Part shown: piece after piece, positions 1 to 64,000 of the stretch
Layout: each line of letters begins with the position of its first letter
Position numbering within the stretch: the stretch's first letter is position 1
NCBI GenBank assembly: GCA_963675745.2
Contig: CAXXWX010000001.1
Coordinates: 224,001 to 288,000, forward strand
DNA length: 64,000 bases
Direction: 5' to 3'
DNA from: Phycisphaerae bacterium
GTDB lineage: Bacteria; Planctomycetota; Phycisphaerae; UBA1845; Fen-1342
Made by a program: the position numbers and the translations under genes
Notes under the pieces: model-generated
What the model saw: the letters and a program-made list of their open reading frames with translations, nothing else
Told to the model about the DNA's origin: nothing
The model's database searches: none

Positions 1-182
1 CCAAGCACCGCACCGGTGAGCAGTCCGCGCGGTTCCGTACCATAGTGATAATCGACCCAATAGCCCACAAGAGTGAAGCCGATGACCGCGCCGCCCAGCT
101 CAAGCCCCATCCCGGCGAACCGCAGCGACGGGGACGCTCGCCCCGGGCGTGCTCGATTCTCGCCACGCTTGGGCGCTGTCAC
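1..182 (-). CDS. AtpZ/AtpI family (ATPase gene-1) membrane protein, runs off the left edge
   Basis: Not in the ORF track. Manual translation from GTG at 182 (GGAGG upstream) gives ...FAGMGLELGGAVIGFTLVGYWVDYHYGTEPRGLLTGAVLG, typical of the first gene of atp operons. Confidence 0.75.
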   Translation of the reverse strand, partial: MTAPKRGENRARPGRASPSLRFAGMGLELGGAVIGFTLVGYWVDYHYGTEPRGLLTGAVL

Positions 183-365
183 ACCACCGCCTCCGCACAT
201 TCGTCCCGGGCAGGGGCGCGAACTGTATAAGCGCGCGTGGGAATCGTCAAGCGCTGGCGACCGGACTGCCCGCCGCTTGAAAGCGCGCCCGCTGGCCTGC
301 GCGATTGGGTTCGGATACAGTTGGCTCCCTGAAATGTGTCTACTCGCGAAAAGGGGCCAAAAGCA

Positions 366-1763
366 ATGGCAGAAACACGTATCGAACGCGACTCGATGGG
401 GGAAATGGAGGTTCCCGCGGGAGCCTTTTATGGTGCCTCGACGCAGCGCGCCGTGCTCAATTTTCCGGTGAGCGGATATCGCTTCGGGCGCCCGTTCATC
501 AGGGCCATGGGGCTGATCAAATACGCCGCCGCGATGGCCAATGAGAAGCTCGGCAAGCTCGACGGCAAGCTGTCTAAGCTGATCAAACAGGCGGCTCGTG
601 AGGTGGCCGACGGACTGCACGACGAACATTTCGTCGTGGACATCTTTCAGACCGGCTCGGGCACCAGCACCAACATGAACGCCAACGAGGTCATCGCCAA
701 CCGCGCAATAGAAATCGCCGGCGGCAAGATCGGCTCAAAGGACCCAGTGCATCCCAATGATCACGTCAACATGGGACAATCCTCCAACGACGTGATCCCG
801 ACGGCCATGCACGTGGCGGCCGTGACGGCGCTGCACAAGGACCTCATGCCGGCCCTGCACCGTCTGCGCAACGCGCTGTCGGCGAAGGCCAAGGCCTGGG
901 ACGACATCGTCAAGATCGGCCGAACCCACCTCCAGGACGCCACCCCGATACGCCTCGGGCAGGAATTCAGCGGCTATGCCAGCCAGATCGCCCACGCCGA
1001 CCGGCGGATCATGAGCAAGGTGATCGCGCTGCGCGAGCTGCCCATCGGCGGCACCGCGGTCGGCACCGGCATCAACACGCACCCGCAGTTCGCCAAGCTG
1101 GTCTGCGAGGTTCTGAATCACGAAACGGGCGAGGAGTTCCACGAGGCGCCCAATCACTTTGAGGCCCAGGCCGCCAAGGACAGCTTCGTCGGTACCAGTG
1201 CGGTGCTGCGGACAGTGGCGCTGAGCCTGACCAAGATCGCCAACGACATCCGCCTGCTCGGCAGCGGACCGCGTTGCGGCATCGGCGAGCTGCTGTTGCC
1301 GGCGACGCAGCCGGGCAGCTCGATCATGCCGGGCAAGGTCAACCCGGTGATGTGCGAAGCCGTGCTCCAGGTGTGTGCCCAGGTGATGGGCAACGACCAG
1401 ACGGCGGCCTTTGCGGGGGCGATGCTGGGCACGTTTGACCTGCACGTCGGCATGCCGGTGATGACGCACGCGGTCCTGGAATCGATTCGGCTGATGACGA
1501 ACGTGAGTGATGTGTTCGTCGAGAAGTGCATCGACGGCCTGGAGCCGAATACGGAGCGCTGCGCGGCGTTGATCGAAGGCTCGCTGGCGATGTGTACCAG
1601 CCTGGCTCCGCACATTGGTTACGATGCCGCCGCCGCGATCGCCAAGGAAGCCTTCAAGAGCGGAAAGACGGTGCGCGAGGTCGCGCTTGAGCAGAAGGTG
1701 CTCGACGCGGCGAAGCTCAACGAGGTGCTGGACCCGCGCTCGATGACCGAGCCCAGCGCGTAG
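366..1763 (+). CDS. fumC: class II fumarate hydratase
   Basis: RIERDSMGE, QTGSGTSTNMNANEV, KIGRTHLQDATP and GSSIMPGKVNP signatures. Confidence 0.95.
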   Translation: MAETRIERDSMGEMEVPAGAFYGASTQRAVLNFPVSGYRFGRPFIRAMGLIKYAAAMANEKLGKLDGKLSKLIKQAAREVADGLHDEHFVVDIFQTGSGTSTNMNANEVIANRAIEIAGGKIGSKDPVHPNDHVNMGQSSNDVIPTAMHVAAVTALHKDLMPALHRLRNALSAKAKAWDDIVKIGRTHLQDATPIRLGQEFSGYASQIAHADRRIMSKVIALRELPIGGTAVGTGINTHPQFAKLVCEVLNHETGEEFHEAPNHFEAQAAKDSFVGTSAVLRTVALSLTKIANDIRLLGSGPRCGIGELLLPATQPGSSIMPGKVNPVMCEAVLQVCAQVMGNDQTAAFAGAMLGTFDLHVGMPVMTHAVLESIRLMTNVSDVFVEKCIDGLEPNTERCAALIEGSLAMCTSLAPHIGYDAAAAIAKEAFKSGKTVREVALEQKVLDAAKLNEVLDPRSMTEPSA

Positions 1764-1870
1764 CGCCGGGTCTCTGTGCCCGACGACGGTGCAGTCCAGC
1801 CAACTGCGGGGCGCTCAGTCCCCCACCCCGCGCTGCGCGACGGGATGTGGCACCCGGCCGACGGTGTGCG

Positions 1871-1980
1871 GTGTGCCACGGCTCTGTGAGCCGTGCTTGG
1901 TTAACGGGCGTTCGACACACGGCTTACAAAGCCGTGGCAAGCTGCTGCTGGTGGGTGCCCCGCGGCTTGCCGTGGGGCAC
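1871..1980. repeat. REP-like inverted doublet (GTGTGCCACGGCTCTGTGAGCCGTG family) plus a GTGCCCC-CGGCTTGCCGTGGGGCAC hairpin
   Basis: 1871-1895 with an imperfect inverted copy at 1918-1939; the same 25-mer recurs at 2904 and 55787. Confidence 0.8.
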
Positions 1981-2016
1981 GGACACGATTGTGCCGCATC
2001 CACTGGAGGAACCACG

Positions 2017-2772
2017 ATGGCTGACGACACCGAACCCACACTCCCGCCTGACCTGGGTGGGCCGGTCACAACGCATTACGCCTCCGCACTAGACACCCCC
2101 GTACGCACCGGCATGGCGACAACCTCGCTGGTGCTTGGCATTCTCGCGCTGATCCCAGGGGCGTGCCTACCAATCGCCGGCCAATTGCTCGGCCTGATCG
2201 CGATCATCCTGGGCATCATCGCCTTGACCAGAAGTTCGGCCGAACCGCTGCTTTACGGCGGCAGAGGCAAGGCCATCGGCGGTATCTGCACCGGCGGCGC
2301 GTCGCTCGTGATCGTTGTGCCGGTGCTGCTGATGATCTCGATTCTGTTGCCATCCCTGGCGCGCGCGCGGGAATTGGCCAAGCGGGCCGTGTGCCGGGCG
2401 AACCTGCGCGGCATCGGCCAGGCGTGTCTTGTGTACGCAGCAGATGACGCCAGAGATTCCTTTCCACTGAACCTTCAGATGCTCATCACCGATGGATCCG
2501 TAGGCCCGGAGGTGCTTACGTCACCGTTGGATCCAAACGCACGGGCGGTGAGCTACTCCTATGTGACCGGGCTGACTGAAGACGATCAGGATGACTGGAT
2601 CGTGGCTTTTGCCAATCCGGCCTATTCCAACGGCGAAGGCGCCAGCATGCTCTTTCTGGACGGCCACGTCGAATTCGTCAAAGAGCCGAATTTCACCGGC
2701 TTTCTGGACGCATTCAAGAAGGAATACGAAGCCGCGCGCGGTGAGCCGCCGGTGATATTACCGCCGCAGTGA
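2017..2772 (+). CDS. DUF4190-type membrane protein with DUF1559-like/H-X9-DG C-terminal module
   Basis: GGAGGA RBS; SLVLGIL..GRGKAIGGI, LLPSLARARELAKRAVCRANLRGIG, GASMLFLDGHV. Confidence 0.8.
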   Translation: MADDTEPTLPPDLGGPVTTHYASALDTPVRTGMATTSLVLGILALIPGACLPIAGQLLGLIAIILGIIALTRSSAEPLLYGGRGKAIGGICTGGASLVIVVPVLLMISILLPSLARARELAKRAVCRANLRGIGQACLVYAADDARDSFPLNLQMLITDGSVGPEVLTSPLDPNARAVSYSYVTGLTEDDQDDWIVAFANPAYSNGEGASMLFLDGHVEFVKEPNFTGFLDAFKKEYEAARGEPPVILPPQ

Positions 2773-2795
2773 CGGCAGGCGACGCAGGCCACCGG

Positions 2796-2966
2796 GTGCC
2801 CCACGGCTTGCCGTGGGGGACGGACGGGCGGCAGCAGTTGATTACGCAAACTGGGAGAGTCAGTGCCGCAGCCCATGGGCTGGGGCACCCGCACATCGTG
2901 TGGGTGTGCCACGGCTCTGTGAGCCGTGGGCCGCGTGTGGACAGCACGGCGCGCAGAGCCGTGGCA
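2796..2966. repeat. REP-like cluster, same two families as 1871-1980
   Basis: GTGCCCCACGGCTTGCCGTGGGG at 2796; GTGTGCCACGGCTCTGTGAGCCGTG at 2904-2928 with an inverted copy at 2945-2966. Confidence 0.8.
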
Positions 2967-3061
2967 TGCGTTGGGGGGTGATTGCGGGACAGTTGGGATC
3001 ATGCACAATGGACGAGGCCGGCGGCCAGGGGGTCGCGGTCCATCTCTTGTTGGAGCGAGCC

Positions 3062-3850
3062 ATGTCTGACACACCGCGCCCAGCGCATACCGCCGACACC
3101 AAACTGGCGGCCGCCGCCCTGGTTCTTGGTTTGCTCGCATTCGTGCGGGCTATCTTCCCACTACCGGCCGAAGCATTACTTGGTATGGCGGCGATTCTGC
3201 TGGGCGTGCTGAGCTTATTGCGCGCGACGAACCGATCGCCGATGCACGCCGCCAAGCCGCTCGCGGTGATCGCAATCTGCGCCGGTGTCGTCGCCCTCGT
3301 ATTGGTGCCGCTCGGGCAGGCGATGGGCCCACGTGGCGGCGCGGGGACGATCGATCACCGGGCCATCCGACAGGCCGTTTTTGACGGCCTCGATGAGTAT
3401 CGCGCACAGAGCGAACAATCACCCGAGATGGCCAAGGCACGCGAGCAAGCCGCACGCGTGCGCTGTGCGGCCAATCTGCGCTCCATCGGTCAGGCGCTGA
3501 TGATTTACTCCAATGAATTCATGGAGGAAGTGCCCGCGCAGCTCACCATGCTGGACACCGAACTCGGCTACCTGCGCCCCGCCCAGTTGCGCTCGCCGTT
3601 GAACGAGAAACAGGACCGCGCGTGCGACTATTTCTTCGTGCAGGAAAGCCGACGGCGGAACCGCAACAAGAATTGGCTGATGGCCTGGGGTGATCCGGCG
3701 TACACCGACGGCGCCGGCGCCAGCGTGCTATACACCGACGGCCACACCGAGTTTCTCGAACAGCCCAAGTTCGACGAGGTGATGGAGCGCTTCCTGCGCG
3801 AGTTCCAAGAGAAGAACAAACGCGAGCCCAAGATCATCAAACCGCAGTGA
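3062..3850 (+). CDS. paralogous DUF4190-like/H-X9-DG membrane protein
   Basis: N-terminal TM helices, AKAREQAARVRCAANLRSIGQA, GASVLYTDGH, and the same C-terminal I.PQ end as the upstream gene. Confidence 0.75.
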   Translation: MSDTPRPAHTADTKLAAAALVLGLLAFVRAIFPLPAEALLGMAAILLGVLSLLRATNRSPMHAAKPLAVIAICAGVVALVLVPLGQAMGPRGGAGTIDHRAIRQAVFDGLDEYRAQSEQSPEMAKAREQAARVRCAANLRSIGQALMIYSNEFMEEVPAQLTMLDTELGYLRPAQLRSPLNEKQDRACDYFFVQESRRRNRNKNWLMAWGDPAYTDGAGASVLYTDGHTEFLEQPKFDEVMERFLREFQEKNKREPKIIKPQ

Positions 3851-3862
3851 TTGCGTGAGAAA

Positions 3863-3981
3863 AAGGGACTAAGGGACTAAGGGACTAAGGGTTGGCAATC
3901 GAGTGCGAGCCTCAATCCCATAGTCCCTCATTCCCGTAGTCCCTTTGTTCCCTGTTCCCCGTTCCCCGTTCCCTGTTCCCC
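3863..3981. repeat. short tandem 8-mer (AAGGGACT x3) and 7-mer (GTTCCCY x5) arrays, partly inverted
   Basis: Read directly between the converging gene ends. Confidence 0.85.
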
Positions 3982-3985
3982 GCCT

Positions 3986-5255
3986 TTACGTTCCTTCGCC
4001 CGAACTCGCCAGATATATCTTCTGCACGCTGGTGAGCTTGTCGATGGCCACGTTCATCGACTGGAGTTTGAGCTTGGCGACCTGGTCTTCGATCTTGCTC
4101 GGCACGTCATGCACACATATATCGAACTTGCGGCCGCGCTTCGCCGCCCATTCGGCGCATAAGGCCTGGGTCGCGAAGCTCATGTCCATCACGCTGGCCG
4201 GATGGCCCGTAGCCGCGCTGAGATTTACCAGGCGGCCCTCGGCAAGCAGGAAAATGCTCTTCTTGCCGGTGATGACATACTCGTCGACGTTGGTGCGCAC
4301 GCCCTTGATGACCTTCTTGGACATCTTGCTTCAGCGCCGGGATATCTATCTCGACGTCGAAGTGCCCGCTGTTGCAGACCATGGCGCCGTTGGGCATCTT
4401 GCGGAAGTGCTCGCCCCGCAACACGTGCTTGTTGCCGGTGACGGTGATAAACAGCTCGCCGAACGTGGCGGCTTCGCTCATCGGACGGACGTCGAATCCG
4501 TCCATGACGGCTTCGAGGGCCTTCAGCGGATCGATTTCGGTGACGGTGACCAGTGCGCCGGCCCCGCGTGCCCGCATGGCCACGCCGCGCCCGCACCAGC
4601 CATAACCGACGACGACGGTTTTCTTGCCGGCCAGCAGCGTATCAGTCGCGCGGACGACACCGTCAAGCGTGCTCTGGCCCGTACCGTAGCGATTGTCGAA
4701 GAGGTGCTTGGTGGTGGCATCGTTGACGGCGATGACGGGGAAGGCGAGGTCGCCGTCCTTTTCCATCGCGCGCAGTCGGATCACGCCGGTGGTGGTTTCT
4801 TCCATGCTGGCGACGATGGTCTTCGCCTGCGCGGCGCGCTTGGTATGCAGCAGGTTCACCAGGTCAGCGCCGTCGTCCATCGTAATCTGCGGCTTGGTGT
4901 CCAGCACGGAGTTGAGGTGGTCGTAAAAGACCTTCACATTTTCGCCGCGCCGGGCGTAGACGGAAATTCCGAAGTCCTTGACCAGGCTGGCGGCGGTGGG
5001 ATCCTGGGTGCTGAGCGGGTTTGAAGCGCAGAGGGCGACCTCGGCTCCGCCTTCCTTGAGTGTCCGCATCAGATTGGCGGTCTCGCTGGTGACGTGCATG
5101 CAGCAGCCGGTGCGCACGCCTTTCAGCGGTTTCTGCTTCCTGAAGCGCTCGCGAATCAGCGCCAGTACGGGCATGTCACGATCGGCCCAGAGGATTTTCT
5201 TCTTGCCTTCCGGCGCCAGCCGGAGATCAGTTACGTCGCAGCGCGCTTTTGCCAT
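3986..5255 (-). pseudogene. ahcY: adenosylhomocysteinase, split by a single-base frameshift at ~4328
   Basis: [46 protein letters not shown]; the C-terminus [17 protein letters not shown] lies in another frame. Confidence 0.9.
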
Positions 5256-5422
5256 TGCTCTCACACTCCCTTCTGAGCAGTGAGCGTTTATTGTCGGTGT
5301 GGCCGGCCGGCGGTCGGCCGGACAGCGCGGTCGCATGACCGCACAAGTACGAATCGTGGAAATTAACCGGGATTGGTGACGCCGACAACCACCCGAGAAG
5401 TGGAAGCTACCTTCGGCGGTCG

Positions 5423-5860
5423 TCAGCGTACGGGCATATCGGGTTGCGAACAGAGCTCGGCTATCGTCGTCAGGAGTTGGCGGCGATCGATCGGCTTGCT
5501 GACGTGTTCATCACAACCGGCCTCGAGGCACTTCTCTCGGTCGCTGGACATTGCATGCGCTGTCAGCGCGATGATCGGGCAGTTGAAGCCGCGCTGGCGC
5601 AGCTCGCCGGCCGCCTCGTAGCCGTCCATGACGGGCATCTGCATGTCCAGCAGAATGATGTCGAATGGGCGTGCGTCGTTGCCTTGTGTTGCGGCCATTG
5701 CCATGTCGATGGCTTCGCGACCGTTTTCCGCAACTGACACCTCCGCCCCCGCGCGGCGCAGCAGCAGCGTGATCAGTCGCTGATTGTCGGGTCCGTCCTC
5801 GGCCAGCAATATCCGGCAATCGAGCGACGGCATGTCCGCTGTCGGCCGCTCCGTACGCAT
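5423..5860 (-). CDS. response-regulator receiver domain, probably the C-terminus of a frameshifted hybrid kinase
   Basis: [37 protein letters not shown]. Confidence 0.8.
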
Positions 5861-7086
5861 TGCGACGCAACCGCCAGATCCGCGCCGCCCTCAGCGATCT
5901 TCACGTTCCGCAACGAGCCGATCGCAACCGTGATCCGGAAGGTACTACCCACACCCACCCGGCTCTCGACCTGGACGTCGCCCCCCATTGACCGCGCCAG
6001 CCGGCGGCTGATGGTGAGACCTAGTCCCGTGCCCCCATACTTCCTCGTCGTCGACACATCCGTCTGCGTAAAGGGCTCAAACAGATCGGCAAGCGCGCTC
6101 GCGGGCATCCCGATCCCCGTGTCGCTCACGTCGAACCGCAGCATCGCTTTGTCCGGCGATTCCTCGACCAGGCCCACAGTAACGCACACGCTACCTGAGG
6201 TTGTGAACTTGACGGCGTTGCCAATGACGTTGACCAGAATCTGCCGCAGGCGTGTCGGATCGGTCTGGATGACCTCGGGAACCGGACCGGCGCAATTGAT
6301 CGTGAAGCTCAGCCCCTTGGCTTTGGCACGGCTGCGCATGAGCGAATCAACTTCGGCCAGCAACTGCGCCAGCGGATAGGACGTGTGCTCGATCTGAAGC
6401 CGTCCAGCCTCGATCTTGGACAAATCGAGAATGTCATTGATGAGGTGCAGCAGGTGTGTTCCGTTGCGACGGATCGTATCAACCGCCTCAAGCGCTTCCT
6501 CCGACACACTCGCCCCGCGCAGTTGCTCATCCAACTCGTCGGCGAAGCCCAGGATCCCCGTCATGGGCGTGCGAATCTCATGGCTCATGTTTGCCAGAAA
6601 AGCGCTCTTGAGACGATTGGCCTCTTCGGCGGCGTCCAGAGCCTCTGTAAGCTGGTAATTGGCAGCCGCCAGACGCTTTTGTTGCGCCCCCAGTTCCCGC
6701 GCCTGAACGTTGAGTTCAGTGTTCTGCCGTTCGAGCAACGCCGCCTGCTGGCGCAACTGGTCCTCGGCCTGCGCCCGGCGCCGAATCTCCTCCTTTGATT
6801 CTCTCCAGCGTCGCAGCGAAAAAACGATGAGCGACAGCGCCACAACCACGCTCGCGCTCAGGAACTCGTCCAGTTCCCAGTCCTCGTGCGCGCGGGAGAA
6901 CTGTACGAAACGCTCGAAGACTTCATGCCGCCTCGACAGGAATATGGCACACGCCGAAACCGCCGCCAGAACCAGCATATCCCTAACAACGGGCGGCAAG
7001 CGGAGAAGTCGCGTGACGGCCCCGGTCTGTGTAGCCTGGTGGCGTTCGTCTGTGGTCACGGCGTACCGACCCAACTCCCCCGCCAC
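5773..7086 (-). CDS. membrane sensor histidine kinase (HisKA + HATPase); start uncertain
   Basis: Two TM helices, [32 protein letters not shown]. Confidence 0.85.
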
Positions 7087-7349
7087 GATACAGCGCTTTG
7101 GCTGTTATCGACGCAGAACGTGACGGGGCTTGAGCGGCGTCAACCGAATGGGCCATAGCGAGCCGGCCGACGGCACTGATAATATGGTCCGGTAATCCGG
7201 CGGATGTGTGGGTCGCTTCGCCGGCAACACAATCGCAACAAAAGCCAAGCCCCGCATGCGAGCACGCGCGGCGTGACGCCGCACATTCGCAATCACGGGG
7301 CTCGGAAACCCACGTCCGTACGTGGGACAGCTACGTTTCAATCAGTCGC

Positions 7350-8816
7350 CTAATCGGCGAGCCTCTTGGGCGCCCGCAGCATGAGGCCGATCACCGCGGC
7401 GACCAGGCAGGAGACGCCGGCGATGATGAACGGCGTTTGCCACGCGTTGGCCGATACCGAGGCCAGGAAATCCTGTGCGGACGCATCATCGGCGAGCTTG
7501 GTAGCCGCGGCCTTCGCGGCATCCTTGAAATACCCGGCCACGTATGGCCCGGCAATACCGGCAATGCCGTACGCCAGGAACACGAACGGGTAATTCGTGC
7601 CCACGCGCTTGTTGCCGAAGAAGTCGGCCGTCGCCGCGGGGAACAGGGCGAAGTTGCCACCGAAGTTGAAGCCGATGATACAGGCCCACACGATCAGGCC
7701 GAGAGGTGTTCTTCCAACATAGAAGAAGCTCAGCATGATGATGCCCTGAATCAGGCACATCAGGAAGAGGGCGGTCTTACGCCCGATCTTGTCCGACACG
7801 GTCCCCCAGACGATGCGCCCGAGTCCGTTCAGAATGGCGTACCACGCCATGGCGGTTCCGGCTATCGCGCCGGCCCACTTGGTGAATTCGGCGGCGATGT
7901 CGACGCCTTCACTCTCGAACGTCAATCCGCGCTCGGCCAGCGACGCCGTCACGTCCTTGAGCGCCGCGGCACCCTGGTGCACCAGCAGGCTGTCAACGCC
8001 GAACAAGCGGATGCAGTAGATGACCATTAGCCCGGCGAGTGCCGAACCGGTGAACATGAGCAGCAGGCCCCAGTACTGGGGGATTGCAACCATCTGGCCG
8101 ACCGTGAGGTCGACGCCGCCGCTTGAGGTGGCTGCGGCGCTGCCCGCCGTGGGCGGGTTCCAACCGGCGGGCTTCCAGCCGGCGGGCGGATTCACCATGA
8201 CGGCACTGCCGATCAGGACCATGACGAGAAAGACGGCGCCATAGATGACGAACACGCTCTGCACGCCCGGCAACCCGAACAACTCCGTTGTGTTGAGCAA
8301 TCCGCCAAACCAGCTACCAGCCAGTTTGACCCAGATCGTAGCGCCGAAGCCGAATCCGGCCACCGCCAACCCGGTGATCATCCCCTTCTTGTCGGGGAAC
8401 CACTTAACGCAGACGGCGATGGGGACGACGTAGGCCAGGCCGATACCGGCACCGCCGATCAGGCCAATGCAGACAAACTGCTGCATGAAGGCGGAACCGA
8501 TGAATCCACCCAGGATGTAGCCGACGCCAAGGACGATCCCACCGACAACAGCAACGATCCGGGGTCCGGATTTGGCCTGCCAGCGTCCGGCGAAGAGCAT
8601 GACGAATGCAAAGGATGCCAGGCCGGCCGAGAAGATGGCCGCGGTCTGCTTGTTTGAGAACGCATAGTCGCCGCCGGCAAGCTCGAGTTTCTTTGTGAAC
8701 ACGCTCCAGGCGTAAATCGCGCCGAGGGCGAGCTGAATCAAGATCGCCCCCACTACCACCAGCCAGCGGTTCATCACTGGCTGCCCGTGCCCGTCAGCGC
8801 TGTTTCCCTCTGTCAT
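7350..8816 (-). CDS. OFA (oxalate:formate antiporter-like) MFS transporter
   Basis: LGAIYAWSVF, KWFPDKKGMITGLAVAGFG, NGLGRIVWGTVSDKIGR. Confidence 0.9.
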   Translation of the reverse strand: MTEGNSADGHGQPVMNRWLVVVGAILIQLALGAIYAWSVFTKKLELAGGDYAFSNKQTAAIFSAGLASFAFVMLFAGRWQAKSGPRIVAVVGGIVLGVGYILGGFIGSAFMQQFVCIGLIGGAGIGLAYVVPIAVCVKWFPDKKGMITGLAVAGFGFGATIWVKLAGSWFGGLLNTTELFGLPGVQSVFVIYGAVFLVMVLIGSAVMVNPPAGWKPAGWNPPTAGSAAATSSGGVDLTVGQMVAIPQYWGLLLMFTGSALAGLMVIYCIRLFGVDSLLVHQGAAALKDVTASLAERGLTFESEGVDIAAEFTKWAGAIAGTAMAWYAILNGLGRIVWGTVSDKIGRKTALFLMCLIQGIIMLSFFYVGRTPLGLIVWACIIGFNFGGNFALFPAATADFFGNKRVGTNYPFVFLAYGIAGIAGPYVAGYFKDAAKAAATKLADDASAQDFLASVSANAWQTPFIIAGVSCLVAAVIGLMLRAPKRLAD

Positions 8817-8925
8817 ATTCTCTTCTCCTCTTGTGAGAACGCGACCATGGCGCGGCGACGAATGTGCTTGCCGCTGGTGTGAGAACCGCTGGTGCCGTTA
8901 ACCGCTGGTGCTGGTGCAAACCACT

Positions 8926-9004
8926 GGTGCGAGAATCCTTTCTCGCACCCATACCCGGGGAATCACTTCCCACGGCCATAGGTGCGAGATAGGAAACTCG
9001 CACC
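8926..9004. repeat. pair of GGTGCGAG...CTCGCACC palindromes
   Basis: Hairpins at 8926-8949 and 8981-9004 between acs and the MFS gene. Confidence 0.65.
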
Positions 9005-9076
9005 AGCACCGGCCGGCACTCGCACCAGCAACACTGCTCGACAGCAGTGGCACACCGGCCGGGATATTCTCCGCCC

Positions 9077-11011
<1,935 letters not shown>

Positions 11012-11097
11012 CACGATCTCCTGTAAAGCTGATTACGCGACCTGCAATCATCCGTTCCCGTTTGAGCACAGCCCTCAGCCGTGTTACGGTCGTCACA

Positions 11098-12531
11098 CTA
11101 GAATGTCACCCGCGCGCGAAAGCCCAGTACGACTGCATCCTTGTTGGACCGCAGTCCGCCGGGATCACGAATGTACTGGATATCCGGGGAAAAGGTCAGC
11201 CACGGCGTGAGCTGGAAGCTGTAGTACAGCTCGTAACCGGTCTCGCCGTAGAAATCACTGTTTACCTCGCGTTTGTATTCGTGCGAGGCCAGCGCCTGGT
11301 ACATGCCGAAGCCGGCGCGATCCTTGTCGCGCTCTGGAATCGGCCCCAGATACTCAACGCCGGTCGACCAGAAGTGGCCGATGCGGTTGACGTTGCCGCG
11401 GCGGAAGCCATAGCGGCAGAACCAACCCAGGCCCTGGTCATCCTCCGGGCTTTCGCGAAAGAGCTTCTGGTCGAAACTCAGATAGAACCCGTAGTCGCCA
11501 CGCTCATAATCCGGCTCGGCGCGGCCGCCGAGTTGACTACCGAATATCTCCTTGCGCCGCGGGTCGTATATCAGGCCGAAGCGGTAGTTGCCGGCCAGAT
11601 CGCCGTTGGGCCCCGGAATCTTCGGGCGCAGCTCGGTGTGGAGATAGCCGAAGTACGTCGCCTCATCATGGAAGGCCGTATCGAGCCCGGTGCGGAAGAT
11701 ACGGGCGTCGCCGTCGGACGCGCCGATGGCAAACCCGAGCCACTCGGTCGGATCCCAGAACAGCACCGCCCCCAACCCGATGGTGAGCGGCACGATGGCG
11801 TTGTCGTTGTCCAGGTACGTGTTAAAGAACTGCTTGTCCTCGGAGTTGGCGTAGGCGTTACGGTCAAACGCCATCTGCTGGTCGAGATAGCCGACTCGCA
11901 GCTTCAATTTGTCCTTGATCAGCGTCTGCTGGTATTGCAGCACGTCGATGTAGATCACCTTGTCGCCGTCCGCGTCATCGAAGGGGTCGGCCAAGGCACC
12001 CACTTTGGGGTTGATGTTGCGGCTGAAGTGCCCCTTGGGCCAGACGAACAGCTCGCCGCCGGGAATCAGCCCCATCTTCTCGAAGTCCAGGAACAGGTGC
12101 AGATCCAGCGTTGCACTGTTGCGTTGGGCATTGTTGAGATCCTGGCCACCCTGGAGCAGAATCCCGTAGAAGTGGTTGTAATAAAGATTGATCTTCACGC
12201 CCACGTCTTCCAGTTCGGGGCGTACGCCGCCCCAATCACCGGTCAATCGCGGCGTGGTGAGAATATTGTACGGCTCGCGCGCCGGCGGCGGCGGAGGCGG
12301 TGGTTCGGCGTCGGTTGATTCCGCGTCGGCGGGCAGCGCTGCGTCGGCCGGCACCGCCTCATCGTTCGTCGCCGAAGGCTCGTCGGCAACAAGTCCCATC
12401 GGCGCTGCCGCCAGCAGAGCCAGCAGCGCGACGACAGCCATCCATTGTGGCAGATACCCTCCAGGGGTGTGGCGGGTTCCGCGGTTGTTCCCAGCAATGC
12501 ACCAATCACAACGGACGTTTCGCCGCAACAT
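11098..12531 (-). CDS. OprB-family carbohydrate-selective porin
   Basis: LTGDWGGVR, ELYYSFQLTPWLTFSPDIQYIRDPGG, terminal Phe. Confidence 0.85.
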   Translation of the reverse strand: MLRRNVRCDWCIAGNNRGTRHTPGGYLPQWMAVVALLALLAAAPMGLVADEPSATNDEAVPADAALPADAESTDAEPPPPPPPAREPYNILTTPRLTGDWGGVRPELEDVGVKINLYYNHFYGILLQGGQDLNNAQRNSATLDLHLFLDFEKMGLIPGGELFVWPKGHFSRNINPKVGALADPFDDADGDKVIYIDVLQYQQTLIKDKLKLRVGYLDQQMAFDRNAYANSEDKQFFNTYLDNDNAIVPLTIGLGAVLFWDPTEWLGFAIGASDGDARIFRTGLDTAFHDEATYFGYLHTELRPKIPGPNGDLAGNYRFGLIYDPRRKEIFGSQLGGRAEPDYERGDYGFYLSFDQKLFRESPEDDQGLGWFCRYGFRRGNVNRIGHFWSTGVEYLGPIPERDKDRAGFGMYQALASHEYKREVNSDFYGETGYELYYSFQLTPWLTFSPDIQYIRDPGGLRSNKDAVVLGFRARVTF

Positions 12532-13328
12532 CAGTGCTCCTCTCGCAAAAGCTCAAGCCTGGGGAGCCGATCTCCCTGGCCAAACTCGATCCACTCGCCC
12601 CCGGAAAAGGGGTTCCGATGCACTCCGTGATGGTCTGAGGACGGCTTCCTGGCGACGGCCCCGTAGTCTGGTCGCAACAGACGACGGCCTCACCGTGAGC
12701 CATCCCGAGCGGCACTGCTGACGTCACGATTCACCCGTCCGGCACGTGGTTGGCCGCCGAGATTGCAAGTGTGCCGCGCGTTGGCCGAACGACCATATTG
12801 GGCGACCGTGTCTGCAGGTGATGCTGAACTCTGGCACTAAGGGCCGGCTTTCCGGCTTACCGCTCAGACCAAGTGTCTCAACCCCCGGACGCCTGTAGGA
12901 CGCACCGTTGCGGCCGGTGCCACCGTGTCGCGGTGGCCGCGGTACCGCGCGTCAAGACGCGCGATACTCTCCCCGAAATCAGCGAATTACGCAAGGGGGG
13001 AAATTGGTTTGGGCCCGGAGCGGATGATCCGGCCTGATGGCCACCTTAGCCCAGTCCGAGATGATCCGCTGCCGCCACCCGGCAAAACCGCGGCCTTTCG
13101 GAGATTCTGGCGCGACGTTTCGCATCCGCATGCGAGAACATCCCGGTCCCCCCCCACGCCGGCGCCGCCCCGGCGAAAATGGACGAGTATTTCGCGACCA
13201 CCTTTTGAGTTGGGCAATCGACACGCTAGCATGTTGGCTTCGGCCCGCGGCTGGGCCGTGGCTGGGAACACTTGGTCGGCACTGGGGCACCGGCGCCTGC
13301 CTGACTCGATGAGCGATGAGGCTCGCGG

Positions 13329-14807
13329 ATGATCACGATTGACGGGCTGGATGTGCAGCCGATCATCGGACTCGAGATCCACGTCCACCTGGCGACGCGC
13401 TCGAAGATGTTCTGCTCGTGCCCGATCGGCTACGGCGATCAGCCCAATTCACACACCTGCCCGGTCTGCCTGGGCCTGCCGGGCGCTCTGCCGGTTATCA
13501 ATCGCCAGGCGGTCGAACACTCCGTCCGCACGGCGCTGGCCCTCAACTGCAAGATCGCCGGCTTCACCAAGTGGGACCGCAAGAGCTATTACTACCCGGA
13601 TCTGCCCAAGAACTACCAGATCTCGCAGTACGACCTGCCGCTGTCCAGCGAGGGGTTTCTCGAGTTCCCGTTCGCCGACGGCATTTCAAAAGTGCGGATC
13701 ATCCGCGCGCACCTGGAGGAGGACGCCGGCAAGAACGTCCACGATTTCCCCGGCATGAGCGGCGTCGACTTGAACCGCGCCGGCACGCCTTTGCTGGAAA
13801 TCGTCACCGAGCCCGATCTGCGCAGCGCCGACGAGGCCCGCGAATTCGCCGTCCAGCTTCAGAGGTTGGTCAACTACCTGGGTGTCAGCGAAGCCAACAT
13901 GCAGAAAGGGCAGATGCGGTTCGAGCCGAATATCAACGTCAAGATCGTCAAAGCCGGTCGCGAGTACGTCACACCGATCGTCGAAGTGAAGAACCTCAAC
14001 TCGTTTCGTTCGCTGCATGGGGCGATCCTTTATGAGATTCCGCGCCAGGTCGAGCAGTGGCTGTCCGACGGTGTGACCGCGGCGGCGGGCAACAAATCCA
14101 ATCGGGGATGGGATGACGTCCGAGAGATCACGGTGCCGCAACGCGAGAAAGAGGAAGCCGATGATTACCGCTACTTCCCCGATCCCGACCTGGTGCCGAT
14201 GACTTTCGCAGCCGAGTGGGTGAACGAGATTCGCGAGCACATGCCCGAGCTGCCGATCACTCGGACGGAGCGTTTCCTCAGCGAATACAAGGTGTCGGCG
14301 AAAGACGCGCCAGCGCTGGTTGACGACCGGGCGACGGCCGATCTGCTCGACCACGCGGCCGACGCCGGTGCCGACAAGTCGACGCTGGCGAAGCACTTCC
14401 TCAGCTTCTGGGCGAAACACGCCAACGAGCGTGACACGACAATCGCACGATTGGGTGTTCCAGCAGAGCGCCTGGCGGAGTTGGCCAACCTGGTGAAAGA
14501 CGGCCGGATCAACGCCACCGCCGCCGCCCAGCTTTCCGCGGCCATGCTCGACAGCCCGGCGGCACCGGCGGCGCTCGCCGAGCAGCTTGGCCTGATCCAG
14601 AGCCACGACAGCGGTCAGATCGCCGCCTGGGTGGACGAGACGCTGGCGGCCAACGAAAAGGCGGTTCGCGATGCGCTGGAGAACCCCAAGAAGATGAAGG
14701 CCGCACGCGGCTTTCTCACCGGCCAGGTTATGAAACTCTCCGGCGGCCAGGCGGATCCCAAGCTCGTCGGGCAATTGTTGGAGCAGAAGCTGAGGGCCGC
14801 GCCATAG
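13329..14807 (+). CDS. gatB: Asp/Glu-tRNA amidotransferase subunit B
   Basis: IGLEIHV, CPVCLGLPG, DRKSYYYPDLPKNYQISQ, LEEDAGK, YRYFPDPDL. Confidence 0.95.
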   Translation: MITIDGLDVQPIIGLEIHVHLATRSKMFCSCPIGYGDQPNSHTCPVCLGLPGALPVINRQAVEHSVRTALALNCKIAGFTKWDRKSYYYPDLPKNYQISQYDLPLSSEGFLEFPFADGISKVRIIRAHLEEDAGKNVHDFPGMSGVDLNRAGTPLLEIVTEPDLRSADEAREFAVQLQRLVNYLGVSEANMQKGQMRFEPNINVKIVKAGREYVTPIVEVKNLNSFRSLHGAILYEIPRQVEQWLSDGVTAAAGNKSNRGWDDVREITVPQREKEEADDYRYFPDPDLVPMTFAAEWVNEIREHMPELPITRTERFLSEYKVSAKDAPALVDDRATADLLDHAADAGADKSTLAKHFLSFWAKHANERDTTIARLGVPAERLAELANLVKDGRINATAAAQLSAAMLDSPAAPAALAEQLGLIQSHDSGQIAAWVDETLAANEKAVRDALENPKKMKAARGFLTGQVMKLSGGQADPKLVGQLLEQKLRAAP

Positions 14808-14887
14808 CGACGGCGATGTCCGCGTGCCGCGTTCGGGCGGTCGGACGGCGTCGAACGGCAAGCGTGACCGGTCAACGGGGCGGCGAA

Positions 14888-16081
14888 TCAGGGGGTATTG
14901 CCCGGTCCCGCCAGCCCCAGCGGATCGTAACCGACGATCGTGAACGGGGACGTGCGCCAGACGCCTGCGTCCGCGTCGTAATACGGCTCTGTGATCGCGT
15001 CCTTTATCGCAGTCTCATCGACGTGCGCTGGATCGTATGTGACCTTCAAGTCCGCCGCTGCCGGCCCGGGCCAGGCCTCGATCTTCAGATAACCCGGCAG
15101 TCCGAGTTCATCGTCGCGTTCCAGGAAGTACACCAGCAGCGTCGCCCTTCCGCGACAGGTCAGCTCGCGGACCTCCAGGTTCAGCGTGGCAGTCCGTGCC
15201 GGCGACTGCCCGCGCGTATTCACAAAAGACGGCAGCGGGAACGCATAGCTAGCGGCAACCGCGGCGCCAACGCAACCCAGCATGATGGCGATCAAGCCCC
15301 ACTGCGGCCATCTGCCACCGACGGCCCTTGGGGGCCCCCAGTGAATAGCGCTGCCCGCCGAAGTCGGACATGTATCCACACAATTCAGACACGACAGGCA
15401 ACGCGCCGCCGTCACCTGGGACACTTTGTCCACCGGAATATCCATCGGACACACCGCGGCGCACTCGCCGCAATTGACGCACGCGTCGTCGTGCCGATGG
15501 ATGCGCGCAAGCCCTACGCGCGAGAACGGGTTCAATACCGCCGCCAGCGGGCAAAACCAGCGGCAGAATGGCAGCATCAGAAGCAGAGAAGCGACCAGGA
15601 TGCCACCGGCAATCACGTATGCCCACAGCGTAATGTCCTCGCCGTGTCGGCTGATCAGGGCATAGCACGGATCGTATCCGCGGAAGTGCAGCTCGGCGGC
15701 GCGCCACGTCACAACCAGAATGATCGCCAACACCGCGTACTTCATCAGGGCCAGCGCGCGGTCGACTGCGTAGGGTACACGGGGTGCCGGAACGCCGATC
15801 CGACCGGCGACCGCGCGCAACCACTCGGACACGGTGCCGATCGGGCACAAATAGCCGCAGAACACCCGGCGCAACAGCAGCGTCATGACCAGCACGGCGG
15901 CGAGGATGTAGAAGTTCGATACGCCCAGCGAGCAGAGCATGTTGCCCTCGCTCGCATACGTGTACAACGCTTCAACGCCGCCGAGGGGACACCAGCGTTC
16001 GGCGTTGCCCCTGACCACAAAGACGCCCACCAGCGTCATCAGCAGAAAGGCAAACTGGACGATTCGTCGCCTGGTCTTCAT
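14888..16081 (-). CDS. membrane 4Fe-4S binding protein (YccM/NapH-like) with HMA-like C-terminal domain
   Basis: CPLGG, FCGYLCP, FCRWFCP, CVNCGECAAVCP, CLSCLNCVDTCP. Confidence 0.8.
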   Translation of the reverse strand: MKTRRRIVQFAFLLMTLVGVFVVRGNAERWCPLGGVEALYTYASEGNMLCSLGVSNFYILAAVLVMTLLLRRVFCGYLCPIGTVSEWLRAVAGRIGVPAPRVPYAVDRALALMKYAVLAIILVVTWRAAELHFRGYDPCYALISRHGEDITLWAYVIAGGILVASLLLMLPFCRWFCPLAAVLNPFSRVGLARIHRHDDACVNCGECAAVCPMDIPVDKVSQVTAARCLSCLNCVDTCPTSAGSAIHWGPPRAVGGRWPQWGLIAIMLGCVGAAVAASYAFPLPSFVNTRGQSPARTATLNLEVRELTCRGRATLLVYFLERDDELGLPGYLKIEAWPGPAAADLKVTYDPAHVDETAIKDAITEPYYDADAGVWRTSPFTIVGYDPLGLAGPGNTP

Positions 16082-16243
16082 TGAGGGTGCGCCCATGTGC
16101 GGTGGCAAGTGCCGCACGCCGATCGGCGAAGCACCAAGGATGTAGATCGAGACGCTGGGGCGCGCGCCGCCAGCCCATCAACCAATCGGCCGCATGCCGA
16201 CGCGCTGTCTGGTGCGGATGCCCACCATGGTCCGGCGAGCACT

Positions 16244-17137
16244 CTAGGGCTTTTCGGCACAACCGTCTTTCTTGTCGTCCTTGCTCCCGGCGCTCGCGCA
16301 CTTGGTGCGACTCGGGCACTTTCCGCAGGCGCTGCCGCTGCTACAGCTCGATTCCTTCACCTCTGACTCGGTCTTCAGCGCGGTGGCGAACGCTTCGCCG
16401 CCCGCCAACGTCGCGAAATCGGGGCACTCGCGCGCAGCGGCCTTGACAGCGTCCAGACGGCTCGGCGTCGTCGCCTTAAAGCAGTGTGCCAGCGAACCCG
16501 TGGCCCCCTTCTTGTCGCCGATCAGCGCCCGCAGCCGGGCCACGTCGAACGCCAGTGTGACCGATGAATCCTCGGTCAGCTTGATCTCCTCACTCAGCGC
16601 CCGGGCCTTGTCGAGCTCTGCTTCACGCGCCAGCGCAATGCCAAGCAGGGCCTTGGTTTCAGGAGTCACCTGCGCATCGTCCATGCCGCTGAGCAGTTCG
16701 GCGGCCTCCTCATTCATCTTCAGCACGAGTTGTGACCGCGCCAGCAGAGCCGCCGACTCAGCGTTATTCAGGCGTTTGTGGATCTTGCGGCCGAGGTCGA
16801 GGGCCTCGGTGTGAATGTCGTTGTCTTCATAATACGTGTGCAACGCCAGCGCCATTTGGCTCCACTGCTCCTGGCCGGCGGTTTCATCGAGACGCTTGCG
16901 TATCGCAATGACGCGGCGCACCAGCCCGGCCTGCTGGCGATACTCCTCGTTATCCGGGGCCAGCCGGGCCGCTTCGGTAAACGCCTGCAAAGTCCCGTCA
17001 AAGTCGCCCTGTTGAAGGAGAACACGCCCCCGGGCGAATATCGCTTCGTGATCGGCGTCAGCCGGATCGGCCCCCTGAGCCGACGTAACCGCGGCACATC
17101 CAACAACGAAACATACAAACAGAACGCGAGCACTCAT
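16244..17137 (-). CDS. secreted TPR-like protein with Cys-rich tail
   Basis: Signal peptide, helical repeats, SSCSSGSACGKCPSRTKC tail. Confidence 0.7.
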   Translation of the reverse strand: MSARVLFVCFVVGCAAVTSAQGADPADADHEAIFARGRVLLQQGDFDGTLQAFTEAARLAPDNEEYRQQAGLVRRVIAIRKRLDETAGQEQWSQMALALHTYYEDNDIHTEALDLGRKIHKRLNNAESAALLARSQLVLKMNEEAAELLSGMDDAQVTPETKALLGIALAREAELDKARALSEEIKLTEDSSVTLAFDVARLRALIGDKKGATGSLAHCFKATTPSRLDAVKAAARECPDFATLAGGEAFATALKTESEVKESSCSSGSACGKCPSRTKCASAGSKDDKKDGCAEKP

Positions 17138-17365
17138 CAGCGGTTCTCCTGAGAAAGCCACCCCCTATTCTCCATTATGCCCTTATACCAAAGCGCCCGA
17201 CGCGGGGGCAACCCCCATCCACCGTCCGACCCGCCGCACCCCTGTTGATGTCTGCAGATTGATGTCTACAAAGCCCCCCGCTGGGGATCAGCAACCCGTT
17301 CGTGACCCGTGGCGGCAACCGGCACGGCCGGACGATCATCGCAGATCGAACCGGCCGAGCGCGTT

Positions 17366-18136
17366 TCACCTGGCTTGTCCACCAGCCCGTTGCAGCGCCG
17401 GGAGGTGGTGGTTCAGCGAGACGTACCGCAGCCGCTCAAAAACAGCCTTGATATCCTCGTGCTCCGCCGCGCCGATAGATTGCTCGTACAGCCGCCCGTT
17501 GTCGATCTCAAGCCGTACCGCCTGCTGCATGGCCACCTGCCACGTGTCCGGCACGGTGCTTGGCGCAACTTCATCACGCGCCGGCGGGACCACACCGTAA
17601 CGTTCAAACAACCCAAGCAGTGCGCTGGCGTGCCGCCGTTCGGCCTCGCGAATGTTCGCCAGCTTGCGCGAGTGGCCAAACCTATCGAGGAGCGCTGTGT
17701 AGAAGTCATCCGCGGCGTACTCGTCGAGCAACGCCGCGCGCAGGGCGTCCAGCTCCGGCTGACTCAACGGGCCGCCAACAGTGTCTTGACGCGCGAGCGG
17801 AGCAGCAGCCGCGGCGCTACCGCATGGGTTGAGACAGCGAGTACCGCAGCCCGTGCGTTGCGCGACGCCTTGGCCGCGGAGAGATTGCCCCCTTAACAGC
17901 CGGCTGCCGCGCCACGGGCGCGCCGATCCACCGGAACTGCGCAAGCCGGCCCGCCGCCCCACCCACTGACTACTTTCAATAGACGCGTCATCGCCTGATT
18001 GATTTGTTGGCGGCGCTTGCGGGATGCGCATCATGACGCAGCGCTGCTTGGATCGGCCGTGATTGTGCGGACCCTGCGCCCAGGCAGCGGCGGCACCTGC
18101 GACCAACGCAATCGCTACGGCTGCGGATACTCTCAC
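17366..18136 (-). CDS. secreted ferritin-like (DUF2202-like) protein
   Basis: ALLDEYAA, NIREAERRH, EIDNGRLY, SLNHHLPA di-iron-type ligands. Confidence 0.75.
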   Translation of the reverse strand: MRVSAAVAIALVAGAAAAWAQGPHNHGRSKQRCVMMRIPQAPPTNQSGDDASIESSQWVGRRAGLRSSGGSARPWRGSRLLRGQSLRGQGVAQRTGCGTRCLNPCGSAAAAAPLARQDTVGGPLSQPELDALRAALLDEYAADDFYTALLDRFGHSRKLANIREAERRHASALLGLFERYGVVPPARDEVAPSTVPDTWQVAMQQAVRLEIDNGRLYEQSIGAAEHEDIKAVFERLRYVSLNHHLPALQRAGGQAR

Positions 18137-18804
18137 GGATGCTCCTTTTCGTCATCTGATCCGGGATGGGATGTTGGGGTCGTGCCCGGCGGCTCATGGC
18201 CGGCCGGTGGTGGGCTTCCACGGCCCCCCCGCCACCTGCGTCCGTGTCCCTGGCCGGCGCCGTGGCCACCCCCATCGCCGCCACCATGGCCGGCTTCGTT
18301 GGCACCACGCGCCTCGCCCTGGCTGTGTCCGTGTCCGTGGCGCCAACGCCATCCGCCAGACTCCCGGATGCCCTTGGCACACGTTTGAAACAGTTTCGAT
18401 CGCTGCGCATCCGTAAGATGGGGACGCAGCGCGAGCAGGTGCGCGGCCACACGCCGTTCGAGCTGATCGTGAACCGTGATCACGGTCTCGACCTGACGCA
18501 GCAGGGCTTCATCCGTCGTGTCCGCGTCCTCAAACATGGTCGCCAGCGCCTCTCTTTCGGACGCCAGCTCGGCTTCCATCCGGGCGCTTTCTTCGGCAAA
18601 TGCCGGATCGACACTGGCGACGCGTTCGAGCTGCTCAGGCATCAGCCGCAGCCACCCTCCCAGAACCTCGGCCGGCTTGGCGGGCCTGGCCGGCGCGGCT
18701 GGTCTGGCCGGCTCCGCTTGCCAGGCATAGGTCGCAATGAAGCTGCCAAACATGCAGATACCGAACACGGCGATGATGATTCCGTTCAGCCTGGGTCTCA
18801 TCAC
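18133..18804 (-). CDS. Spy/CpxP/ZraP-like periplasmic heavy-metal sensor with Gly/His-rich tail
   Basis: L.LMPEQ and LTDAQR motifs, helical core, HGHGH/GGHG tail. Confidence 0.7.
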   Translation of the reverse strand: MMRPRLNGIIIAVFGICMFGSFIATYAWQAEPARPAAPARPAKPAEVLGGWLRLMPEQLERVASVDPAFAEESARMEAELASEREALATMFEDADTTDEALLRQVETVITVHDQLERRVAAHLLALRPHLTDAQRSKLFQTCAKGIRESGGWRWRHGHGHSQGEARGANEAGHGGGDGGGHGAGQGHGRRWRGGRGSPPPAGHEPPGTTPTSHPGSDDEKEHP

Positions 18805-19283
18805 GCACCTCCCTGCTCGGGTGCTTCGTCCACCAGGTCGAAAACCGTGGTGGCGAGGCCCGTTGCCGAAGGAGACTCGATAACGTGGAACAACAGCGCC
18901 TCAAGCGCCTCCTGCTCGCTGACCGTGACAGCGCCGGCCGGTGGTGTCGCCGTGTCACGGGGCACCGCTCTGCCAGCCAGGTGGCCCAAGCCGAGACCCA
19001 CGAGGACCACGGCGGCGACTCGGCCAACACTCAAAGCGGTGCTGCGGAGCGGGTGGGAGATAATCGGCAGCCGCTCGTCAAGCCGCCGATCGACGGCCGG
19101 CCAGAGGTCGCTGTCGCCGGTCACCTGCCATTGCCCGAGAATATCGCGAACCGCCCGCTGCTTCGCGAATGCCGCACGGCACTCGGCGCATGACTCGAGG
19201 TGCGCCTCGATGTTCGCTCGCTGGACATCGGAAAGCGCACCGGTGGACAGCTTGATCAGATTTGTCTCGCTCACATGTTCCAT
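18801..19283 (-). CDS. zf-HC2 anti-sigma factor
   Basis: HLESCAEC motif plus a single TM helix; directly follows an ECF sigma. Confidence 0.85.
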   Translation of the reverse strand: MEHVSETNLIKLSTGALSDVQRANIEAHLESCAECRAAFAKQRAVRDILGQWQVTGDSDLWPAVDRRLDERLPIISHPLRSTALSVGRVAAVVLVGLGLGHLAGRAVPRDTATPPAGAVTVSEQEALEALLFHVIESPSATGLATTVFDLVDEAPEQGGA

Positions 19284-19367
19284 TGCCCGGCCTCATTGTT
19301 TAAACGTATCTGCCCGTATGAATCCGGCGGCAGGTTCCTCGGATTTCTCGAAATTCCGTCGACATCG

Positions 19368-19976
19368 TCAGTCGTCCTTCAGGTCGGCGAGCAGTTCGCG
19401 CAACCTGGCGTAGGCCCTCACAAGACAGGATTCGACGGCCCCGGTGCTCCAGCCGGTGGCCGCGGCGATCTCCTTGTGCCCCATGTCCTGAAATCGGTGC
19501 ATAATCAGCGTCAGTCTTTGCCGGTCGGGCAAACTGGCGACGGCCCGACGGATCATCTCCTGTCGTTCACGAAGCTGCGCGGGCTCGGATGCATCGATGG
19601 CGCTGGTGCCTGGCGGCGACGAATCCAGGCCGCCAGGTTCGCGTCGAGCCCGCCGTCGATGGTCCCAGCACAGGTTGGCGACAATCCGATAAAACCACGT
19701 TGTGAACTGCGCCGTCGGGCGATAGGTGGCTGCCCGCTCGAACACGCGCACAAACGCGTCCTGGCACACGTCCTCGGCAACCTCACGCCGACCCAGAAAA
19801 CGCAGCGCCAGGCCGAGCGCCTTCTCCTGGTGGCGGCGCACAAGCACGGCCAGTGCCTCACGCTGTCGACATGCGACAAGCTCCATGAGCGCGTGGTCGT
19901 CGAGACTGTCGTATGACGGCGAGTCGCCGGGAAGTGTTGGCACGGGGCGCAAACATCCTCTCGAAGATTCTGGCAA
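19368..19976 (-). CDS. ECF RNA polymerase sigma factor (start uncertain)
   Basis: AEDVCQDAF, FTTWFYRIVANLC, LPDRQR..EIAA. Confidence 0.9.
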   Translation of the reverse strand: MPESSRGCLRPVPTLPGDSPSYDSLDDHALMELVACRQREALAVLVRRHQEKALGLALRFLGRREVAEDVCQDAFVRVFERAATYRPTAQFTTWFYRIVANLCWDHRRRARREPGGLDSSPPGTSAIDASEPAQLRERQEMIRRAVASLPDRQRLTLIMHRFQDMGHKEIAAATGWSTGAVESCLVRAYARLRELLADLKDD

Positions 19977-20131
19977 TTGACCGCAGGAATGCCCGCGGGT
20001 GTTCGTTGCAACGAGTGGCGGTGGCGATTGTCCAGCGCCTCGCGGATCACTGCAACCAATCGGTCAATGGCGTTGGGCCGGTGACGTCCGTTAATGACTA
20101 TGGCAACGCCAATGGAATAGGAGTGCCAGGT

Positions 20132-20491
20132 ATGAAACGTGCTTTGATTGTGCTGTGCCCGCTGGCTCTGTTGGTGGGTGCGATCGGGTGTGACGACGCG
20201 ACGCTGGCGGGGCTGCCCGGTGACGTGCAAGCGCTGGTTTCCAGCGTGAGCGGCTTCAAGACCGACCTCACCGCGCTGGCCTCAGACCTCGGCCCTGATG
20301 CCCAGTCCTGCCCTCAGGTATTGAACGGCGGTGACCAGGTCCAGAATCAGATTCAGAATCGGCACGATTACGGCGGCGACAACGGCGCCGGCCCTGGCGG
20401 CACCGGTAGCGGCACCGGTGGCGGTGCTAACGGCCAGGGTGACCAACTTCGCCTGCGCGATGGAAGCTGCAACGACGACGGCGAAGGCTAA
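20132..20491 (+). CDS. small Gly-rich lipoprotein
   Basis: AGGAG RBS, lipobox-like AIGC, C-terminal GDQLRLRDGSC. Confidence 0.7.
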   Translation: MKRALIVLCPLALLVGAIGCDDATLAGLPGDVQALVSSVSGFKTDLTALASDLGPDAQSCPQVLNGGDQVQNQIQNRHDYGGDNGAGPGGTGSGTGGGANGQGDQLRLRDGSCNDDGEG

Positions 20492-20610
20492 CCAACCCTA
20501 TATCACCATATCACCTATCACCGGAGAGAAGCGGGCAACGTGGTGCGCTGCGTCCAGTTATGGGCCAGGCGCGCCCGTCCCGCGCGCCGAGGTGGCAGCC
20601 CTCAGCCACA

Positions 20611-21369
20611 TCAGCCACTGCGTGGCGGGTACGACGTCGACATCGATGTCTTCACGTTCAGGAAATGGCCAACCGGGTCTTGCAGTGGCATCGGATGGGG
20701 CAGCGCAAACAACTCACCATAGCGAAAGCCGCAGCGGCCGCCTTCGGCACCATCAATCGAGCGGATGCGGTGCAGAATTTTCTCCAACCGCTCCTCGTCA
20801 AACTGCGACTTGTACGCCGCAATCGCCGCCGCTTTCTGCTCAAACGTGTCGCTGGTATCGACCACGAAAGTCGCGTGCCAGTGGCCCTGCTCGGCCGCGA
20901 GCGCCACGGGGCGGTACCAGAGCCAGTCGATACGGTGTGGTGGCGTGTCGTCAAAACGCTCATCCCACTTCGTCAATTGCGAATAAAAACGCGCAGCCTC
21001 AACGATTAGCTGGCCTTGATAGTGGTCGGGGGACGCGCCCGGCGTGCGGCCGGCCATTGAGACCACGATTTTCGGGCGGAAACGCCTGAAGACGGTCGCG
21101 ACGGCATAACGCGACTCAGGCGAGTCCATCAGCTCACGGTTCGTCAGGGGCAGGATCTCCACATGTTGCACACCGAGAATCTCCGCCGCCCGGTGCAGCT
21201 CCTCGGCGCGCACCTCGGCTGAACCGCGCGGAGTCGGCTCACCATTGGTCAAGTGTACAATCCCCACGCGATGGCCATCACGGGTCAGTCGCGCTATCGT
21301 GCCGCCGCAGGTAATCTCGATGTCGTCGGGATGCGGCATGGCGAAGATGATGTCGAGCTGCTGGGCCAC
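20611..21369 (-). CDS. PIG-L family deacetylase (BshB1-like)
   Basis: PHPDDIE, LTNGEPT, PDH, AYKSQF. Confidence 0.85.
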   Translation of the reverse strand: MAQQLDIIFAMPHPDDIEITCGGTIARLTRDGHRVGIVHLTNGEPTPRGSAEVRAEELHRAAEILGVQHVEILPLTNRELMDSPESRYAVATVFRRFRPKIVVSMAGRTPGASPDHYQGQLIVEAARFYSQLTKWDERFDDTPPHRIDWLWYRPVALAAEQGHWHATFVVDTSDTFEQKAAAIAAYKSQFDEERLEKILHRIRSIDGAEGGRCGFRYGELFALPHPMPLQDPVGHFLNVKTSMSTSYPPRSG

Positions 21370-21510
21370 TATCGTAACCTCCCGCGCTGCTTCCGCTTGC
21401 TGAGTGTCCCCGCAACGATGTTATCGACTTGGCGCGCAGGGGCAACACGGACCTTCCAGCAGGGATGGCCGGCGGCCGATGGGGCAGACCGAGCACAGAC
21501 AGTGCAGAAC

Positions 21511-21532
21511 GACCGACCGGAGGTCGGTCCCA
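21511..21532. repeat. GACCGACCGRAGGTCGGTCCCA palindrome
   Basis: Second copy at 50368-50389. Confidence 0.65.
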
Positions 21533-21566
21533 CAGGTAGTTCCACGCAGTCTCTTCCGCGGCCTGC

Positions 21567-24422
21567 TCAGCCGCCCAGCAGTTGCACGAACGGGTCGATG
21601 TCGGCGTTGTTGACGCTTTCGTCACCATTGCAGTCCGCGGCCATGATGTTGCAGTCGGGATAGCTGGTGCCATACGTGCCCGGCTGAGTGATGGCGAGCA
21701 CGAACGCGTCGATATCGGCGTTGTTGATGAAACCGTCGCAATTGCAATCGCCGGTGAGCGTCTCTTCGCACTCATCGGGAATGCCGTTGTCGTTGAAATC
21801 GGTCGAGTTGGCCGGCATCAACTGAAGCGACAGCGTCGTGCCTACCGGTGATCCACCAACCACGGCGCCGCCGACATTGTATGACCACAGCACGGCCGAG
21901 CTGCCATCCTCCTGATATCCGACTGTCGCGGAGTAGCCGTCATCGTAGAGCGCGTTGTCAAAATCAGTGTCCAGGTAGAGGAACTGGGCATAGACGTTGG
22001 CGGTCGGTGTTTCGAAGATTTGAACCTGGAAGGTCACTTCGTCACCATCGAGAACCGTGTCTCCCAGATGGTGCGGGCGGTCTTTCCACTCAATGATGAA
22101 AGCCCGTTGCGGCGGATCTCCGACGACGTCCCAGTAGACGTTGCCGGTATCGGCGTCGAGGTCGTCCCAATACGGCAACAAGGCCTGCGCCCCGCCGAAC
22201 GCCAGCCCGCTGGGCAACGGGAAATTGTAGTTGTTGAGATTCAGCGTGCCGCCAAACCCAATCCCGCCGTTGTTGTGTACCTGCGCTGAACTGCTCGCAA
22301 ACACGTTGTTCGTGAAGGGCATGCTGACGCTAGCGCCACTGTCGTCACCGAGGCTGAGCGGCGTGCCGCTGGCGGAGATTTCAACCCAGCCGAGCACCGG
22401 GGCGACGGCGTCCAGTAGCTCCGGCGGGCGCAAGGCGATGTCGCACTCGTCCGGGATGCCGTTCGTGTTGCAGTCCTGGCTGAAGCCGCCACTGATGTCG
22501 TCGGCGTCGGGCAGGCTGTTGCCATTGCAGTCCGTCAATGGGTCGCAAACGTCTCCGATGCCGTCATCATCGCCGTCTTCCTGGTCGGGGTTGTAGTCGA
22601 GGATGCAGTTATCCGCGCCGTCGAGGATCGTATCGTCGTCGGAGTCGTCATCTAGCGGATCACTGTTGTACGTGTTGACTTCGTCGCCGTCGGTAAGGCC
22701 GTCGTCATCCGAGTCTTCGTCGAGCGGCTTGGTGCCGTGCTGCTGCTCCTCGAGATTGGTCAGGCCGTCGGGTTCCTCATCGACGTCGCCGTCGTGGCCG
22801 AGGTCGCCGAACCAGGTCGTTTCCCAATCGTCGTCCAACCCGTCGGCATCAGTATCACCCTCGATCGGCCCCGGCAGAGCCATGGTGTAGTACGCGTCGG
22901 TTGTATTTCCCATCCAGTACTCGAGATTGAATTCGGAAACCTCGATGAAGCGGTACCAGATAGTGCCGTAATGCTCGACGCGAACGATCAGCACGCCGTT
23001 GGCTTGTCCATAGGTGTGAACGATGTCTCCGCCGGGGTTGAAGGGGTTGCGACCGAAATCAACGTAGCCGTTGGCGTCGGCCGTGTAATAGGCATCGACG
23101 GTGTTGTCGAAGAGCTTGCCGTACCAGCCGGACGCGGGCTCGGCGCGATAGACGCGGACGTCGGCGCCGGTGCGCGGCCTGCCAAACGCATCCTCGAAAC
23201 GATAGTGGTTGTTGTCCGGCAGATCCTGAAGATACACGCCGATGTTGGCCGGCGCATTCTGGTTGCCGCCGTAGTTTGTTCCGCCATATCCGCAACAGGC
23301 ACGGTCGTAGGCGATCAACTGGAGCGCGCCGGCTTCGTACGGTGACCAGACGTATCCCCACGGTCCGCTCATCACGCCGCCGCTGCTGTTGTAGCGCAGC
23401 ACCTCGTCGAACGCGATGTATGGCATGTAGGCGCTGCCGCCGACGTAGGTAGCACCTTCCCAGATCTGGACCGAATCAAAGCCGCCGTGATCGGCCGTGT
23501 TGTGTACGTCAAAGCCGTACGAGTCGATCAGGTAACGCGCGTGCCCCAACTCGTGCAGCAGCGACTTCTCGAAGTAGAAGGGGTTGTCATCGCTTACGTT
23601 GCTGACGTCGGCGTAGAAAGTGCTCGGCGGGAGCAGGTCGGTGTTGAACCCCCACATCAGGTCCACTTCCTTGTTGTAGCGATCCGGGTTGTTGCTCGGA
23701 TAGCCGCCGGCCAGCGGCAACGCGTCATCGGGGACCACGACAATCTGGTCGATGCGCACGCGCGTGCCAACACCGCCCGGCGTAACATCCCAGACGGCAT
23801 CCTCGTACATGTCGTTCTGGCGGCTCATGTGGCGTTGAATCCAGTCTTCCCAGGAGTTCGAGCCGACGCCGAGACGCCACTGGTTCTCGTGGAAGTACCG
23901 CCACACCGATTCCTCGACCCAGAATCCGGCCAGGATCGCGTCGGTATAGTCCACGATCGAGTTGTTGCTCTCGCTCAATTCCGGAATCGCGTTTGCGGGA
24001 TCGACAATGAACTCGACCGTGTGCGGGCCGGCCTGCCAGATCCAGTCCAGCGTGACGATCCTGAGCCCCGTCGGCGGATCGTTCGGATCGTAAGGGTCAA
24101 AGTCATAGTCGAATGGCGGGGTAAGCGGCTCAAAGTTGGTGATCGTGCCGGTATCGGCGACGGCACCGTCGATCACCCAGGCGTAGGCGACGCTCGGCAG
24201 CGCGCCGGCGCCGGACTCGTCCCAGAGACGCACGTGCCCGTGGAATGTGACCAGGTTGCCGGTCTGTGGCATGTTGGGCACATCGTCGTAGTCGTAACGC
24301 GGCGTTCGCTCGATGAGCGTGACATTCAAATCGGTGTTGGGCCCGGCATACGCCGGCAGAGCGACAAACGTCACGGCAACGACGGCGCAACACGTGTGAA
24401 ACGCGATCCTGATACGGTTCAT
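21567..24422 (-). CDS. large secreted protein: CARDB-like domain, HEXXH metallopeptidase-like domain, Ca-binding TSP3-like repeats, C-terminal dockerin-like domain
   Basis: Signal peptide; VDPANAIPELSESNN; LLHELGH; DSDDDGLTDGDE/DNC repeats; GDCNCDGFINNADIDAF..ADCNGDESVNNADIDPF. Confidence 0.8.
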   Translation of the reverse strand: MNRIRIAFHTCCAVVAVTFVALPAYAGPNTDLNVTLIERTPRYDYDDVPNMPQTGNLVTFHGHVRLWDESGAGALPSVAYAWVIDGAVADTGTITNFEPLTPPFDYDFDPYDPNDPPTGLRIVTLDWIWQAGPHTVEFIVDPANAIPELSESNNSIVDYTDAILAGFWVEESVWRYFHENQWRLGVGSNSWEDWIQRHMSRQNDMYEDAVWDVTPGGVGTRVRIDQIVVVPDDALPLAGGYPSNNPDRYNKEVDLMWGFNTDLLPPSTFYADVSNVSDDNPFYFEKSLLHELGHARYLIDSYGFDVHNTADHGGFDSVQIWEGATYVGGSAYMPYIAFDEVLRYNSSGGVMSGPWGYVWSPYEAGALQLIAYDRACCGYGGTNYGGNQNAPANIGVYLQDLPDNNHYRFEDAFGRPRTGADVRVYRAEPASGWYGKLFDNTVDAYYTADANGYVDFGRNPFNPGGDIVHTYGQANGVLIVRVEHYGTIWYRFIEVSEFNLEYWMGNTTDAYYTMALPGPIEGDTDADGLDDDWETTWFGDLGHDGDVDEEPDGLTNLEEQQHGTKPLDEDSDDDGLTDGDEVNTYNSDPLDDDSDDDTILDGADNCILDYNPDQEDGDDDGIGDVCDPLTDCNGNSLPDADDISGGFSQDCNTNGIPDECDIALRPPELLDAVAPVLGWVEISASGTPLSLGDDSGASVSMPFTNNVFASSSAQVHNNGGIGFGGTLNLNNYNFPLPSGLAFGGAQALLPYWDDLDADTGNVYWDVVGDPPQRAFIIEWKDRPHHLGDTVLDGDEVTFQVQIFETPTANVYAQFLYLDTDFDNALYDDGYSATVGYQEDGSSAVLWSYNVGGAVVGGSPVGTTLSLQLMPANSTDFNDNGIPDECEETLTGDCNCDGFINNADIDAFVLAITQPGTYGTSYPDCNIMAADCNGDESVNNADIDPFVQLLGG

Positions 24423-24605
24423 TGCAATACCCTCGCAATCCCATCCGCTGGATTCCATTGATCCAGTATAGCCAACCCCGGTCCCCAGCGGGCGCAACCA
24501 ACCAGGAATTCTTGCATGTCGGCACCGCCGAGCGCCCCCGCGCCTGACGATCGCCCGAGCCCACGTCGCCAACCCGCACCGGAGAATCGGCACCTCCTGC
24601 CGGCC

Positions 24606-24685
24606 CGCAGGTTGGTAGGGCGCTTTGATGCACCGATTCCATCCGCAGAGCACGAATGGTGCGGCGAGCCACACTACACCTGCAC
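24606..24685 (+). repeat. ~80-bp direct repeat, copy 1 (REP-doublet-like)
   Basis: Closely similar to 26479-26557, including the spacer (GCACCGATT.CATCC...GAATGGTGCGGCGAGCCACAC). Confidence 0.8.
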
Positions 24686-24836
24686 CCGCCTCGAATCCAC
24701 CGTTTACGCCACGCACCCGGGTTCCACCTCCTCCCTCTCGAGGGAATCTCTTGTGTCATGCGGCGTCGGGCGCGATAATTAGATACCTGAAGGATCTACC
24801 TGATCTGGACGCGGCACTTCTGAAGGAGGGACACAC

Positions 24837-26051
24837 ATGCTTCCACGACACATCACCGTTGCCTTAACGCTGGTTCTAATCGTCGGTAGCCAGGCACAGG
24901 CCCAGGATCGTTATCCGCGGCGATGCGACCTGAACTGCGATGGTCTGCTCAACAACGGCGACATCGATGCATTCGCGCTGGCCATCACGTACCCGGGGCA
25001 GTACCTGTATGACTACCCCGACTGCGACATTAGCTTGGCCGACACAAACTGCGATGGCGCGGTCAACAACGGTGACATCGACGGCTTTGTGGCGGGACTG
25101 GGCGGCGGAAGCATTCCGGCGTGTCCAGGGGACATGGTGCTCGTCCCCGCCGGCGAGTTCGAGATGGGCGACAGCTTCGGCGAGGGATACTCCTATGAAC
25201 TCCCCGTCCACGACGTGTATCTCGACGCGTACTACATCGACACGTACGAGGTCACGAACGAGCAATACGCCGACGCGCTCAACTGGGCCTGGGACCAGGG
25301 TGGGCTGATTCATGTCAGCGGCGGCGTGGTGCTCAAGTACGGCGGCACAACCTATGGTTATTGTGATACCACGACCAGCTCGTCACACAGCCGCATCGAG
25401 TGGGACGGCGACATCTTCACGGTCACCCCAGGCAAGGAAGACCACCCGATGGCCAACGTAAGTTGGTACGGCGCGGTGGCCTTCAGCAACTGGCGCAGTG
25501 GCATGGAAGGGCGCACGGCGTGTTACGATCTGGCGACGTGGACGTGCAACTTCGACGCCGACGGCTACCGGTTGCCGACGGAGGCCGAGTGGGAGAAGGC
25601 AGCCGGCTGGGATCCGGTCCTGGAGCGGCATTTCCGCTTCGGCGAGCACACCGACGGCTGCGGATATAATTGCCTGGACGGCCATCGGGCCAACTACTGG
25701 GAGAGCGGACATCCGTACGAGAACGGTGCTTACCCGTGGACGACGCCGGTAGGCTACTACGACGGCCGCAACCATGGTGGGTACCAGACCGAGGATGCGC
25801 AGAGCTACTATGGCTGCCGCGACATGAGCGGTAACGTATGGGAGTGGTGCCACGACTGGTACGACTCAGGGTACTACAGCTCCAGCCCGTACCATAACCC
25901 GACGGGGCCCGCCTCGGGAACATACCGTGTTTTGCGCGGCGGCAGCTGGAACAGCAATCCGAGCCCCTGCCGCGCGGCGTATCGCGGCAGGGTCGACCCA
26001 CACCCCCGCCTCAACAACTACGGGTTTCGTTGCGTGCCGGGGACTCAGTAA
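24837..26051 (+). CDS. secreted dockerin-like + FGE-sulfatase (C-type-lectin fold) protein; putative DGR target
   Basis: AAGGAGG RBS, signal peptide, two dockerin-like repeats, MVLVPAGEFEMG, YEVTNEQY, RLPTEAEWEKAA, DMSGNVWEW, RVLRGGSW...GFRC. Confidence 0.9.
   Translation: MLPRHITVALTLVLIVGSQAQAQDRYPRRCDLNCDGLLNNGDIDAFALAITYPGQYLYDYPDCDISLADTNCDGAVNNGDIDGFVAGLGGGSIPACPGDMVLVPAGEFEMGDSFGEGYSYELPVHDVYLDAYYIDTYEVTNEQYADALNWAWDQGGLIHVSGGVVLKYGGTTYGYCDTTTSSSHSRIEWDGDIFTVTPGKEDHPMANVSWYGAVAFSNWRSGMEGRTACYDLATWTCNFDADGYRLPTEAEWEKAAGWDPVLERHFRFGEHTDGCGYNCLDGHRANYWESGHPYENGAYPWTTPVGYYDGRNHGGYQTEDAQSYYGCRDMSGNVWEWCHDWYDSGYYSSSPYHNPTGPASGTYRVLRGGSWNSNPSPCRAAYRGRVDPHPRLNNYGFRCVPGTQ
25926..26051 (+). other. 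putative DGR variable repeat (VR) and IMH region
   Basis: RVLRGGSWNSNPSPCRAAYRGRVDPHPRLNNYGFRC; the presumed variable codons are all NNC/NNT, as expected from AAC/AAT templates; hairpin and avd start follow. Confidence 0.65.
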
Positions 26052-26087
26052 CTGCTTGTGGCTTTACTGCTTTCTTTTTTCAATCTA

Positions 26088-26115
26088 GCGCGGCCCGAGG
26101 CCCGAAGGGCCGCGC
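26088..26115. promoter_or_regulatory. GC-rich hairpin with GAA loop downstream of the VR (DGR-type homing element)
   Basis: GCGCGGCCC...GGGCCGCGC inverted repeat with an inner GGCCC-GAA-GGGCC, 37 nt after the stop codon. Confidence 0.6.
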
Positions 26116-26126
26116 AGCGCGCGAGA

Positions 26127-26198
26127 ATGGCCAACGACGAGTTGCTGGTTATCGAGCGGACGTATCAACTGCTGAAGTGGTTTCTGGAAAGACTGGGT
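26127..26198 (+). pseudogene. avd: 5' fragment of DGR accessory protein Avd
   Basis: MANDELLVIERTYQLLKWFLERLG resembles the Avd first helix; similarity stops before the usual FP..R..LG motif and the frame runs into repeats. Confidence 0.65.
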
Positions 26199-26238
26199 TT
26201 GTCACAGCATCGCGGGGTCAAGTCTGCTGGCCATCTCC

Positions 26239-26432
26239 GCCCCGGAGGGGCAGCGGTCAGTAGCCGGGGGCGCCAGCCCCCGGTTAGCGCACCAACACGA
26301 TCGAGCCCCGGCGGGGCGCCGGTTGTGGGCGCCATAAGGCGGTTACCGTCGCCCCGCCGGGGCTCGATCACACATCGGCACACTGGCCGGGGGCTGCGCC
26401 CCCGGCTACTAACCAGCGCCCCTACCGGGGCT
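26239..26432. repeat. composite palindromic REP/MITE-like element
   Basis: GCCCCGGAGGGGC, AGCCGGGGGCGCCAGCCCCCGG and GAGCCCCGGCGGGGCG, followed by their inverted counterparts. Confidence 0.75.
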
Positions 26433-26478
26433 CATCCGTCTGGTGGCCTCGAATGGCGCTCGCTCCAACGCCAATGCA

Positions 26479-26557
26479 CGCAGATTGGTAGGCGTACGTC
26501 TTGACGCACCGATTTCATCCATTGAGCGCGAATGGTGCGGCGAGCCACACCCTGCAC
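26479..26557 (+). repeat. ~80-bp direct repeat, copy 2
   Basis: Matches 24606-24685. Confidence 0.8.
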
Positions 26558-26715
26558 GTACCGAACTTCGCCTCGTCTGCCCGGCGCCAGGCCCTGCTCG
26601 TGGACGGCTCCGCGGCGCCCCGCCCTTGACATGCACGCCTGTCGCCGTAACTCTACGAATCTGCGCTGCCCCTGGGAATGCGGCAGGCATACGTCGGCAT
26701 ATTGAGGCTTGGCTA

Positions 26716-27843
26716 ATGGGGTATGCGTACACACCCGGCTTGTCGGTCGCGGAAAACACTATTATCCGCAAGGTGCGAAGGCTGCCGCTCAAGGGACAGG
26801 TGCTGGTTAAGGTCGGTGATGAGGTTAACGCCGAGGACGTCGTCGCCCAAACCGAGCTGCCCGGCGAGGTTCGGCCGATAAACGTGGTCGGCAAGCTCGG
26901 CTGCGCGCCCGAGGAGTTGGTTGAGATCGTCCTCAAGAAGGAAGGCGACTCGGTAGCCGAAAACGAGGCGTTCGTCCGCACCAAGGGCTTTTTCGGGCTG
27001 TTCAGGAGCGAGGTGCGCTCGCCAATTGCCGGCAAGATCGAATCCATCTCGCACGTCACCGGCCAGGTGATCATCCGCGGCGCGCCGATCCTGCTCCAGA
27101 AGACGGCGTATGCGCGCGGCAAGGTGGTCGAGACGCACGAGGCCGAATCCGCCACGGTCGAGGTCAGCGGGACGTTCATCCAGGGAATCTTCGGCATCGG
27201 TGGCGAGACCTGGGGCGAAGTGGTTATGGCGGTCGATTCACCGGACGACGTGCTCGATGCCAAGCACATCACCGACGCCCATGCCGGCAAGATCATCGTG
27301 GGCGGCTGCCTGGTGACCGCATCGGCCGTCAAGCAGGCAATCAAGGTCGGGGTCAGCGGGATAGTGTGTGGCGGCCTGAATGACGCCGATTTGCGCGATT
27401 TTCTCGGATACGAGCTGGGAGTGGCGATCACTGGTGAGGAGAAGCTCGGCGTCACCGTCATGATTACGGAGGGCTTCGGCAAGATCGGGATGGCCAGGGC
27501 TACTTTTGATCTGCTCAAGAAGCGCGCCGGGCTGCTGGCCAGCATCAACGGCGCCACGCAGATTCGCGCCGGCGTGATTCGCCCCGAGCTGATCATCCCG
27601 CTCGATGAGAAAGCGGAAGTGACCGGCGCGGAAGATGATGAGATGGGCAGCGTGCTTCAGGTCGGCACGCCGCTGCGCGCCATCCGTGACCCGTTCTTCG
27701 GGCGCATCGGCAAGTGCGTGGCCCTGCCGGTCGAGTTGGAGCGGCTTTCGAGCGAAACCAAGGTGCGCGTGCTCGAAGTTGAGTTTGACGACGGCCAGCG
27801 GGCAACCATACCGCGTGCCAACGTGGAGTTGATCAAGAACTAG
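26716..27843 (+). CDS. conserved hypothetical protein with lipoyl/barrel-sandwich-like repeats and a KOW-like end
   Basis: AYTPGL..RRLPLKGQVLVKVGDEV..IQGIFGIGGE..TEGFG..INGATQIRAGVIRPE; I recall this family near glmL-like genes. Confidence 0.75.
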   Translation: MGYAYTPGLSVAENTIIRKVRRLPLKGQVLVKVGDEVNAEDVVAQTELPGEVRPINVVGKLGCAPEELVEIVLKKEGDSVAENEAFVRTKGFFGLFRSEVRSPIAGKIESISHVTGQVIIRGAPILLQKTAYARGKVVETHEAESATVEVSGTFIQGIFGIGGETWGEVVMAVDSPDDVLDAKHITDAHAGKIIVGGCLVTASAVKQAIKVGVSGIVCGGLNDADLRDFLGYELGVAITGEEKLGVTVMITEGFGKIGMARATFDLLKKRAGLLASINGATQIRAGVIRPELIIPLDEKAEVTGAEDDEMGSVLQVGTPLRAIRDPFFGRIGKCVALPVELERLSSETKVRVLEVEFDDGQRATIPRANVELIKN

Positions 27844-27887
27844 CCGCGGTCGCCGGCCTGGAAGCCGGCGCGGCGCCGATAACAGGG

Positions 27888-28100
27888 ATGAACGCGATGC
27901 CAAGGCTCATGAAGTATCGCAAAATGTTGTATCAACTCAGCACCGGCGGAGTCTGCTTCGGCATGCTCGGCGCGTGGGAGTTGGTCGATTTTGGGTCCGT
28001 GTTTACACAGGTCATCGTCTCGCTGATCAGCCTTCTAATCAGCGCCTTCTTTGGGCAGTCGCTGGCGGACTTGTTCTACCAGCAGGCACTCGCTGGTTGA
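27888..28100 (+). CDS. small membrane protein
   Basis: Hydrophobic 63-70 aa ORF filling the intergenic gap. Confidence 0.5.
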   Translation: MNAMPRLMKYRKMLYQLSTGGVCFGMLGAWELVDFGSVFTQVIVSLISLLISAFFGQSLADLFYQQALAG

Positions 28101-28240
28101 GAAAGCTCTTGCGGCTTCATGATCGCCCCGGTTGGGCGCGGCGCACACGGCGCCCGGTCGGCACGGCGCGGACCATGCAGATTTAATCCTGGCGATCGCC
28201 CACAACCGCGGTGCACGCCACGCAAACGGAGATTTTCCAA

Positions 28241-29680
28241 ATGGAGCAACCCGGACTGTCCGAGGCCCTGCACGATCCGGAGCTGATGGACGCGGCCGAT
28301 GAAAAGGCCCAGAAGCTGCTCGACGAGCTCAAGAAAGAAGCCAAGGTTGAAATCAAGGACATCGGCACGCTGCGCAAGGAGCTGCGCGTCACTGTGCCGG
28401 AAAAGGTGATTGCCGACCACGTTGACCACAACTACGAGGAATTGAGGCACGATGCCATGGTGCCCGGTTTCCGCAAGGGACATGCCCCGCGCCGGTTGAT
28501 CGAGAAACGCTTCGGCTCGGACGTGCGCAGCTCGCTGAAGACGGCCATCGTCGGGCAATCCTACTTCGCCGCCCTGGAAAACAACGAGCTCGAGGTGCTC
28601 GGCGACCCGCTGTTCTCCATTCAGACCGACGATGAGGTCAAGCTGATGGAGATCGGCGAGGCGCTCCAGCACTTTGAGCTGCCCGAGTCGGGTGATTTCA
28701 CCTACACGTGTGAGATTGAGATCAAGCCGACATTCGAGCTGCCGGAACTCAAGGGCATCAAGATCAAGACCCCTGTGGTGGAGATCACCGATGCCCAGAT
28801 TGACGAGCAGCTCGAACGGCAACGCAAGCTGCGCGGCCGCCTTGAACCAGTGAGCGAACCCGCGCAGGCGGATGACGTGCTGGTCGCCGACATCGCCCTG
28901 ACCGTCGCGGGCGAACAGGTCAAGAGCGAGGAAAACACCCAGGTAGCCGTGCGGGCGACGCGTCTTGATTCAGTTCCGCTCGAGAAGCTCGGTGAAGAGC
29001 TGGCCGGCGTGGAGATCGGACAGTCGCGGACCGTGGATTGCACGCTTCCCGACGACTATGAACGGGCCGATCTGCGCGGCAAGGCCGGTCAATTCAAGTT
29101 CACCGTACATGAAATCAAACGCCTGCGTCCGGCCGAGGTCCAGCAGATCGTGGAGCAGTTCGGCTGCGATTCGGAGGCGCAACTGCGCGGCTTTATTCGC
29201 GACGATCTCGAAGCGGAGAAGGAAGAGACCCTCCAACGCGAGAAACGCACGCAGGTTTACGACTATCTCCTCGACAAGTGCAAGCTGGAGCTGCCAGAGA
29301 AGCTCTCGGCTCGGCAGACCGATCGGGCCGTCGTGCGTCGCGTGCTCGAGCTGCGCCAGGCCGGCATCCCCGAGAGCGACATCGAGGCGCACATCGACGA
29401 ACTGCGCACCTCCGCCCGCGAGCAAGTGGCGCGCGATTTGCGGCTCAGCTTCATTCTCGAAAAGGTCGCCGAGCAGCTCGGCGTGGACGTGACCGACGAA
29501 GAGGTCAATACGGATATCGCGCAGATGGCGCGGCGATACAACCGCCGGTTTGACCGCATCCGTGATGATCTGCAGAAGGCGGGCATGCTGAGTCAGCTCG
29601 CCGAGCAGATCCGCCAGAACAAGTGCGTGGCGCAGTTGCTGGAGGACGCTGACATCACCGGCGAAGAGGCGGATAAGTAA
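28241..29680 (+). CDS. tig: trigger factor
   Basis: PGFRKGHAP ribosome-binding motif, FKBP-like and SurA-like regions; upstream of clpP. Confidence 0.92.
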   Translation: MEQPGLSEALHDPELMDAADEKAQKLLDELKKEAKVEIKDIGTLRKELRVTVPEKVIADHVDHNYEELRHDAMVPGFRKGHAPRRLIEKRFGSDVRSSLKTAIVGQSYFAALENNELEVLGDPLFSIQTDDEVKLMEIGEALQHFELPESGDFTYTCEIEIKPTFELPELKGIKIKTPVVEITDAQIDEQLERQRKLRGRLEPVSEPAQADDVLVADIALTVAGEQVKSEENTQVAVRATRLDSVPLEKLGEELAGVEIGQSRTVDCTLPDDYERADLRGKAGQFKFTVHEIKRLRPAEVQQIVEQFGCDSEAQLRGFIRDDLEAEKEETLQREKRTQVYDYLLDKCKLELPEKLSARQTDRAVVRRVLELRQAGIPESDIEAHIDELRTSAREQVARDLRLSFILEKVAEQLGVDVTDEEVNTDIAQMARRYNRRFDRIRDDLQKAGMLSQLAEQIRQNKCVAQLLEDADITGEEADK

Positions 29681-29802
29681 GACGCCCTCGATGGCCGATA
29701 TTGTTGAGCGTACAGACAGCCATCAGCCCGGCGGAAAAGGCGGGGCCACCCGCCGGTACCGGTTGCGGCGGCCGTGTGCAAAATCGCAAGCAAGGAGAAC
29801 CG

Positions 29803-30441
29803 ATGCCGATGTGGCCTGACTACGAGCGTCCGCGAGCCCAGAGCGGAGGCCCTCAGCAGTGGCGACAGATGGGCCTCAACGAGATGCTCCTGGACAACAG
29901 GATCATCTTCCTCGACATGCCGCTCGATCCACGCATTACGATCAACGGCAACACGGTTTGCTCGCACATCATCAAGAGCATGCTCTATCTGCAATCCGTC
30001 AAACGCGACGCCGACATCCATCTGTACATCAATTGTCCCGGCGGCGACATCGACGACACGCTGGCAATCTTTGACACGATGCAGTTCCTGAAATGCGACG
30101 TGGCCACCTACTGCGTCGGAGCCGCCAGCAGCGGGGCCGCCGTGATTCTCGCGGCCGGCACGAAGGGCAAGCGTTTCGCACTGCCGCACGCCAACGTCAT
30201 GATCCATCAGCCCTGGGGCATGCTCGGCGGCCAGGCGTCGGATATGCGCATCCAGGCCCAGGAGATTCTCAAGGTCAAGGAAACTCTGATCGGGATCCTC
30301 TCAGACGCCACCGGCAAGCCGCGCGAGCAGATCGAGCGCGACACCGAACGCGACCGCTACATGGGCGCCGCGGAGGCCAAGGAGTACGGGTTGATCGACG
30401 AGGTTCTGGCAGAACCGCAGGCCGCTAACAAGCAGAAATAA
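29803..30441 (+). CDS. clpP: ATP-dependent Clp protease proteolytic subunit (paralog 1)
   Basis: LYINCPGG, GAASSGA, MIHQP, ERDRYM. Confidence 0.9.
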   Translation: MPMWPDYERPRAQSGGPQQWRQMGLNEMLLDNRIIFLDMPLDPRITINGNTVCSHIIKSMLYLQSVKRDADIHLYINCPGGDIDDTLAIFDTMQFLKCDVATYCVGAASSGAAVILAAGTKGKRFALPHANVMIHQPWGMLGGQASDMRIQAQEILKVKETLIGILSDATGKPREQIERDTERDRYMGAAEAKEYGLIDEVLAEPQAANKQK

Positions 30442-30454
30442 CGAGGACGCGTCT

Positions 30455-31084
30455 ATGTCATCGTCGCACTTGGTTCCCATCGTCATCGAGCATGAAGGCC
30501 GCGCCGAACGCTCTTACGATATCTACTCGCGGCTCTTGAAAGACCGCATCGTCTTTCTCGGCGACGAGATCGATCATGTCCTGGCCAATGTCGTGGTGGC
30601 GCAGTTGCTCTTCCTGGCCAACGACGACCGCAAGGCCGACATTCACATGTACATCAACTCCCCCGGCGGATCGGTGTACAGCGGCATGGCGATCTACGAC
30701 ACCATGCAATATGTGCCGTGCAATGTGGCGACATATGTCATCGGGGCCGCCGCCAGCATGGCCGCGGTGCTGGCGACCGCCGGCACTGAGGGCAAGCGCT
30801 ACATACTGCCGCACGGACGGTTCATGATTCACCAGCCCCTGTCGGGCGCGCGGGGACCGGCGACTGACCTCAAAATCGAGCTCGATGAGGTCATGCGCAC
30901 GCAGAAGCAGCTCTACGGCGTGCTTGCCAAGCACAGCGGCAAGTCGCCTGAGCAGATCGAGCAGGATTGCGATCGCAACAACTGGATGGATGCGGAGAGC
31001 AGCATCGCGTACGGGTTGTGTGACCGCGTGCTCGAGGCACTCCCGGAGCCCGGTCCGCGCAAGGTCAGCCCTCAGGATGGGTAG
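30455..31084 (+). CDS. clpP: ATP-dependent Clp protease proteolytic subunit (paralog 2)
   Basis: DIYSRLLKDRIVFL, YINSPGG, AASMA, MIHQP. Confidence 0.92.
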   Translation: MSSSHLVPIVIEHEGRAERSYDIYSRLLKDRIVFLGDEIDHVLANVVVAQLLFLANDDRKADIHMYINSPGGSVYSGMAIYDTMQYVPCNVATYVIGAAASMAAVLATAGTEGKRYILPHGRFMIHQPLSGARGPATDLKIELDEVMRTQKQLYGVLAKHSGKSPEQIEQDCDRNNWMDAESSIAYGLCDRVLEALPEPGPRKVSPQDG

Positions 31085-31164
31085 GGATTGAATGAGGTAG
31101 TGGGGCGCGCCCGTGCCTGCCGGATACATCGGGATTCGCGCGGGCAGGAATACCGGTCAGCGCT

Positions 31165-31797
31165 ATGTCTTGGCGATCAACTGCGCATCTACGCCGACTT
31201 GTGCCACTCGCCGTATTTGCATACTGCGCACTGGGCGGGAGCGCTTGCGTGGATACGGAGAAGCTGGAACTCCGCCGCGAGGTCGGTTCGCTCAAGCACA
31301 CAGTCGCCGCCAAAGACCGCCAGCTTGTCGCGCAACAGGTCACGATTGACGGGCTGAATGAGCAGCTCAAGACTGTGCGCGCCATAGAGCCGCAAGACCT
31401 CGATTTCATCTTTCATCCCGTAAAGATCGAGATCGACTCGCTATCCGGCGGAGCCGACTATGACGGCGAGCCCGGTGACGACGGCGTGACCGTGTATCTC
31501 CGGCCGGTAGACCGGGACGGTGACTTTCTGAAAGCCGCCGGTGACATTCGTATCGAGCTGTTTGATCTTTCCGCCGCGCCCGAGCAGGCTCTGATCGGCC
31601 GCTGGGATTTTGACGCCGCCCAGGTCAACAAGCTGTGGTATGGCGATGTGTGGACCTACCACTACACGATCAAGTGCCCCTGGCCCGGTGATCCACCGGC
31701 CGGGCGCGAGATCACGATTCGAGCACGATTCACCGACTATCTGACACAGAGCGTAATGGCCGCGCAGGCCACCTGTGAGATCGAGCCCAGACCCTGA
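31165..31797 (+). CDS. hypothetical lipoprotein with coiled coil
   Basis: Signal peptide with GSAC, coiled coil, then a beta-rich domain. Confidence 0.7.
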   Translation: MSWRSTAHLRRLVPLAVFAYCALGGSACVDTEKLELRREVGSLKHTVAAKDRQLVAQQVTIDGLNEQLKTVRAIEPQDLDFIFHPVKIEIDSLSGGADYDGEPGDDGVTVYLRPVDRDGDFLKAAGDIRIELFDLSAAPEQALIGRWDFDAAQVNKLWYGDVWTYHYTIKCPWPGDPPAGREITIRARFTDYLTQSVMAAQATCEIEPRP

Positions 31798-31972
31798 CGG
31801 CGGCTTCCCGCGCGCAAAGAAGGGGGAAAAACGGCCCGTTGGGGCTGCACAATTGACGTCATATCCGACGCGAGCCGATATCTGTGTTGAGGGATCTTGC
31901 GGCGTGTTCGCGCCCTGTGACGCGCAAGATCTGCCTGAGTGCCGGACATTGTTGGCAATCGAGGCTGGAACG

Positions 31973-32398
31973 ATGCTATACCATGAACGCGAGTTGCGGC
32001 AGCGGCTGCTGTTTGCCAGAGTGGCCTGCCTGTCACTAGGGGTGGCGCTGGTCCTGTGGGGCGTCGCACCGGCCCTGATCGACCGAGCCGTAACCGGGGA
32101 ACCCGCGGGCCTCAGGGTCTTGGCCATCGGAGGCACTTCCATCCTGTTGGGTGCGGTCTGCGTCATGCTCTTCGTGCTCATGCGCAGCGGCGGATGCTGG
32201 CCGATGCGCGTTGCGTTCGGCCTTTCGTTGAGCCTGGTCACGATCGCGCTCGGGGGTTGGGTGCTCGCCGGCGGGCACTCGGTGTCGCTGTTCCTCCTTG
32301 TGCTGGCCGGCAGCACGACCGTTGCAACCTGGCTATCGCTGTCTTACCGCGGCGCCACGGCGCGCGCACTCGGCGAGGCGCAGCCCCCCCGCCAGTGA
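31973..32398 (+). CDS. hypothetical 4-TM membrane protein
   Basis: Four hydrophobic segments. Confidence 0.6.
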   Translation: MLYHERELRQRLLFARVACLSLGVALVLWGVAPALIDRAVTGEPAGLRVLAIGGTSILLGAVCVMLFVLMRSGGCWPMRVAFGLSLSLVTIALGGWVLAGGHSVSLFLLVLAGSTTVATWLSLSYRGATARALGEAQPPRQ

Positions 32399-32601
32399 GG
32401 CCAACGGCCAGGAGCTCATGCCGCGCTGGCTACGCCGTGAACGGCCGACTGAGTGAGCCGTAACTGCCGGCGTGAGTCACCAGGCGCCGAATCCAAACCA
32501 GATATCCTGACAGAACGCGCAGCAGCGCTGCCCCCCTGCCACGGCGATCATGTCCGCCGACGGCGCTGTCACCCGCTCGCCCAGCCGGTAATATACACGG
32601 C

Positions 32602-34074
32602 GTGAACGGTGAGTCGTCAGAGAACGGAACCCATGACGCGCGCCGGCATCTGCCGTCGGTGGATCAGCTAATCAAGCAGCCGGTGGTCGCCGAGCTGCTG
32701 GATGACTTTCCGCGCGACGAGGTGCTGCGGGCGGTTCGTTACGTGCTCGAAGCCCGGCGCGCGAGCATCTGTGCCGGCACGACCGGCGACATCCGCGTTC
32801 ACGACCTGGCGCTCGGCATTCGCGAAACGCTTTACCAACGCGCCCGTCCGAGCTTGCGGCGGGTCATAAACGCCACCGGCATCGTCTTACACACGGGCCT
32901 GGGTCGAGCGCCGCTGTCCGAGGAGGCCATCGAGGCCATCGCGGATGTCGCTTCCGGTTATTGCAACCTGGAGTTGGATCTAGAGAGCGGTCGGCGCGGC
33001 CAGCGACAGGACCACTTGCGCGAGTTGTTGTGCGAATTGACCGGCGCCGAAGATGCCGCCGTGGTCAACAACAACGCCGCCGCCACCTACCTCGTGCTTA
33101 GCACGCTTTCAGCCGGTGCCGAAACCATCGTATCGCGTGGCCAACTGGTGGAGATTGGCGGCTCATATCGCATGCCTGACATCATGGCGGCCGCCGGGTG
33201 CCATACGGTCGAGGTCGGCACGACCAACCGCACACACTTGCGCGACTACGAACAGGCCATCACTGAGCATACGCGCGTGCTTTTGCGCGTGAATACCAGC
33301 AACTATCGCATCCAGGGTTTCGTGGCGAGCCCAAGGCTCGGCGAACTCGTCACGCTGGCACGGCGTTATGAATCGCTGGGAATCACGGTGGTTGATGATC
33401 TTGGCAGCGGGTTGATTGACACGTGTTTCGCCACGATGCATCAGTCGCCCGAGAGTGCCGCCGCCGAGGTACCTGCGATTGGCGGGTGGGACGAGCCGAC
33501 CGTGCGCGAGAGCCTGGCGGCGGGTGCCGACCTGACACTCTTCAGCGGCGATAAGCTTCTCGGCGGGCCACAAGCGGGCGTCATCGTCGGCAAGGCGGCG
33601 CTGATCAGCCGGCTGCACGCCAACCCGCTGATGCGCACGTTTCGCCCGGGTAAGCTCACGTTGGCCGGGCTGGAGGCCACGTTGCGGCTCTACCGTGACC
33701 CGGCAACGGTTGTCCGGCGACTCCCGCACTTGCGCATGCTGACGGCGCCGGCTCATCAACTCCGCGCCCGGGCTGAGCGTCTGGCTGATGAGATCGGGTC
33801 GGCAACCGAGATGGACGCAAGCGCGGAGTCCGGCGATTCATACGCCGGCGGCGGCACATTACCGGTGTGGCCGTTTCCCACGTGGGTCGTGCGCGTGCCG
33901 TGTGCGGCGAGTCAGTGCCAGGCGATCGCCGGCGCGTTGCGCCGCCGCGAACTGCCGGTCATCTGTCGCGTCAGCGCTGACGCGCTGATCTTCGATTGCC
34001 GGACATTGACAGATGACGATGCGCGCCAGATACCGGCAGCGCTGCGTGAGTGCGCCCGCGACCTCGACGAATAA
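32602..34074 (+). CDS. selA: L-seryl-tRNA(Sec) selenium transferase
   Basis: VINATGIVLHTGLGRA, VNNNAAA, SRGQLVEIGGSYR, EVGTTNRT, FSGDKLLGGPQAG. Confidence 0.93.
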   Translation: MNGESSENGTHDARRHLPSVDQLIKQPVVAELLDDFPRDEVLRAVRYVLEARRASICAGTTGDIRVHDLALGIRETLYQRARPSLRRVINATGIVLHTGLGRAPLSEEAIEAIADVASGYCNLELDLESGRRGQRQDHLRELLCELTGAEDAAVVNNNAAATYLVLSTLSAGAETIVSRGQLVEIGGSYRMPDIMAAAGCHTVEVGTTNRTHLRDYEQAITEHTRVLLRVNTSNYRIQGFVASPRLGELVTLARRYESLGITVVDDLGSGLIDTCFATMHQSPESAAAEVPAIGGWDEPTVRESLAAGADLTLFSGDKLLGGPQAGVIVGKAALISRLHANPLMRTFRPGKLTLAGLEATLRLYRDPATVVRRLPHLRMLTAPAHQLRARAERLADEIGSATEMDASAESGDSYAGGGTLPVWPFPTWVVRVPCAASQCQAIAGALRRRELPVICRVSADALIFDCRTLTDDDARQIPAALRECARDLDE

Positions 34075-34145
34075 AACGCGACCACAAGCAGTCACGTGCA
34101 ACACGGTTTGCCACCCGATGAATTCCGGCGGATCTCGACGCAAGA

Positions 34146-34230
34146 TGTAACGGCCGGTGCCTCTCGACCCGAAACGTAACGGCCGGCGCCTCGCCGGCCG
34201 CCGAGCGTTGGTAACGCTACGCCATACCAA
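34146..34230. repeat. GTA(A/G)CGGCCGG(T/C)GCCTC REP-like palindromes
   Basis: Two copies here; related copies at 50394-50419 and, inverted, near 40735. Confidence 0.6.
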
Positions 34231-34327
34231 CGGCCTGCGAGGCGCAGGCCGCTACAGCGCTGGGGCCGTTGCAGCGCTGGGGCCGCCACGGCGCTGCGTG
34301 CGCAAAGTGGCCGCTCCATGTCACGCG

Positions 34328-35815
34328 CTAAGCATCGTCCGGAGGTAACTGTGAATCGTCCGGCTCGATCACCACCTCCCCCTTTTTGCGACGGCGCTTC
34401 TTCGCAGTCGGGTCTGCGGAGCGCGGCGGCCGGCGCCCTTCCTGAACCTCCGCCTCAAAGGTGGCCTTGCGTCGCAGGATGTGGTGATAGTGCTGGCCGA
34501 AACGATGGGCTTCGTCGCGGATTTGCTGCAAGAGCCGCAGGGCCTCGTTGTTGCGCTGCAATCGGAGCGGCTCGGCCCGGGCCTGCACGTACACCAGCTC
34601 CTCGCGTTTGGCCAGCGACACGACCATCGGCGGCTTTACCGCCGCGCCGACCTCACACTCAATCGCCCGGTGAAGATGCTCAAAGGCGCCAAGCGCGGCG
34701 TGGAGCTGCCCGAGACCACCATCAATCAGGACCACTTCAGGGAAAAGCTCCTGCTGGTTGGCGGCGTGCTTGTAACGCCGCGCGATCACCTCGCGGATCA
34801 TGGCGTAATCGTCAACGCCCGCCACTGTCTTGATCTTGTAACGGCGATAGCCATTCTTGAAGGGTTTGCCGTCGATGAAACACACCAGCGAACCGACAGA
34901 GGCCTGGCCGTGAAGCGTGGCAATGTCGATCCCCTCGATGATCCGCGGCGGCCCATCCAGTCCCAGCAGCTTGCGCAACTTGTCGAGCCCGGCCGACGGG
35001 TCGATGAAGAAGACCTCGGGTTGCACGTCAGACTGTGCGTCGCCACTCAGCGACAGCCCTTCGATCGCCTTGACGCGATCGCGCAGGTTGCCGGCGTCTT
35101 CGTAACGTTGCTCAGCGGCAGCTTTCTGCATCTCCTTACGCATATCGCGAAGGATGTGGCTGCGCTTGGAGCGCAACAGCCTGATCAACCGTTTGATATC
35201 GGCGGCGTAATCCGACTTGCTTATGCGATCCGCACATGGGGCGGTGCAACGTTTGATCGCGTGCAAGAGGCACGGCCTGAAGAACCGCCGCTTGTCGTCG
35301 GTCGCGCTGATCTCGATTTCGCAGGTTCGGTAGCGGAGTATTCTCTGAAGCACATTGACGGCTTCGCGCGCGGCCAGAGCGCTGACGAACGGGCCGAAGA
35401 CTTTGGCCCCCTTCGTGCGCGGACTCCGCGTGACATACACGCCCGGGAAATCGTCACCGGTCGTAATCTGGATGTATGGAAAAGACTTGTCATCCCGAAG
35501 ACGCTCGTTGTAGGCCGGCTGGATGTCCTTGATCAGGCGGTTCTCTGTCAGCAGCGCGTCGACCTCGCTGTCGCAGTCGAGGAAGTCGATGTCCTCGACG
35601 AGGCTGATCATGTGGGCGATCTCCGGACCGCGGGTGTGGAAGAGATCGGCCGCATCCTGAAAGTAGCTGGCCACGCGCGCGCGCAGATCGCGCCCCTTGC
35701 CGACATAGAGCACGGTCGCGTGCGCGTCTCGCATCAGATAGACGCCCGGCGTTTTGGGGAAGCTCGCGATCTTCTCGCGGAGACGTTGAATGCGGGGGTC
35801 GAGCTTATGACTCAT
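34328..35815 (-). CDS. uvrC: excinuclease ABC subunit C (no recognisable C-terminal HhH)
   Basis: PGVYLM..LYVGKG GIY-YIG domain, Cys motif, UVR domain, IEGIDIA..DDYAM..LIDGGLGQL..RDEAHRF. Confidence 0.88.
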   Translation of the reverse strand: MSHKLDPRIQRLREKIASFPKTPGVYLMRDAHATVLYVGKGRDLRARVASYFQDAADLFHTRGPEIAHMISLVEDIDFLDCDSEVDALLTENRLIKDIQPAYNERLRDDKSFPYIQITTGDDFPGVYVTRSPRTKGAKVFGPFVSALAAREAVNVLQRILRYRTCEIEISATDDKRRFFRPCLLHAIKRCTAPCADRISKSDYAADIKRLIRLLRSKRSHILRDMRKEMQKAAAEQRYEDAGNLRDRVKAIEGLSLSGDAQSDVQPEVFFIDPSAGLDKLRKLLGLDGPPRIIEGIDIATLHGQASVGSLVCFIDGKPFKNGYRRYKIKTVAGVDDYAMIREVIARRYKHAANQQELFPEVVLIDGGLGQLHAALGAFEHLHRAIECEVGAAVKPPMVVSLAKREELVYVQARAEPLRLQRNNEALRLLQQIRDEAHRFGQHYHHILRRKATFEAEVQEGRRPPRSADPTAKKRRRKKGEVVIEPDDSQLPPDDA

Positions 35816-36090
35816 CGGACGGGATTATAACGCCACCCCGACGGCAACGCGGCTCGCCAGCGGCATCGGGAGCGGTTTAACCCGGACTGAGGACCCCCAA
35901 AACGCTGTTTTCAGACCGTAAACGCCGTTTCTTCGCTTGCATTGTACCCGCCGCGCGAGTAGAAGGGACGCGGCACTCCGGCTGGCGCGGTGTGTGACGG
36001 TATGGGCCGGAGCACCGGCTTTCTAAATCGGCCAACGTAGTGACTCGCCCGCCGAACGAGGAATCGGCGTCGGGCCACATGGAGATGATC

Positions 36091-36273
36091 GTGGAAGAAT
36101 ACGAGAAGCTCAAACAGCTCGTCGAGGAAATCGCTGACGACATCTATAAGGCGGTGGGCGGCAACAAAGCCGCCGGCACGCGCGTCCGCAAGGCCATGCA
36201 GGACATCAAGAGCGCGGCCCAGGAGGTGCGCAAGAAAGTGCTCAGCCTCCGCGACGACGGGGCATCCACCTAG
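36091..36273 (+). CDS. short histone H1-like (Hc1 family) protein
   Basis: GNKAAGTRVRKAMQDIK motif; GGAG RBS. Confidence 0.8.
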   Translation: MEEYEKLKQLVEEIADDIYKAVGGNKAAGTRVRKAMQDIKSAAQEVRKKVLSLRDDGAST

Positions 36274-36330
36274 GCCCGCGCGTCGCTACCTCGGCCTCGG
36301 CGTTTATCCGGCCAAAATCCTGGAGCAGGC

Positions 36331-36804
36331 ATGCCCCCACCGGTCATTCTAGATCCGGCGACGCTTGATCTTGCGCACGTGGTAGCGGATCGCGACGCCA
36401 TCGCGCAGTTAAACCCGCATCGATACGAGTTTCAGTTGCTCGACGCTGTGGTGCTCTGCGACCTCGAGCGGTTGTTGTTCGCCGGCTATTACGATATCAA
36501 GCCGGATGCATGGTGGGCGCGCGGGCACATACCCGGCCGCCCCCTGTTCCCCGGTGTGCTGATGATCGAGGCCGCCGCGCAGCTTTCCAGCTATGTTTAT
36601 GCGAAGGCGATCCGGTCCAGCAGTTTCCTGGGCTTTGCGAGCGTCGACGGTGTGAAATTCCGCGGGACGGTTGAGCCGCCGTCGCGCTTTGTGATCACCG
36701 GGCGCGGCAAGGACTGCCGCCGTCGGCGGATTGTCACCGAGATCCAGGGCTTCGTGGCCGAGACGATGGTGTTCGAAGCGGTCATTACCGGGATGTCGGT
36801 CTGA
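36331..36804 (+). CDS. 3-hydroxyacyl-ACP dehydratase (FabZ/FabA family)
   Basis: NPHRYEFQLLD, GHIPGRPLFPGVLMIEAAAQL. Confidence 0.85.
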   Translation: MPPPVILDPATLDLAHVVADRDAIAQLNPHRYEFQLLDAVVLCDLERLLFAGYYDIKPDAWWARGHIPGRPLFPGVLMIEAAAQLSSYVYAKAIRSSSFLGFASVDGVKFRGTVEPPSRFVITGRGKDCRRRRIVTEIQGFVAETMVFEAVITGMSV

Positions 36805-36812
36805 GCGGCGGT

Positions 36813-37029
36813 TATCAGCGGGCAGCTTTTAGCGATCAGCGATCAGCGGTCAGCTTTCAGCTTACAACTGGCAACTGGTGGCCGTGGCGCGAGCGTGCTG
36901 GGAGGGACTTCGGGGAGCTCGCGAGATTCGTGCGGATTGCAACCGGATCGGCGAGCGGCCCTGAAAGCGCATGGCTGACCGCTGAAAGCTGAACGCTGAC
37001 CGCTGGAAGCTGACCGCTGAAAGCTGACC
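36813..37029. repeat. inverted heptamer tandem arrays (NNTCAGC x7 ... GCTGANN x8)
   Basis: 36813-36861 and 36974-37029. Confidence 0.85.
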
Positions 37030-38238
37030 ATGAGCGACGCGCCGCTGCTCACGCAATTCTGTCTCGACGCCCTCCCGAATCTGCACGAGTGGTCCGGCCG
37101 GCCGACTACTGAGGCTTTGTCGGCGCTGCCGGGTTCGCCGGCAGTGTATTTGCTGCTGGATGCCGGAGGGCGCGTCGTGCAGTTGGCCACGACCCAGCAC
37201 CTGCGACGGATCACGACCTCACGACTGACCGACGCCGACCGGGAAAAACGCGGTCGCGAAGATCTGGCCGCCGTCGCCAGGAGCGTCCGCTGGCGCGTGG
37301 TAAGCTCATCATTCGACGCCCGTTGGTGGTACTACCGGCTGGCGCGCGAGATGTTCCCGCGCACCTACCGTGACCTGATCTCATTCGGGCCGGGTTGGTT
37401 CCTGCGCGCTGACTGGCAGGCACCGGCGCCGGAGATCAGCGTTAGCGAGCGCGCCTGGCAAGCGAGCGGCGAGTTTGTCGGCCCCTGGCCGGCGCGGAAA
37501 CACGCCCACGAGGCGCTGGAGGGACTATGGGACCTGTTCGACCTGTGCCGTCATCCCGAGCAGGTTCGCCGGGCGCCCGACGGGCAACGTTGCGCATATG
37601 CGGAGATGGGGCGCTGTGATGCGCCATGCGATGGCAGCGTGTCACTGGACGCTTATGCGGAGCGCAAGCGTGCCGCCTGGCGCTTCGCCAGTGGCGGCGT
37701 GAGCGAGTGGATCACCAAGGCCGAGCTGCGCATGAAAGAGCATGCGGCCAACCTGGAATTCGAACAAGCCGGATTGCTCAAGGGCCAGCTCGAGTTTGCG
37801 CGGAAATGGCGTGACAGATGGCTACAACGCGTCGGATTGATCGAACAGTTCAACCGATTGCTCGTCGTGCCGGTAACGCGGCGCAAAGCCTGGAAGCTCT
37901 ACCTGTTCGCGCGCGGCGAGTTGATCGACGGACCACTAGTGCCAGATCGCAAGCTTGTGTCGCATGCCACGAACTGGCTTCGCTGCCTGCTGACCACGCA
38001 ACCAGCGACACCCGAGGACCGAAATACCGGCAAGCACGCGCGCCCCGGCGACGCAGTCGCGCGTATGGAGCAGACCTGGCTCGTAACGCACCTGTTGAAC
38101 AACCGCGAGGCACAAACCGCGATGGTGATCCCCCTACCGACGCTGACCGTACCGCCACATCTGGGAGATTCGCTGGAGGAGGCCCTGGCGCAACGCCGAG
38201 CCCGTCCGCCCGAGAGCGCACACGAGGCCACAACCTGA
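37030..38238 (+). CDS. divergent UvrC-like protein (degenerate GIY-YIG, Cys cluster, UVR motif)
   Basis: LPGSPAVYLL, FDLCR..CAYAEMGRCDAPCDG, MKEHAANLEFEQAG. Confidence 0.75.
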   Translation: MSDAPLLTQFCLDALPNLHEWSGRPTTEALSALPGSPAVYLLLDAGGRVVQLATTQHLRRITTSRLTDADREKRGREDLAAVARSVRWRVVSSSFDARWWYYRLAREMFPRTYRDLISFGPGWFLRADWQAPAPEISVSERAWQASGEFVGPWPARKHAHEALEGLWDLFDLCRHPEQVRRAPDGQRCAYAEMGRCDAPCDGSVSLDAYAERKRAAWRFASGGVSEWITKAELRMKEHAANLEFEQAGLLKGQLEFARKWRDRWLQRVGLIEQFNRLLVVPVTRRKAWKLYLFARGELIDGPLVPDRKLVSHATNWLRCLLTTQPATPEDRNTGKHARPGDAVARMEQTWLVTHLLNNREAQTAMVIPLPTLTVPPHLGDSLEEALAQRRARPPESAHEATT

Positions 38239-38265
38239 CAGCATCGCGCGATGCGCCCAACCTGC

Positions 38266-40446
38266 TTACGGTTCGTCCGTCTTCTGCGCGACCAGGTCCA
38301 ACGGCCAGGGCAGATTCGCCGCCAGCTTGACGCGCATCTGCAACAAGGCCGTCTCCAATTGAGGATCCTGGTCGGCAACCTTCACCGGATCGGACTCGAG
38401 CAGCTTGATTTCCTGCGGCGTCAGCAGTTGATCATCGTCATCGTCGGCCGAGTCATCGGTCAACGCATCGAGCGCATCATTGGTGGATTCCGGGCTGCTC
38501 TCCGACGAATCGTCGGCGCCATTCGCCTTGATGATGTAGGCGGCGTTCTCGCGGTCGATTACCTTCCCATACTCCTTGGGGCTCAGGTCGATTGGCCAGT
38601 CGGGTTCGATGCCCCACTTGTCGGATTCAGGGAGCTTGTGCGGCGAACGGCCGTCGGGCAGGTAATAGAGGGCGGTCGTCAGCTTGAGCCGCGCCTGGGT
38701 GCGTGGTCCCAACGGCATCACGCGCTGCACGCTGCCCTTGCCGAACGATCGCTCTCCGAGCACCAGGGCCCGGCGGTGATCCTGCAAGGCGCCCGCGAGA
38801 ATCTCAGAAGCACTGGCGCTGGCCTGGTTGATCAAGACAATCAGCGGCAGGTCGGCAAATGGCGCGCGCCCGCCGGTCTCATAGCGTTCGCGGCGTTCAC
38901 TGATCCCACTGGTCGAAACGACCTCGGCACCTTTCTCAACAAACAGGCTGACAATATCGATGGCAACGTCGAGCAGGCCGCCCGGGTTGCCGCGCAGATC
39001 GAGAATCAGGCCGCGCATGCCCTGGTCGCGCGCCTGTTCGAGGGCCCGCCGCAACTCGCGGGCAGATTCCCCCTGGAATCCAGTCAGACGCACGTAGGCG
39101 ATGCCCGCATCCTTGTCGAGGATGTAATTCCACTCCTCGCCGCGTCCGTCGTCGAGTCGATCGATGCCGCGAATGGTCTTCAGCACGATATCACGGCGTT
39201 TGAGCGGGTAGTCGATGGTCTCGCCGGGACTGGGGCGGAACATGGTGAGGGTGACCTCGGTGCCGGCCTTGCCCATGATGTTGCGAACGGCATCCTCGGT
39301 CGTCCAGCCCTTGGTGGATTTGTGATCGACCTCGATGATCAGATCGCCGGCTTGAATCCCCGCCTCGATCGCCGGCGAATCCTCGAGTGGTGTGATGACC
39401 TTCAAGCGTTTGGTGTATTCGTCGATTCCGAGCTGGATACCAACGCCCGAGTATCCTCCCATCATCATCTTGTCGAACTCGGTGGCGTCGACCGGCCAGA
39501 CTATCGACGTGAAATCATCGAGCTTGGCCAGCGCTCCTTCGAGAAACTCGGCGATAAGCAACCCTTCCGGCAGTTCGACCGATTTCTCGCTAGCGAACGC
39601 CACTTCCTTGTAGAGCTTGAGGAAATCCTTGTACCCGAACTGCTGCGCCTGATCGAGCTTGTCGCGCAGCTCTTCGAGCCGCGCGCGGAAGAACTCACGG
39701 TTGGCCGGATTGGCCACCCCGTGCAGATAGTCGTAGAGCGTGGAAGTCTCACAGACGATTTCGAGATTGTCGAGCGCCCCGTCGGCGGCACGCTTGAAAT
39801 CGGGCTTCTCGTAATAAAACTTGTCGATGGTGTTGGCGGCGTCGCGCAGCAGCCGGTGTTCGACACCGCGCATGCGCCGGTGAAACTCCTCCTCGTCCTC
39901 GTACAGCACCTCAATGCGCGCATGTCGCGCGGCATTCTCGCCGAGCTTTTCGAGTTCCTCGTCATCAGGGCGTACGCGCGCGGCGAGCGTGTAGTACGCC
40001 GTGGCCTTGGACCACTTCTGATTCGACGCCAGCTCGGCGGCTCTTTCAAGCGCGCGATCCACGATGGCGTTGGCCCAATCGGCGTGCTCCAGCGTGTCTT
40101 CCTCGGGCGCATACGCGGTGGCGCGCGCCGTGAAAGTCAGCGCCAGGTAGACGTCGTTATTGGCGTGCGCTTTCTTGGCCTGCTCAACGTTCCACGCGAA
40201 AGTCTGCTGCTTTACGTCTGCGCGCGCCGAGGAGACGCCGGAGAACTCGTCCAGCCAACTCTGGAGTTGTTTGGCCTTGGGGTCGGAGCCACGCTCAATT
40301 AATGCGGAAACCGAAGCCCGCCCGCTGTCATAATCGCCGCGCAAGATGGCGGCATATGCGGACTCAAGCTCATCAGCGCTGCTGGCCACGGGGAGGGCCA
40401 CCAGCGTTAAGATTATACATAACAAGTATTTATGGCTCTGTCGCAT
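38266..40446 (-). CDS. S41 family C-terminal processing protease with N-terminal extension
   Basis: PDZ GVGIQL, LILDLRGNPGGLL, SASASEILAGALQD, SFGKGSVQ. Confidence 0.9.
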   Translation of the reverse strand: MRQSHKYLLCIILTLVALPVASSADELESAYAAILRGDYDSGRASVSALIERGSDPKAKQLQSWLDEFSGVSSARADVKQQTFAWNVEQAKKAHANNDVYLALTFTARATAYAPEEDTLEHADWANAIVDRALERAAELASNQKWSKATAYYTLAARVRPDDEELEKLGENAARHARIEVLYEDEEEFHRRMRGVEHRLLRDAANTIDKFYYEKPDFKRAADGALDNLEIVCETSTLYDYLHGVANPANREFFRARLEELRDKLDQAQQFGYKDFLKLYKEVAFASEKSVELPEGLLIAEFLEGALAKLDDFTSIVWPVDATEFDKMMMGGYSGVGIQLGIDEYTKRLKVITPLEDSPAIEAGIQAGDLIIEVDHKSTKGWTTEDAVRNIMGKAGTEVTLTMFRPSPGETIDYPLKRRDIVLKTIRGIDRLDDGRGEEWNYILDKDAGIAYVRLTGFQGESARELRRALEQARDQGMRGLILDLRGNPGGLLDVAIDIVSLFVEKGAEVVSTSGISERRERYETGGRAPFADLPLIVLINQASASASEILAGALQDHRRALVLGERSFGKGSVQRVMPLGPRTQARLKLTTALYYLPDGRSPHKLPESDKWGIEPDWPIDLSPKEYGKVIDRENAAYIIKANGADDSSESSPESTNDALDALTDDSADDDDDQLLTPQEIKLLESDPVKVADQDPQLETALLQMRVKLAANLPWPLDLVAQKTDEP

Positions 40447-40630
40447 CAGCACACACCCCTTCAGTGGCGGCTAACGGCGGACGCGGGCGCACCCACGGCG
40501 CGATCCCGCTCCTATGGACATATTCATTATACGACCGAGCGATGCAAGCGGTAGCGGCCGCTACCACCAGACGACACAATTGGACAACTGGCCGGCAGCG
40601 CCAATTTGGCCGCGACGCACGTGGCTACCC

Positions 40631-40704
40631 GCGCCTCCTGTAGCGACCTGCGCCTCCTGTAGCGACCTGCGCGCCTCCTGTAGCGACCTGCGCCTCGCAG
40701 GTCG
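40631..40704. repeat. 19-bp tandem repeat GCGCCTCCTGTAGCGACCT x3 leading into a REP-like hairpin
   Basis: Read directly; ends in CGACCTGCGCCTCGCAGGTCG. Confidence 0.8.
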
Positions 40705-40950
40705 TCTTTGCGCGGGGGTGTTCCAGCGTATCCGGCGGCCGGCGAGGCGCCGCCGCCTCCACCCGGCAACATCTCGTAATACATTGCCTTCCGCCGGCGC
40801 CGACCATGGCGGATCGTAGCGTTTCAGGCGATGGGCCAGTTGATCAACGCCCAACTGGCTTCCGTGCTCTTGAATCTCGGTACCCGGTTGCCTTCCACGC
40901 CGGCCGTGAAATTCGGCCATCATGATTGTCATGCCGAGATTGCCGAACGC

Positions 40951-41595
40951 TTGTCGAAGACGACCGCCCGCCAGACTGTGCTGGGCGTCACCCGTCGATC
41001 GACCAACCGGCCCGCTTTTGCGCCAGACCGGGTATGCACTGGTGTCGGCCGCGCGGGATTCGTACGCCAATTGCGAATTGGTCGAAGCCGGCGTCGTCAA
41101 GCTGACGCGCGGTGCCCCACTGGCCGCGCGGCTGATCGAGCTCGAGGACGAGCTAACGTCACTGGTCGAGCTTCACCGAGTTGTACTCCCGAGTCTGCTG
41201 GCGTGCGAAGAGCTATACGCGCACTATCGCCACCCGCGGACTGCGTAATACTCATGGCCCATGCCCGTGGCGTGGTGACGCGCGGTTGGCGCTCGCGGCG
41301 CGGCGCGGTCTGAGGATCGCCGCCGCAATACTCATGGCCCATGCCCGTGGCATTGGCGCTCGCGGCGCGGCGCGGTCTGAGGATCGCCGCCGTTCCCGCC
41401 ACGCAGGCGAAAAAGCTGCTGACCGGCAGCGGCCACGCCACCAAGGCACAGATGCAGCGCGCCGTGCAGACAACGTTGCGGCTGCCCGTCGCACCGGAAC
41501 CGCATGACGTGGCGGACGCGATTGCGATCGCTTTGTGCGGCGTGCAGATTGACGCGGCGTCGAATATCGCCCAGTCATGCGAGACCAGCCCATGA
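40951..41595 (+). pseudogene. ruvC: Holliday junction resolvase, disrupted in this sequence
   Basis: VLGV..LRQTGY, EELYAHY, ILMAHARG, TGSGHATKAQMQ, DVADAIAIALC spread over several frames; internal duplication at 41247-41391. Confidence 0.85.
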
Positions 41596-42212
41596 TCTGT
41601 CAACTGACCGGCCGCTTGCTGCGCGTGACCGACAGCGCCGCCATCTTGCAGGCCGGCGCGCTGGCGTACGAGGTGCTCGTGCCGGCCGCGACGATTGCCG
41701 ATTTGCAGCGGCTCGACGGCAACGAGATAACGTTGTTCACGGTGCACTACCTCGACGGTAGCCTGGCGACCGGAAACCTCGTGCCGCGCCTGGTCGGCTT
41801 TCTCACCGAGCCCGAGCGCGAGTTTTTTCACTTGCTCAACAAGGTCAAGGGCATCAGCACGCGCAAGGCACTGCGCGCCATGAGCATATCCTGTCACCAG
41901 TTCGCGATTGCGATCGAGCAGGGAGATGTGCGCCTATTGACCAGCCTGCCGGAAATCGGCAAGCGAACCGCCGCCCAGATCGTGACCGAGCTGCGCGGCC
42001 AGATGCAGCAGTACGTCCTGCCCAGCGCCCGACCGCTGCCGGAGTCGGAGCTGACCGATGCGCAACTCGTGGCGGTGGATGTGCTTGTGCAATGGGGAGA
42101 TCGACGAGCGGACGCACAGCGCTGGGTCGCCGACGCCGTACAGACCGATCCCGCTCTGACCGAGCCGGAAGACATCATCAGGGCGGCGTACAAGGCAAAG
42201 GCCAGGAGTTAG
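41592..42212 (+). CDS. ruvA: Holliday junction DNA-binding subunit
   Basis: MICQLTG, LVGF..EREFF..VKGIS, LPEIGKRTAAQIVTEL. Confidence 0.9.
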   Translation: MICQLTGRLLRVTDSAAILQAGALAYEVLVPAATIADLQRLDGNEITLFTVHYLDGSLATGNLVPRLVGFLTEPEREFFHLLNKVKGISTRKALRAMSISCHQFAIAIEQGDVRLLTSLPEIGKRTAAQIVTELRGQMQQYVLPSARPLPESELTDAQLVAVDVLVQWGDRRADAQRWVADAVQTDPALTEPEDIIRAAYKAKARS

Positions 42213-42218
42213 GGCGCA

Positions 42219-42370
42219 GGCCACGAGGCCACAAGGCCACGAGGAAAAAACGGCTCTTGCGGCCGCGCGCTTTGTTTCTGTATTCTGTTTTTGCTTCTTG
42301 CCTGGTTGCCTTGTGGCTGCCTTGTTGCCTTGTGGCCTCGTGGCCTCGTGGCCTCGTGCCCTTGTGGCCT
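42219..42370. repeat. inverted octamer tandem arrays (GGCCACRA x3 ... TYGTGGCC-like)
   Basis: Between ruvA and ruvB. Confidence 0.8.
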
Positions 42371-42382
42371 CCTGGAGTAATC

Positions 42383-43414
42383 GTGACCATTGAACGTGTC
42401 TTCAGCCGACCGACGCCCGATGAAGAGCGGTTTCTCACGTCACTGCGGCCGCAACGGCTCGGCGAGTGCATTGGCCAGGAGGTCGTGCGCGAACAGCTCA
42501 GCATCGCGCTGGACGCCGCGCGACAGCGGGGTGAGCCGCTCGACCACGTACTGCTGGATGGGCCGCCCGGGCTGGGCAAGACCACGCTGGCACACGTGAT
42601 CGCCAATGAGATGGGGGCACGCATCCACATCACCAGCGGCCCGGCCATTATGCGCCAGGGCGATCTGATGATGCTCCTGACACAGCTCGAAACCGGCGAT
42701 GTGCTGTTCATCGATGAGGTACACCGGCTCAACAAGGCCATCGAGGAGTTTCTCTACCCGGCCCTCGAAGACTTCCGCGTCGACTACACCACCGAGAGCG
42801 GCATCGGCGGGCGAACGGTCAACTTCAACCTGAAGCAGTTCACGCTGGTCGGAGCCACGACGCGCGCCGGCATGTTGTCCGGCGCCTTGCGCAGCCGCAT
42901 CGGACTGCCCTTTCACCTGCAATATTACAACGCCGACGAACTTACGCAGATTGTCACACGCAGCGCAGGGCTGCTGGAAGTTCCCGCCCAGGATGACGCG
43001 CTGCGGCGCCTGGCATCGCGCTCGCGCGGCACGCCTCGCATCGTTAACCGCTTGCTGCGACGGGTGCGCGACTACGCCGAGGTGCGCGGCGACGGAAATC
43101 TGCTGCCTGACATCGTCGATGCGGCGCTTCAGATCCTGCAAATCGACGAGTTGGGACTCGATGAGCTCGATCGGCAGTATCTGGAGACGTTGATCAGGCA
43201 TTACGACGGCGGCCCGGCGGGCATCGAGGCCATCGCCGCCAGCATGGGCCACGAGCGCGACACGCTGGAAGACGTCGTCGAGCCATACCTGCTCCAGATC
43301 GGGTTTGTCGTGCGCACGCCGCGCGGCCGTGTCGTGCGCCCGGCCGCATTCGAGCATCTAGGCCTGACACCGCCCGCGCGCGGTGACAGTCAACAGCCCG
43401 GCCTGTTCGACTGA
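42383..43414 (+). CDS. ruvB: Holliday junction branch-migration ATPase
   Basis: LRP..IGQ, GPPGLGKTTLA, FIDEVHRL, GATTRAG, RGTPR, EPYLLQ. Confidence 0.95.
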   Translation: MTIERVFSRPTPDEERFLTSLRPQRLGECIGQEVVREQLSIALDAARQRGEPLDHVLLDGPPGLGKTTLAHVIANEMGARIHITSGPAIMRQGDLMMLLTQLETGDVLFIDEVHRLNKAIEEFLYPALEDFRVDYTTESGIGGRTVNFNLKQFTLVGATTRAGMLSGALRSRIGLPFHLQYYNADELTQIVTRSAGLLEVPAQDDALRRLASRSRGTPRIVNRLLRRVRDYAEVRGDGNLLPDIVDAALQILQIDELGLDELDRQYLETLIRHYDGGPAGIEAIAASMGHERDTLEDVVEPYLLQIGFVVRTPRGRVVRPAAFEHLGLTPPARGDSQQPGLFD

Positions 43415-43611
43415 CCTTCGCGCGGTCGGACGTTCTTGCGGGGCGGCTCTCGGCGGTGCGTCCGACTCGGGGTCGGACGCTACGGTAGGCGCGTTTATTC
43501 CAGCCACGACTGCTTTCTGTGTATTCCGGTCAAATGCGCCAGCGCGCGCGTCAGGCGCGCTTCCCTTTCATTGTGGAGGATGAGCCCGTTGGTCTGGCAC
43601 GGAGGTGCATC

Positions 43612-44166
43612 ATGGCACGCTGGCTTGGTCCGATGTTTCTGCTCGTCATACCGGTCACCATCGCGCTTGAACAGGCGGCGCTTTTGCTCATCATGGAAGG
43701 GGTGACCTGGGGGGCGGCCTATTACAACGCGGCCCTCGTCTTTCTTGTCACAACGCCGATGCTGACGCTGCTGGGTGGCACGATCGTGGCCTGGTCCACG
43801 GTTGTGCCGTTGACCGGGCGCGTGATCACCGCCGCGGTGTTCTGGGCCGCCGCGCTGCTCGGCGCGACGAGTGTGGCGGTCGCGTGTGGAGCGCTGGGCG
43901 CGAGCAGAGTGCCGAGTCCCACGGCGCTCGCGCTGCCGATCGGGATCAACCTGATCGGCGGGCTGATCGCCGTCGTCGCGGTCAATCAGGCGGTGTTGCG
44001 GGCGCGCGCGGTCGCGACGCGGTCACGGCGTGTGCCCTGTCCTGGATGCGGCTACGACATGCGCGGGCAGAAAGAGTGTCGTTGCCCGGAGTGTGGCAGG
44101 CAGTTTTCCCTCTCCGAACTGCTGGTCATTCCGGGCGTTGAAGTGGACGTGCGCGGTCTGGCATGA
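43612..44166 (+). CDS. membrane protein with C-terminal zinc ribbon
   Basis: GGAGG RBS, 4 TM helices, CPGCGYDMRG..CPECG. Confidence 0.75.
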   Translation: MARWLGPMFLLVIPVTIALEQAALLLIMEGVTWGAAYYNAALVFLVTTPMLTLLGGTIVAWSTVVPLTGRVITAAVFWAAALLGATSVAVACGALGASRVPSPTALALPIGINLIGGLIAVVAVNQAVLRARAVATRSRRVPCPGCGYDMRGQKECRCPECGRQFSLSELLVIPGVEVDVRGLA

Positions 44167-44396
44167 CGCGCGATTTTTGTCGGCCGCCCGGGGGCACGGC
44201 AGCGATCGGGCCGTGCTCACGCGGCGGCTTCCGAAAACCGGTTTTCAACCGGTGAGAACGCGTGACAACCACCGGCTACAAGCCGGTGCCACAGTCATGC
44301 GTGAGGCCCTATACTCATAACACGTGGTCATGGTTACGGGGCGTACGGGCGCCGCGCGCAATGAGATCACGCGTCACAGACCGCCGGGAGAGGATA

Positions 44397-44789
44397 TTGA
44401 GCCCTGAGCAAGCGATGGTGAAGGAGTTTCATGAGAAGTACGAGGCGCCGGTCGGGCGGCGCCCCGAGCAAATCGGCATCAAAGACCGCATGCGCCGCGC
44501 CCGGCTGATCTTCAGCGAAGCCGCCGAGTTCATCGACGCCGCGGATCAGGATGATTTTGTCGAAATGGTTGACGCGCTGGCCGATCTGCTGGTGGTTGTT
44601 TACGGGGCGGCGGTCGAAATGGGTGTCGATCTCGAGCCGGTTTTCGCCGAGGTACAGCGCTCGAACATGTCGAAGGACGGCGGGAAGGACGCCGGCGGGA
44701 AAATTCTCAAGGGGCCGGGTTTCTCGCCACCCGATATCACGGGCCAACTGATCCGCCAGGGCTGGACGCCTCCGGCCGCGTCAACATAG
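44397..44789 (+). CDS. MazG-like nucleotide pyrophosphohydrolase
   Basis: VKEFH, SEAAEF, VDALADLL..YG, EVQRSNMSK..GKILKG. Confidence 0.85.
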   Translation: MSPEQAMVKEFHEKYEAPVGRRPEQIGIKDRMRRARLIFSEAAEFIDAADQDDFVEMVDALADLLVVVYGAAVEMGVDLEPVFAEVQRSNMSKDGGKDAGGKILKGPGFSPPDITGQLIRQGWTPPAAST

Positions 44790-44928
44790 GCGCGGCGCAT
44801 GACGGCGCTTATGGAACTGGTCAGTCAACGGCCGACAGGGGCGTCGGCCGCTATGGATTGGTGGGCGTCGGCGGCCGTCTGCGTGGTGGGACCGGCCTCG
44901 GGACGAGCGTCCGTGGTCTGTGTGCGTG

Positions 44929-45369
44929 TTACTCGATCTTGGCCAGCGCCGGCGTGAGGGCCTCGATCGCAGCGGTGGTGTCCTCTTCGCTGGCGAAGCG
45001 CAGGTAGATCACCGCACCGCCGCGCGCCGCCGCCGCGGACAGACCGGTGATGTTGATCCCCTCACTTGCGAGCGTGCCGGCCACACCCGCCGCCAGGCCC
45101 GGTCGATCGGGGCCAACCAGGCGCAGCGTGTACATCGTATCGGCCCGGTGCAGTCCGACATCGTTGGCGGCCTGCTCCTGTTCGGGCGTGGTGAGCGGCG
45201 CCACATACACGACCCCACGGCCGGGCTGCTCGCGCGTCGGGCGCGTGATGACAAATTCGAGATCCGCCCCCGCCGTCATCATGATATGGGCCAGCTTGGA
45301 TGACAACGCCCCGGGGCGATCCTCCAATTCACCAGCCCAAACGTCCACCTTGGAGATCTCGAACAGCAT
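44929..45369 (-). CDS. tandem ACT-domain protein
   Basis: EDRPGAL and PDRPGLAA..GINI repeats. Confidence 0.8.
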   Translation of the reverse strand: MLFEISKVDVWAGELEDRPGALSSKLAHIMMTAGADLEFVITRPTREQPGRGVVYVAPLTTPEQEQAANDVGLHRADTMYTLRLVGPDRPGLAAGVAGTLASEGINITGLSAAAARGGAVIYLRFASEEDTTAAIEALTPALAKIE

Positions 45370-45691
45370 GATAGTGCCTCCGCGAGGATCCTGACTGCCA
45401 CGTGTATGGTCCGCGGTCGGCCCCCCTCTCGTCAAGCCGACGGCGGCGGGAACGCAATTCGCAGGCAGAGATTCCACAAATCACGGATGGCACGGCGTGC
45501 GGGTTGTTCGTTTGCGCGCGTGACCAACCGTGCCGCCTTAGCGGTGTCCAAATACCATCGATTCGGTGAAATACGTGGACACCGGGGCGCAATCGGTGGA
45601 AAATCCGCCTGGACTTGCGCACGAGTGCCGCATGGCGGCATCATCGTCGGCGCTAATCGATGCACGGCAAGCTCGCTCACGGCTGAGTTCA

Positions 45692-47311
45692 ATGCACACG
45701 CCCGGCAACCAGATTTCGGCCACACCCGCCAGGCGACGCCGCATCCGCCTGATCAATCCCAATTCGCCGCTTTCCAACATCACGATGCCGCGGGTCATTC
45801 AGAAGATGACGTTTTCGCGCAAGGCGCTGTTCGCGCCGACTGGGTTGATGATCTGTGCCGCGGTTATGCCGGATAGCTGGGACGTGGAGGTGGTGGATGA
45901 GTGCGCGCGCGAACACACGCACGAGCCGACCGCGGATGTTGATGTGGTCGGCATCAGCGCGATGACCACGCAGGCGCCGCGCGCCTATGCGCTGGCGGAC
46001 GCATACCGCGCCGCCGGCGTCACGGTCGTCCTGGGAGGAATCCACCCCAGCGCATTGCCCGACGACGCCCTGGCCCACTGTGATGCGGTGTGCAAAGGCG
46101 ACGCCGAGTCCACCCTGCCGCACCTGATTGCCGACTGGGAAGCCGCCGCCGCGCGCGGCGCCGACCCACGTACGGGGCTGAAGCGCATCTACGACTGGGC
46201 TGAGTATCCCAGTGCGCCGATCGCCACGCCGCGCAAGGACGTGATCCGCGCGGCGGATTACCTGGTTGCCAACCCGATTCAGACGACGCGCGGGTGTCCG
46301 CACTACTGCAACTTCTGCACAACGCCGGCCGTCTTCGGACGCAAGTTCCGCCAGCGCGAGATCGGCGCGATCGTCGAGGAAATTCGCGAGGCACAGGAGC
46401 GTCACCGGGCCTGGTGCTACATCTTTGCCGATGACAACTTCGGTGGTAACCAGAAGTGGGCCCTGGAGCTGTGCGAGCAGTTGCGGCCGCTGAACATCTC
46501 GTGGGCCAGCCAGTGTGACATCCTGATCGCGCGCAACGACCGCTTGCTGACGGCGATGCGCGCCAGCGGGTGCCAGGGCTTGATACTCGGGCTGGAAAGC
46601 GCGCGTCAGGGGACGCTTGATGAGGCCGGCAAGCGGTTTGTCAAGTCAGTGAACTACGAGACGAACATCCGCAAAATCCAGGCGGCGGGGATCAGCCTGT
46701 GGGGTTCGTTTATATTCGGGTTTGACACCGATGGATGGCGCGACTGCATGAGGGCGTGTCGGTTCGCGCAGCGCATGCACCTGTCGATGAGCTGCTACCC
46801 CGTGCTCACGCCCTATCCGGGCACCGAGTTCTTTGAGCAATACCAGCGTCAGGGGCGCATCCGCACGTATGACTGGCAGAAGTACAACGGCGCATCGGTG
46901 GTCTTCGAACCCAAGCGCATGACCGCCAAGCAACTGCGCCACGCCCAGATGGCCGCCTTCGCCGAATTCTTCACACCACGTTCAGCGCTGGGGCGCATGG
47001 GGATCTATCCATTCAAGGGGCGTGCGTGGGTAGCCAACCTGGCGATCTGGAAGGGGATTCGCTACTACTACGCGAAGAGCGGGCGCCGGATTCCACGATT
47101 CCACGATTTTCTCGATGCCGACGCGCGCGCGTGGAACTACGAAAACGAACCGTGGGCGCGCGCGCGGGAAGAGTGCCGCGCGCCGGGCGCTGCGCAAGAA
47201 CCGGCGGTGTCGCTGGATGCCGCGACGTTGATGGCCGGCGCCGTCAGTCAATGCGATCCATTCCACCAGGCGGCGGCGCGACTGACCCACCCGAAGACAC
47301 GTCACAAATGA
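45692..47311 (+). CDS. B12-binding-domain radical SAM protein (start uncertain)
   Basis: VVGISAMT, VLGGIHPS, TRGCPHYCNFC, FADDNF, LTPYPGT. Confidence 0.88.
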   Translation: MHTPGNQISATPARRRRIRLINPNSPLSNITMPRVIQKMTFSRKALFAPTGLMICAAVMPDSWDVEVVDECAREHTHEPTADVDVVGISAMTTQAPRAYALADAYRAAGVTVVLGGIHPSALPDDALAHCDAVCKGDAESTLPHLIADWEAAAARGADPRTGLKRIYDWAEYPSAPIATPRKDVIRAADYLVANPIQTTRGCPHYCNFCTTPAVFGRKFRQREIGAIVEEIREAQERHRAWCYIFADDNFGGNQKWALELCEQLRPLNISWASQCDILIARNDRLLTAMRASGCQGLILGLESARQGTLDEAGKRFVKSVNYETNIRKIQAAGISLWGSFIFGFDTDGWRDCMRACRFAQRMHLSMSCYPVLTPYPGTEFFEQYQRQGRIRTYDWQKYNGASVVFEPKRMTAKQLRHAQMAAFAEFFTPRSALGRMGIYPFKGRAWVANLAIWKGIRYYYAKSGRRIPRFHDFLDADARAWNYENEPWARAREECRAPGAAQEPAVSLDAATLMAGAVSQCDPFHQAAARLTHPKTRHK

Positions 47312-47446
47312 ATTTGTTTTATGCTTGCATCCCGGCATTGCGCTTACAGAATTTAACTGGTGGCACAACGCAACGTAAATTGCGGCACTCGATACCCGCC
47401 GTTTTTGAGTGAATTTTCTTCACAGGCCCCGCCGGGAGGTAAGCAG

Positions 47447-48082
47447 ATGCATTCAACCATGAGTTGTCGTTCAGTCACGCGCGTCGCGATGATTGTTTTG
47501 CTGGGTTTGCTGGTGTCAGGTGGATGCGCAACGCTGCCACCGCGGGCCGACATCCCGCTCGGCACATGGGAAGGCGAGGGGATTTTCGTATTCAAGGGGT
47601 GGGACAAGGGCGCGGAAGAGTACGACGCGGAGGAGATGCCATCCACGCAGAACACCTATCCGACAACGCTCACCATCGAGCAAACGACTTATGAGGATGA
47701 GCCGGTCACCAAGGTGGAGATCGTTTCGCTGCGCGGCCCGATGCACGGCGAAGATGACGGCGACCGCACGCACATAATCCTGTACCTGAAGCTGGTTGAC
47801 CGTATTTCCAACGACATCTCGTTCTGGAAGGCGGTCGATATGCTCATCAGCTTCAGCGAAGACGACAAGCCGGAGCACGGCGAAGCGTCTGACGTTCCGA
47901 TCAACGCCACGTGCATGCGCTACGCGGACGGCATTGCCTTCCAGATTCGCTACACCGACGGCTTCACCGACAATCTGCGTTTCCAGGGCCGTCACGTGCG
48001 AAAGCTGGGCATCTACCACCCGGAGAGCGACGATGAAAGCCAGGGACTGATCCACTGGGCCGAGGTTCTCGAACGCCGGTAG
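47447..48082 (+). CDS. hypothetical lipoprotein
   Basis: GGAGG RBS, LLVSGGC lipobox. Confidence 0.7.
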   Translation: MHSTMSCRSVTRVAMIVLLGLLVSGGCATLPPRADIPLGTWEGEGIFVFKGWDKGAEEYDAEEMPSTQNTYPTTLTIEQTTYEDEPVTKVEIVSLRGPMHGEDDGDRTHIILYLKLVDRISNDISFWKAVDMLISFSEDDKPEHGEASDVPINATCMRYADGIAFQIRYTDGFTDNLRFQGRHVRKLGIYHPESDDESQGLIHWAEVLERR

Positions 48083-48474
48083 ATCGACGATCCCTGCGCA
48101 CCGCCTGCTTTCCATTCCATTCCCCTGCCCGTACCGAGTGCCCGCATGACAGGCACTCGGCACGGGATGGGGCACACCCTTCCAAAGTTCACCCGGCTTT
48201 AGAATTGCCAAGTTCGCCGCCTGCGGTTACCAATCGAACGTGAAATGCCGTGGCTCGCCGAAGCGGGAATCCTGTCTCGGCCCGCGTGCCCGCGTCGAGT
48301 GGGGAATCTCGGCACAGCGCGGCGGTGTAAGAGACGGATTCGCGGCGCGGTGCTGGACCAAAGTCGCCGCGCGGACCGGCGGGACACGGCCGGATCGGGT
48401 GTTCGCGCCGCGGGGGCGCAAACTGGTAACCTGCGCCTCGCGCCCGCAGAACGTGGCACACAAGGAGTCCGTCG

Positions 48475-50319
48475 ATGATTGCCCACACAGTCGTCTCGCG
48501 AACCACGGCCGCTGTCCTCTCACTGGCGCTGATCGTCGGCGCGAGCGCCGAACAACGCTTCGCCGATCTGGTCGGCGACGTCAAGGTCGGGGATGTCACC
48601 CAGACCGATCCACTCCAGGTACCTTTCATCACCTGGGGCGGTGATATGGCGACGTTTTTCGCCAACGGCGGGTTGGAGACCAAGCCCGGGACCGTCTTCC
48701 AGAAACAAGGGCTCAATCTCAAGCTCGTACCGGGCGACGATTTCGCGCAGCAGGTCCGCGACTATGTCTCCGGCAAGAGCCCCTTCCTGCGCGGCACCTT
48801 CCGCATGATCGGCATGGCGTCGGAAGTCATCGCCCAGGATGCGCGCACCAAGGGCGTTGTGATCATGCAGTTGACCTGGTCGGCCGGCGATCACATGGTG
48901 GTCCGACAACACATCAAGAGCGTCACCGACCTCAAGGGCAAGAAGATCGTCCTTCAGCAAGGCGGCCCACACGTCGGCCTGCTGGACGACATTCTGAAGA
49001 CCGGCCAGCTCTCGTGGGATGATGTCAACATCATCTGGGCCGACGACCTGACAGGCACGCCTAAGAGCCCGGCCGAGATGTTCCGCAAGGACAAGTCGAT
49101 CGACGGCTGCCTGGTCATCACGCCCGACATGATCGGGCTGAGCGGCGGGCTGCAAAACACGGGCAGCGGCGCCGAGGGAACCGTCTCGGGCGCGCGTGTG
49201 CTTGTATCGACCGCCGAGCTGTCCCGCTCGGTCGCCGACGTGTACGTATGTCGCAAAGACTTCTACGACGCTAACAAGGAACTGGTCACAAAGTTCGTCG
49301 CCGGCTACCTCAAGGCCTGCGAAGAGGTCATCGAGCTTCGGAAAGCCTACGAGTCCAAGGGCTCAAAGGAATACATGGCCCTGCTCCAGATGACGCAGGA
49401 TATTTACGGCAAGGACGTCATCCCCACGCTTGAGGAGGATGCCCACGGCTTGATCGTCGACTGCACGTTTGTCGGCTATCCCGGAAACGTCGCCTTCTTT
49501 GAGGACCAGAGTAACCTCAACGGCTTTGAGCCGTTTCAGAAGAGCGCGCTCGACCTGGCGACTTCGCGCGGCTATGCCAAGGTCCGCGCGGCGCTGTTCC
49601 CGTCGGGGCTGGACTACAAGTCACCGCTGTTCACTAACTACCTGGCGGTCACCGACGTTCAGCGCGGGCAGCGCTTCAAATCCGATGAGGTGCTTGGCGA
49701 AATCGAGTCGCTCAGTGCCGGCGACGAGCTCGATGAGCGCACCATCGTCGCCTTCACCATCAACTTCCGCCCTAATCAGACCGAATTCAGCACCGAGCAA
49801 TACGGCGTGGAGTTTCAGCGCGTGATCGAGATGGCCAGCAAATACGGCAATGCCGTCATCGCCATCCGCGGCCACTCAGACCCGACCAAAACACTTCAGC
49901 ACCTTGTCAAAGCCGGCATGCACAAGGGGATTCTGAAACGCACCGGCAGCGCCGGGAACTACAAGTACGCGCTGAACGGCAAGCCGCTGGATATCAGCCA
50001 GACCAAAGTGCTAACGCAACTGATCGAGCAGGGTGAGTTTGACGGCGCCGGCGATTTCAACCCGCGGGCGACCATGCAGTCGGCGCTCAATCTCTCGCGG
50101 CGGCGCGCCGAAGCCGTGCGCGACTCGATCATCGAATACGGCAAGGGCAAGGGCGTGTTCGTCGACGCCAGCCAGATCCAGCCGGTGGGCGTCGGCATTC
50201 GCGAGCCGTTCCTGGCGCGGCCGACGAACATGGAAGAGGCCATGCAGAATATGCGGGTCGAGTTCCGACTGATTCGCGTGACCGCCGAAGCGTCGGGCGC
50301 GTCGGATTTCGATTTCTAG
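48475..50319 (+). CDS. periplasmic NMT1/SsuA-type binding protein fused to an OmpA-like C-terminal domain
   Basis: Signal peptide, WSAGDHMV..DLKGKKI, INF..IRGHSD..LSRRRAEAV..GVG..NMRVEF. Confidence 0.8.
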   Translation: MIAHTVVSRTTAAVLSLALIVGASAEQRFADLVGDVKVGDVTQTDPLQVPFITWGGDMATFFANGGLETKPGTVFQKQGLNLKLVPGDDFAQQVRDYVSGKSPFLRGTFRMIGMASEVIAQDARTKGVVIMQLTWSAGDHMVVRQHIKSVTDLKGKKIVLQQGGPHVGLLDDILKTGQLSWDDVNIIWADDLTGTPKSPAEMFRKDKSIDGCLVITPDMIGLSGGLQNTGSGAEGTVSGARVLVSTAELSRSVADVYVCRKDFYDANKELVTKFVAGYLKACEEVIELRKAYESKGSKEYMALLQMTQDIYGKDVIPTLEEDAHGLIVDCTFVGYPGNVAFFEDQSNLNGFEPFQKSALDLATSRGYAKVRAALFPSGLDYKSPLFTNYLAVTDVQRGQRFKSDEVLGEIESLSAGDELDERTIVAFTINFRPNQTEFSTEQYGVEFQRVIEMASKYGNAVIAIRGHSDPTKTLQHLVKAGMHKGILKRTGSAGNYKYALNGKPLDISQTKVLTQLIEQGEFDGAGDFNPRATMQSALNLSRRRAEAVRDSIIEYGKGKGVFVDASQIQPVGVGIREPFLARPTNMEEAMQNMRVEFRLIRVTAEASGASDFDF

Positions 50320-50490
50320 CGCGCGTTCAACGAACCGGATGCGTCAGACCGCGCGAGCCTGGCGCATGACCGACCGAAGGTCGGTCCCAAAACTGTAGCG
50401 GCCGGTGCCTCGCCGGCCGTTGGTCACCAACGGCGCCGCTCCGCGCGAGCAGCCTGCGAGATGCAGGCCGCACATGACTGGAGGTTTCCG

Positions 50491-51405
50491 ATGCCTAGAG
50501 CTCTCTGTTGCCTGGTCGTGGCCATCGGTGTTGCGGGTATGGCCCCGGCCGGCGACCCAATCTATACAGACAACGTCGTGATTGTTCTCGATGGTTCCGG
50601 ATCGATGAAGGAACAAATGCCCGGTACGCGCGAGAGCAAGATGGCAGCCGCGAAACAGGCACTGCACGAAGTGCTGGCCACGCTGCCTGAAACGACCCAC
50701 GTCGGCGTGCTGGCCTTCAGCAGCCATGCCCGCCAACCATGGCTCTACGACCTGGGCTCGCAGGATGCGGTCCGGCTGAGAGACGCGATCGACGGCCTGC
50801 GCCCCGATGGCAAGACGCCGCTCGGGCGTTTCCTGAAACTGGGCGCCGATCGATTGCTCGAGCAGCGCCGGAAACAGTTCGGCTACGGCAGCTATCGCCT
50901 GCTGGTGGTTACCGACGGCGAGGCCAGCGACGCGAAACTTGTCGAGCGTTACACACCCAGCGTCATCGCCCGCGGCATCACGCTGGATGTGATTGGTGTG
51001 GACATGGCCTCGCGGCACACGTTGGCAACCAAGGCGCACTCATACCGTACCGCCGACGACGCCGATTCGCTGCGTCAGGCGATTGCCGAAGTCTTCGCCG
51101 AGGTATCCACAACCGACTCAGATGACGCCACGGGTGATGACGCGTTCGCGGTCATCGCCGGCTTGCCGCCCGAGATTGCAACGGCGGCCGTTCAGGCTCT
51201 GGCCATATCTGGTAATGAGCCGATCGGCGAGGCTGACAGCGCCGCCCCGCAGCGCAGCAGCGCCCCCGCTCAGCCCCGCGCGTCATCACCACAGCCGCAG
51301 GCCCCCTCCAAGAGCATCTTCATGCGCACGTGCTGTTCGGGCGTGTTCATGCTTGCGATTCTGGTGATCGTTGCTGTCGTCCTGCTCCGAAAGGCCAAGG
51401 GATGA
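50491..51405 (+). CDS. exported vWA-domain protein with C-terminal TM anchor
   Basis: VLDGSGSM MIDAS motif, TPL, VVTDGE, DVIG. Confidence 0.88.
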   Translation: MPRALCCLVVAIGVAGMAPAGDPIYTDNVVIVLDGSGSMKEQMPGTRESKMAAAKQALHEVLATLPETTHVGVLAFSSHARQPWLYDLGSQDAVRLRDAIDGLRPDGKTPLGRFLKLGADRLLEQRRKQFGYGSYRLLVVTDGEASDAKLVERYTPSVIARGITLDVIGVDMASRHTLATKAHSYRTADDADSLRQAIAEVFAEVSTTDSDDATGDDAFAVIAGLPPEIATAAVQALAISGNEPIGEADSAAPQRSSAPAQPRASSPQPQAPSKSIFMRTCCSGVFMLAILVIVAVVLLRKAKG

Positions 51406-52979
51406 GCGCTGGTCGAGCAAAGGGCATCCTGATCGCCGTTGTCGCCTGGGTGGTGATCATCGCCATTCTGGCGATCGCGTATCGCTTTATCTTCCGGCCG
51501 GCCCGCGAGGCGAAGCTCACCGACGAGACCGGTTCCGCCAGTCGTTATGAACACGAGCTGGTCGTCGCGGCCGACTCGTTTTCGGGATACGCGCTGCTGC
51601 GCTGCCCCGAGTTGGCCGGCGATCTGGCCGGCGGCGGCATCAAGCTTGTTATTGACGATGACGGGGCCGATTATGGCGCCCGCATTGAGGCCCTGCGCGA
51701 CGGCGACGTGCAGTTGGCCGCGTTCACGGTGGATTCCTTCATTTCAGCGGGCGCTGCCATCGGAGATTTCCCGGCGACGATCGTCATGATCCTCGACGAA
51801 TCCAAGGGGGCCGATGCGATTGTGACGTATGACAGCGGGGTGGCACAGGTGCACGACCTCGACCACCCCGATGCGCGTTTTGTGCTCACGCCCGGATCAC
51901 CGAGCGAGTTTCTGGCCCGCGTGACGATCGCCGATTTCGGCCTCCAGGACCTGTCAAACGACTGGATTGTCGCGGCCGACGGCGCCGCGGACGTATTTGC
52001 CCGTTTTTGTGAGGCCGACAAGAACCAGCGCCGTGCATACGTCTTGTGGGAGCCGTTCGTGCTTCAAGCGCTGGAGAAGCCCGGCGCGCGCGTCTTGCTC
52101 GACAGCTCGAATCTCAAGGGGTATGTCTTTGACGTGCTGGTGGCCGAGCGCGACTTCCTCCATAACCACGAGGATCTGGTCAGGACATTCGTCGAGGCGT
52201 ATCTGCGCGCCGGTTACGCGCATCGTGGCGACGAGCGCATGACCGACCTGGTGGTTGCCGATGCCAAGCTGACCGGCAGCCCGCGTCTCAAAACGCAGCA
52301 GGCACGCAAACTCGTCGACGGCATCCAGTGGAAGAACACGCTCGAGAACTATGCGCACTTCGGCTTGCTGCCCGATGACGACCAGCAGGGGCTGGCGCAC
52401 ATAGAGGATGTGATCAGCAATATCAGCAAGGTGCTGGTGCAGACCGGTGCCCTGGGCGCCGACCCAATCAACGCGCGGGCCAGCACGTTGTTCTTTGATC
52501 GTATTCTTCGCGACTTGCAGGCCGCCGACTTTCATCCGGGCAAGCGGCTCGGTGTGATGAGCGGCGTCGGTCCCGGGACGAGCGACCTGGACGCGGTTCG
52601 CGGCGATGTCGAGTTGCCGGCGCTGACAGACGAACAGTGGGAGCGGCTGATGCCGGTGGGTGAGCTGCGCACCAGGCCGATCAGCTTCGCCCGCGGAACC
52701 GCGCGCATCAACATACAGAGCCAGCGTGAACTGGCCGACCTGGCGCAACGGCTCAAAGCCTGGCCGCAGTACTACCTGACCGTGATCGGCCAGGCGCGGG
52801 CCGGCGACAACCCCGAGGCCGATCGCCGACTGGCTGAGCAGCGCGCCGAGGCGGTGGTCGCGTTTCTGGGTGAGGCCGGCCTGGACAATAATCGCATGCG
52901 GCGAAAAGCGACGACGCTGACGGGTCGCGGCGGCGCGGCCCAGTCGGTATCCTTCGTGGTCGGCCAACCGCCGTACTAG
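51402..52979 (+). CDS. membrane-anchored NMT1-type binding protein fused to a degenerate OmpA-like domain
   Basis: N-terminal TM, DSFSGY, DESKGADAIV, SPSEF, LWEPF, ISFARG..LAEQRAEAV; ATGA overlap with the vWA gene. Confidence 0.78.
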   Translation: MSAGRAKGILIAVVAWVVIIAILAIAYRFIFRPAREAKLTDETGSASRYEHELVVAADSFSGYALLRCPELAGDLAGGGIKLVIDDDGADYGARIEALRDGDVQLAAFTVDSFISAGAAIGDFPATIVMILDESKGADAIVTYDSGVAQVHDLDHPDARFVLTPGSPSEFLARVTIADFGLQDLSNDWIVAADGAADVFARFCEADKNQRRAYVLWEPFVLQALEKPGARVLLDSSNLKGYVFDVLVAERDFLHNHEDLVRTFVEAYLRAGYAHRGDERMTDLVVADAKLTGSPRLKTQQARKLVDGIQWKNTLENYAHFGLLPDDDQQGLAHIEDVISNISKVLVQTGALGADPINARASTLFFDRILRDLQAADFHPGKRLGVMSGVGPGTSDLDAVRGDVELPALTDEQWERLMPVGELRTRPISFARGTARINIQSQRELADLAQRLKAWPQYYLTVIGQARAGDNPEADRRLAEQRAEAVVAFLGEAGLDNNRMRRKATTLTGRGGAAQSVSFVVGQPPY

Positions 52980-53010
52980 GATCACGAAGGTATCGTCGCG
53001 CTGCGCGGAT

Positions 53011-53748
53011 ATGTTGGACAAAGGCAAGCTTCGCAACCGGGTGCTGCTCAATCTGCTGACGAGCCCACTGACGCTCGTCCCCTTTGTGCTGGGCACGACG
53101 ATGCTCGCCGGCGCATTGGCGTTCAGCAACAAACTCGGTGCGCTGGCGTTTGCGGGGCTGGCCTGTGTGCTGGGCGCCGTTGGCACGTATGTAACGCGTG
53201 TGCTGCTGGGGACCGAGGCGCAGACCGCCAAGGTAATCGAGCAGATGCAGCGTGAAGCTCAGGTCGCCCGTGAAAGGCGGCTTGATAAGCTGGATAAACG
53301 GCTGGTGCGGGATCGCGACGCACGCACGCAGGCGGCCCTGCGCGACTTGCGTGCTTTTGAACAGGCGTTCAGGGCGCGCCAAACGTGGGCGCGGAAGCTG
53401 AACGCGACCTCGGCCTTCGACATCGTCTCCAGCGTGCAGGATCTGTTTGACGGATGCGTACAGGCCCTGGAGACGTCGCTCGAGTTGTACGAGACGGCCC
53501 GCAAGCTGCGAACCGACGAGGCCCGCCAGCCGATTCTGGAAAGGCGCGAGGAGATTATCCAGGACGTGCAGAGCAGTATCGAACAGCTCAGCCGTATCAT
53601 GGTCGGAATCCAGAGTCTCGGCACGGAGACCGCCACCGACAGCGATCTGGCCCGCATTCGATCGGAGCTGGACCAGAACCTCACGGTGGCCAGACGTGTC
53701 GAGGAGAAAATGCGTTCGTGGCAGGAACACTCGTTCGAGATGGAGTGA
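53011..53748 (+). CDS. 2-TM membrane protein with cytoplasmic coiled coil
   Basis: Two TM helices followed by a long helical region. Confidence 0.75.
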   Translation: MLDKGKLRNRVLLNLLTSPLTLVPFVLGTTMLAGALAFSNKLGALAFAGLACVLGAVGTYVTRVLLGTEAQTAKVIEQMQREAQVARERRLDKLDKRLVRDRDARTQAALRDLRAFEQAFRARQTWARKLNATSAFDIVSSVQDLFDGCVQALETSLELYETARKLRTDEARQPILERREEIIQDVQSSIEQLSRIMVGIQSLGTETATDSDLARIRSELDQNLTVARRVEEKMRSWQEHSFEME

Positions 53749-53821
53749 GCGCAGAACCCTGAGCGCAGACAAGCGGGTCCGTGATCGATACCCGGCAGAC
53801 GCAACCACAGGAGATTCGGAT

Positions 53822-54646
53822 ATGTTCGGCGCGATTTGGCGATACTTCAGAGCAATCGGCTATTACCTGACCGGTCGTGTTGACGCGGCACGCAAGGTGC
53901 TGGACACAAACCCGCACGTCGTGCGGGCCACGTTCGACCAGGTGGTCCGTGACAAACGGGGTCGTGTAAACCAGTACAAGGAAGCCGTGGCCACACTCAT
54001 CGCTCAAAAGGAGAAGAAGGTCAACCAGGTCGAGCGCCTCACCGAGGAAGTCGAGAAGCTCGAACGGCTCAAGACCGGTGCCCTGGCGAAAGCCAAGCAG
54101 CGCGTGGCCCAGCTTCAAGCCGCCGGCAAGGCCATGGCGGAGATCCAGCAGGACGGCGAATACCTCAAGTGCCAGGGGGCGTTCAGGGACTTCACCTCAA
54201 CTCTCGCCGAGAAGCTGGACCGCATCAGCACGCTCGAGGAGGAGATTCAAGCCGGCGACGTGCGCGTAAACGAGCACAAGGTCCAGCTCCAGAGTCTGCT
54301 GCGCGAGATTGAGAAGATCAAGGAGGAAGCCGCCGACACCGTCGCCGACATGATCACCGCCAAGGAGGAGAGGGAGGTAGCCGACATGCTCACCGGCCTG
54401 TCGGCTGATCGCAGTTCGGCCGAGCTGGCCCGCATGCGCGATCTGCGACAGCAGGTTAAGGCCGAGGCACAAGTATCCAAGGAATTGGCCGGCACGGAAA
54501 CCCAGGCCCAGGAGGCGGAGTTTCTGGAATATGCGCGCACCGACGCCGCGCAGGACGAGTTCGCCGCCCTGGTCGGTCTGGCCGAAGAGAAAGACACGGC
54601 GCCACCGACAACCGAGGCGCCCGAGAAAGACAAGCTGCCGGAGTAG
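53822..54646 (+). CDS. PspA/IM30-like coiled-coil protein
   Basis: Amphipathic N-terminal helix MFGAIWRYFRAI..TNP, long heptad coiled coils, 274 aa. Confidence 0.7.
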   Translation: MFGAIWRYFRAIGYYLTGRVDAARKVLDTNPHVVRATFDQVVRDKRGRVNQYKEAVATLIAQKEKKVNQVERLTEEVEKLERLKTGALAKAKQRVAQLQAAGKAMAEIQQDGEYLKCQGAFRDFTSTLAEKLDRISTLEEEIQAGDVRVNEHKVQLQSLLREIEKIKEEAADTVADMITAKEEREVADMLTGLSADRSSAELARMRDLRQQVKAEAQVSKELAGTETQAQEAEFLEYARTDAAQDEFAALVGLAEEKDTAPPTTEAPEKDKLPE

Positions 54647-54694
54647 ACGACCACCCGCGGCGCGCACTGCGCTGATTAACGAAGGGAGACAACC

Positions 54695-55756
54695 ATGAAG
54701 ACCACAACCCGAGCATTGCTGATCATTGCGGTCCTGACGCTGACAACAACCGCGCTCGCCGGCCCGCCAAGTTTCTCGCTTGCCTGGAGTGAGTACCCGT
54801 CCTGGAGCGCGTTCGGCGTGGCCCACGAATTCAAGCTGATCAACGGCAAGGAGGGCGAGTTCGGACCGCTCGAAAGAAAGTGGAACGTGGACATCGTGCT
54901 GAAGCAGGCTGACTACGAGCCGTGCCTGGTCATGTATGGCGCGCAGCAGTGTGACGCGGTCTGCATCACCAACATGGACGTGCTCAACCCGAGCCTGTCC
55001 GTGCCATCGGTGGCGATTCTGCCCACATCCACCAGTTTCGGCGCCGACGCCTGCATCGTCACGTCCGACATTACCGAAGTGAAACAGCTCAAGGGCAAGA
55101 AGGTCCACGGGCTGGCTCAAACCGTCTCCGAATATTGCTTCGTACGCGGGTTGCAGCAACTTGGCGAAAATCCCGACGAATACGAGTTTGTCAACATGGA
55201 CCCCGGCGCCGCCGCCGTCGCGATGCAACAGAAACAGGACGGCTTTGAGGCGATCGTGGTGTGGAACCCGTTCGTGCTGGAGACGCTTAGCCGGCGCAAA
55301 GACACGCGGGTGCTCTTTGACTCGACGAAGATCCCCGGCGAGATCGTCGACATGGTCGTCATCTCCCAGGCGGCGCTCGACAAGCCCGGCGGCGAGGCGT
55401 TTGCCTGTGCCGTCATCGACACTTTCTACGAGCTCAACAAGCTGCTGGAGCGGCCGGACACGCGCGATGAAGCCCTGGTCGCGCTGGGCGAGAAATTCTC
55501 GAATCTCGACCTTCAGGCCATGCGCACCGTCGTCAAGCAGACCCGGTTTTATGACAAGCCGAAGAAGGCGGTCACGCTCTTCGAGTCGGACGAGTTCAAG
55601 AAGGTGATGGGCATTGTCGTCAAGTTCTGCAAGGACAAGGAGATTGTCCCGAAGGAGCCCAAGGTCGACTTCGGCAAAAAGAAAGACACCAAGGTCAACC
55701 TTCGTTTCGACCCCGAATACATCAATCAGGTGGTCAAAAAGAACAAGGGCGGCTAG
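54695..55756 (+). CDS. ABC substrate-binding protein, NitT/TauT type (resembles the urea-carboxylase-region binding proteins)
   Basis: AWSEYPSW, ITNMD, LKGKKV, VVWNP, FDSTKIPGEIVD. Confidence 0.85.
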   Translation: MKTTTRALLIIAVLTLTTTALAGPPSFSLAWSEYPSWSAFGVAHEFKLINGKEGEFGPLERKWNVDIVLKQADYEPCLVMYGAQQCDAVCITNMDVLNPSLSVPSVAILPTSTSFGADACIVTSDITEVKQLKGKKVHGLAQTVSEYCFVRGLQQLGENPDEYEFVNMDPGAAAVAMQQKQDGFEAIVVWNPFVLETLSRRKDTRVLFDSTKIPGEIVDMVVISQAALDKPGGEAFACAVIDTFYELNKLLERPDTRDEALVALGEKFSNLDLQAMRTVVKQTRFYDKPKKAVTLFESDEFKKVMGIVVKFCKDKEIVPKEPKVDFGKKKDTKVNLRFDPEYINQVVKKNKGG

Positions 55757-55786
55757 CAGGGATTCAATGACCCAGTGCTGTCCGGC

Positions 55787-55854
55787 GTGTGCCACGGCTC
55801 TGTGAGCCGTGCTTTTCTCACGGCGGCACAGCACGGCTCACAGAGCCGTGGCAC
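55787..55854. repeat. perfect REP-like inverted doublet
   Basis: GTGCCACGGCTCTGTGAGCCGTGC ... GCACGGCTCACAGAGCCGTGGCAC. Confidence 0.85.
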
Positions 55855-55903
55855 GACAGCGACGAGGCCGATTGCAGGCGACTGCCCACTGACAGGAAAC
55901 TGA

Positions 55904-56710
55904 ATGATCCGAAAACCCATCGGACTTCGCTGGTACTTGACGCTGGGCATCCTGTCGATTGTGGTGCTGCTGGTGGGTTACAGCGCGCTGGCCTCTGCCC
56001 AGAAACGCAAGAACCCGGACGACACGACGGTCCCGTCCTGGACTCAACTCAAGGAAGGCGTCGTTAAGTCTATCGAACCCCACAAGCGCACCGGTGAGCG
56101 CTGGCTCGTCGTCGATACAAAGGCCACCGGCGTGCGCCTGCTGGTCGGTATGCTCTTCGGTGTCGGCGGCGCGGTCCTGCTCGGCGTGCTCATGGGCTGC
56201 TTCCCTCTGGTCGAGGCAATTATCTCCCCGCCCCTGACCATCTTCGCCAAGATCCCCGGCACCGCCGCCATGGCCGTGTTCTTCGTACTTGTCGGCACCG
56301 GTTTCCAGATGTACGTGGCGATGATCGCGTTCGGCGTGCTACCGAGCCTGGCGTTGACCGTCCATCTCGCCGTGCGCGACGTGCCCGCCGAGTTGCTTAA
56401 CAAGTCCTATACGCTGGGCGCGTCGCACGCCGAAGTCGTCTGGAACATCATCTTCCGCCACATTCTGCCCAAGCTCATCGACGCCGTGCGCCTTCAGATC
56501 GGGCCGGCGATGGTCTTCCTGATCGCGGCCGAGATGCTTGTCGGCGACGAGGGGTTCGGCTATCGCATCCGGCTTCAGCAGAAGAAGCTGGACATGAGCA
56601 CGATATTCTTCTACCTGGCGGTGCTGGCCGCCTTCGGGTTCGTGATTGATCACCTGCTGCGCAAGATCCAGCGTTGGCTGTGCCCCTGGCACAGACCCGT
56701 GAAACTGTGA
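55904..56710 (+). CDS. ABC transporter permease (NitT/TauT)
   Basis: TM helices, YTLGAS EAA-like loop, LIAAEML. Confidence 0.88.
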   Translation: MIRKPIGLRWYLTLGILSIVVLLVGYSALASAQKRKNPDDTTVPSWTQLKEGVVKSIEPHKRTGERWLVVDTKATGVRLLVGMLFGVGGAVLLGVLMGCFPLVEAIISPPLTIFAKIPGTAAMAVFFVLVGTGFQMYVAMIAFGVLPSLALTVHLAVRDVPAELLNKSYTLGASHAEVVWNIIFRHILPKLIDAVRLQIGPAMVFLIAAEMLVGDEGFGYRIRLQQKKLDMSTIFFYLAVLAAFGFVIDHLLRKIQRWLCPWHRPVKL

Positions 56711-56718
56711 CGCGAAAT

Positions 56719-57657
56719 ATGTCTGAGATCATCCTGCACTGCAACAACGTGCATCACTGGTTCGGCGCGAACAAGGTTCTCTTTGACGTGGAACTCAAAG
56801 TGGGCCGCGGGAACGTGGTCGCCGTCGTCGGGCCGAGCGGCTGCGGGAAGTCGACGCTGCTGCGCGCGATCGTGGGCACGCACCCGCCGCGCCGCGGCCG
56901 CGTCTTGATGACCGGCGAGGGTGGGCAAAGTTACGAAGTCCGCCGTCCCGGCCGCGATCGGGGGATTGTCTATCAGCGTTACTCGCTCTTCCCGTTCCTG
57001 ACCGCCCGCCAGAACGTGGCCGTTGGGCTGATGCTCGACCAGACGACGATTCTCGGCCGCCTGCTCACGGCCTATCCGGTCAGCGCGCTGCGCCGCCGGC
57101 ATCTTGATGAGGCCGCCGAGCTCCTCGAAAAGGTTGGTCTCGGCCGGGCGATGAAGCTCTACCCGCATGAGATGTCAGGCGGCATGCAGCAGCGTGTCGC
57201 CGTGGCGCAAGCCCTGATCATGAAGCCGCGCATTCTGTTGCTCGACGAGCCTTTCGGCGCGCTCGACGAGGCCATGCGCGAGGAGCTACAGCGTATGTTG
57301 CTGCGCCTGCACGCGGAGAACGTGGCCGCCGAGAAAGCTGGCGAACCCGCGCCGTACACGGTACTGATCGTCACACACGAATTGAACGAGGCCCTGTTCG
57401 TCGGTGATCGCGTGATCGGGCTTTCGCAGTACTGGAACTGGCGTGAGAAGAACCACACGACCTGCCCCGGCGCGACGATCATCTATGACCGCCCGGCCCC
57501 GATCTTTGACCCCGACAGTCCGCGTGACTTCGAGCAACTGGTCGAGCAGCGTGAGGAAATCCGCCAGGCGGTCTTTAACCCGGACTATCTCCAGGAACGT
57601 GAGGAGTTTCAGCGCTACTGGAGCAGTCAACGCCCGGCGGCTCCACCGAGCAGCTGA
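56719..57657 (+). CDS. ABC transporter ATP-binding protein (NitT/TauT)
   Basis: GPSGCGKST, MSGGMQQR, LLLDEPFGALD, VTH. Confidence 0.92.
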   Translation: MSEIILHCNNVHHWFGANKVLFDVELKVGRGNVVAVVGPSGCGKSTLLRAIVGTHPPRRGRVLMTGEGGQSYEVRRPGRDRGIVYQRYSLFPFLTARQNVAVGLMLDQTTILGRLLTAYPVSALRRRHLDEAAELLEKVGLGRAMKLYPHEMSGGMQQRVAVAQALIMKPRILLLDEPFGALDEAMREELQRMLLRLHAENVAAEKAGEPAPYTVLIVTHELNEALFVGDRVIGLSQYWNWREKNHTTCPGATIIYDRPAPIFDPDSPRDFEQLVEQREEIRQAVFNPDYLQEREEFQRYWSSQRPAAPPSS

Positions 57658-57782
57658 GCCGATCCGTCCATCAGTGCAGGCCGCGGGACAACGTCCACTA
57701 CCGACGAGCGCGCGTACAAACGGCGAGGCCACCCGATCGGGCAGCCTCGCCGCTCTTGTTGTCAACTGGATGAAGCGACGCC

Positions 57783-58667
57783 TTATCGACGGCGAATCAA
57801 TGCCACGATTCCGAGGCCGAGCAGCATGAGCGTGCCTGGCTCCGGGACAACCTGGAGGTTGTCGTAGATGATGTACTGCGACCCGGCCGGGGCGGCGAGT
57901 GAACTAAACAGGTCCGCATAGCCCAAGCTGATCTGGCCGTCCAGAACTTCCGAAACGTCCTGGATGATCGGCGTCATGCCGGTGGCGCCATCGAGCGAGT
58001 ACGTGATCGTACCACCCACGCCGCCAACAAAGTCGATCCGCAGCGTCGTCCAGGCGTTACCCGGCGAGCCGGCCCACGTATACGGCGGGCTCGGGAACAG
58101 GTTTTGATACGTGTCGCCCGTCGCATTCGTCGTGTTCGTACTGTTCAGGTAGCTCGCGTCGCCGGATGGAACCGAAGTGACGCTCGGCTTGAAATGTCGA
58201 TAGTCGGACGCCGAGCCGCCCTCGCCGGTCATCGACATGAAGTGACCGGTGCCTGAAATCGGCGTAAAGATCGAGTTGGCCGTGACGCCGTCGCCGGCCA
58301 CGCCCACGTGCATGAACTCGGTTGTGCCACTAGTGGCGTAGACGCCCATATACACGTCGACGATCAGCGAGTACGCATCCAGACCGACAATCGGCGTGTT
58401 GTGAAACGCGGTTAGCGTGTTCGCGACGCCGAGCGTGTCATTGGCGGTCATGCGCAGGCCGCCGACGTCGCCGGCGGTCGAATTCGGGGCCAACGGAATG
58501 CCGGCGGCGATGTAGTCGAAAGCGAACGCGGCGGATGAATCGGGTCCACCAATCTCGACAAGCGTGTAGTTCGCCGAGCTGTCGACTTCAAAGTCGTCCG
58601 CGATGAGTTGTGCACCGGCAACTGAAGTTATCGCCAGCACACAGGCCAATACAAGCAGGTTCTTCAT
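57783..58667 (-). CDS. PEP-CTERM sorting-domain protein
   Basis: Signal peptide; VPEPGTLMLLGLGIVALIRRR end. Confidence 0.9.
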   Translation of the reverse strand: MKNLLVLACVLAITSVAGAQLIADDFEVDSSANYTLVEIGGPDSSAAFAFDYIAAGIPLAPNSTAGDVGGLRMTANDTLGVANTLTAFHNTPIVGLDAYSLIVDVYMGVYATSGTTEFMHVGVAGDGVTANSIFTPISGTGHFMSMTGEGGSASDYRHFKPSVTSVPSGDASYLNSTNTTNATGDTYQNLFPSPPYTWAGSPGNAWTTLRIDFVGGVGGTITYSLDGATGMTPIIQDVSEVLDGQISLGYADLFSSLAAPAGSQYIIYDNLQVVPEPGTLMLLGLGIVALIRRR

Positions 58668-59018
58668 GACGATATGCTCCTTTTCTGCGCCTCCTGAGTC
58701 GCTTCCGATTCCGGACTGCACGTTGCTCAGCAAAGACGTGACCGCATTGACGGTGGCGTGCCGCCCCGCGCGGACACTGAGCCGCGAATCCTAACTACTC
58801 TACTTTAGCCCCCGGGCCATCCGGGAGCAAGCCAGAAAACATCGAGAACCGGCGTCGAATCACGCCAGATAACACGCCCGACATTCCTGCAACGCCCAGC
58901 GCCAAAATGGGGCCGATAATCAAACGCGTATCAGGCGCCGCCACGGCGCGGCGGCGTCGCGGAAACGACGGCCGCGAGGCTATACTGGCTGGCGTGACGA
59001 GCGAAGCCAGGAGAGCAC

Positions 59019-60101
59019 ATGCATCCACGAGTCGAACGCTTTCCCAAACCAGATCCGGACCATGGCAGGTTCCTTACAGTCCTCCGCCGTGACCGTCCTG
59101 ACCGCGTGCCCGTAGTCGAACTTGCGCTACACGCAGACGTGACCGCCGCACTCCTGGATGACCCGCCGCGAGCAACGAGCGATGCGCGCGCGGACTCAAG
59201 TCACCGGGTCGAGCAGTGCGTGCGCCTGCACCATCGGCTTGGCTACGACGTCGTCAAAGTCTCTGCAACGATCCCCTTTAACATAGGTCGGCTTGTCGGC
59301 ACCGACCCATCGGCGCTCAGCAGCAGCCGGCGCGAGTGGGCCGATCCGCACAGCGGCCCGATTCAAAGCCGCGAAGACCTCGAACGCTTTCAGTGGCCCA
59401 AACCCAGCGATATCGACTTCGGCCCGCTGGATGCGGCCACCGACTCCCTGCCGGACGGAATGGCGCTGCTGGGATTCTCGGGCGGCGTCTTGGAATTCGC
59501 CATGGACCTGCTGGGCATGCAGAATTTCATGCTGGCCACGCGCCGCGATCCCGAACTGGTTGCCGCCGTCATCGAACGCGTCGGTCAGACGATTTACGGC
59601 GTCTTCGAAGCGTATTGCCAGATCGACTCGATTTGCGCGCTCTGGCTCGGCGACGATTTGGGGCACAAACACGGCCCGCTTGTCTCACCAAAGCTGGTGA
59701 CTGAGCAACTTGTGCCCTGGTACAAACGCTTTGCCGATCTCGCCCACCGGCATGGACGCCCGTTCATTCTGCACAGTTGCGGCGACACGTCACTGGTGAT
59801 CGAGTCGATCATTGACGCGGGGATCGACGCCAAGCACAGCTTCGAAGACGGCATCACGCCGGTGGAGCAGTTTGCCGACAAGTGGGGCGACAAGGTTGCG
59901 GTGCTGGGCGGCGTTGACGTACATATCCTGGCGGCTGGCGACGAAGATGCGATCCGCACGCGTACACGCGAGATCCTCGAAAAGCTGGCGCCGCGCGGCG
60001 GCTACGCGGCGGGCTCGGGCAACAGCATCCCCAACTATGTCGCCCCCGAGCACTATCTCGCAATGCTGGAGACCGTTGCCGAGTTCAATGGGTTGAGGTG
60101 A
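59019..60101 (+). CDS. uroporphyrinogen decarboxylase-like (URO-D/MtaA family) protein
   Basis: PDRVPVVE, GDDLG, LHSCG, LGGVD, GSGNSI. Confidence 0.85.
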   Translation: MHPRVERFPKPDPDHGRFLTVLRRDRPDRVPVVELALHADVTAALLDDPPRATSDARADSSHRVEQCVRLHHRLGYDVVKVSATIPFNIGRLVGTDPSALSSSRREWADPHSGPIQSREDLERFQWPKPSDIDFGPLDAATDSLPDGMALLGFSGGVLEFAMDLLGMQNFMLATRRDPELVAAVIERVGQTIYGVFEAYCQIDSICALWLGDDLGHKHGPLVSPKLVTEQLVPWYKRFADLAHRHGRPFILHSCGDTSLVIESIIDAGIDAKHSFEDGITPVEQFADKWGDKVAVLGGVDVHILAAGDEDAIRTRTREILEKLAPRGGYAAGSGNSIPNYVAPEHYLAMLETVAEFNGLR

Positions 60102-60110
60102 AACCACCAA

Positions 60111-60196
60111 TGTAGGGCTTGCCGCACCGCATGGTCGACCAACGTGCGGCGAGCCGCACCCTACCTGGCCAACTGGTGCGGCGAGCCGCACTCTAC
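60111..60196. repeat. GTGCGGCGAGCCGCAC(C/T)CTAC REP-like cluster
   Basis: Two direct copies plus an inverted partial; same core as the 24.6 and 26.5 kb repeats. Confidence 0.7.
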
Positions 60197-62784
60197 TCTT
60201 CTGTGTTCATCAGCATCTGGCCAACGGTGTGCCACACGTGCCGGCGGAACTCGGTGACCTTGCCTTTGTCATCCGGATGCACGCGATTGGTCAGCGCGAT
60301 GATGTAAACACCCTGCTCGGGATAGATACGGATTGCCGTGCCGGTGTATCCGGTGTGACCGTAGGCAAAGAGCGCATCGACGCCGGTATCGCCCGCATCG
60401 GGCGGGTAGAGATCCCATAGCAGGCCGCGGCGGTCGGGTTGGCCGGCTTTGTTCTTTGCGCCGGGGTTCTGAACGCGGGTCATGTCGCGGATGGTCTCGG
60501 GCGTTAGAACGCGTGCGCCGTCCAGTTCGCCGCCGTTCAGCATCATCTGGGCGAAGCGGCTCAGATCGGCAGCGCTGCCGAACAGACCGGCATTGCCCGA
60601 CACGCCGGCTTGCATCGCGGCGAGCGGATCATGTACGTCGCCAGTGAGAAAACCGTCAGCGGCGCGGGCGCGAGCGGCGCGCGTTGTGGGGACGATGGGC
60701 TTCTGTTGCGACTGCGCGTCGTCGATGCTCGGGTTGAAGCCGGTATCCAGCATCTTCAGCGGACCATAGATATTCTGTGACGCAAACTTGTCGAGCGGCT
60801 GGCCGGAAACCGCTTCGACGATCTCGGCGCCGAGGATGGCGTTGAGGCAGCTATACACCATGACTTCGCCGGGCTTGTGTGCCAGGTCGAGGTTGCGAAT
60901 GTAAGCGCGTGTTTCGGACGGGCAGGGGAAACCGGCCTTGTCTTTGATGACCTTCTGTTGTCGGGCGCCCACGTATGGCGGCAGGCCCGACATGTGCGTC
61001 ATCAGGTGGCGGATGGTTACATCCTTCTTATCACCAGCGCCAAACTCCGGCAGGTACTTGCCGACCGGGTCATCCAGGCCCAATTCGCCGCGCTGTGCGA
61101 GGATCATCAGGCTGGTTCCCGTCGCAATCGGTTTGGTCATCGAGGCCAGGTCGAAAATTGCGGCGGCGCGCATCGGCCGCGGCCGCGGCTGGCTGCGGAG
61201 AAAGCCGTAAGCCCGCTCCAATGTCTCGTAGCCCGTAGCGGTCTTGCGGCCGACCGCGATCACCGCCCCGGGGATGCCGCCTTCCTTCAACCAGTCAGGG
61301 ACGGCGGCGTGTAGCGCTTCCTCCAGCGCCGCGAACCCGCCATCCAGCGGCGTGGTGCGCAGTTGGAGACTCCAGCGCCACTCATCAAAATACAGGTTGT
61401 GCCCGTCGATCTCGATCTCGCCGCGCTGAAAGTCGTTGGGCTCACTGCGGAAACTGGTCTTGGGCGGGTGCAGCTCGCGGGCATAATCGACGTTGACGAT
61501 CATGCGGTATGGGTCCATGTGGCCGCAGAAGAACTCGCGCACGCGCGGATCGGCGTGCTCCTGCAAGCCATTCGACGCGTCAGCGGGTAACCAGCCCCAC
61601 GGCTCGACGTAGAACTCCGACCAATCGTGCATGTTCCAGTCATTCGGCTTCGTTTGCCAGCCCGACTGCCAGCGTGCCGGGATACCGGCCGCGCGGCAGA
61701 GCGTGATGAAAACCATGCTCTGCACGCCGCAATCGCCGCGCCGCGCCGAAAGCCCCTTGCCGGACAGGCTCGGGATGGTGCTGTATTCCATTTCAGCACA
61801 CCATGGGATGTTGCGCGACACCCAGCGGAAGATACGCCGGGCGCGTTCGAGCGGGTTCGGTTCGTCGCCAACGATCTTCGCCGCCAATGCCCGCACGCCG
61901 GGCGCGAAGGCGATGTGTGGCAGGCGCTCGGCGGTGTACTCGCGGTAGAGCGGACTCTCCTTGTCGTAAGGCGCGACATCCGCGGCACTGAGCTTCGGAC
62001 AGTAGGCGAACGTCACGAATTCGAACTCGGCTGCGAATACGGGCGCGACGGTCGGATCGTCGATGACCATCTCGAAGTAGACGGTGCGCTGGGCCTGGTC
62101 GCCGGGCGCGACAACGCCGCCGGCGGGCTCGGTTTTGATCAGGCGCACATCGCGCTGCTGCCGATACTCCTGCGGAAACGGCAGCCAGCAGCGCACTTTC
62201 GCCCCGGCGCGCAACCGCGGGTTGTTCTCCTTGACGCGCAGCTCGTAGCGGATGTGGTGCTTGACGGGGTAGACCATCGGCGAGTCGGATTCATCCGCCA
62301 GCCTGACCAGCCGCGCGACATGCGCCGGCACGTCGAAGTCGTCGCCCGCCGGCCGGGGCTGAAAGACTCGGCGTGATTTGGCCTCCTGCGAGAAACGCAG
62401 CAGTGTGCCGGCCGCCCGATTGAAGTAGCGCACCTCGCCATCAATGACCCGGTGCTGCAAATCACCGGACTCGGTCCAGCGCTGCACGTCTTCGGCGGTT
62501 GCATCGGGAATGTCCGCGCGCAGCTTGGCGAGCAACCGCTCCGCGGTTAGCGCGTAGTCCAGGCGCACACGACGGGCAATTTCCAGCGCAACGGCCGGTC
62601 CATCCACAATCGGGGCGGCGGGATCGGCGATGCGTTCGCGCAGTAGATTCTCAGCTTCGGTGAAGCGACCTGTGTCCATCGCCCGTTGCGCCTCGGCTAT
62701 CACGTCAGCATCATCCCCGCTCGCACACGCCGCCGCTGCCAGCAGCGTCGCCGCTACGATAATACGAATCACGCTGTGAGGCAT
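60193..62784 (-). CDS. exported transglutaminase-like domain fused to a beta-lactamase-family serine hydrolase
   Basis: GDCGVQ..HDW..PAD triad; FDLASMTK, LMTHMSGL, YS, GHTGYTG. Confidence 0.85.
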   Translation of the reverse strand: MPHSVIRIIVAATLLAAAACASGDDADVIAEAQRAMDTGRFTEAENLLRERIADPAAPIVDGPAVALEIARRVRLDYALTAERLLAKLRADIPDATAEDVQRWTESGDLQHRVIDGEVRYFNRAAGTLLRFSQEAKSRRVFQPRPAGDDFDVPAHVARLVRLADESDSPMVYPVKHHIRYELRVKENNPRLRAGAKVRCWLPFPQEYRQQRDVRLIKTEPAGGVVAPGDQAQRTVYFEMVIDDPTVAPVFAAEFEFVTFAYCPKLSAADVAPYDKESPLYREYTAERLPHIAFAPGVRALAAKIVGDEPNPLERARRIFRWVSRNIPWCAEMEYSTIPSLSGKGLSARRGDCGVQSMVFITLCRAAGIPARWQSGWQTKPNDWNMHDWSEFYVEPWGWLPADASNGLQEHADPRVREFFCGHMDPYRMIVNVDYARELHPPKTSFRSEPNDFQRGEIEIDGHNLYFDEWRWSLQLRTTPLDGGFAALEEALHAAVPDWLKEGGIPGAVIAVGRKTATGYETLERAYGFLRSQPRPRPMRAAAIFDLASMTKPIATGTSLMILAQRGELGLDDPVGKYLPEFGAGDKKDVTIRHLMTHMSGLPPYVGARQQKVIKDKAGFPCPSETRAYIRNLDLAHKPGEVMVYSCLNAILGAEIVEAVSGQPLDKFASQNIYGPLKMLDTGFNPSIDDAQSQQKPIVPTTRAARARAADGFLTGDVHDPLAAMQAGVSGNAGLFGSAADLSRFAQMMLNGGELDGARVLTPETIRDMTRVQNPGAKNKAGQPDRRGLLWDLYPPDAGDTGVDALFAYGHTGYTGTAIRIYPEQGVYIIALTNRVHPDDKGKVTEFRRHVWHTVGQMLMNTEE

Positions 62785-62823
62785 AACCCGGAACCTCCTG
62801 CCACCGGTTGCGCTGTTGGGCGG

Positions 62824-64000
62824 CTACTCCGAAAACACATTTCGATCCGGCAACGAAACCATGCCGCAGTGTTTGGCGACAACCGGACCGGTCAGCTTAC
62901 CGTCGATCTTCTCGACGTTGATTGTCGCGCTGGTGGTGGCCTCGATCTTGCCGACGTCCGTTTTGAAGCGGCCGACGAACATCGATCCGCTGCTGGCCCA
63001 GAGGCAATAATCGTAATCGCCACGCAACTCGATGTCATTGCATGTGAACGTGCTGGCCTTTTGCAGCGCGATGGCCATCCCGTTGTCACTCTCGATAATC
63101 ACACGTGCGCCTTCACCGAGGATGTGACCGTCGTGCTCGAGGCCGATCGGCGTGTTGCGCTTCTGCCTGGCGTTGAGCACCACCTCGGTATTGTGCAGGT
63201 CGATGCGCCCGCCGTTGTTGATCGCGAGGTTGTTGCTCTGTTGGCTCCAACTGGTTATCCGGGCCGACTCGCAGCCCAGGCGGATGCAGCCGTAATAGCT
63301 CGATGACAAGCTGCCGTTGCCGATATCGAGTGATGCGTTTTCGCGCTCCGCGAACCGCACCAGGCCGTGGTCGGTGGCAATAATGCCGCAAAACGTTTCT
63401 TCATCGGCAGCGCCGTGCAGGTGTTCGTTTAGCCGGATCGCGCCGCGCAGCGCCACCTGGCCACCGCGATGCGCATATATCCCCGCATCGCTGATGCTGC
63501 GCATGCGGAATGTAACGTCCTTGAGCGTGATATAACCCGGACCGGCGACCATCACGCCGCGCCGCTGACGCTTGGTGAAAGTGCCGATCTGGACGTTCTC
63601 AAGCCGCCACTCTCCCTCGCGCACGTCCACCATCGCGCGGCCGCCTTCCCATGCAAAGACGGGGATGTTCCCTTCCTCATCCCGCCGGCCGATGAGCGAG
63701 ACGGTGACACCCGGGCGCATGCGGCACATCAGCTCCAGGACGCTCTCGGACATGTCGTGACCGCCGGTCGATTCGTATTGCCCGCCCATCACGTCAATCG
63801 TCACCGAGCTTGCCAGCGGCTCGCGCAGCAGCCGCAGGGCCGCCGATATCGTCTTAAGCGGCCGGTCTTCGGTCCCGGGGTTGCGGTCGTTGCCGCGCGC
63901 CACATCGACAACGAGGTGCTCAGGGGTTCTGGTTCGCGTGCGCTCGCGTCCCTGCCCGAGGGCCACGCCGCAGATCAGCTCAGAACCCATGATCAACGAC
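62824..64000 (-). CDS. hypothetical beta-helix-like protein (DUF1565-like N-terminus), start probably beyond the window
   Basis: VVD..GNDRNPGT..PLKTISAAL followed by beta-rich repeats; frame open to the edge. Confidence 0.65.
   Translation of the reverse strand, partial: SLIMGSELICGVALGQGRERTRTRTPEHLVVDVARGNDRNPGTEDRPLKTISAALRLLREPLASSVTIDVMGGQYESTGGHDMSESVLELMCRMRPGVTVSLIGRRDEEGNIPVFAWEGGRAMVDVREGEWRLENVQIGTFTKRQRRGVMVAGPGYITLKDVTFRMRSISDAGIYAHRGGQVALRGAIRLNEHLHGAADEETFCGIIATDHGLVRFAERENASLDIGNGSLSSSYYGCIRLGCESARITSWSQQSNNLAINNGGRIDLHNTEVVLNARQKRNTPIGLEHDGHILGEGARVIIESDNGMAIALQKASTFTCNDIELRGDYDYCLWASSGSMFVGRFKTDVGKIEATTSATINVEKIDGKLTGPVVAKHCGMVSLPDRNVFSE

Follow-up and report, generated by a model that had tools for sequence, protein, structure and literature searches.

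We found that a 64,000-nt window of a Phycisphaerae genome assembly (G000, contig C1, positions 224001-288000) carries the left end of a diversity-generating retroelement (DGR), and that the variable repeat (VR) at the tip of the likely secreted binder it encodes has in all probability (about 85%) become frozen. The evidence comprises a VR signature at the 3' end of the target gene, a stub of the accessory gene avd, the gene order of intact DGRs in relatives, the absence of the template repeat (TR) and of a DGR reverse transcriptase (RT) from the assembly, a duplication in the target hairpin, and the mosaic composition of the target gene. Coordinates below are those of the window, and features lie on its forward strand, apart from the unstranded hairpin and palindromic doublet and one gene on the reverse strand.

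In the 404-aa protein encoded by the target gene (24837-26051), a likely signal peptide is followed by a dockerin-like repeat pair and then by an FGE-type CLec domain that ends in the VR. The likely Sec signal peptide (aa 1-22, 24837-24902) was assigned by eye. The dockerin-like part (aa 30-90, 24924-25106) is a duplicated DxNxDG repeat pair that also appears as direct repeat D2, and the FGE-sulfatase/CLec domain (aa 99-400, 25131-26036) was assigned with Pfam and with a Foldseek match to the Treponema protein TvpA (2y3c, E 1e-17). A preliminary description of this DNA, made from the sequence alone, had proposed a gene of the FGE-sulfatase fold with a DGR-like C-terminal sequence; the open reading frame and a strong Pfam match (FGE-sulfatase, PF03781, E 1.9e-53) agree with it. 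Its term "dockerin-bearing" holds by homology, with Dockerin_1 matches in 15 of 82 aligned homologs (out of 120 listed, mainly proteins ending in a CLec domain), but not for the protein itself, which had no Dockerin_1 (PF00404) match in Pfam at E values up to 1. The DxNxDG motif has 122 matches in the genome, where the module is common, and Cohesin gave one weak partial match there, to a protein on C13 (25.3 bits, cut-off 24.1).

The AlphaFold model of the target protein has a mean pLDDT of 91. Its top structural matches were true FGEs, and the Treponema variable protein 2y3c was also among them. When the protein was aligned to a Streptomyces FGE, the second active-site cysteine (CxxxxC) aligned and the first was absent. 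The two FGE cysteines are the active-site residues of FGE catalysis. Because only one of the two aligns here, catalysis is unlikely, and the protein would be a CLec-type binder rather than an enzyme.

We then compared domain identities among 11 proteins. The same-genome paralog P0102 was 59% identical to the target in the signal part, 72% in the dockerin-like part, and 53% in the CLec domain. The foreign protein P0003 was 88% identical in the CLec domain and 25% in the dockerin region, and its N-terminus was unrelated. By these identities the target gene is a mosaic, with an N-terminus nearest to its own paralog P0102 and a CLec domain nearest to P0003. The named relatives of Avd and of the target were Phycisphaerae and other Planctomycetota MAGs. 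The whole genome contains 16 FGE-sulfatase matches. Two close CLec paralogs in it (G000:C12:42044-42961 and G000:C15:111025-112206) have neither hairpin nor avd, and the C12 paralog carries an internal, more decayed VR-like segment with 10 of 13 codons of the form NNY. Divergently oriented from the target gene, a large secreted-type protein is encoded on the reverse strand (21567-24422), with weak CARDB and TSP3 matches and a C-terminal dockerin-like pair.

The VR core, delimited by comparison with TRs, spans 105 nt (25925-26029) and includes 13 variable codons (aa 372-374, 376, 377, 382, 384, 386, 390, and 392-395), defined as those where most related templates read AAC or AAT. Compared with the TR of a relative (G082), the VR differs at 16 of 31 adenine sites versus 7 of 74 non-A sites (Fisher p 6.7e-6), and the adenine bias was seen against all 10 relatives' TRs tried (p 7e-6 to 0.017). 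The third codon position is a sharper test, as variable protein positions would give some adenine bias in any homolog. The third bases of all 13 variable codons, both T's included, were those of the G082 template (binomial p 1.6e-4 against the 51% C at third positions of the upstream CLec domain; p 1.9e-3 with C and T pooled). The NNC/NNT pattern noted earlier at these sites thus exceeds what GC bias gives. Across the 82 aligned proteins, the 13 variable columns averaged 3.6 bits versus 1.2 upstream (p 7.5e-10), and residues that NNC/T cannot encode (E, Q, K, M, W) made up 57 of 1049 in the variable columns versus 343 of 2248 in equally variable upstream columns. Five VR positions were explained by none of six TRs and may reflect drift or an unsampled template. 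Taken on these comparisons, the 3' end of the gene is a true DGR-written VR.

The gene is followed by a pyrimidine-rich spacer (26052-26087), found at the same place in intact cassettes, and by a DGR target hairpin (26088-26115). The hairpin contains a 7-nt tandem duplication (copies at 26092-26098 and 26099-26105). The commonest hairpin of the clade has an 8-bp GC stem and a GAA loop of 3 nt. In the window, the minimum-energy fold has a 9-bp stem and a 10-nt loop; the centroid fold differs from it and retains the GAA loop on an inner stem of 5 bp. The GC hairpin described earlier is present at the conserved place, but its GAA loop gives way to a 10-nt loop in the best fold because of the duplication. 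As folding energy alone was not significant (z -1.4 in the window; z -1.2 in the intact locus of G088), the evidence for the hairpin is its conservation across loci. In phage BPP-1, a loop longer by 2 nt, or the loss of loop-adjacent stem pairs, is reported to cut homing to near background (PMC3240598). That rule was established for a phage DGR whose loop has 4 nt; by analogy, the increase from 3 to 10 nt should block homing here.

Downstream of the hairpin lies a 5' stub of avd of 24 codons (26127-26198), whose frame continues into unrelated sequence up to 26504. Codons 3-24 of the stub are identical to the Avd of G088 at 18 of 22 positions (82%, tblastn E 4.7e-6), in line with the earlier description of an Avd-like start that loses similarity after about 24 codons. 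The G088 Avd passes the NF033474 model (97 bits, cut-off 80), and the stub was its sole tblastn match in the genome below E 0.4. The HMM search of 26127-26198 suggested in that description returned no Pfam or NCBIfam match for the 24-aa stub alone; comparison with a close Avd was the one approach that worked.

We searched the assembly (5.2 Mb, 28 contigs, 91% complete, 6% contaminated) for the remaining parts of the cassette. No TR was found by blastn, by an adenine-wildcard ungapped scan of both strands, or with relatives' TRs and spacer as queries. The next best candidate in the wildcard scan had 27 non-A mismatches, and a BLASTN comparison of the VR with the genome, proposed earlier as a way to find a TR differing at adenines, returned none. 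The TR 3' spacer was likewise not found in the 5.2 Mb. No match in the genome exceeded the NF033474 cut-off for a full Avd, and three weak matches (20-30 bits) lay away from any target. A DGR RT was not found in the 91% complete assembly; the four RT matches all belong to one group II intron protein, present in three identical copies and one truncated one, with 28% identity to the G088 RT. The proposal that the RT and TR part was lost thus agrees with the assembly. Remote DGR targets have been defined by Wu et al. 2018 (PMC5758913), and no same-genome TR matching the VR at all non-A sites was present in the assembly. A degenerate pattern for the cognate TR gave 0 matches in metagenomes, and the best TR found, from relatives, leaves 7 non-A mismatches to the VR. 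Dating by distance to foreign TRs proved uninformative, as 7 falls within the 3-14 seen for intact loci against foreign TRs. Separately, the 5'-truncated intron RT (G000:C16:195046-195900; full copies on C7 and C26) adjoins a serine recombinase-type element and lies beside hydrogenase maturation-like genes (neighbour labels by eye).

One public run contains the stretch. One of its contigs, possibly from the source sample, spans 25571-26669 at a depth of 4.1 with 0 differences and 0 gaps, and supports both the junction and the hairpin duplication. No variant was seen in the run contigs, a form of data that at a depth of about 4 cannot show population variation.

We searched 279 genomes of the order with a related Avd fragment; 34 matched, several with complete DGRs. 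Intact relatives have the order target, spacer, hairpin, avd, RT, TR, and 3' stem-loop, and the layout avd-TR-RT assumed in the preliminary description is wrong for this clade. Loci from the Avd sub-clade to which the window belongs were sorted manually into broken and intact, leaving aside same-contig duplicates, L131 (whose contig ends in the RT), three loci with more distant Avds (L133, L135, and L149), and the sister sub-clade. Among 30 loci, 20 were broken (the window included, and one with no target upstream) and 10 were intact (one with frameshifts). The breaks fell at about codons 23, 24, 31, 33, 35, 36-38 (two), 38-41 (five), 53 (two), 72, 78, 85 (two), and 103 of avd, and one fell 13 codons into the RT; certain pairs of loci have a common origin, and mis-joined MAGs could make the count too high. 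Thus 19 of 20 broken loci break within avd, the RT being three times longer. A functional stub of fixed length was rejected, given that the breaks span codons 23 to 103 and one lies in the RT. The five loci broken at codons 38-41 (L122, L136, L137, L138, and L116) differ in hairpin type, and this cluster possibly marks either a hot spot or common ancestry. In G260 and the two G147 copies, an internal deletion has fused avd with the 3' stem-loop, and the spacer alone remains after the targets in G008 and G001.

A search with the G088 RT gave matches in 23 of the 279 genomes. Among the 13 genomes that have broken loci, a number that includes G163 of the sister sub-clade, 12 yielded no match to a DGR RT; some genomes were scored on only 7 candidates. 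The sole exception was G031, where a TR on another contig matches the VR of the broken locus at all non-A sites; its RT is incomplete, with a match that begins only at residue 51 and is interrupted by a stop. Broken loci that keep a local TR showed non-A mismatches to it (7 plus a 3-nt gap in G024, 10 in G163, and 4 in L137), and 6 of 8 scored intact loci had 0 such mismatches to their own TR (19 in L066 and 4 in L090). Because 12 of 13 genomes gave no RT match and VR and TR have drifted apart, avd stubs of this kind mostly mark dead cassettes, not remote targets.

Several loci of other genomes had further features. L066 (G093:C62), with its 19 mismatches, looks intact, and its genome has two more DGR RT matches. 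L120 (G200:C17) has an almost unmutated TR-like repeat in the VR position before a hairpin and truncated avd, with no full target upstream. In L028 (G027:C22), the VR of a CLec gene is succeeded by a PEP-CTERM-like tail, and the gene is followed by a hairpin and by a nearly full Avd of another clade that runs into an ilvC-like frame, and G027 gave no DGR RT match. A GxxExxY gene (TIGR04256) with short flanking repeats of the CGCAGAT type was present in nine DGR loci: L122 (G024), L117 (G159), L110 (G200:C1), L136, L137, L126 (G008:C305), L081 (G163), L082 (G102), and L085 (G244). Its position was the avd break, the stretch behind the spacer, or the interval from avd to RT, and L081 held only part of it. 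In three of the loci (G024, L137, and G163) it stands in place of almost the entire RT, of which the last codons survive along with the TR. GxxExxY may be a mobile element by which DGRs have been disabled repeatedly; we found no such link in the part of the literature consulted. As the cause at the window locus it was ruled out, being absent from both the locus and the genome.

We also analyzed the surroundings of the break. A large REP-like palindromic doublet of 190 nt (26240-26429) starts 41 nt past the break, and one similar element lies on C4. With six Y1 transposase matches in the genome, a REP-type origin of the doublet is plausible. The locus is flanked by a REP-like element in two copies of a 75-nt direct repeat with 81% identity (24603-24674 on the left and 26476-26550 on the right). 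The 75-nt form occurs only around this gene, but the genome contains 12 copies of its 17-nt core, which weakens the idea of a transposon-like unit. An empty site was sought in the same-genus genomes G001-G003; the downstream gene was present, the upstream neighbours differed, and no clean empty site was seen. A contig of run X1 with 80% likeness skips the locus, leading from 24570 to 26620 with unknown letters at the join, and in this run the summed depth of the flanks is about double that of the inner parts outside repeats. As a weak hint, the join is possibly an empty site in a co-occurring relative. A promoter scan found none, and two terminator-like matches were at chance level.

The preliminary description had left open whether the locus is a frozen variant or a remote target diversified in trans. 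Freezing is now much better supported, by the lack of a TR and DGR RT in the assembly, the altered loop, and the 12 of 13 broken-locus genomes with no DGR RT match. We regard it as improbable that an RT, Avd, and TR encoded elsewhere in unassembled DNA still diversify the VR in trans. Remote targets are known from 45 of 372 DGRs according to PMC5758913, trans diversification is documented in PMC10907252, the stub locus of G031 does have a cognate TR on another contig, and about 9% of the genome is unassembled, in which a DGR could lie given 91% completeness and 28 contigs. The third positions of the variable codons are also undecayed; these clean positions (13/13) and the unbroken stub fit a recent loss and, equally, current activity. 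Against this reading, no TR, DGR RT, full Avd, or TR 3' spacer occurs in 5.2 Mb, the hairpin loop is widened, those 12 genomes gave no DGR RT match (some genomes being scored on only 7 candidates), and the G031 RT match, beginning at residue 51, contains a stop.

Somewhat less probable still is a mixed population, in which the assembled allele is broken and other cells keep an intact cassette and continue to diversify. A precedent is reported at DGR 3 and DGR 7 of Thiohalocapsa PB-PSB1 (PMC10907252), and run X1 holds three further contigs that can be aligned to the avd stub but are not identical to it. However, those contigs differ at several positions and may come from other organisms, and the sole listed contig identical to the locus reads through the break. 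We consider it very unlikely that the break at 26198 is a mis-join beside the palindrome: despite the closeness of the palindrome, a separately assembled contig, possibly from the same sample, covers 25571-26669 with no difference or gap, and similar stubs occur in many other genomes. An ordinary FGE-like protein with NNC codons from high GC would fit the 51% C at third positions of upstream codons and the true FGEs among the best structural matches, but this reading is already largely refuted by the adenine-biased match to real TRs and the codon pattern, sits badly with the conserved spacer and hairpin, the Avd start placed as in intact cassettes, and the missing first FGE cysteine, and has hardly any probability left.

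Under the favored reading of a frozen relic, the CLec end of a DGR would have recombined onto a native secreted module. At the intact stage, RT and Avd would have copied TR RNA with errors at adenines, overwriting the VR. A deletion starting at avd codon 24-25 would then have removed most of avd, the RT, and the TR; the palindromic repeats that now lie at the break may have promoted it. The hairpin duplication would also spoil recognition by a DGR acting in trans. The protein is predicted to be now a CLec binder of fixed specificity, likely anchored outside the cell via the dockerin-like module.

We also considered whether the amputation was a selected lock-in, in which a CLec/VR end grafted onto a native secreted module is diversified and the winner is then fixed by cutting inside avd and damaging the hairpin. 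This idea is speculative and we think it rather doubtful. The concentration of breaks in avd (19 of 20), the intact targets, the two separate locks in the window, and the GxxExxY module in nine loci point toward it. The excess of avd breaks is equally explained if dead DNA is worn away step by step up to the end of the gene that is kept. If lock-in were true, Phycisphaerae would use DGRs in a hit-and-run manner, building a library of frozen binders, and it would address how a useful DGR variant escapes overwriting.

Among known proteins, FGE/SUMF1 shares the Pfam family PF03781 with the window protein, in which one of the two active-site cysteines aligns. TvpA of Treponema denticola (2y3c), which we take to be an FGE-type CLec DGR target, has the same fold and a C-terminal variable region (phmmer E 6e-16; Foldseek TM 0.72 by target; 24% identity). 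TvpA is presumably a lipoprotein, encoded in a genome whose DGR is intact, whereas the window protein has a dockerin-like module and no DGR. The BPP-1 system, as described by Guo et al. 2011 (PMC3240598), resembles the window in having a GC-rich hairpin just 3' of the VR, followed by avd; its loop is a GRNA of 4 nt and its genes run avd-TR-brt, compared with a 3-nt GAA loop and avd-RT-TR in this clade. Like the window, Thiohalocapsa PB-PSB1 (Dore et al. 2024, PMC10907252) is described as having CLec targets beside degraded machinery; MITE-like repeats have caused damage there, and recombination has joined CLec/VR ends to various N-terminal domains. Its cognate TR and RT are often located elsewhere and diversification was measured according to the same report, whereas none was found for the window, and the likely signal peptide and dockerin-like module at the N-terminus of the window protein are unlike its targets.

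Decay of this kind is already in print, and the window locus is an ordinary decayed DGR. Wu et al. (PMC5758913) report that they set aside more than half of their candidate DGRs because these were broken or incomplete, and RT-anchored surveys miss targets with no adjacent RT, as stated by Roux et al. (PMC8144416). Many Phycisphaerae proteins annotated as "formylglycine-generating enzyme" are likely frozen DGR products missed by such surveys. A literature search that covered few subscription journals found no paper on DGRs in Phycisphaerae. The new details are the 7-nt hairpin duplication that widens the loop and the frequency of amputation in this clade of Phycisphaerae, where 20 of 30 classed loci are broken, at varied points. 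The closest known systems are the intact Phycisphaerae/Planctomycetota DGRs (G088, which is L067/L121, G082, L129, and L130), which share the VR backbone, pyrimidine spacer, GC hairpin, and avd start with the window. Unlike the window, DGRs of the G088 type keep the full avd, RT, TR, and 3' stem-loop, together with the 8-bp/GAA hairpin or a clade alternative. The locus is thus one point in a clade series that runs from intact cassettes, through avd stubs of many lengths, to a bare spacer.

Follow-up and report, generated by a model that had tools for sequence, protein, structure and literature searches.

Eight open reading frames, all of them real genes on the + strand, span positions 48475-57657 of the 64,000-nt window, which is the whole stretch of DNA that was analyzed. 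They encode, in order, an exported binding protein-OmpA fusion (g1, 48475-50319), a vWA protein (g2, 50491-51405), a membrane-anchored binding protein-OmpA fusion (g3, 51402-52979), a protein with two TM segments (g4, 53011-53748), a putative PspA/Vipp1-like protein (g5, 53822-54646), an SBP (g6, 54695-55756), an ABC permease (g7, 55904-56710) and an ABC ATPase (g8, 56719-57657). The intergenic gaps from g1 to g8 are 171, -4 (an ATGA overlap), 31, 73, 48, 147 and 8 bp. Eight co-oriented genes in this order with a single ATGA overlap had been described in the original prediction, and the open reading frames and domain matches bear this out. The account of the gene set was correct for the eight genes and their domains, but it missed the most constant ninth gene, a tandem AAA+ ATPase, which lies outside the window. 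The GC content of the operon is that of the window, and promoter and terminator scans of the operon gave results no better than chance.

The products of g1, g2 and g3 are predicted envelope proteins. In g1, an NMT1/SsuA-class binding domain (Pfam NMT1, E = 8e-11) is fused to a C-terminal OmpA-like domain with an insert; the OmpA match (E = 2e-4) is below the cut-off, and the RGH.D and LNLS..RA motifs are conserved. The g2 protein has a signal peptide, a vWA domain (VWA, E = 1e-14) and a C-terminal membrane anchor (TM 275-304). Its MIDAS, the DxSxS...T...D metal site, is complete, with D.SGSM, TPLG and TDG kept in 27 sequences. The g3 protein starts with an N-terminal TM anchor, followed by an SsuA/NMT1-class domain with an aromatic/acidic pocket and an OmpA-like domain (E = 2e-8) that is degenerate, with G.aR in place of the GH.D motif.

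The g5 protein models as a divergent member of the PspA/Vipp1 (ESCRT-III-like) family by its hairpin and hinge-helix fold. In a Foldseek search with the predicted structure (pTM 0.48), ranks 1-9 were all Vipp1/PspA (E = 3.5e-4 to 1.2e-2, 218-252 columns, 19-23% identity), as the original prediction for this gene had anticipated. The wide structural search with VIA-align does not separate g5 from generic coiled coils, which, with Smc as an example (Z 13.3, rmsd 4.1, 163 aligned), came ahead of E. coli PspA (Z 10.7, rmsd 3.2, 124 aligned). Against Pfam PspA_IM30, g5 itself yielded E = 0.066 and 13.2 bits and did not reach the gathering score of 33.9; the same family was the top family in 25 of 38 g5 homologs, the best of which gave E = 3.8e-5. 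A g5 profile compared with PDB sequences retrieved Vipp1/PspA only at E = 1-9. Features shared with PspA/Vipp1 are the helix order and the long hairpin. A possible counterpart of the N-terminal amphipathic helix H0 is a predicted helix at residues 3-16 with a pLDDT of ~55-60, a hydrophobic moment of 0.48, a mean hydrophobicity of 0.33 and a conserved pattern. Unlike PspA/Vipp1, g5 falls under the PF04012 cut-off, has a longer hairpin with a tip insert and is accompanied by a Cdc48-like ATPase.

In 35 of 49 related loci the gene immediately before g5 is g4, whose product is a probable membrane partner composed of two TM segments and a helical bundle (AF2 pLDDT 74.6), which is without family assignment. 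Its nearest named Atlas cluster is Rv2743c/PspM (0.89; 12% of the cluster is PF25587), which serves as a lead only. Like the mycobacterial PspA-PspM pair (Rv2744c-Rv2743c) and XpaC-type two-TM proteins, g4 is a helical protein of ~240 aa with two TM segments beside PspA, but the PF25587 (PspM) profile did not match it at E up to 1, and its own profile showed no likeness to the XpaC protein that occupies the g4 slot in related locus L041. Nor did this profile show any likeness to g5 or to the upstream protein of related locus L027. Foldseek gave nothing for the g4 model at E <= 0.001, and VIA-align returned generic helical bundles only, with no Snf7/ESCRT-III chain among the matches listed.

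The last three genes encode a free periplasmic SBP that is sister to guanidine-importer SBPs (g6), a type I ABC importer permease (g7; BPD_transp_1, E = 3e-18) and an ABC ATPase (g8; ABC_tran, E = 1e-32). Permease and ATPase are ordinary members of the TauC/SsuC and NrtD classes, respectively. The EAA loop of g7 reads K-a-y-T-L-G-A-S instead of E-A-A. The suggestion that the transporter is possibly repurposed is unsupported, because the Walker A, signature, Walker B and H-loop motifs of g8 (GPSGCGKS, MSGGM, LLLDE and THE) are intact and conserved in 34 sequences.

Regarding the ligand, g6 matches TIGR03427 (E = 4e-46) with 157.8 bits, the equivalog cut-off of 333.9 not being reached. Its pocket residues Y34/W37/D118/W190/D219 (YWDWD) are invariant in 37 of 37 sequences, as are F60/Y63/D138/W216/D244 (FYDWD) of g3 in 35 of 35; the pocket of g1 differs (W54/D57/D139/I215/D255, WDDID). 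In the GimABC guanidine importer of Synechocystis, the pocket W59/W62/D135/F205/D233 is a docking model (PMC12704784), and its positions were mapped on homologs by spacing and alignment, not on GimA itself. The pattern W-W-D-W-D was found in two SBPs beside Guanidine-II riboswitches and in three further TIGR03427-like SBPs, with a spacing of 3/71/70/29 in one of them versus 3/73/70/28 in GimA. Positions 135 and 205 are acidic/aromatic in TauA and SsuA as well, as is 233 in TauA, so only the aromatic pair (59/62) discriminates. The SBP class and the five aromatic/acidic positions are common to GimA/TIGR03427 and g6, the pocket recurring in g3; g6 differs in reaching 158 of 334 bits and in lying inside a PspA cluster. 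A guanidine riboswitch was found neither in positions 44000-62000 of the window nor in seven related loci, and no guanidine-degrading gene was among the recurring neighbors of the operon. Judged from these residues, the g6 and g3 pockets point to a small nitrogen-rich cation as the probable ligand.

Of 49 related GTDB loci, many of them truncated by contig ends, 19 have all eight genes in the same order, as do 15 of the 25 related loci with full flanks. The gene order recurs across several phyla, and complete copies are present in two huge phage records carrying Gp23 capsid genes. The set is thus conserved as a unit, as had been proposed, and its recurrence in 19 of 49 loci shows that the arrangement is not due to chance. 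The operon is split between g6 and g7 in three genomes, so a single transcript is not required. The distribution of g5 is patchy (2 of 41 relatives, 20 of 401 genomes of the phylum); it had no match among 72,556 plasmids, and a scan of viral contigs with g1 gave no match. The neighboring genes are housekeeping or unrelated ones, among which neither defense genes nor catabolic genes recur.

A tandem Cdc48-like AAA+ ATPase gene adjoins the cluster in 29 of the 34 GTDB loci whose downstream sequence extends for 5.2 kb or more and is located elsewhere in the genome in all of the remaining five. Of 19 other planctomycete matches in the 401-genome sample, 18 have it within the cluster. In the genome studied here the gene lies on another contig (C14:43339-45169), unlinked to the operon in the assembly; a split between g8 and the AAA+ gene is tolerated. 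Misassembly was considered as the cause of the missing adjacent gene: the sequence directly after g8 is unique and without a repeat, and the repeat upstream of the C14 gene is bridged by no run contig. The C14 gene is frameshifted in the assembly, with an in-frame form in only one of two sequencing runs, and the frameshift is probably a sequencing error. Walker A, pore loop, Walker B and arginine-finger motifs are present in the C-terminal AAA+ domain, the N-terminal copy is degenerate, and the closest solved structures are VAT/Cdc48 (E = 3e-25). PspA and the AAA+ ATPase are the core of the system, since the pair occurs alone in 11 of 49 GTDB loci and in 11 of 18 sampled planctomycete loci. 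According to a 2025 review (PMC7619361), a Vps4-like ATPase appears to be absent in bacteria.

The overall layout is not new. Ravi et al. 2024 (PMC11237479) predicted operons of PspA, an inactive-AAA/AAA protein, a TM-'Snf7' protein, ABC ATPase and permease and a PBPB-OmpA protein (example OGG56892.1), and the present operon is a variant of this system type. Shared are PspA, the tandem AAA+ ATPase with a degenerate N-terminal copy, the ABC ATPase, the permease, the binding protein-OmpA fusion and a TM-anchored helical partner. In contrast to the published description, the operon has three binding domains, a vWA protein and another gene order, its two-TM partner lacks a Snf7-like match, and its AAA+ gene is unlinked in its own genome; vWA has no mention in the text of PMC11237479 or in the supplement examined with it. 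The original claim that no characterized system has this make-up stands for experimental work within the literature searched, which gave neither a nearer match nor an experiment beyond the papers cited here, but the system type had already been predicted in print. Huge-phage PspA genes beside SBP, permease and ATPase genes were reported for 15 of 189 loci (bioRxiv 10.64898/2026.10.24.761521); unlike in the present operon, no OmpA fusions or AAA+ ATPase are named in the accessible part of that preprint. New here is that two of the three binding domains have an invariant aromatic/acidic pocket with GimA-like spacing.

Genes, domains, conservation, motifs and fold likeness are established above; all interactions, as well as the ligand and what triggers the system physiologically, are inferred. 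In a reading whose chances we judge to be about even, the operon and its AAA+ partner encode an ESCRT-III-like system that maintains the inner membrane, has a recycling motor of its own and is joined to an uptake module. By its fold, g5 would polymerize on the inner membrane from the cytoplasmic side, where g4, by its position, may recruit it; the co-occurring AAA+ ATPase encoded on C14 would dismantle the polymer, as Vps4 does for ESCRT-III. On the outer side, g1 would bind peptidoglycan and, together with the membrane-anchored g2 and g3, could form a wall-membrane scaffold. Going by the pocket residues, g6-g7-g8 would import a small nitrogen-rich cation of the guanidinium/amidine type, which g3 probably binds as well, and the uptake module would couple PspA activity to this solute at wall-tethered sites. 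Of the original prediction, the conservation as a unit, the fold of g5 and the envelope and membrane-remodeling reading are supported; its repurposed transporter is not, and it lacked the AAA+ partner.

That prediction favored a sensor over an importer, in which binding proteins that carry ligand would drive the ABC unit to pass a mechanical signal to g4/g5 with no net transport. Three binding domains for one permease, two of them tethered via OmpA-like domains, the unusual EAA loop of g7 and the lack of recurring catabolic neighbors agree with it, but the permease and ATPase are of ordinary classes with intact motifs, and 11 of 18 loci retain PspA and AAA+ although the ABC genes are absent; we regard it as rather unlikely. 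The isolated PspA-AAA+ dyad, together with the tolerated splits at g6/g7 and g8/AAA+ and the kinship of g6 with guanidine-importer SBPs, could be read as two co-regulated yet mechanically independent modules, one a PspA-AAA+ pair for repair, the other an importer that scavenges nitrogen and has accessory binding proteins. This is unlikely given that g4-g5 lie inside the binding-protein and ABC genes and the AAA+ gene after g8, in the same order in several phyla and two phages. The phage copies and the patchy distribution would also suit a phage-conflict system that hosts use for membrane sealing or exclusion when infected and that huge phages have acquired; with housekeeping or unrelated neighbors, no recurring defense genes, the GC content of the window and no plasmid match, it is very improbable.

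A bolder form of the maintenance reading, which we consider quite unlikely, is a complete bacterial ESCRT-III/Vps4 analogue. In it, a guanidinium-type ligand, captured by the wall-tethered binding proteins and passed on via the ABC unit, would switch the assembly of the PspA polymer that the Cdc48-like motor recycles, and huge phages would take the entire system along to control the membranes of their hosts. The ligand would then be either guanidino compounds in free form or cationic peptides, rich in arginine, that attack the envelope.

In general, PspA/Vipp1 polymers of bacteria are described as being without a Vps4-like disassembly ATPase (PMC7619361). The near-obligate Cdc48-like partner and the small two-gene form make the recycling of bacterial ESCRT-III polymers testable with two purified proteins, and the pocket residues of g6 and g3 provide a concrete ligand class for screening.

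Two spacers of the operon contain REP-like palindromes. A long palindromic repeat at 55786-55857, between the SBP and permease genes, yielded no Rfam match reaching the gathering score; the miRNA-type Rfam matches at this site represent the repeated palindrome. The g6-g7 spacer has 110 blastn matches in its own genome including self and a fold energy of -77.9 kcal/mol, and the g1-g2 spacer (50320-50490), whose palindrome is likewise repeated genome-wide, has 27 including self.

The eight co-oriented forward-strand ORFs at 48475..57657 (g1 to g8, numbered 5' to 3') were borne out as the original prediction described them, with successive intergenic gaps of 171, -4, 31, 73, 48, 147 and 8 bp; palindromes that recur genome-wide lie in the two widest of these (171 and 147 bp). 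Family scans identified g1 (48475-50319) as an NMT1-class binding domain with OmpA, g2 (50491-51405) as vWA, g3 (51402-52979) as TM plus binding domain plus OmpA, g6 (54695-55756) as an SBP nearest to TIGR03427, and g7 (55904-56710) and g8 (56719-57657) as an ordinary type I permease and an ordinary type I importer ATPase. The PspA_IM30 match of g5 (53822-54646) was sub-threshold, and g4 (53011-53748) had no family match in these scans. Operon GC is on par with the remainder of the window. The genes on either side bear no relation to the operon and encode a B12-binding radical SAM protein (45566-47311, + strand), a 240-aa protein without family (47360-48082, +), a PEP-CTERM protein (57783-58733, -) and a URO-D family protein (59019-60101, +).

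A scan of GTDB genomes with g5 yielded at least 49 loci, which are not independent events because the genomes share kinship. The genes had been expected to occur together elsewhere, and among the matches listed all eight are present in the same order in 19 of 49 loci; where listed flanks are long enough, the complete order is found in 15 of 25. Gene g4 lies immediately before g5 in 35 of these 49 loci. Regarding the matches listed, the closest relatives of g5 are Planctomycetota records, complete copies belong to Planctomycetota, Verrucomicrobiota and one Desulforapulum genome, and partial copies are labelled Myxococcota, Omnitrophota, Sumerlaeota, Hydrogenedentota, Nitrospirota and Acidobacteriota. 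Distribution is patchy: g5 is present in 2 of 41 near relatives and in 20 of 401 phylum genomes (own genome included). In four Verrucomicrobiota loci (L019, L020, L022, L033), g6 and g7 are separated by the gene for a conserved 140-aa protein that belongs to no known family.

A ninth gene, encoding a tandem AAA+ ATPase of about 600 aa, lies 3' of g8 or directly 3' of g5 in 29 of 34 listed GTDB loci with enough downstream sequence, and elsewhere in the same genome in the other five. In the phylum sample it is clustered in 18 of 19 matches besides the own genome, the sole exception (G087) being the weakest match. Among solved structures, VAT and Cdc48/p97 are the closest to it; AAA+ motifs are complete in the C-terminal domain and the N-terminal copy is degenerate. 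In the own genome the gene is on another contig (C14:43339-45169) with a RaSEA-like radical SAM gene behind it, an order also seen in 6 of 49 loci among the GTDB matches listed; both genes (C14:43339-46197; L052:13340-16213) sit behind a block of genome-wide repeats. Such splitting is not unique, as three other genomes have g7 and the ATPase on a separate contig from g1-g6. A one-base frameshift interrupts the own-genome ATPase gene at a G run (L052:14438), where one of two public runs gives the in-frame form and the other that of the assembly. Both runs mend a similar frameshift in a neighbouring gene, a second radical SAM gene (L052:11637-12795, MqnE-like by eye), thus indicating indel errors in the assembly; the ATPase frameshift is likely, if not proven, to be a sequencing error. 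In several planctomycetes (L027:2974-13080, L083, L084, L086) the PspA-like and AAA+ genes alone (the dyad) lie directly 3' of a DUF3686/AAA protein of about 1850 aa.

The likeness of g5 to PspA/Vipp1 was upheld by Foldseek, the top nine matches to its AF2 model (pLDDT 77, pTM 0.48) all being Vipp1/PspA, and the weak family match seen most often in its homologs is PspA_IM30 (25/38). However, a wider structural aligner did not place PspA above generic coiled coils, which counts against a PspA fold. The g5 family is large (594 clusters at 50% identity). The g4 model consists of two TM helices and a helical bundle; its nearest named look-alike is PspM/Rv2743c, a lead only, and the Pfam profile of PspM gave no match on g4. 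At L041:4619-5326 an XpaC (Halogen_Hydrol) family gene fills the g4 slot upstream of the PspA-like gene. By analogy, g4 may be read as the membrane partner of g5.

The MIDAS of g2 is complete. OmpA-type GH.D and RA residues bind peptidoglycan; g1 retains them and g3 has lost the aspartate. GimA, an SBP that binds guanidine (measured KD 97 nM), has a docked pocket of W59, W62, D135, F205 and D233 (PMC12704784). Five TIGR03427-like SBPs show W-W-D-W-D at equivalently spaced positions, and two of the five adjoin Guanidine-II riboswitches. The corresponding positions are Y-W-D-W-D in g6 (37/37 sequences), F-Y-D-W-D in g3 (35/35) and W-D-D-I/V-D in g1 (33/33), with matches below 75% query coverage, with stops or duplicated left out. 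The ligand is not necessarily guanidine, because two of the five positions are common to the whole class, TauA shares a third, and the riboswitch scan and neighbour survey found no guanidine riboswitch or guanidine catabolic gene at the operon. Judged from these residues, it is probably a small nitrogen-rich cation; our literature search found no earlier statement linking this operon's pockets to the guanidine class. Two planctomycete genomes have paired divergent Guanidine-II riboswitches (L106:7277-7557, L107:7257-7587) adjacent to TIGR03427-like ABC importers. In a Nitrospiraceae record, an extra SBP-OmpA fusion (L008:5771-7444), its pocket reading W-Y-D-W-D, is encoded close to a PspA+AAA dyad but on the other strand.

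The accessible text of Ravi et al. 2024 (PMC11237479) describes operons in which PspA is joined by an inactive-AAA/AAA protein, a TM 'Snf7', an ABC ATPase, a permease and PBPB-OmpA, and proposes ATP-dependent membrane remodelling tied to solute transport. To the extent of that text, the present operon is a real, conserved, predicted-only variant of a system type already forecast in print; further context is given in the accessible parts of PMC7619361, PMC11746142 and PMC10936438. The leading reading, to which we give about an even chance, is a PspA polymer core which a dedicated Cdc48-like motor would recycle and g4 would anchor, with an attached wall-tethered module that would capture and import a small cation. 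That the wall-tethered binding proteins serve a sensor that does not transport is rather unlikely, set beside a permease and ATPase of ordinary importer type. The dyad occurs without the other genes in 11 of the 18 phylum-sample loci having the ATPase in the cluster, which favours mere co-regulation of two modules; the full gene order recurring across phyla speaks against this reading, which is unlikely.

A role in phage conflict is quite improbable. It may be set beside two huge phage records, both with a Gp23 capsid gene, that carry complete g1-g8 sets in order: LR756511.1 (595 kb; L093:5072-13634), in which no AAA+ ATPase match was found, and IMGVR_UViG_3300017388_000001 (436 kb; L095:4517-16797), with a shortened AAA+ gene downstream. 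A 2026 preprint, in its accessible part, reports 15 huge-phage PspA genes adjoining complete ABC transporters (bioRxiv 10.64898/2026.10.24.761521). In one of the two phage records, genes labelled by eye as GroES-like and DnaJ-like immediately follow g1-g8.
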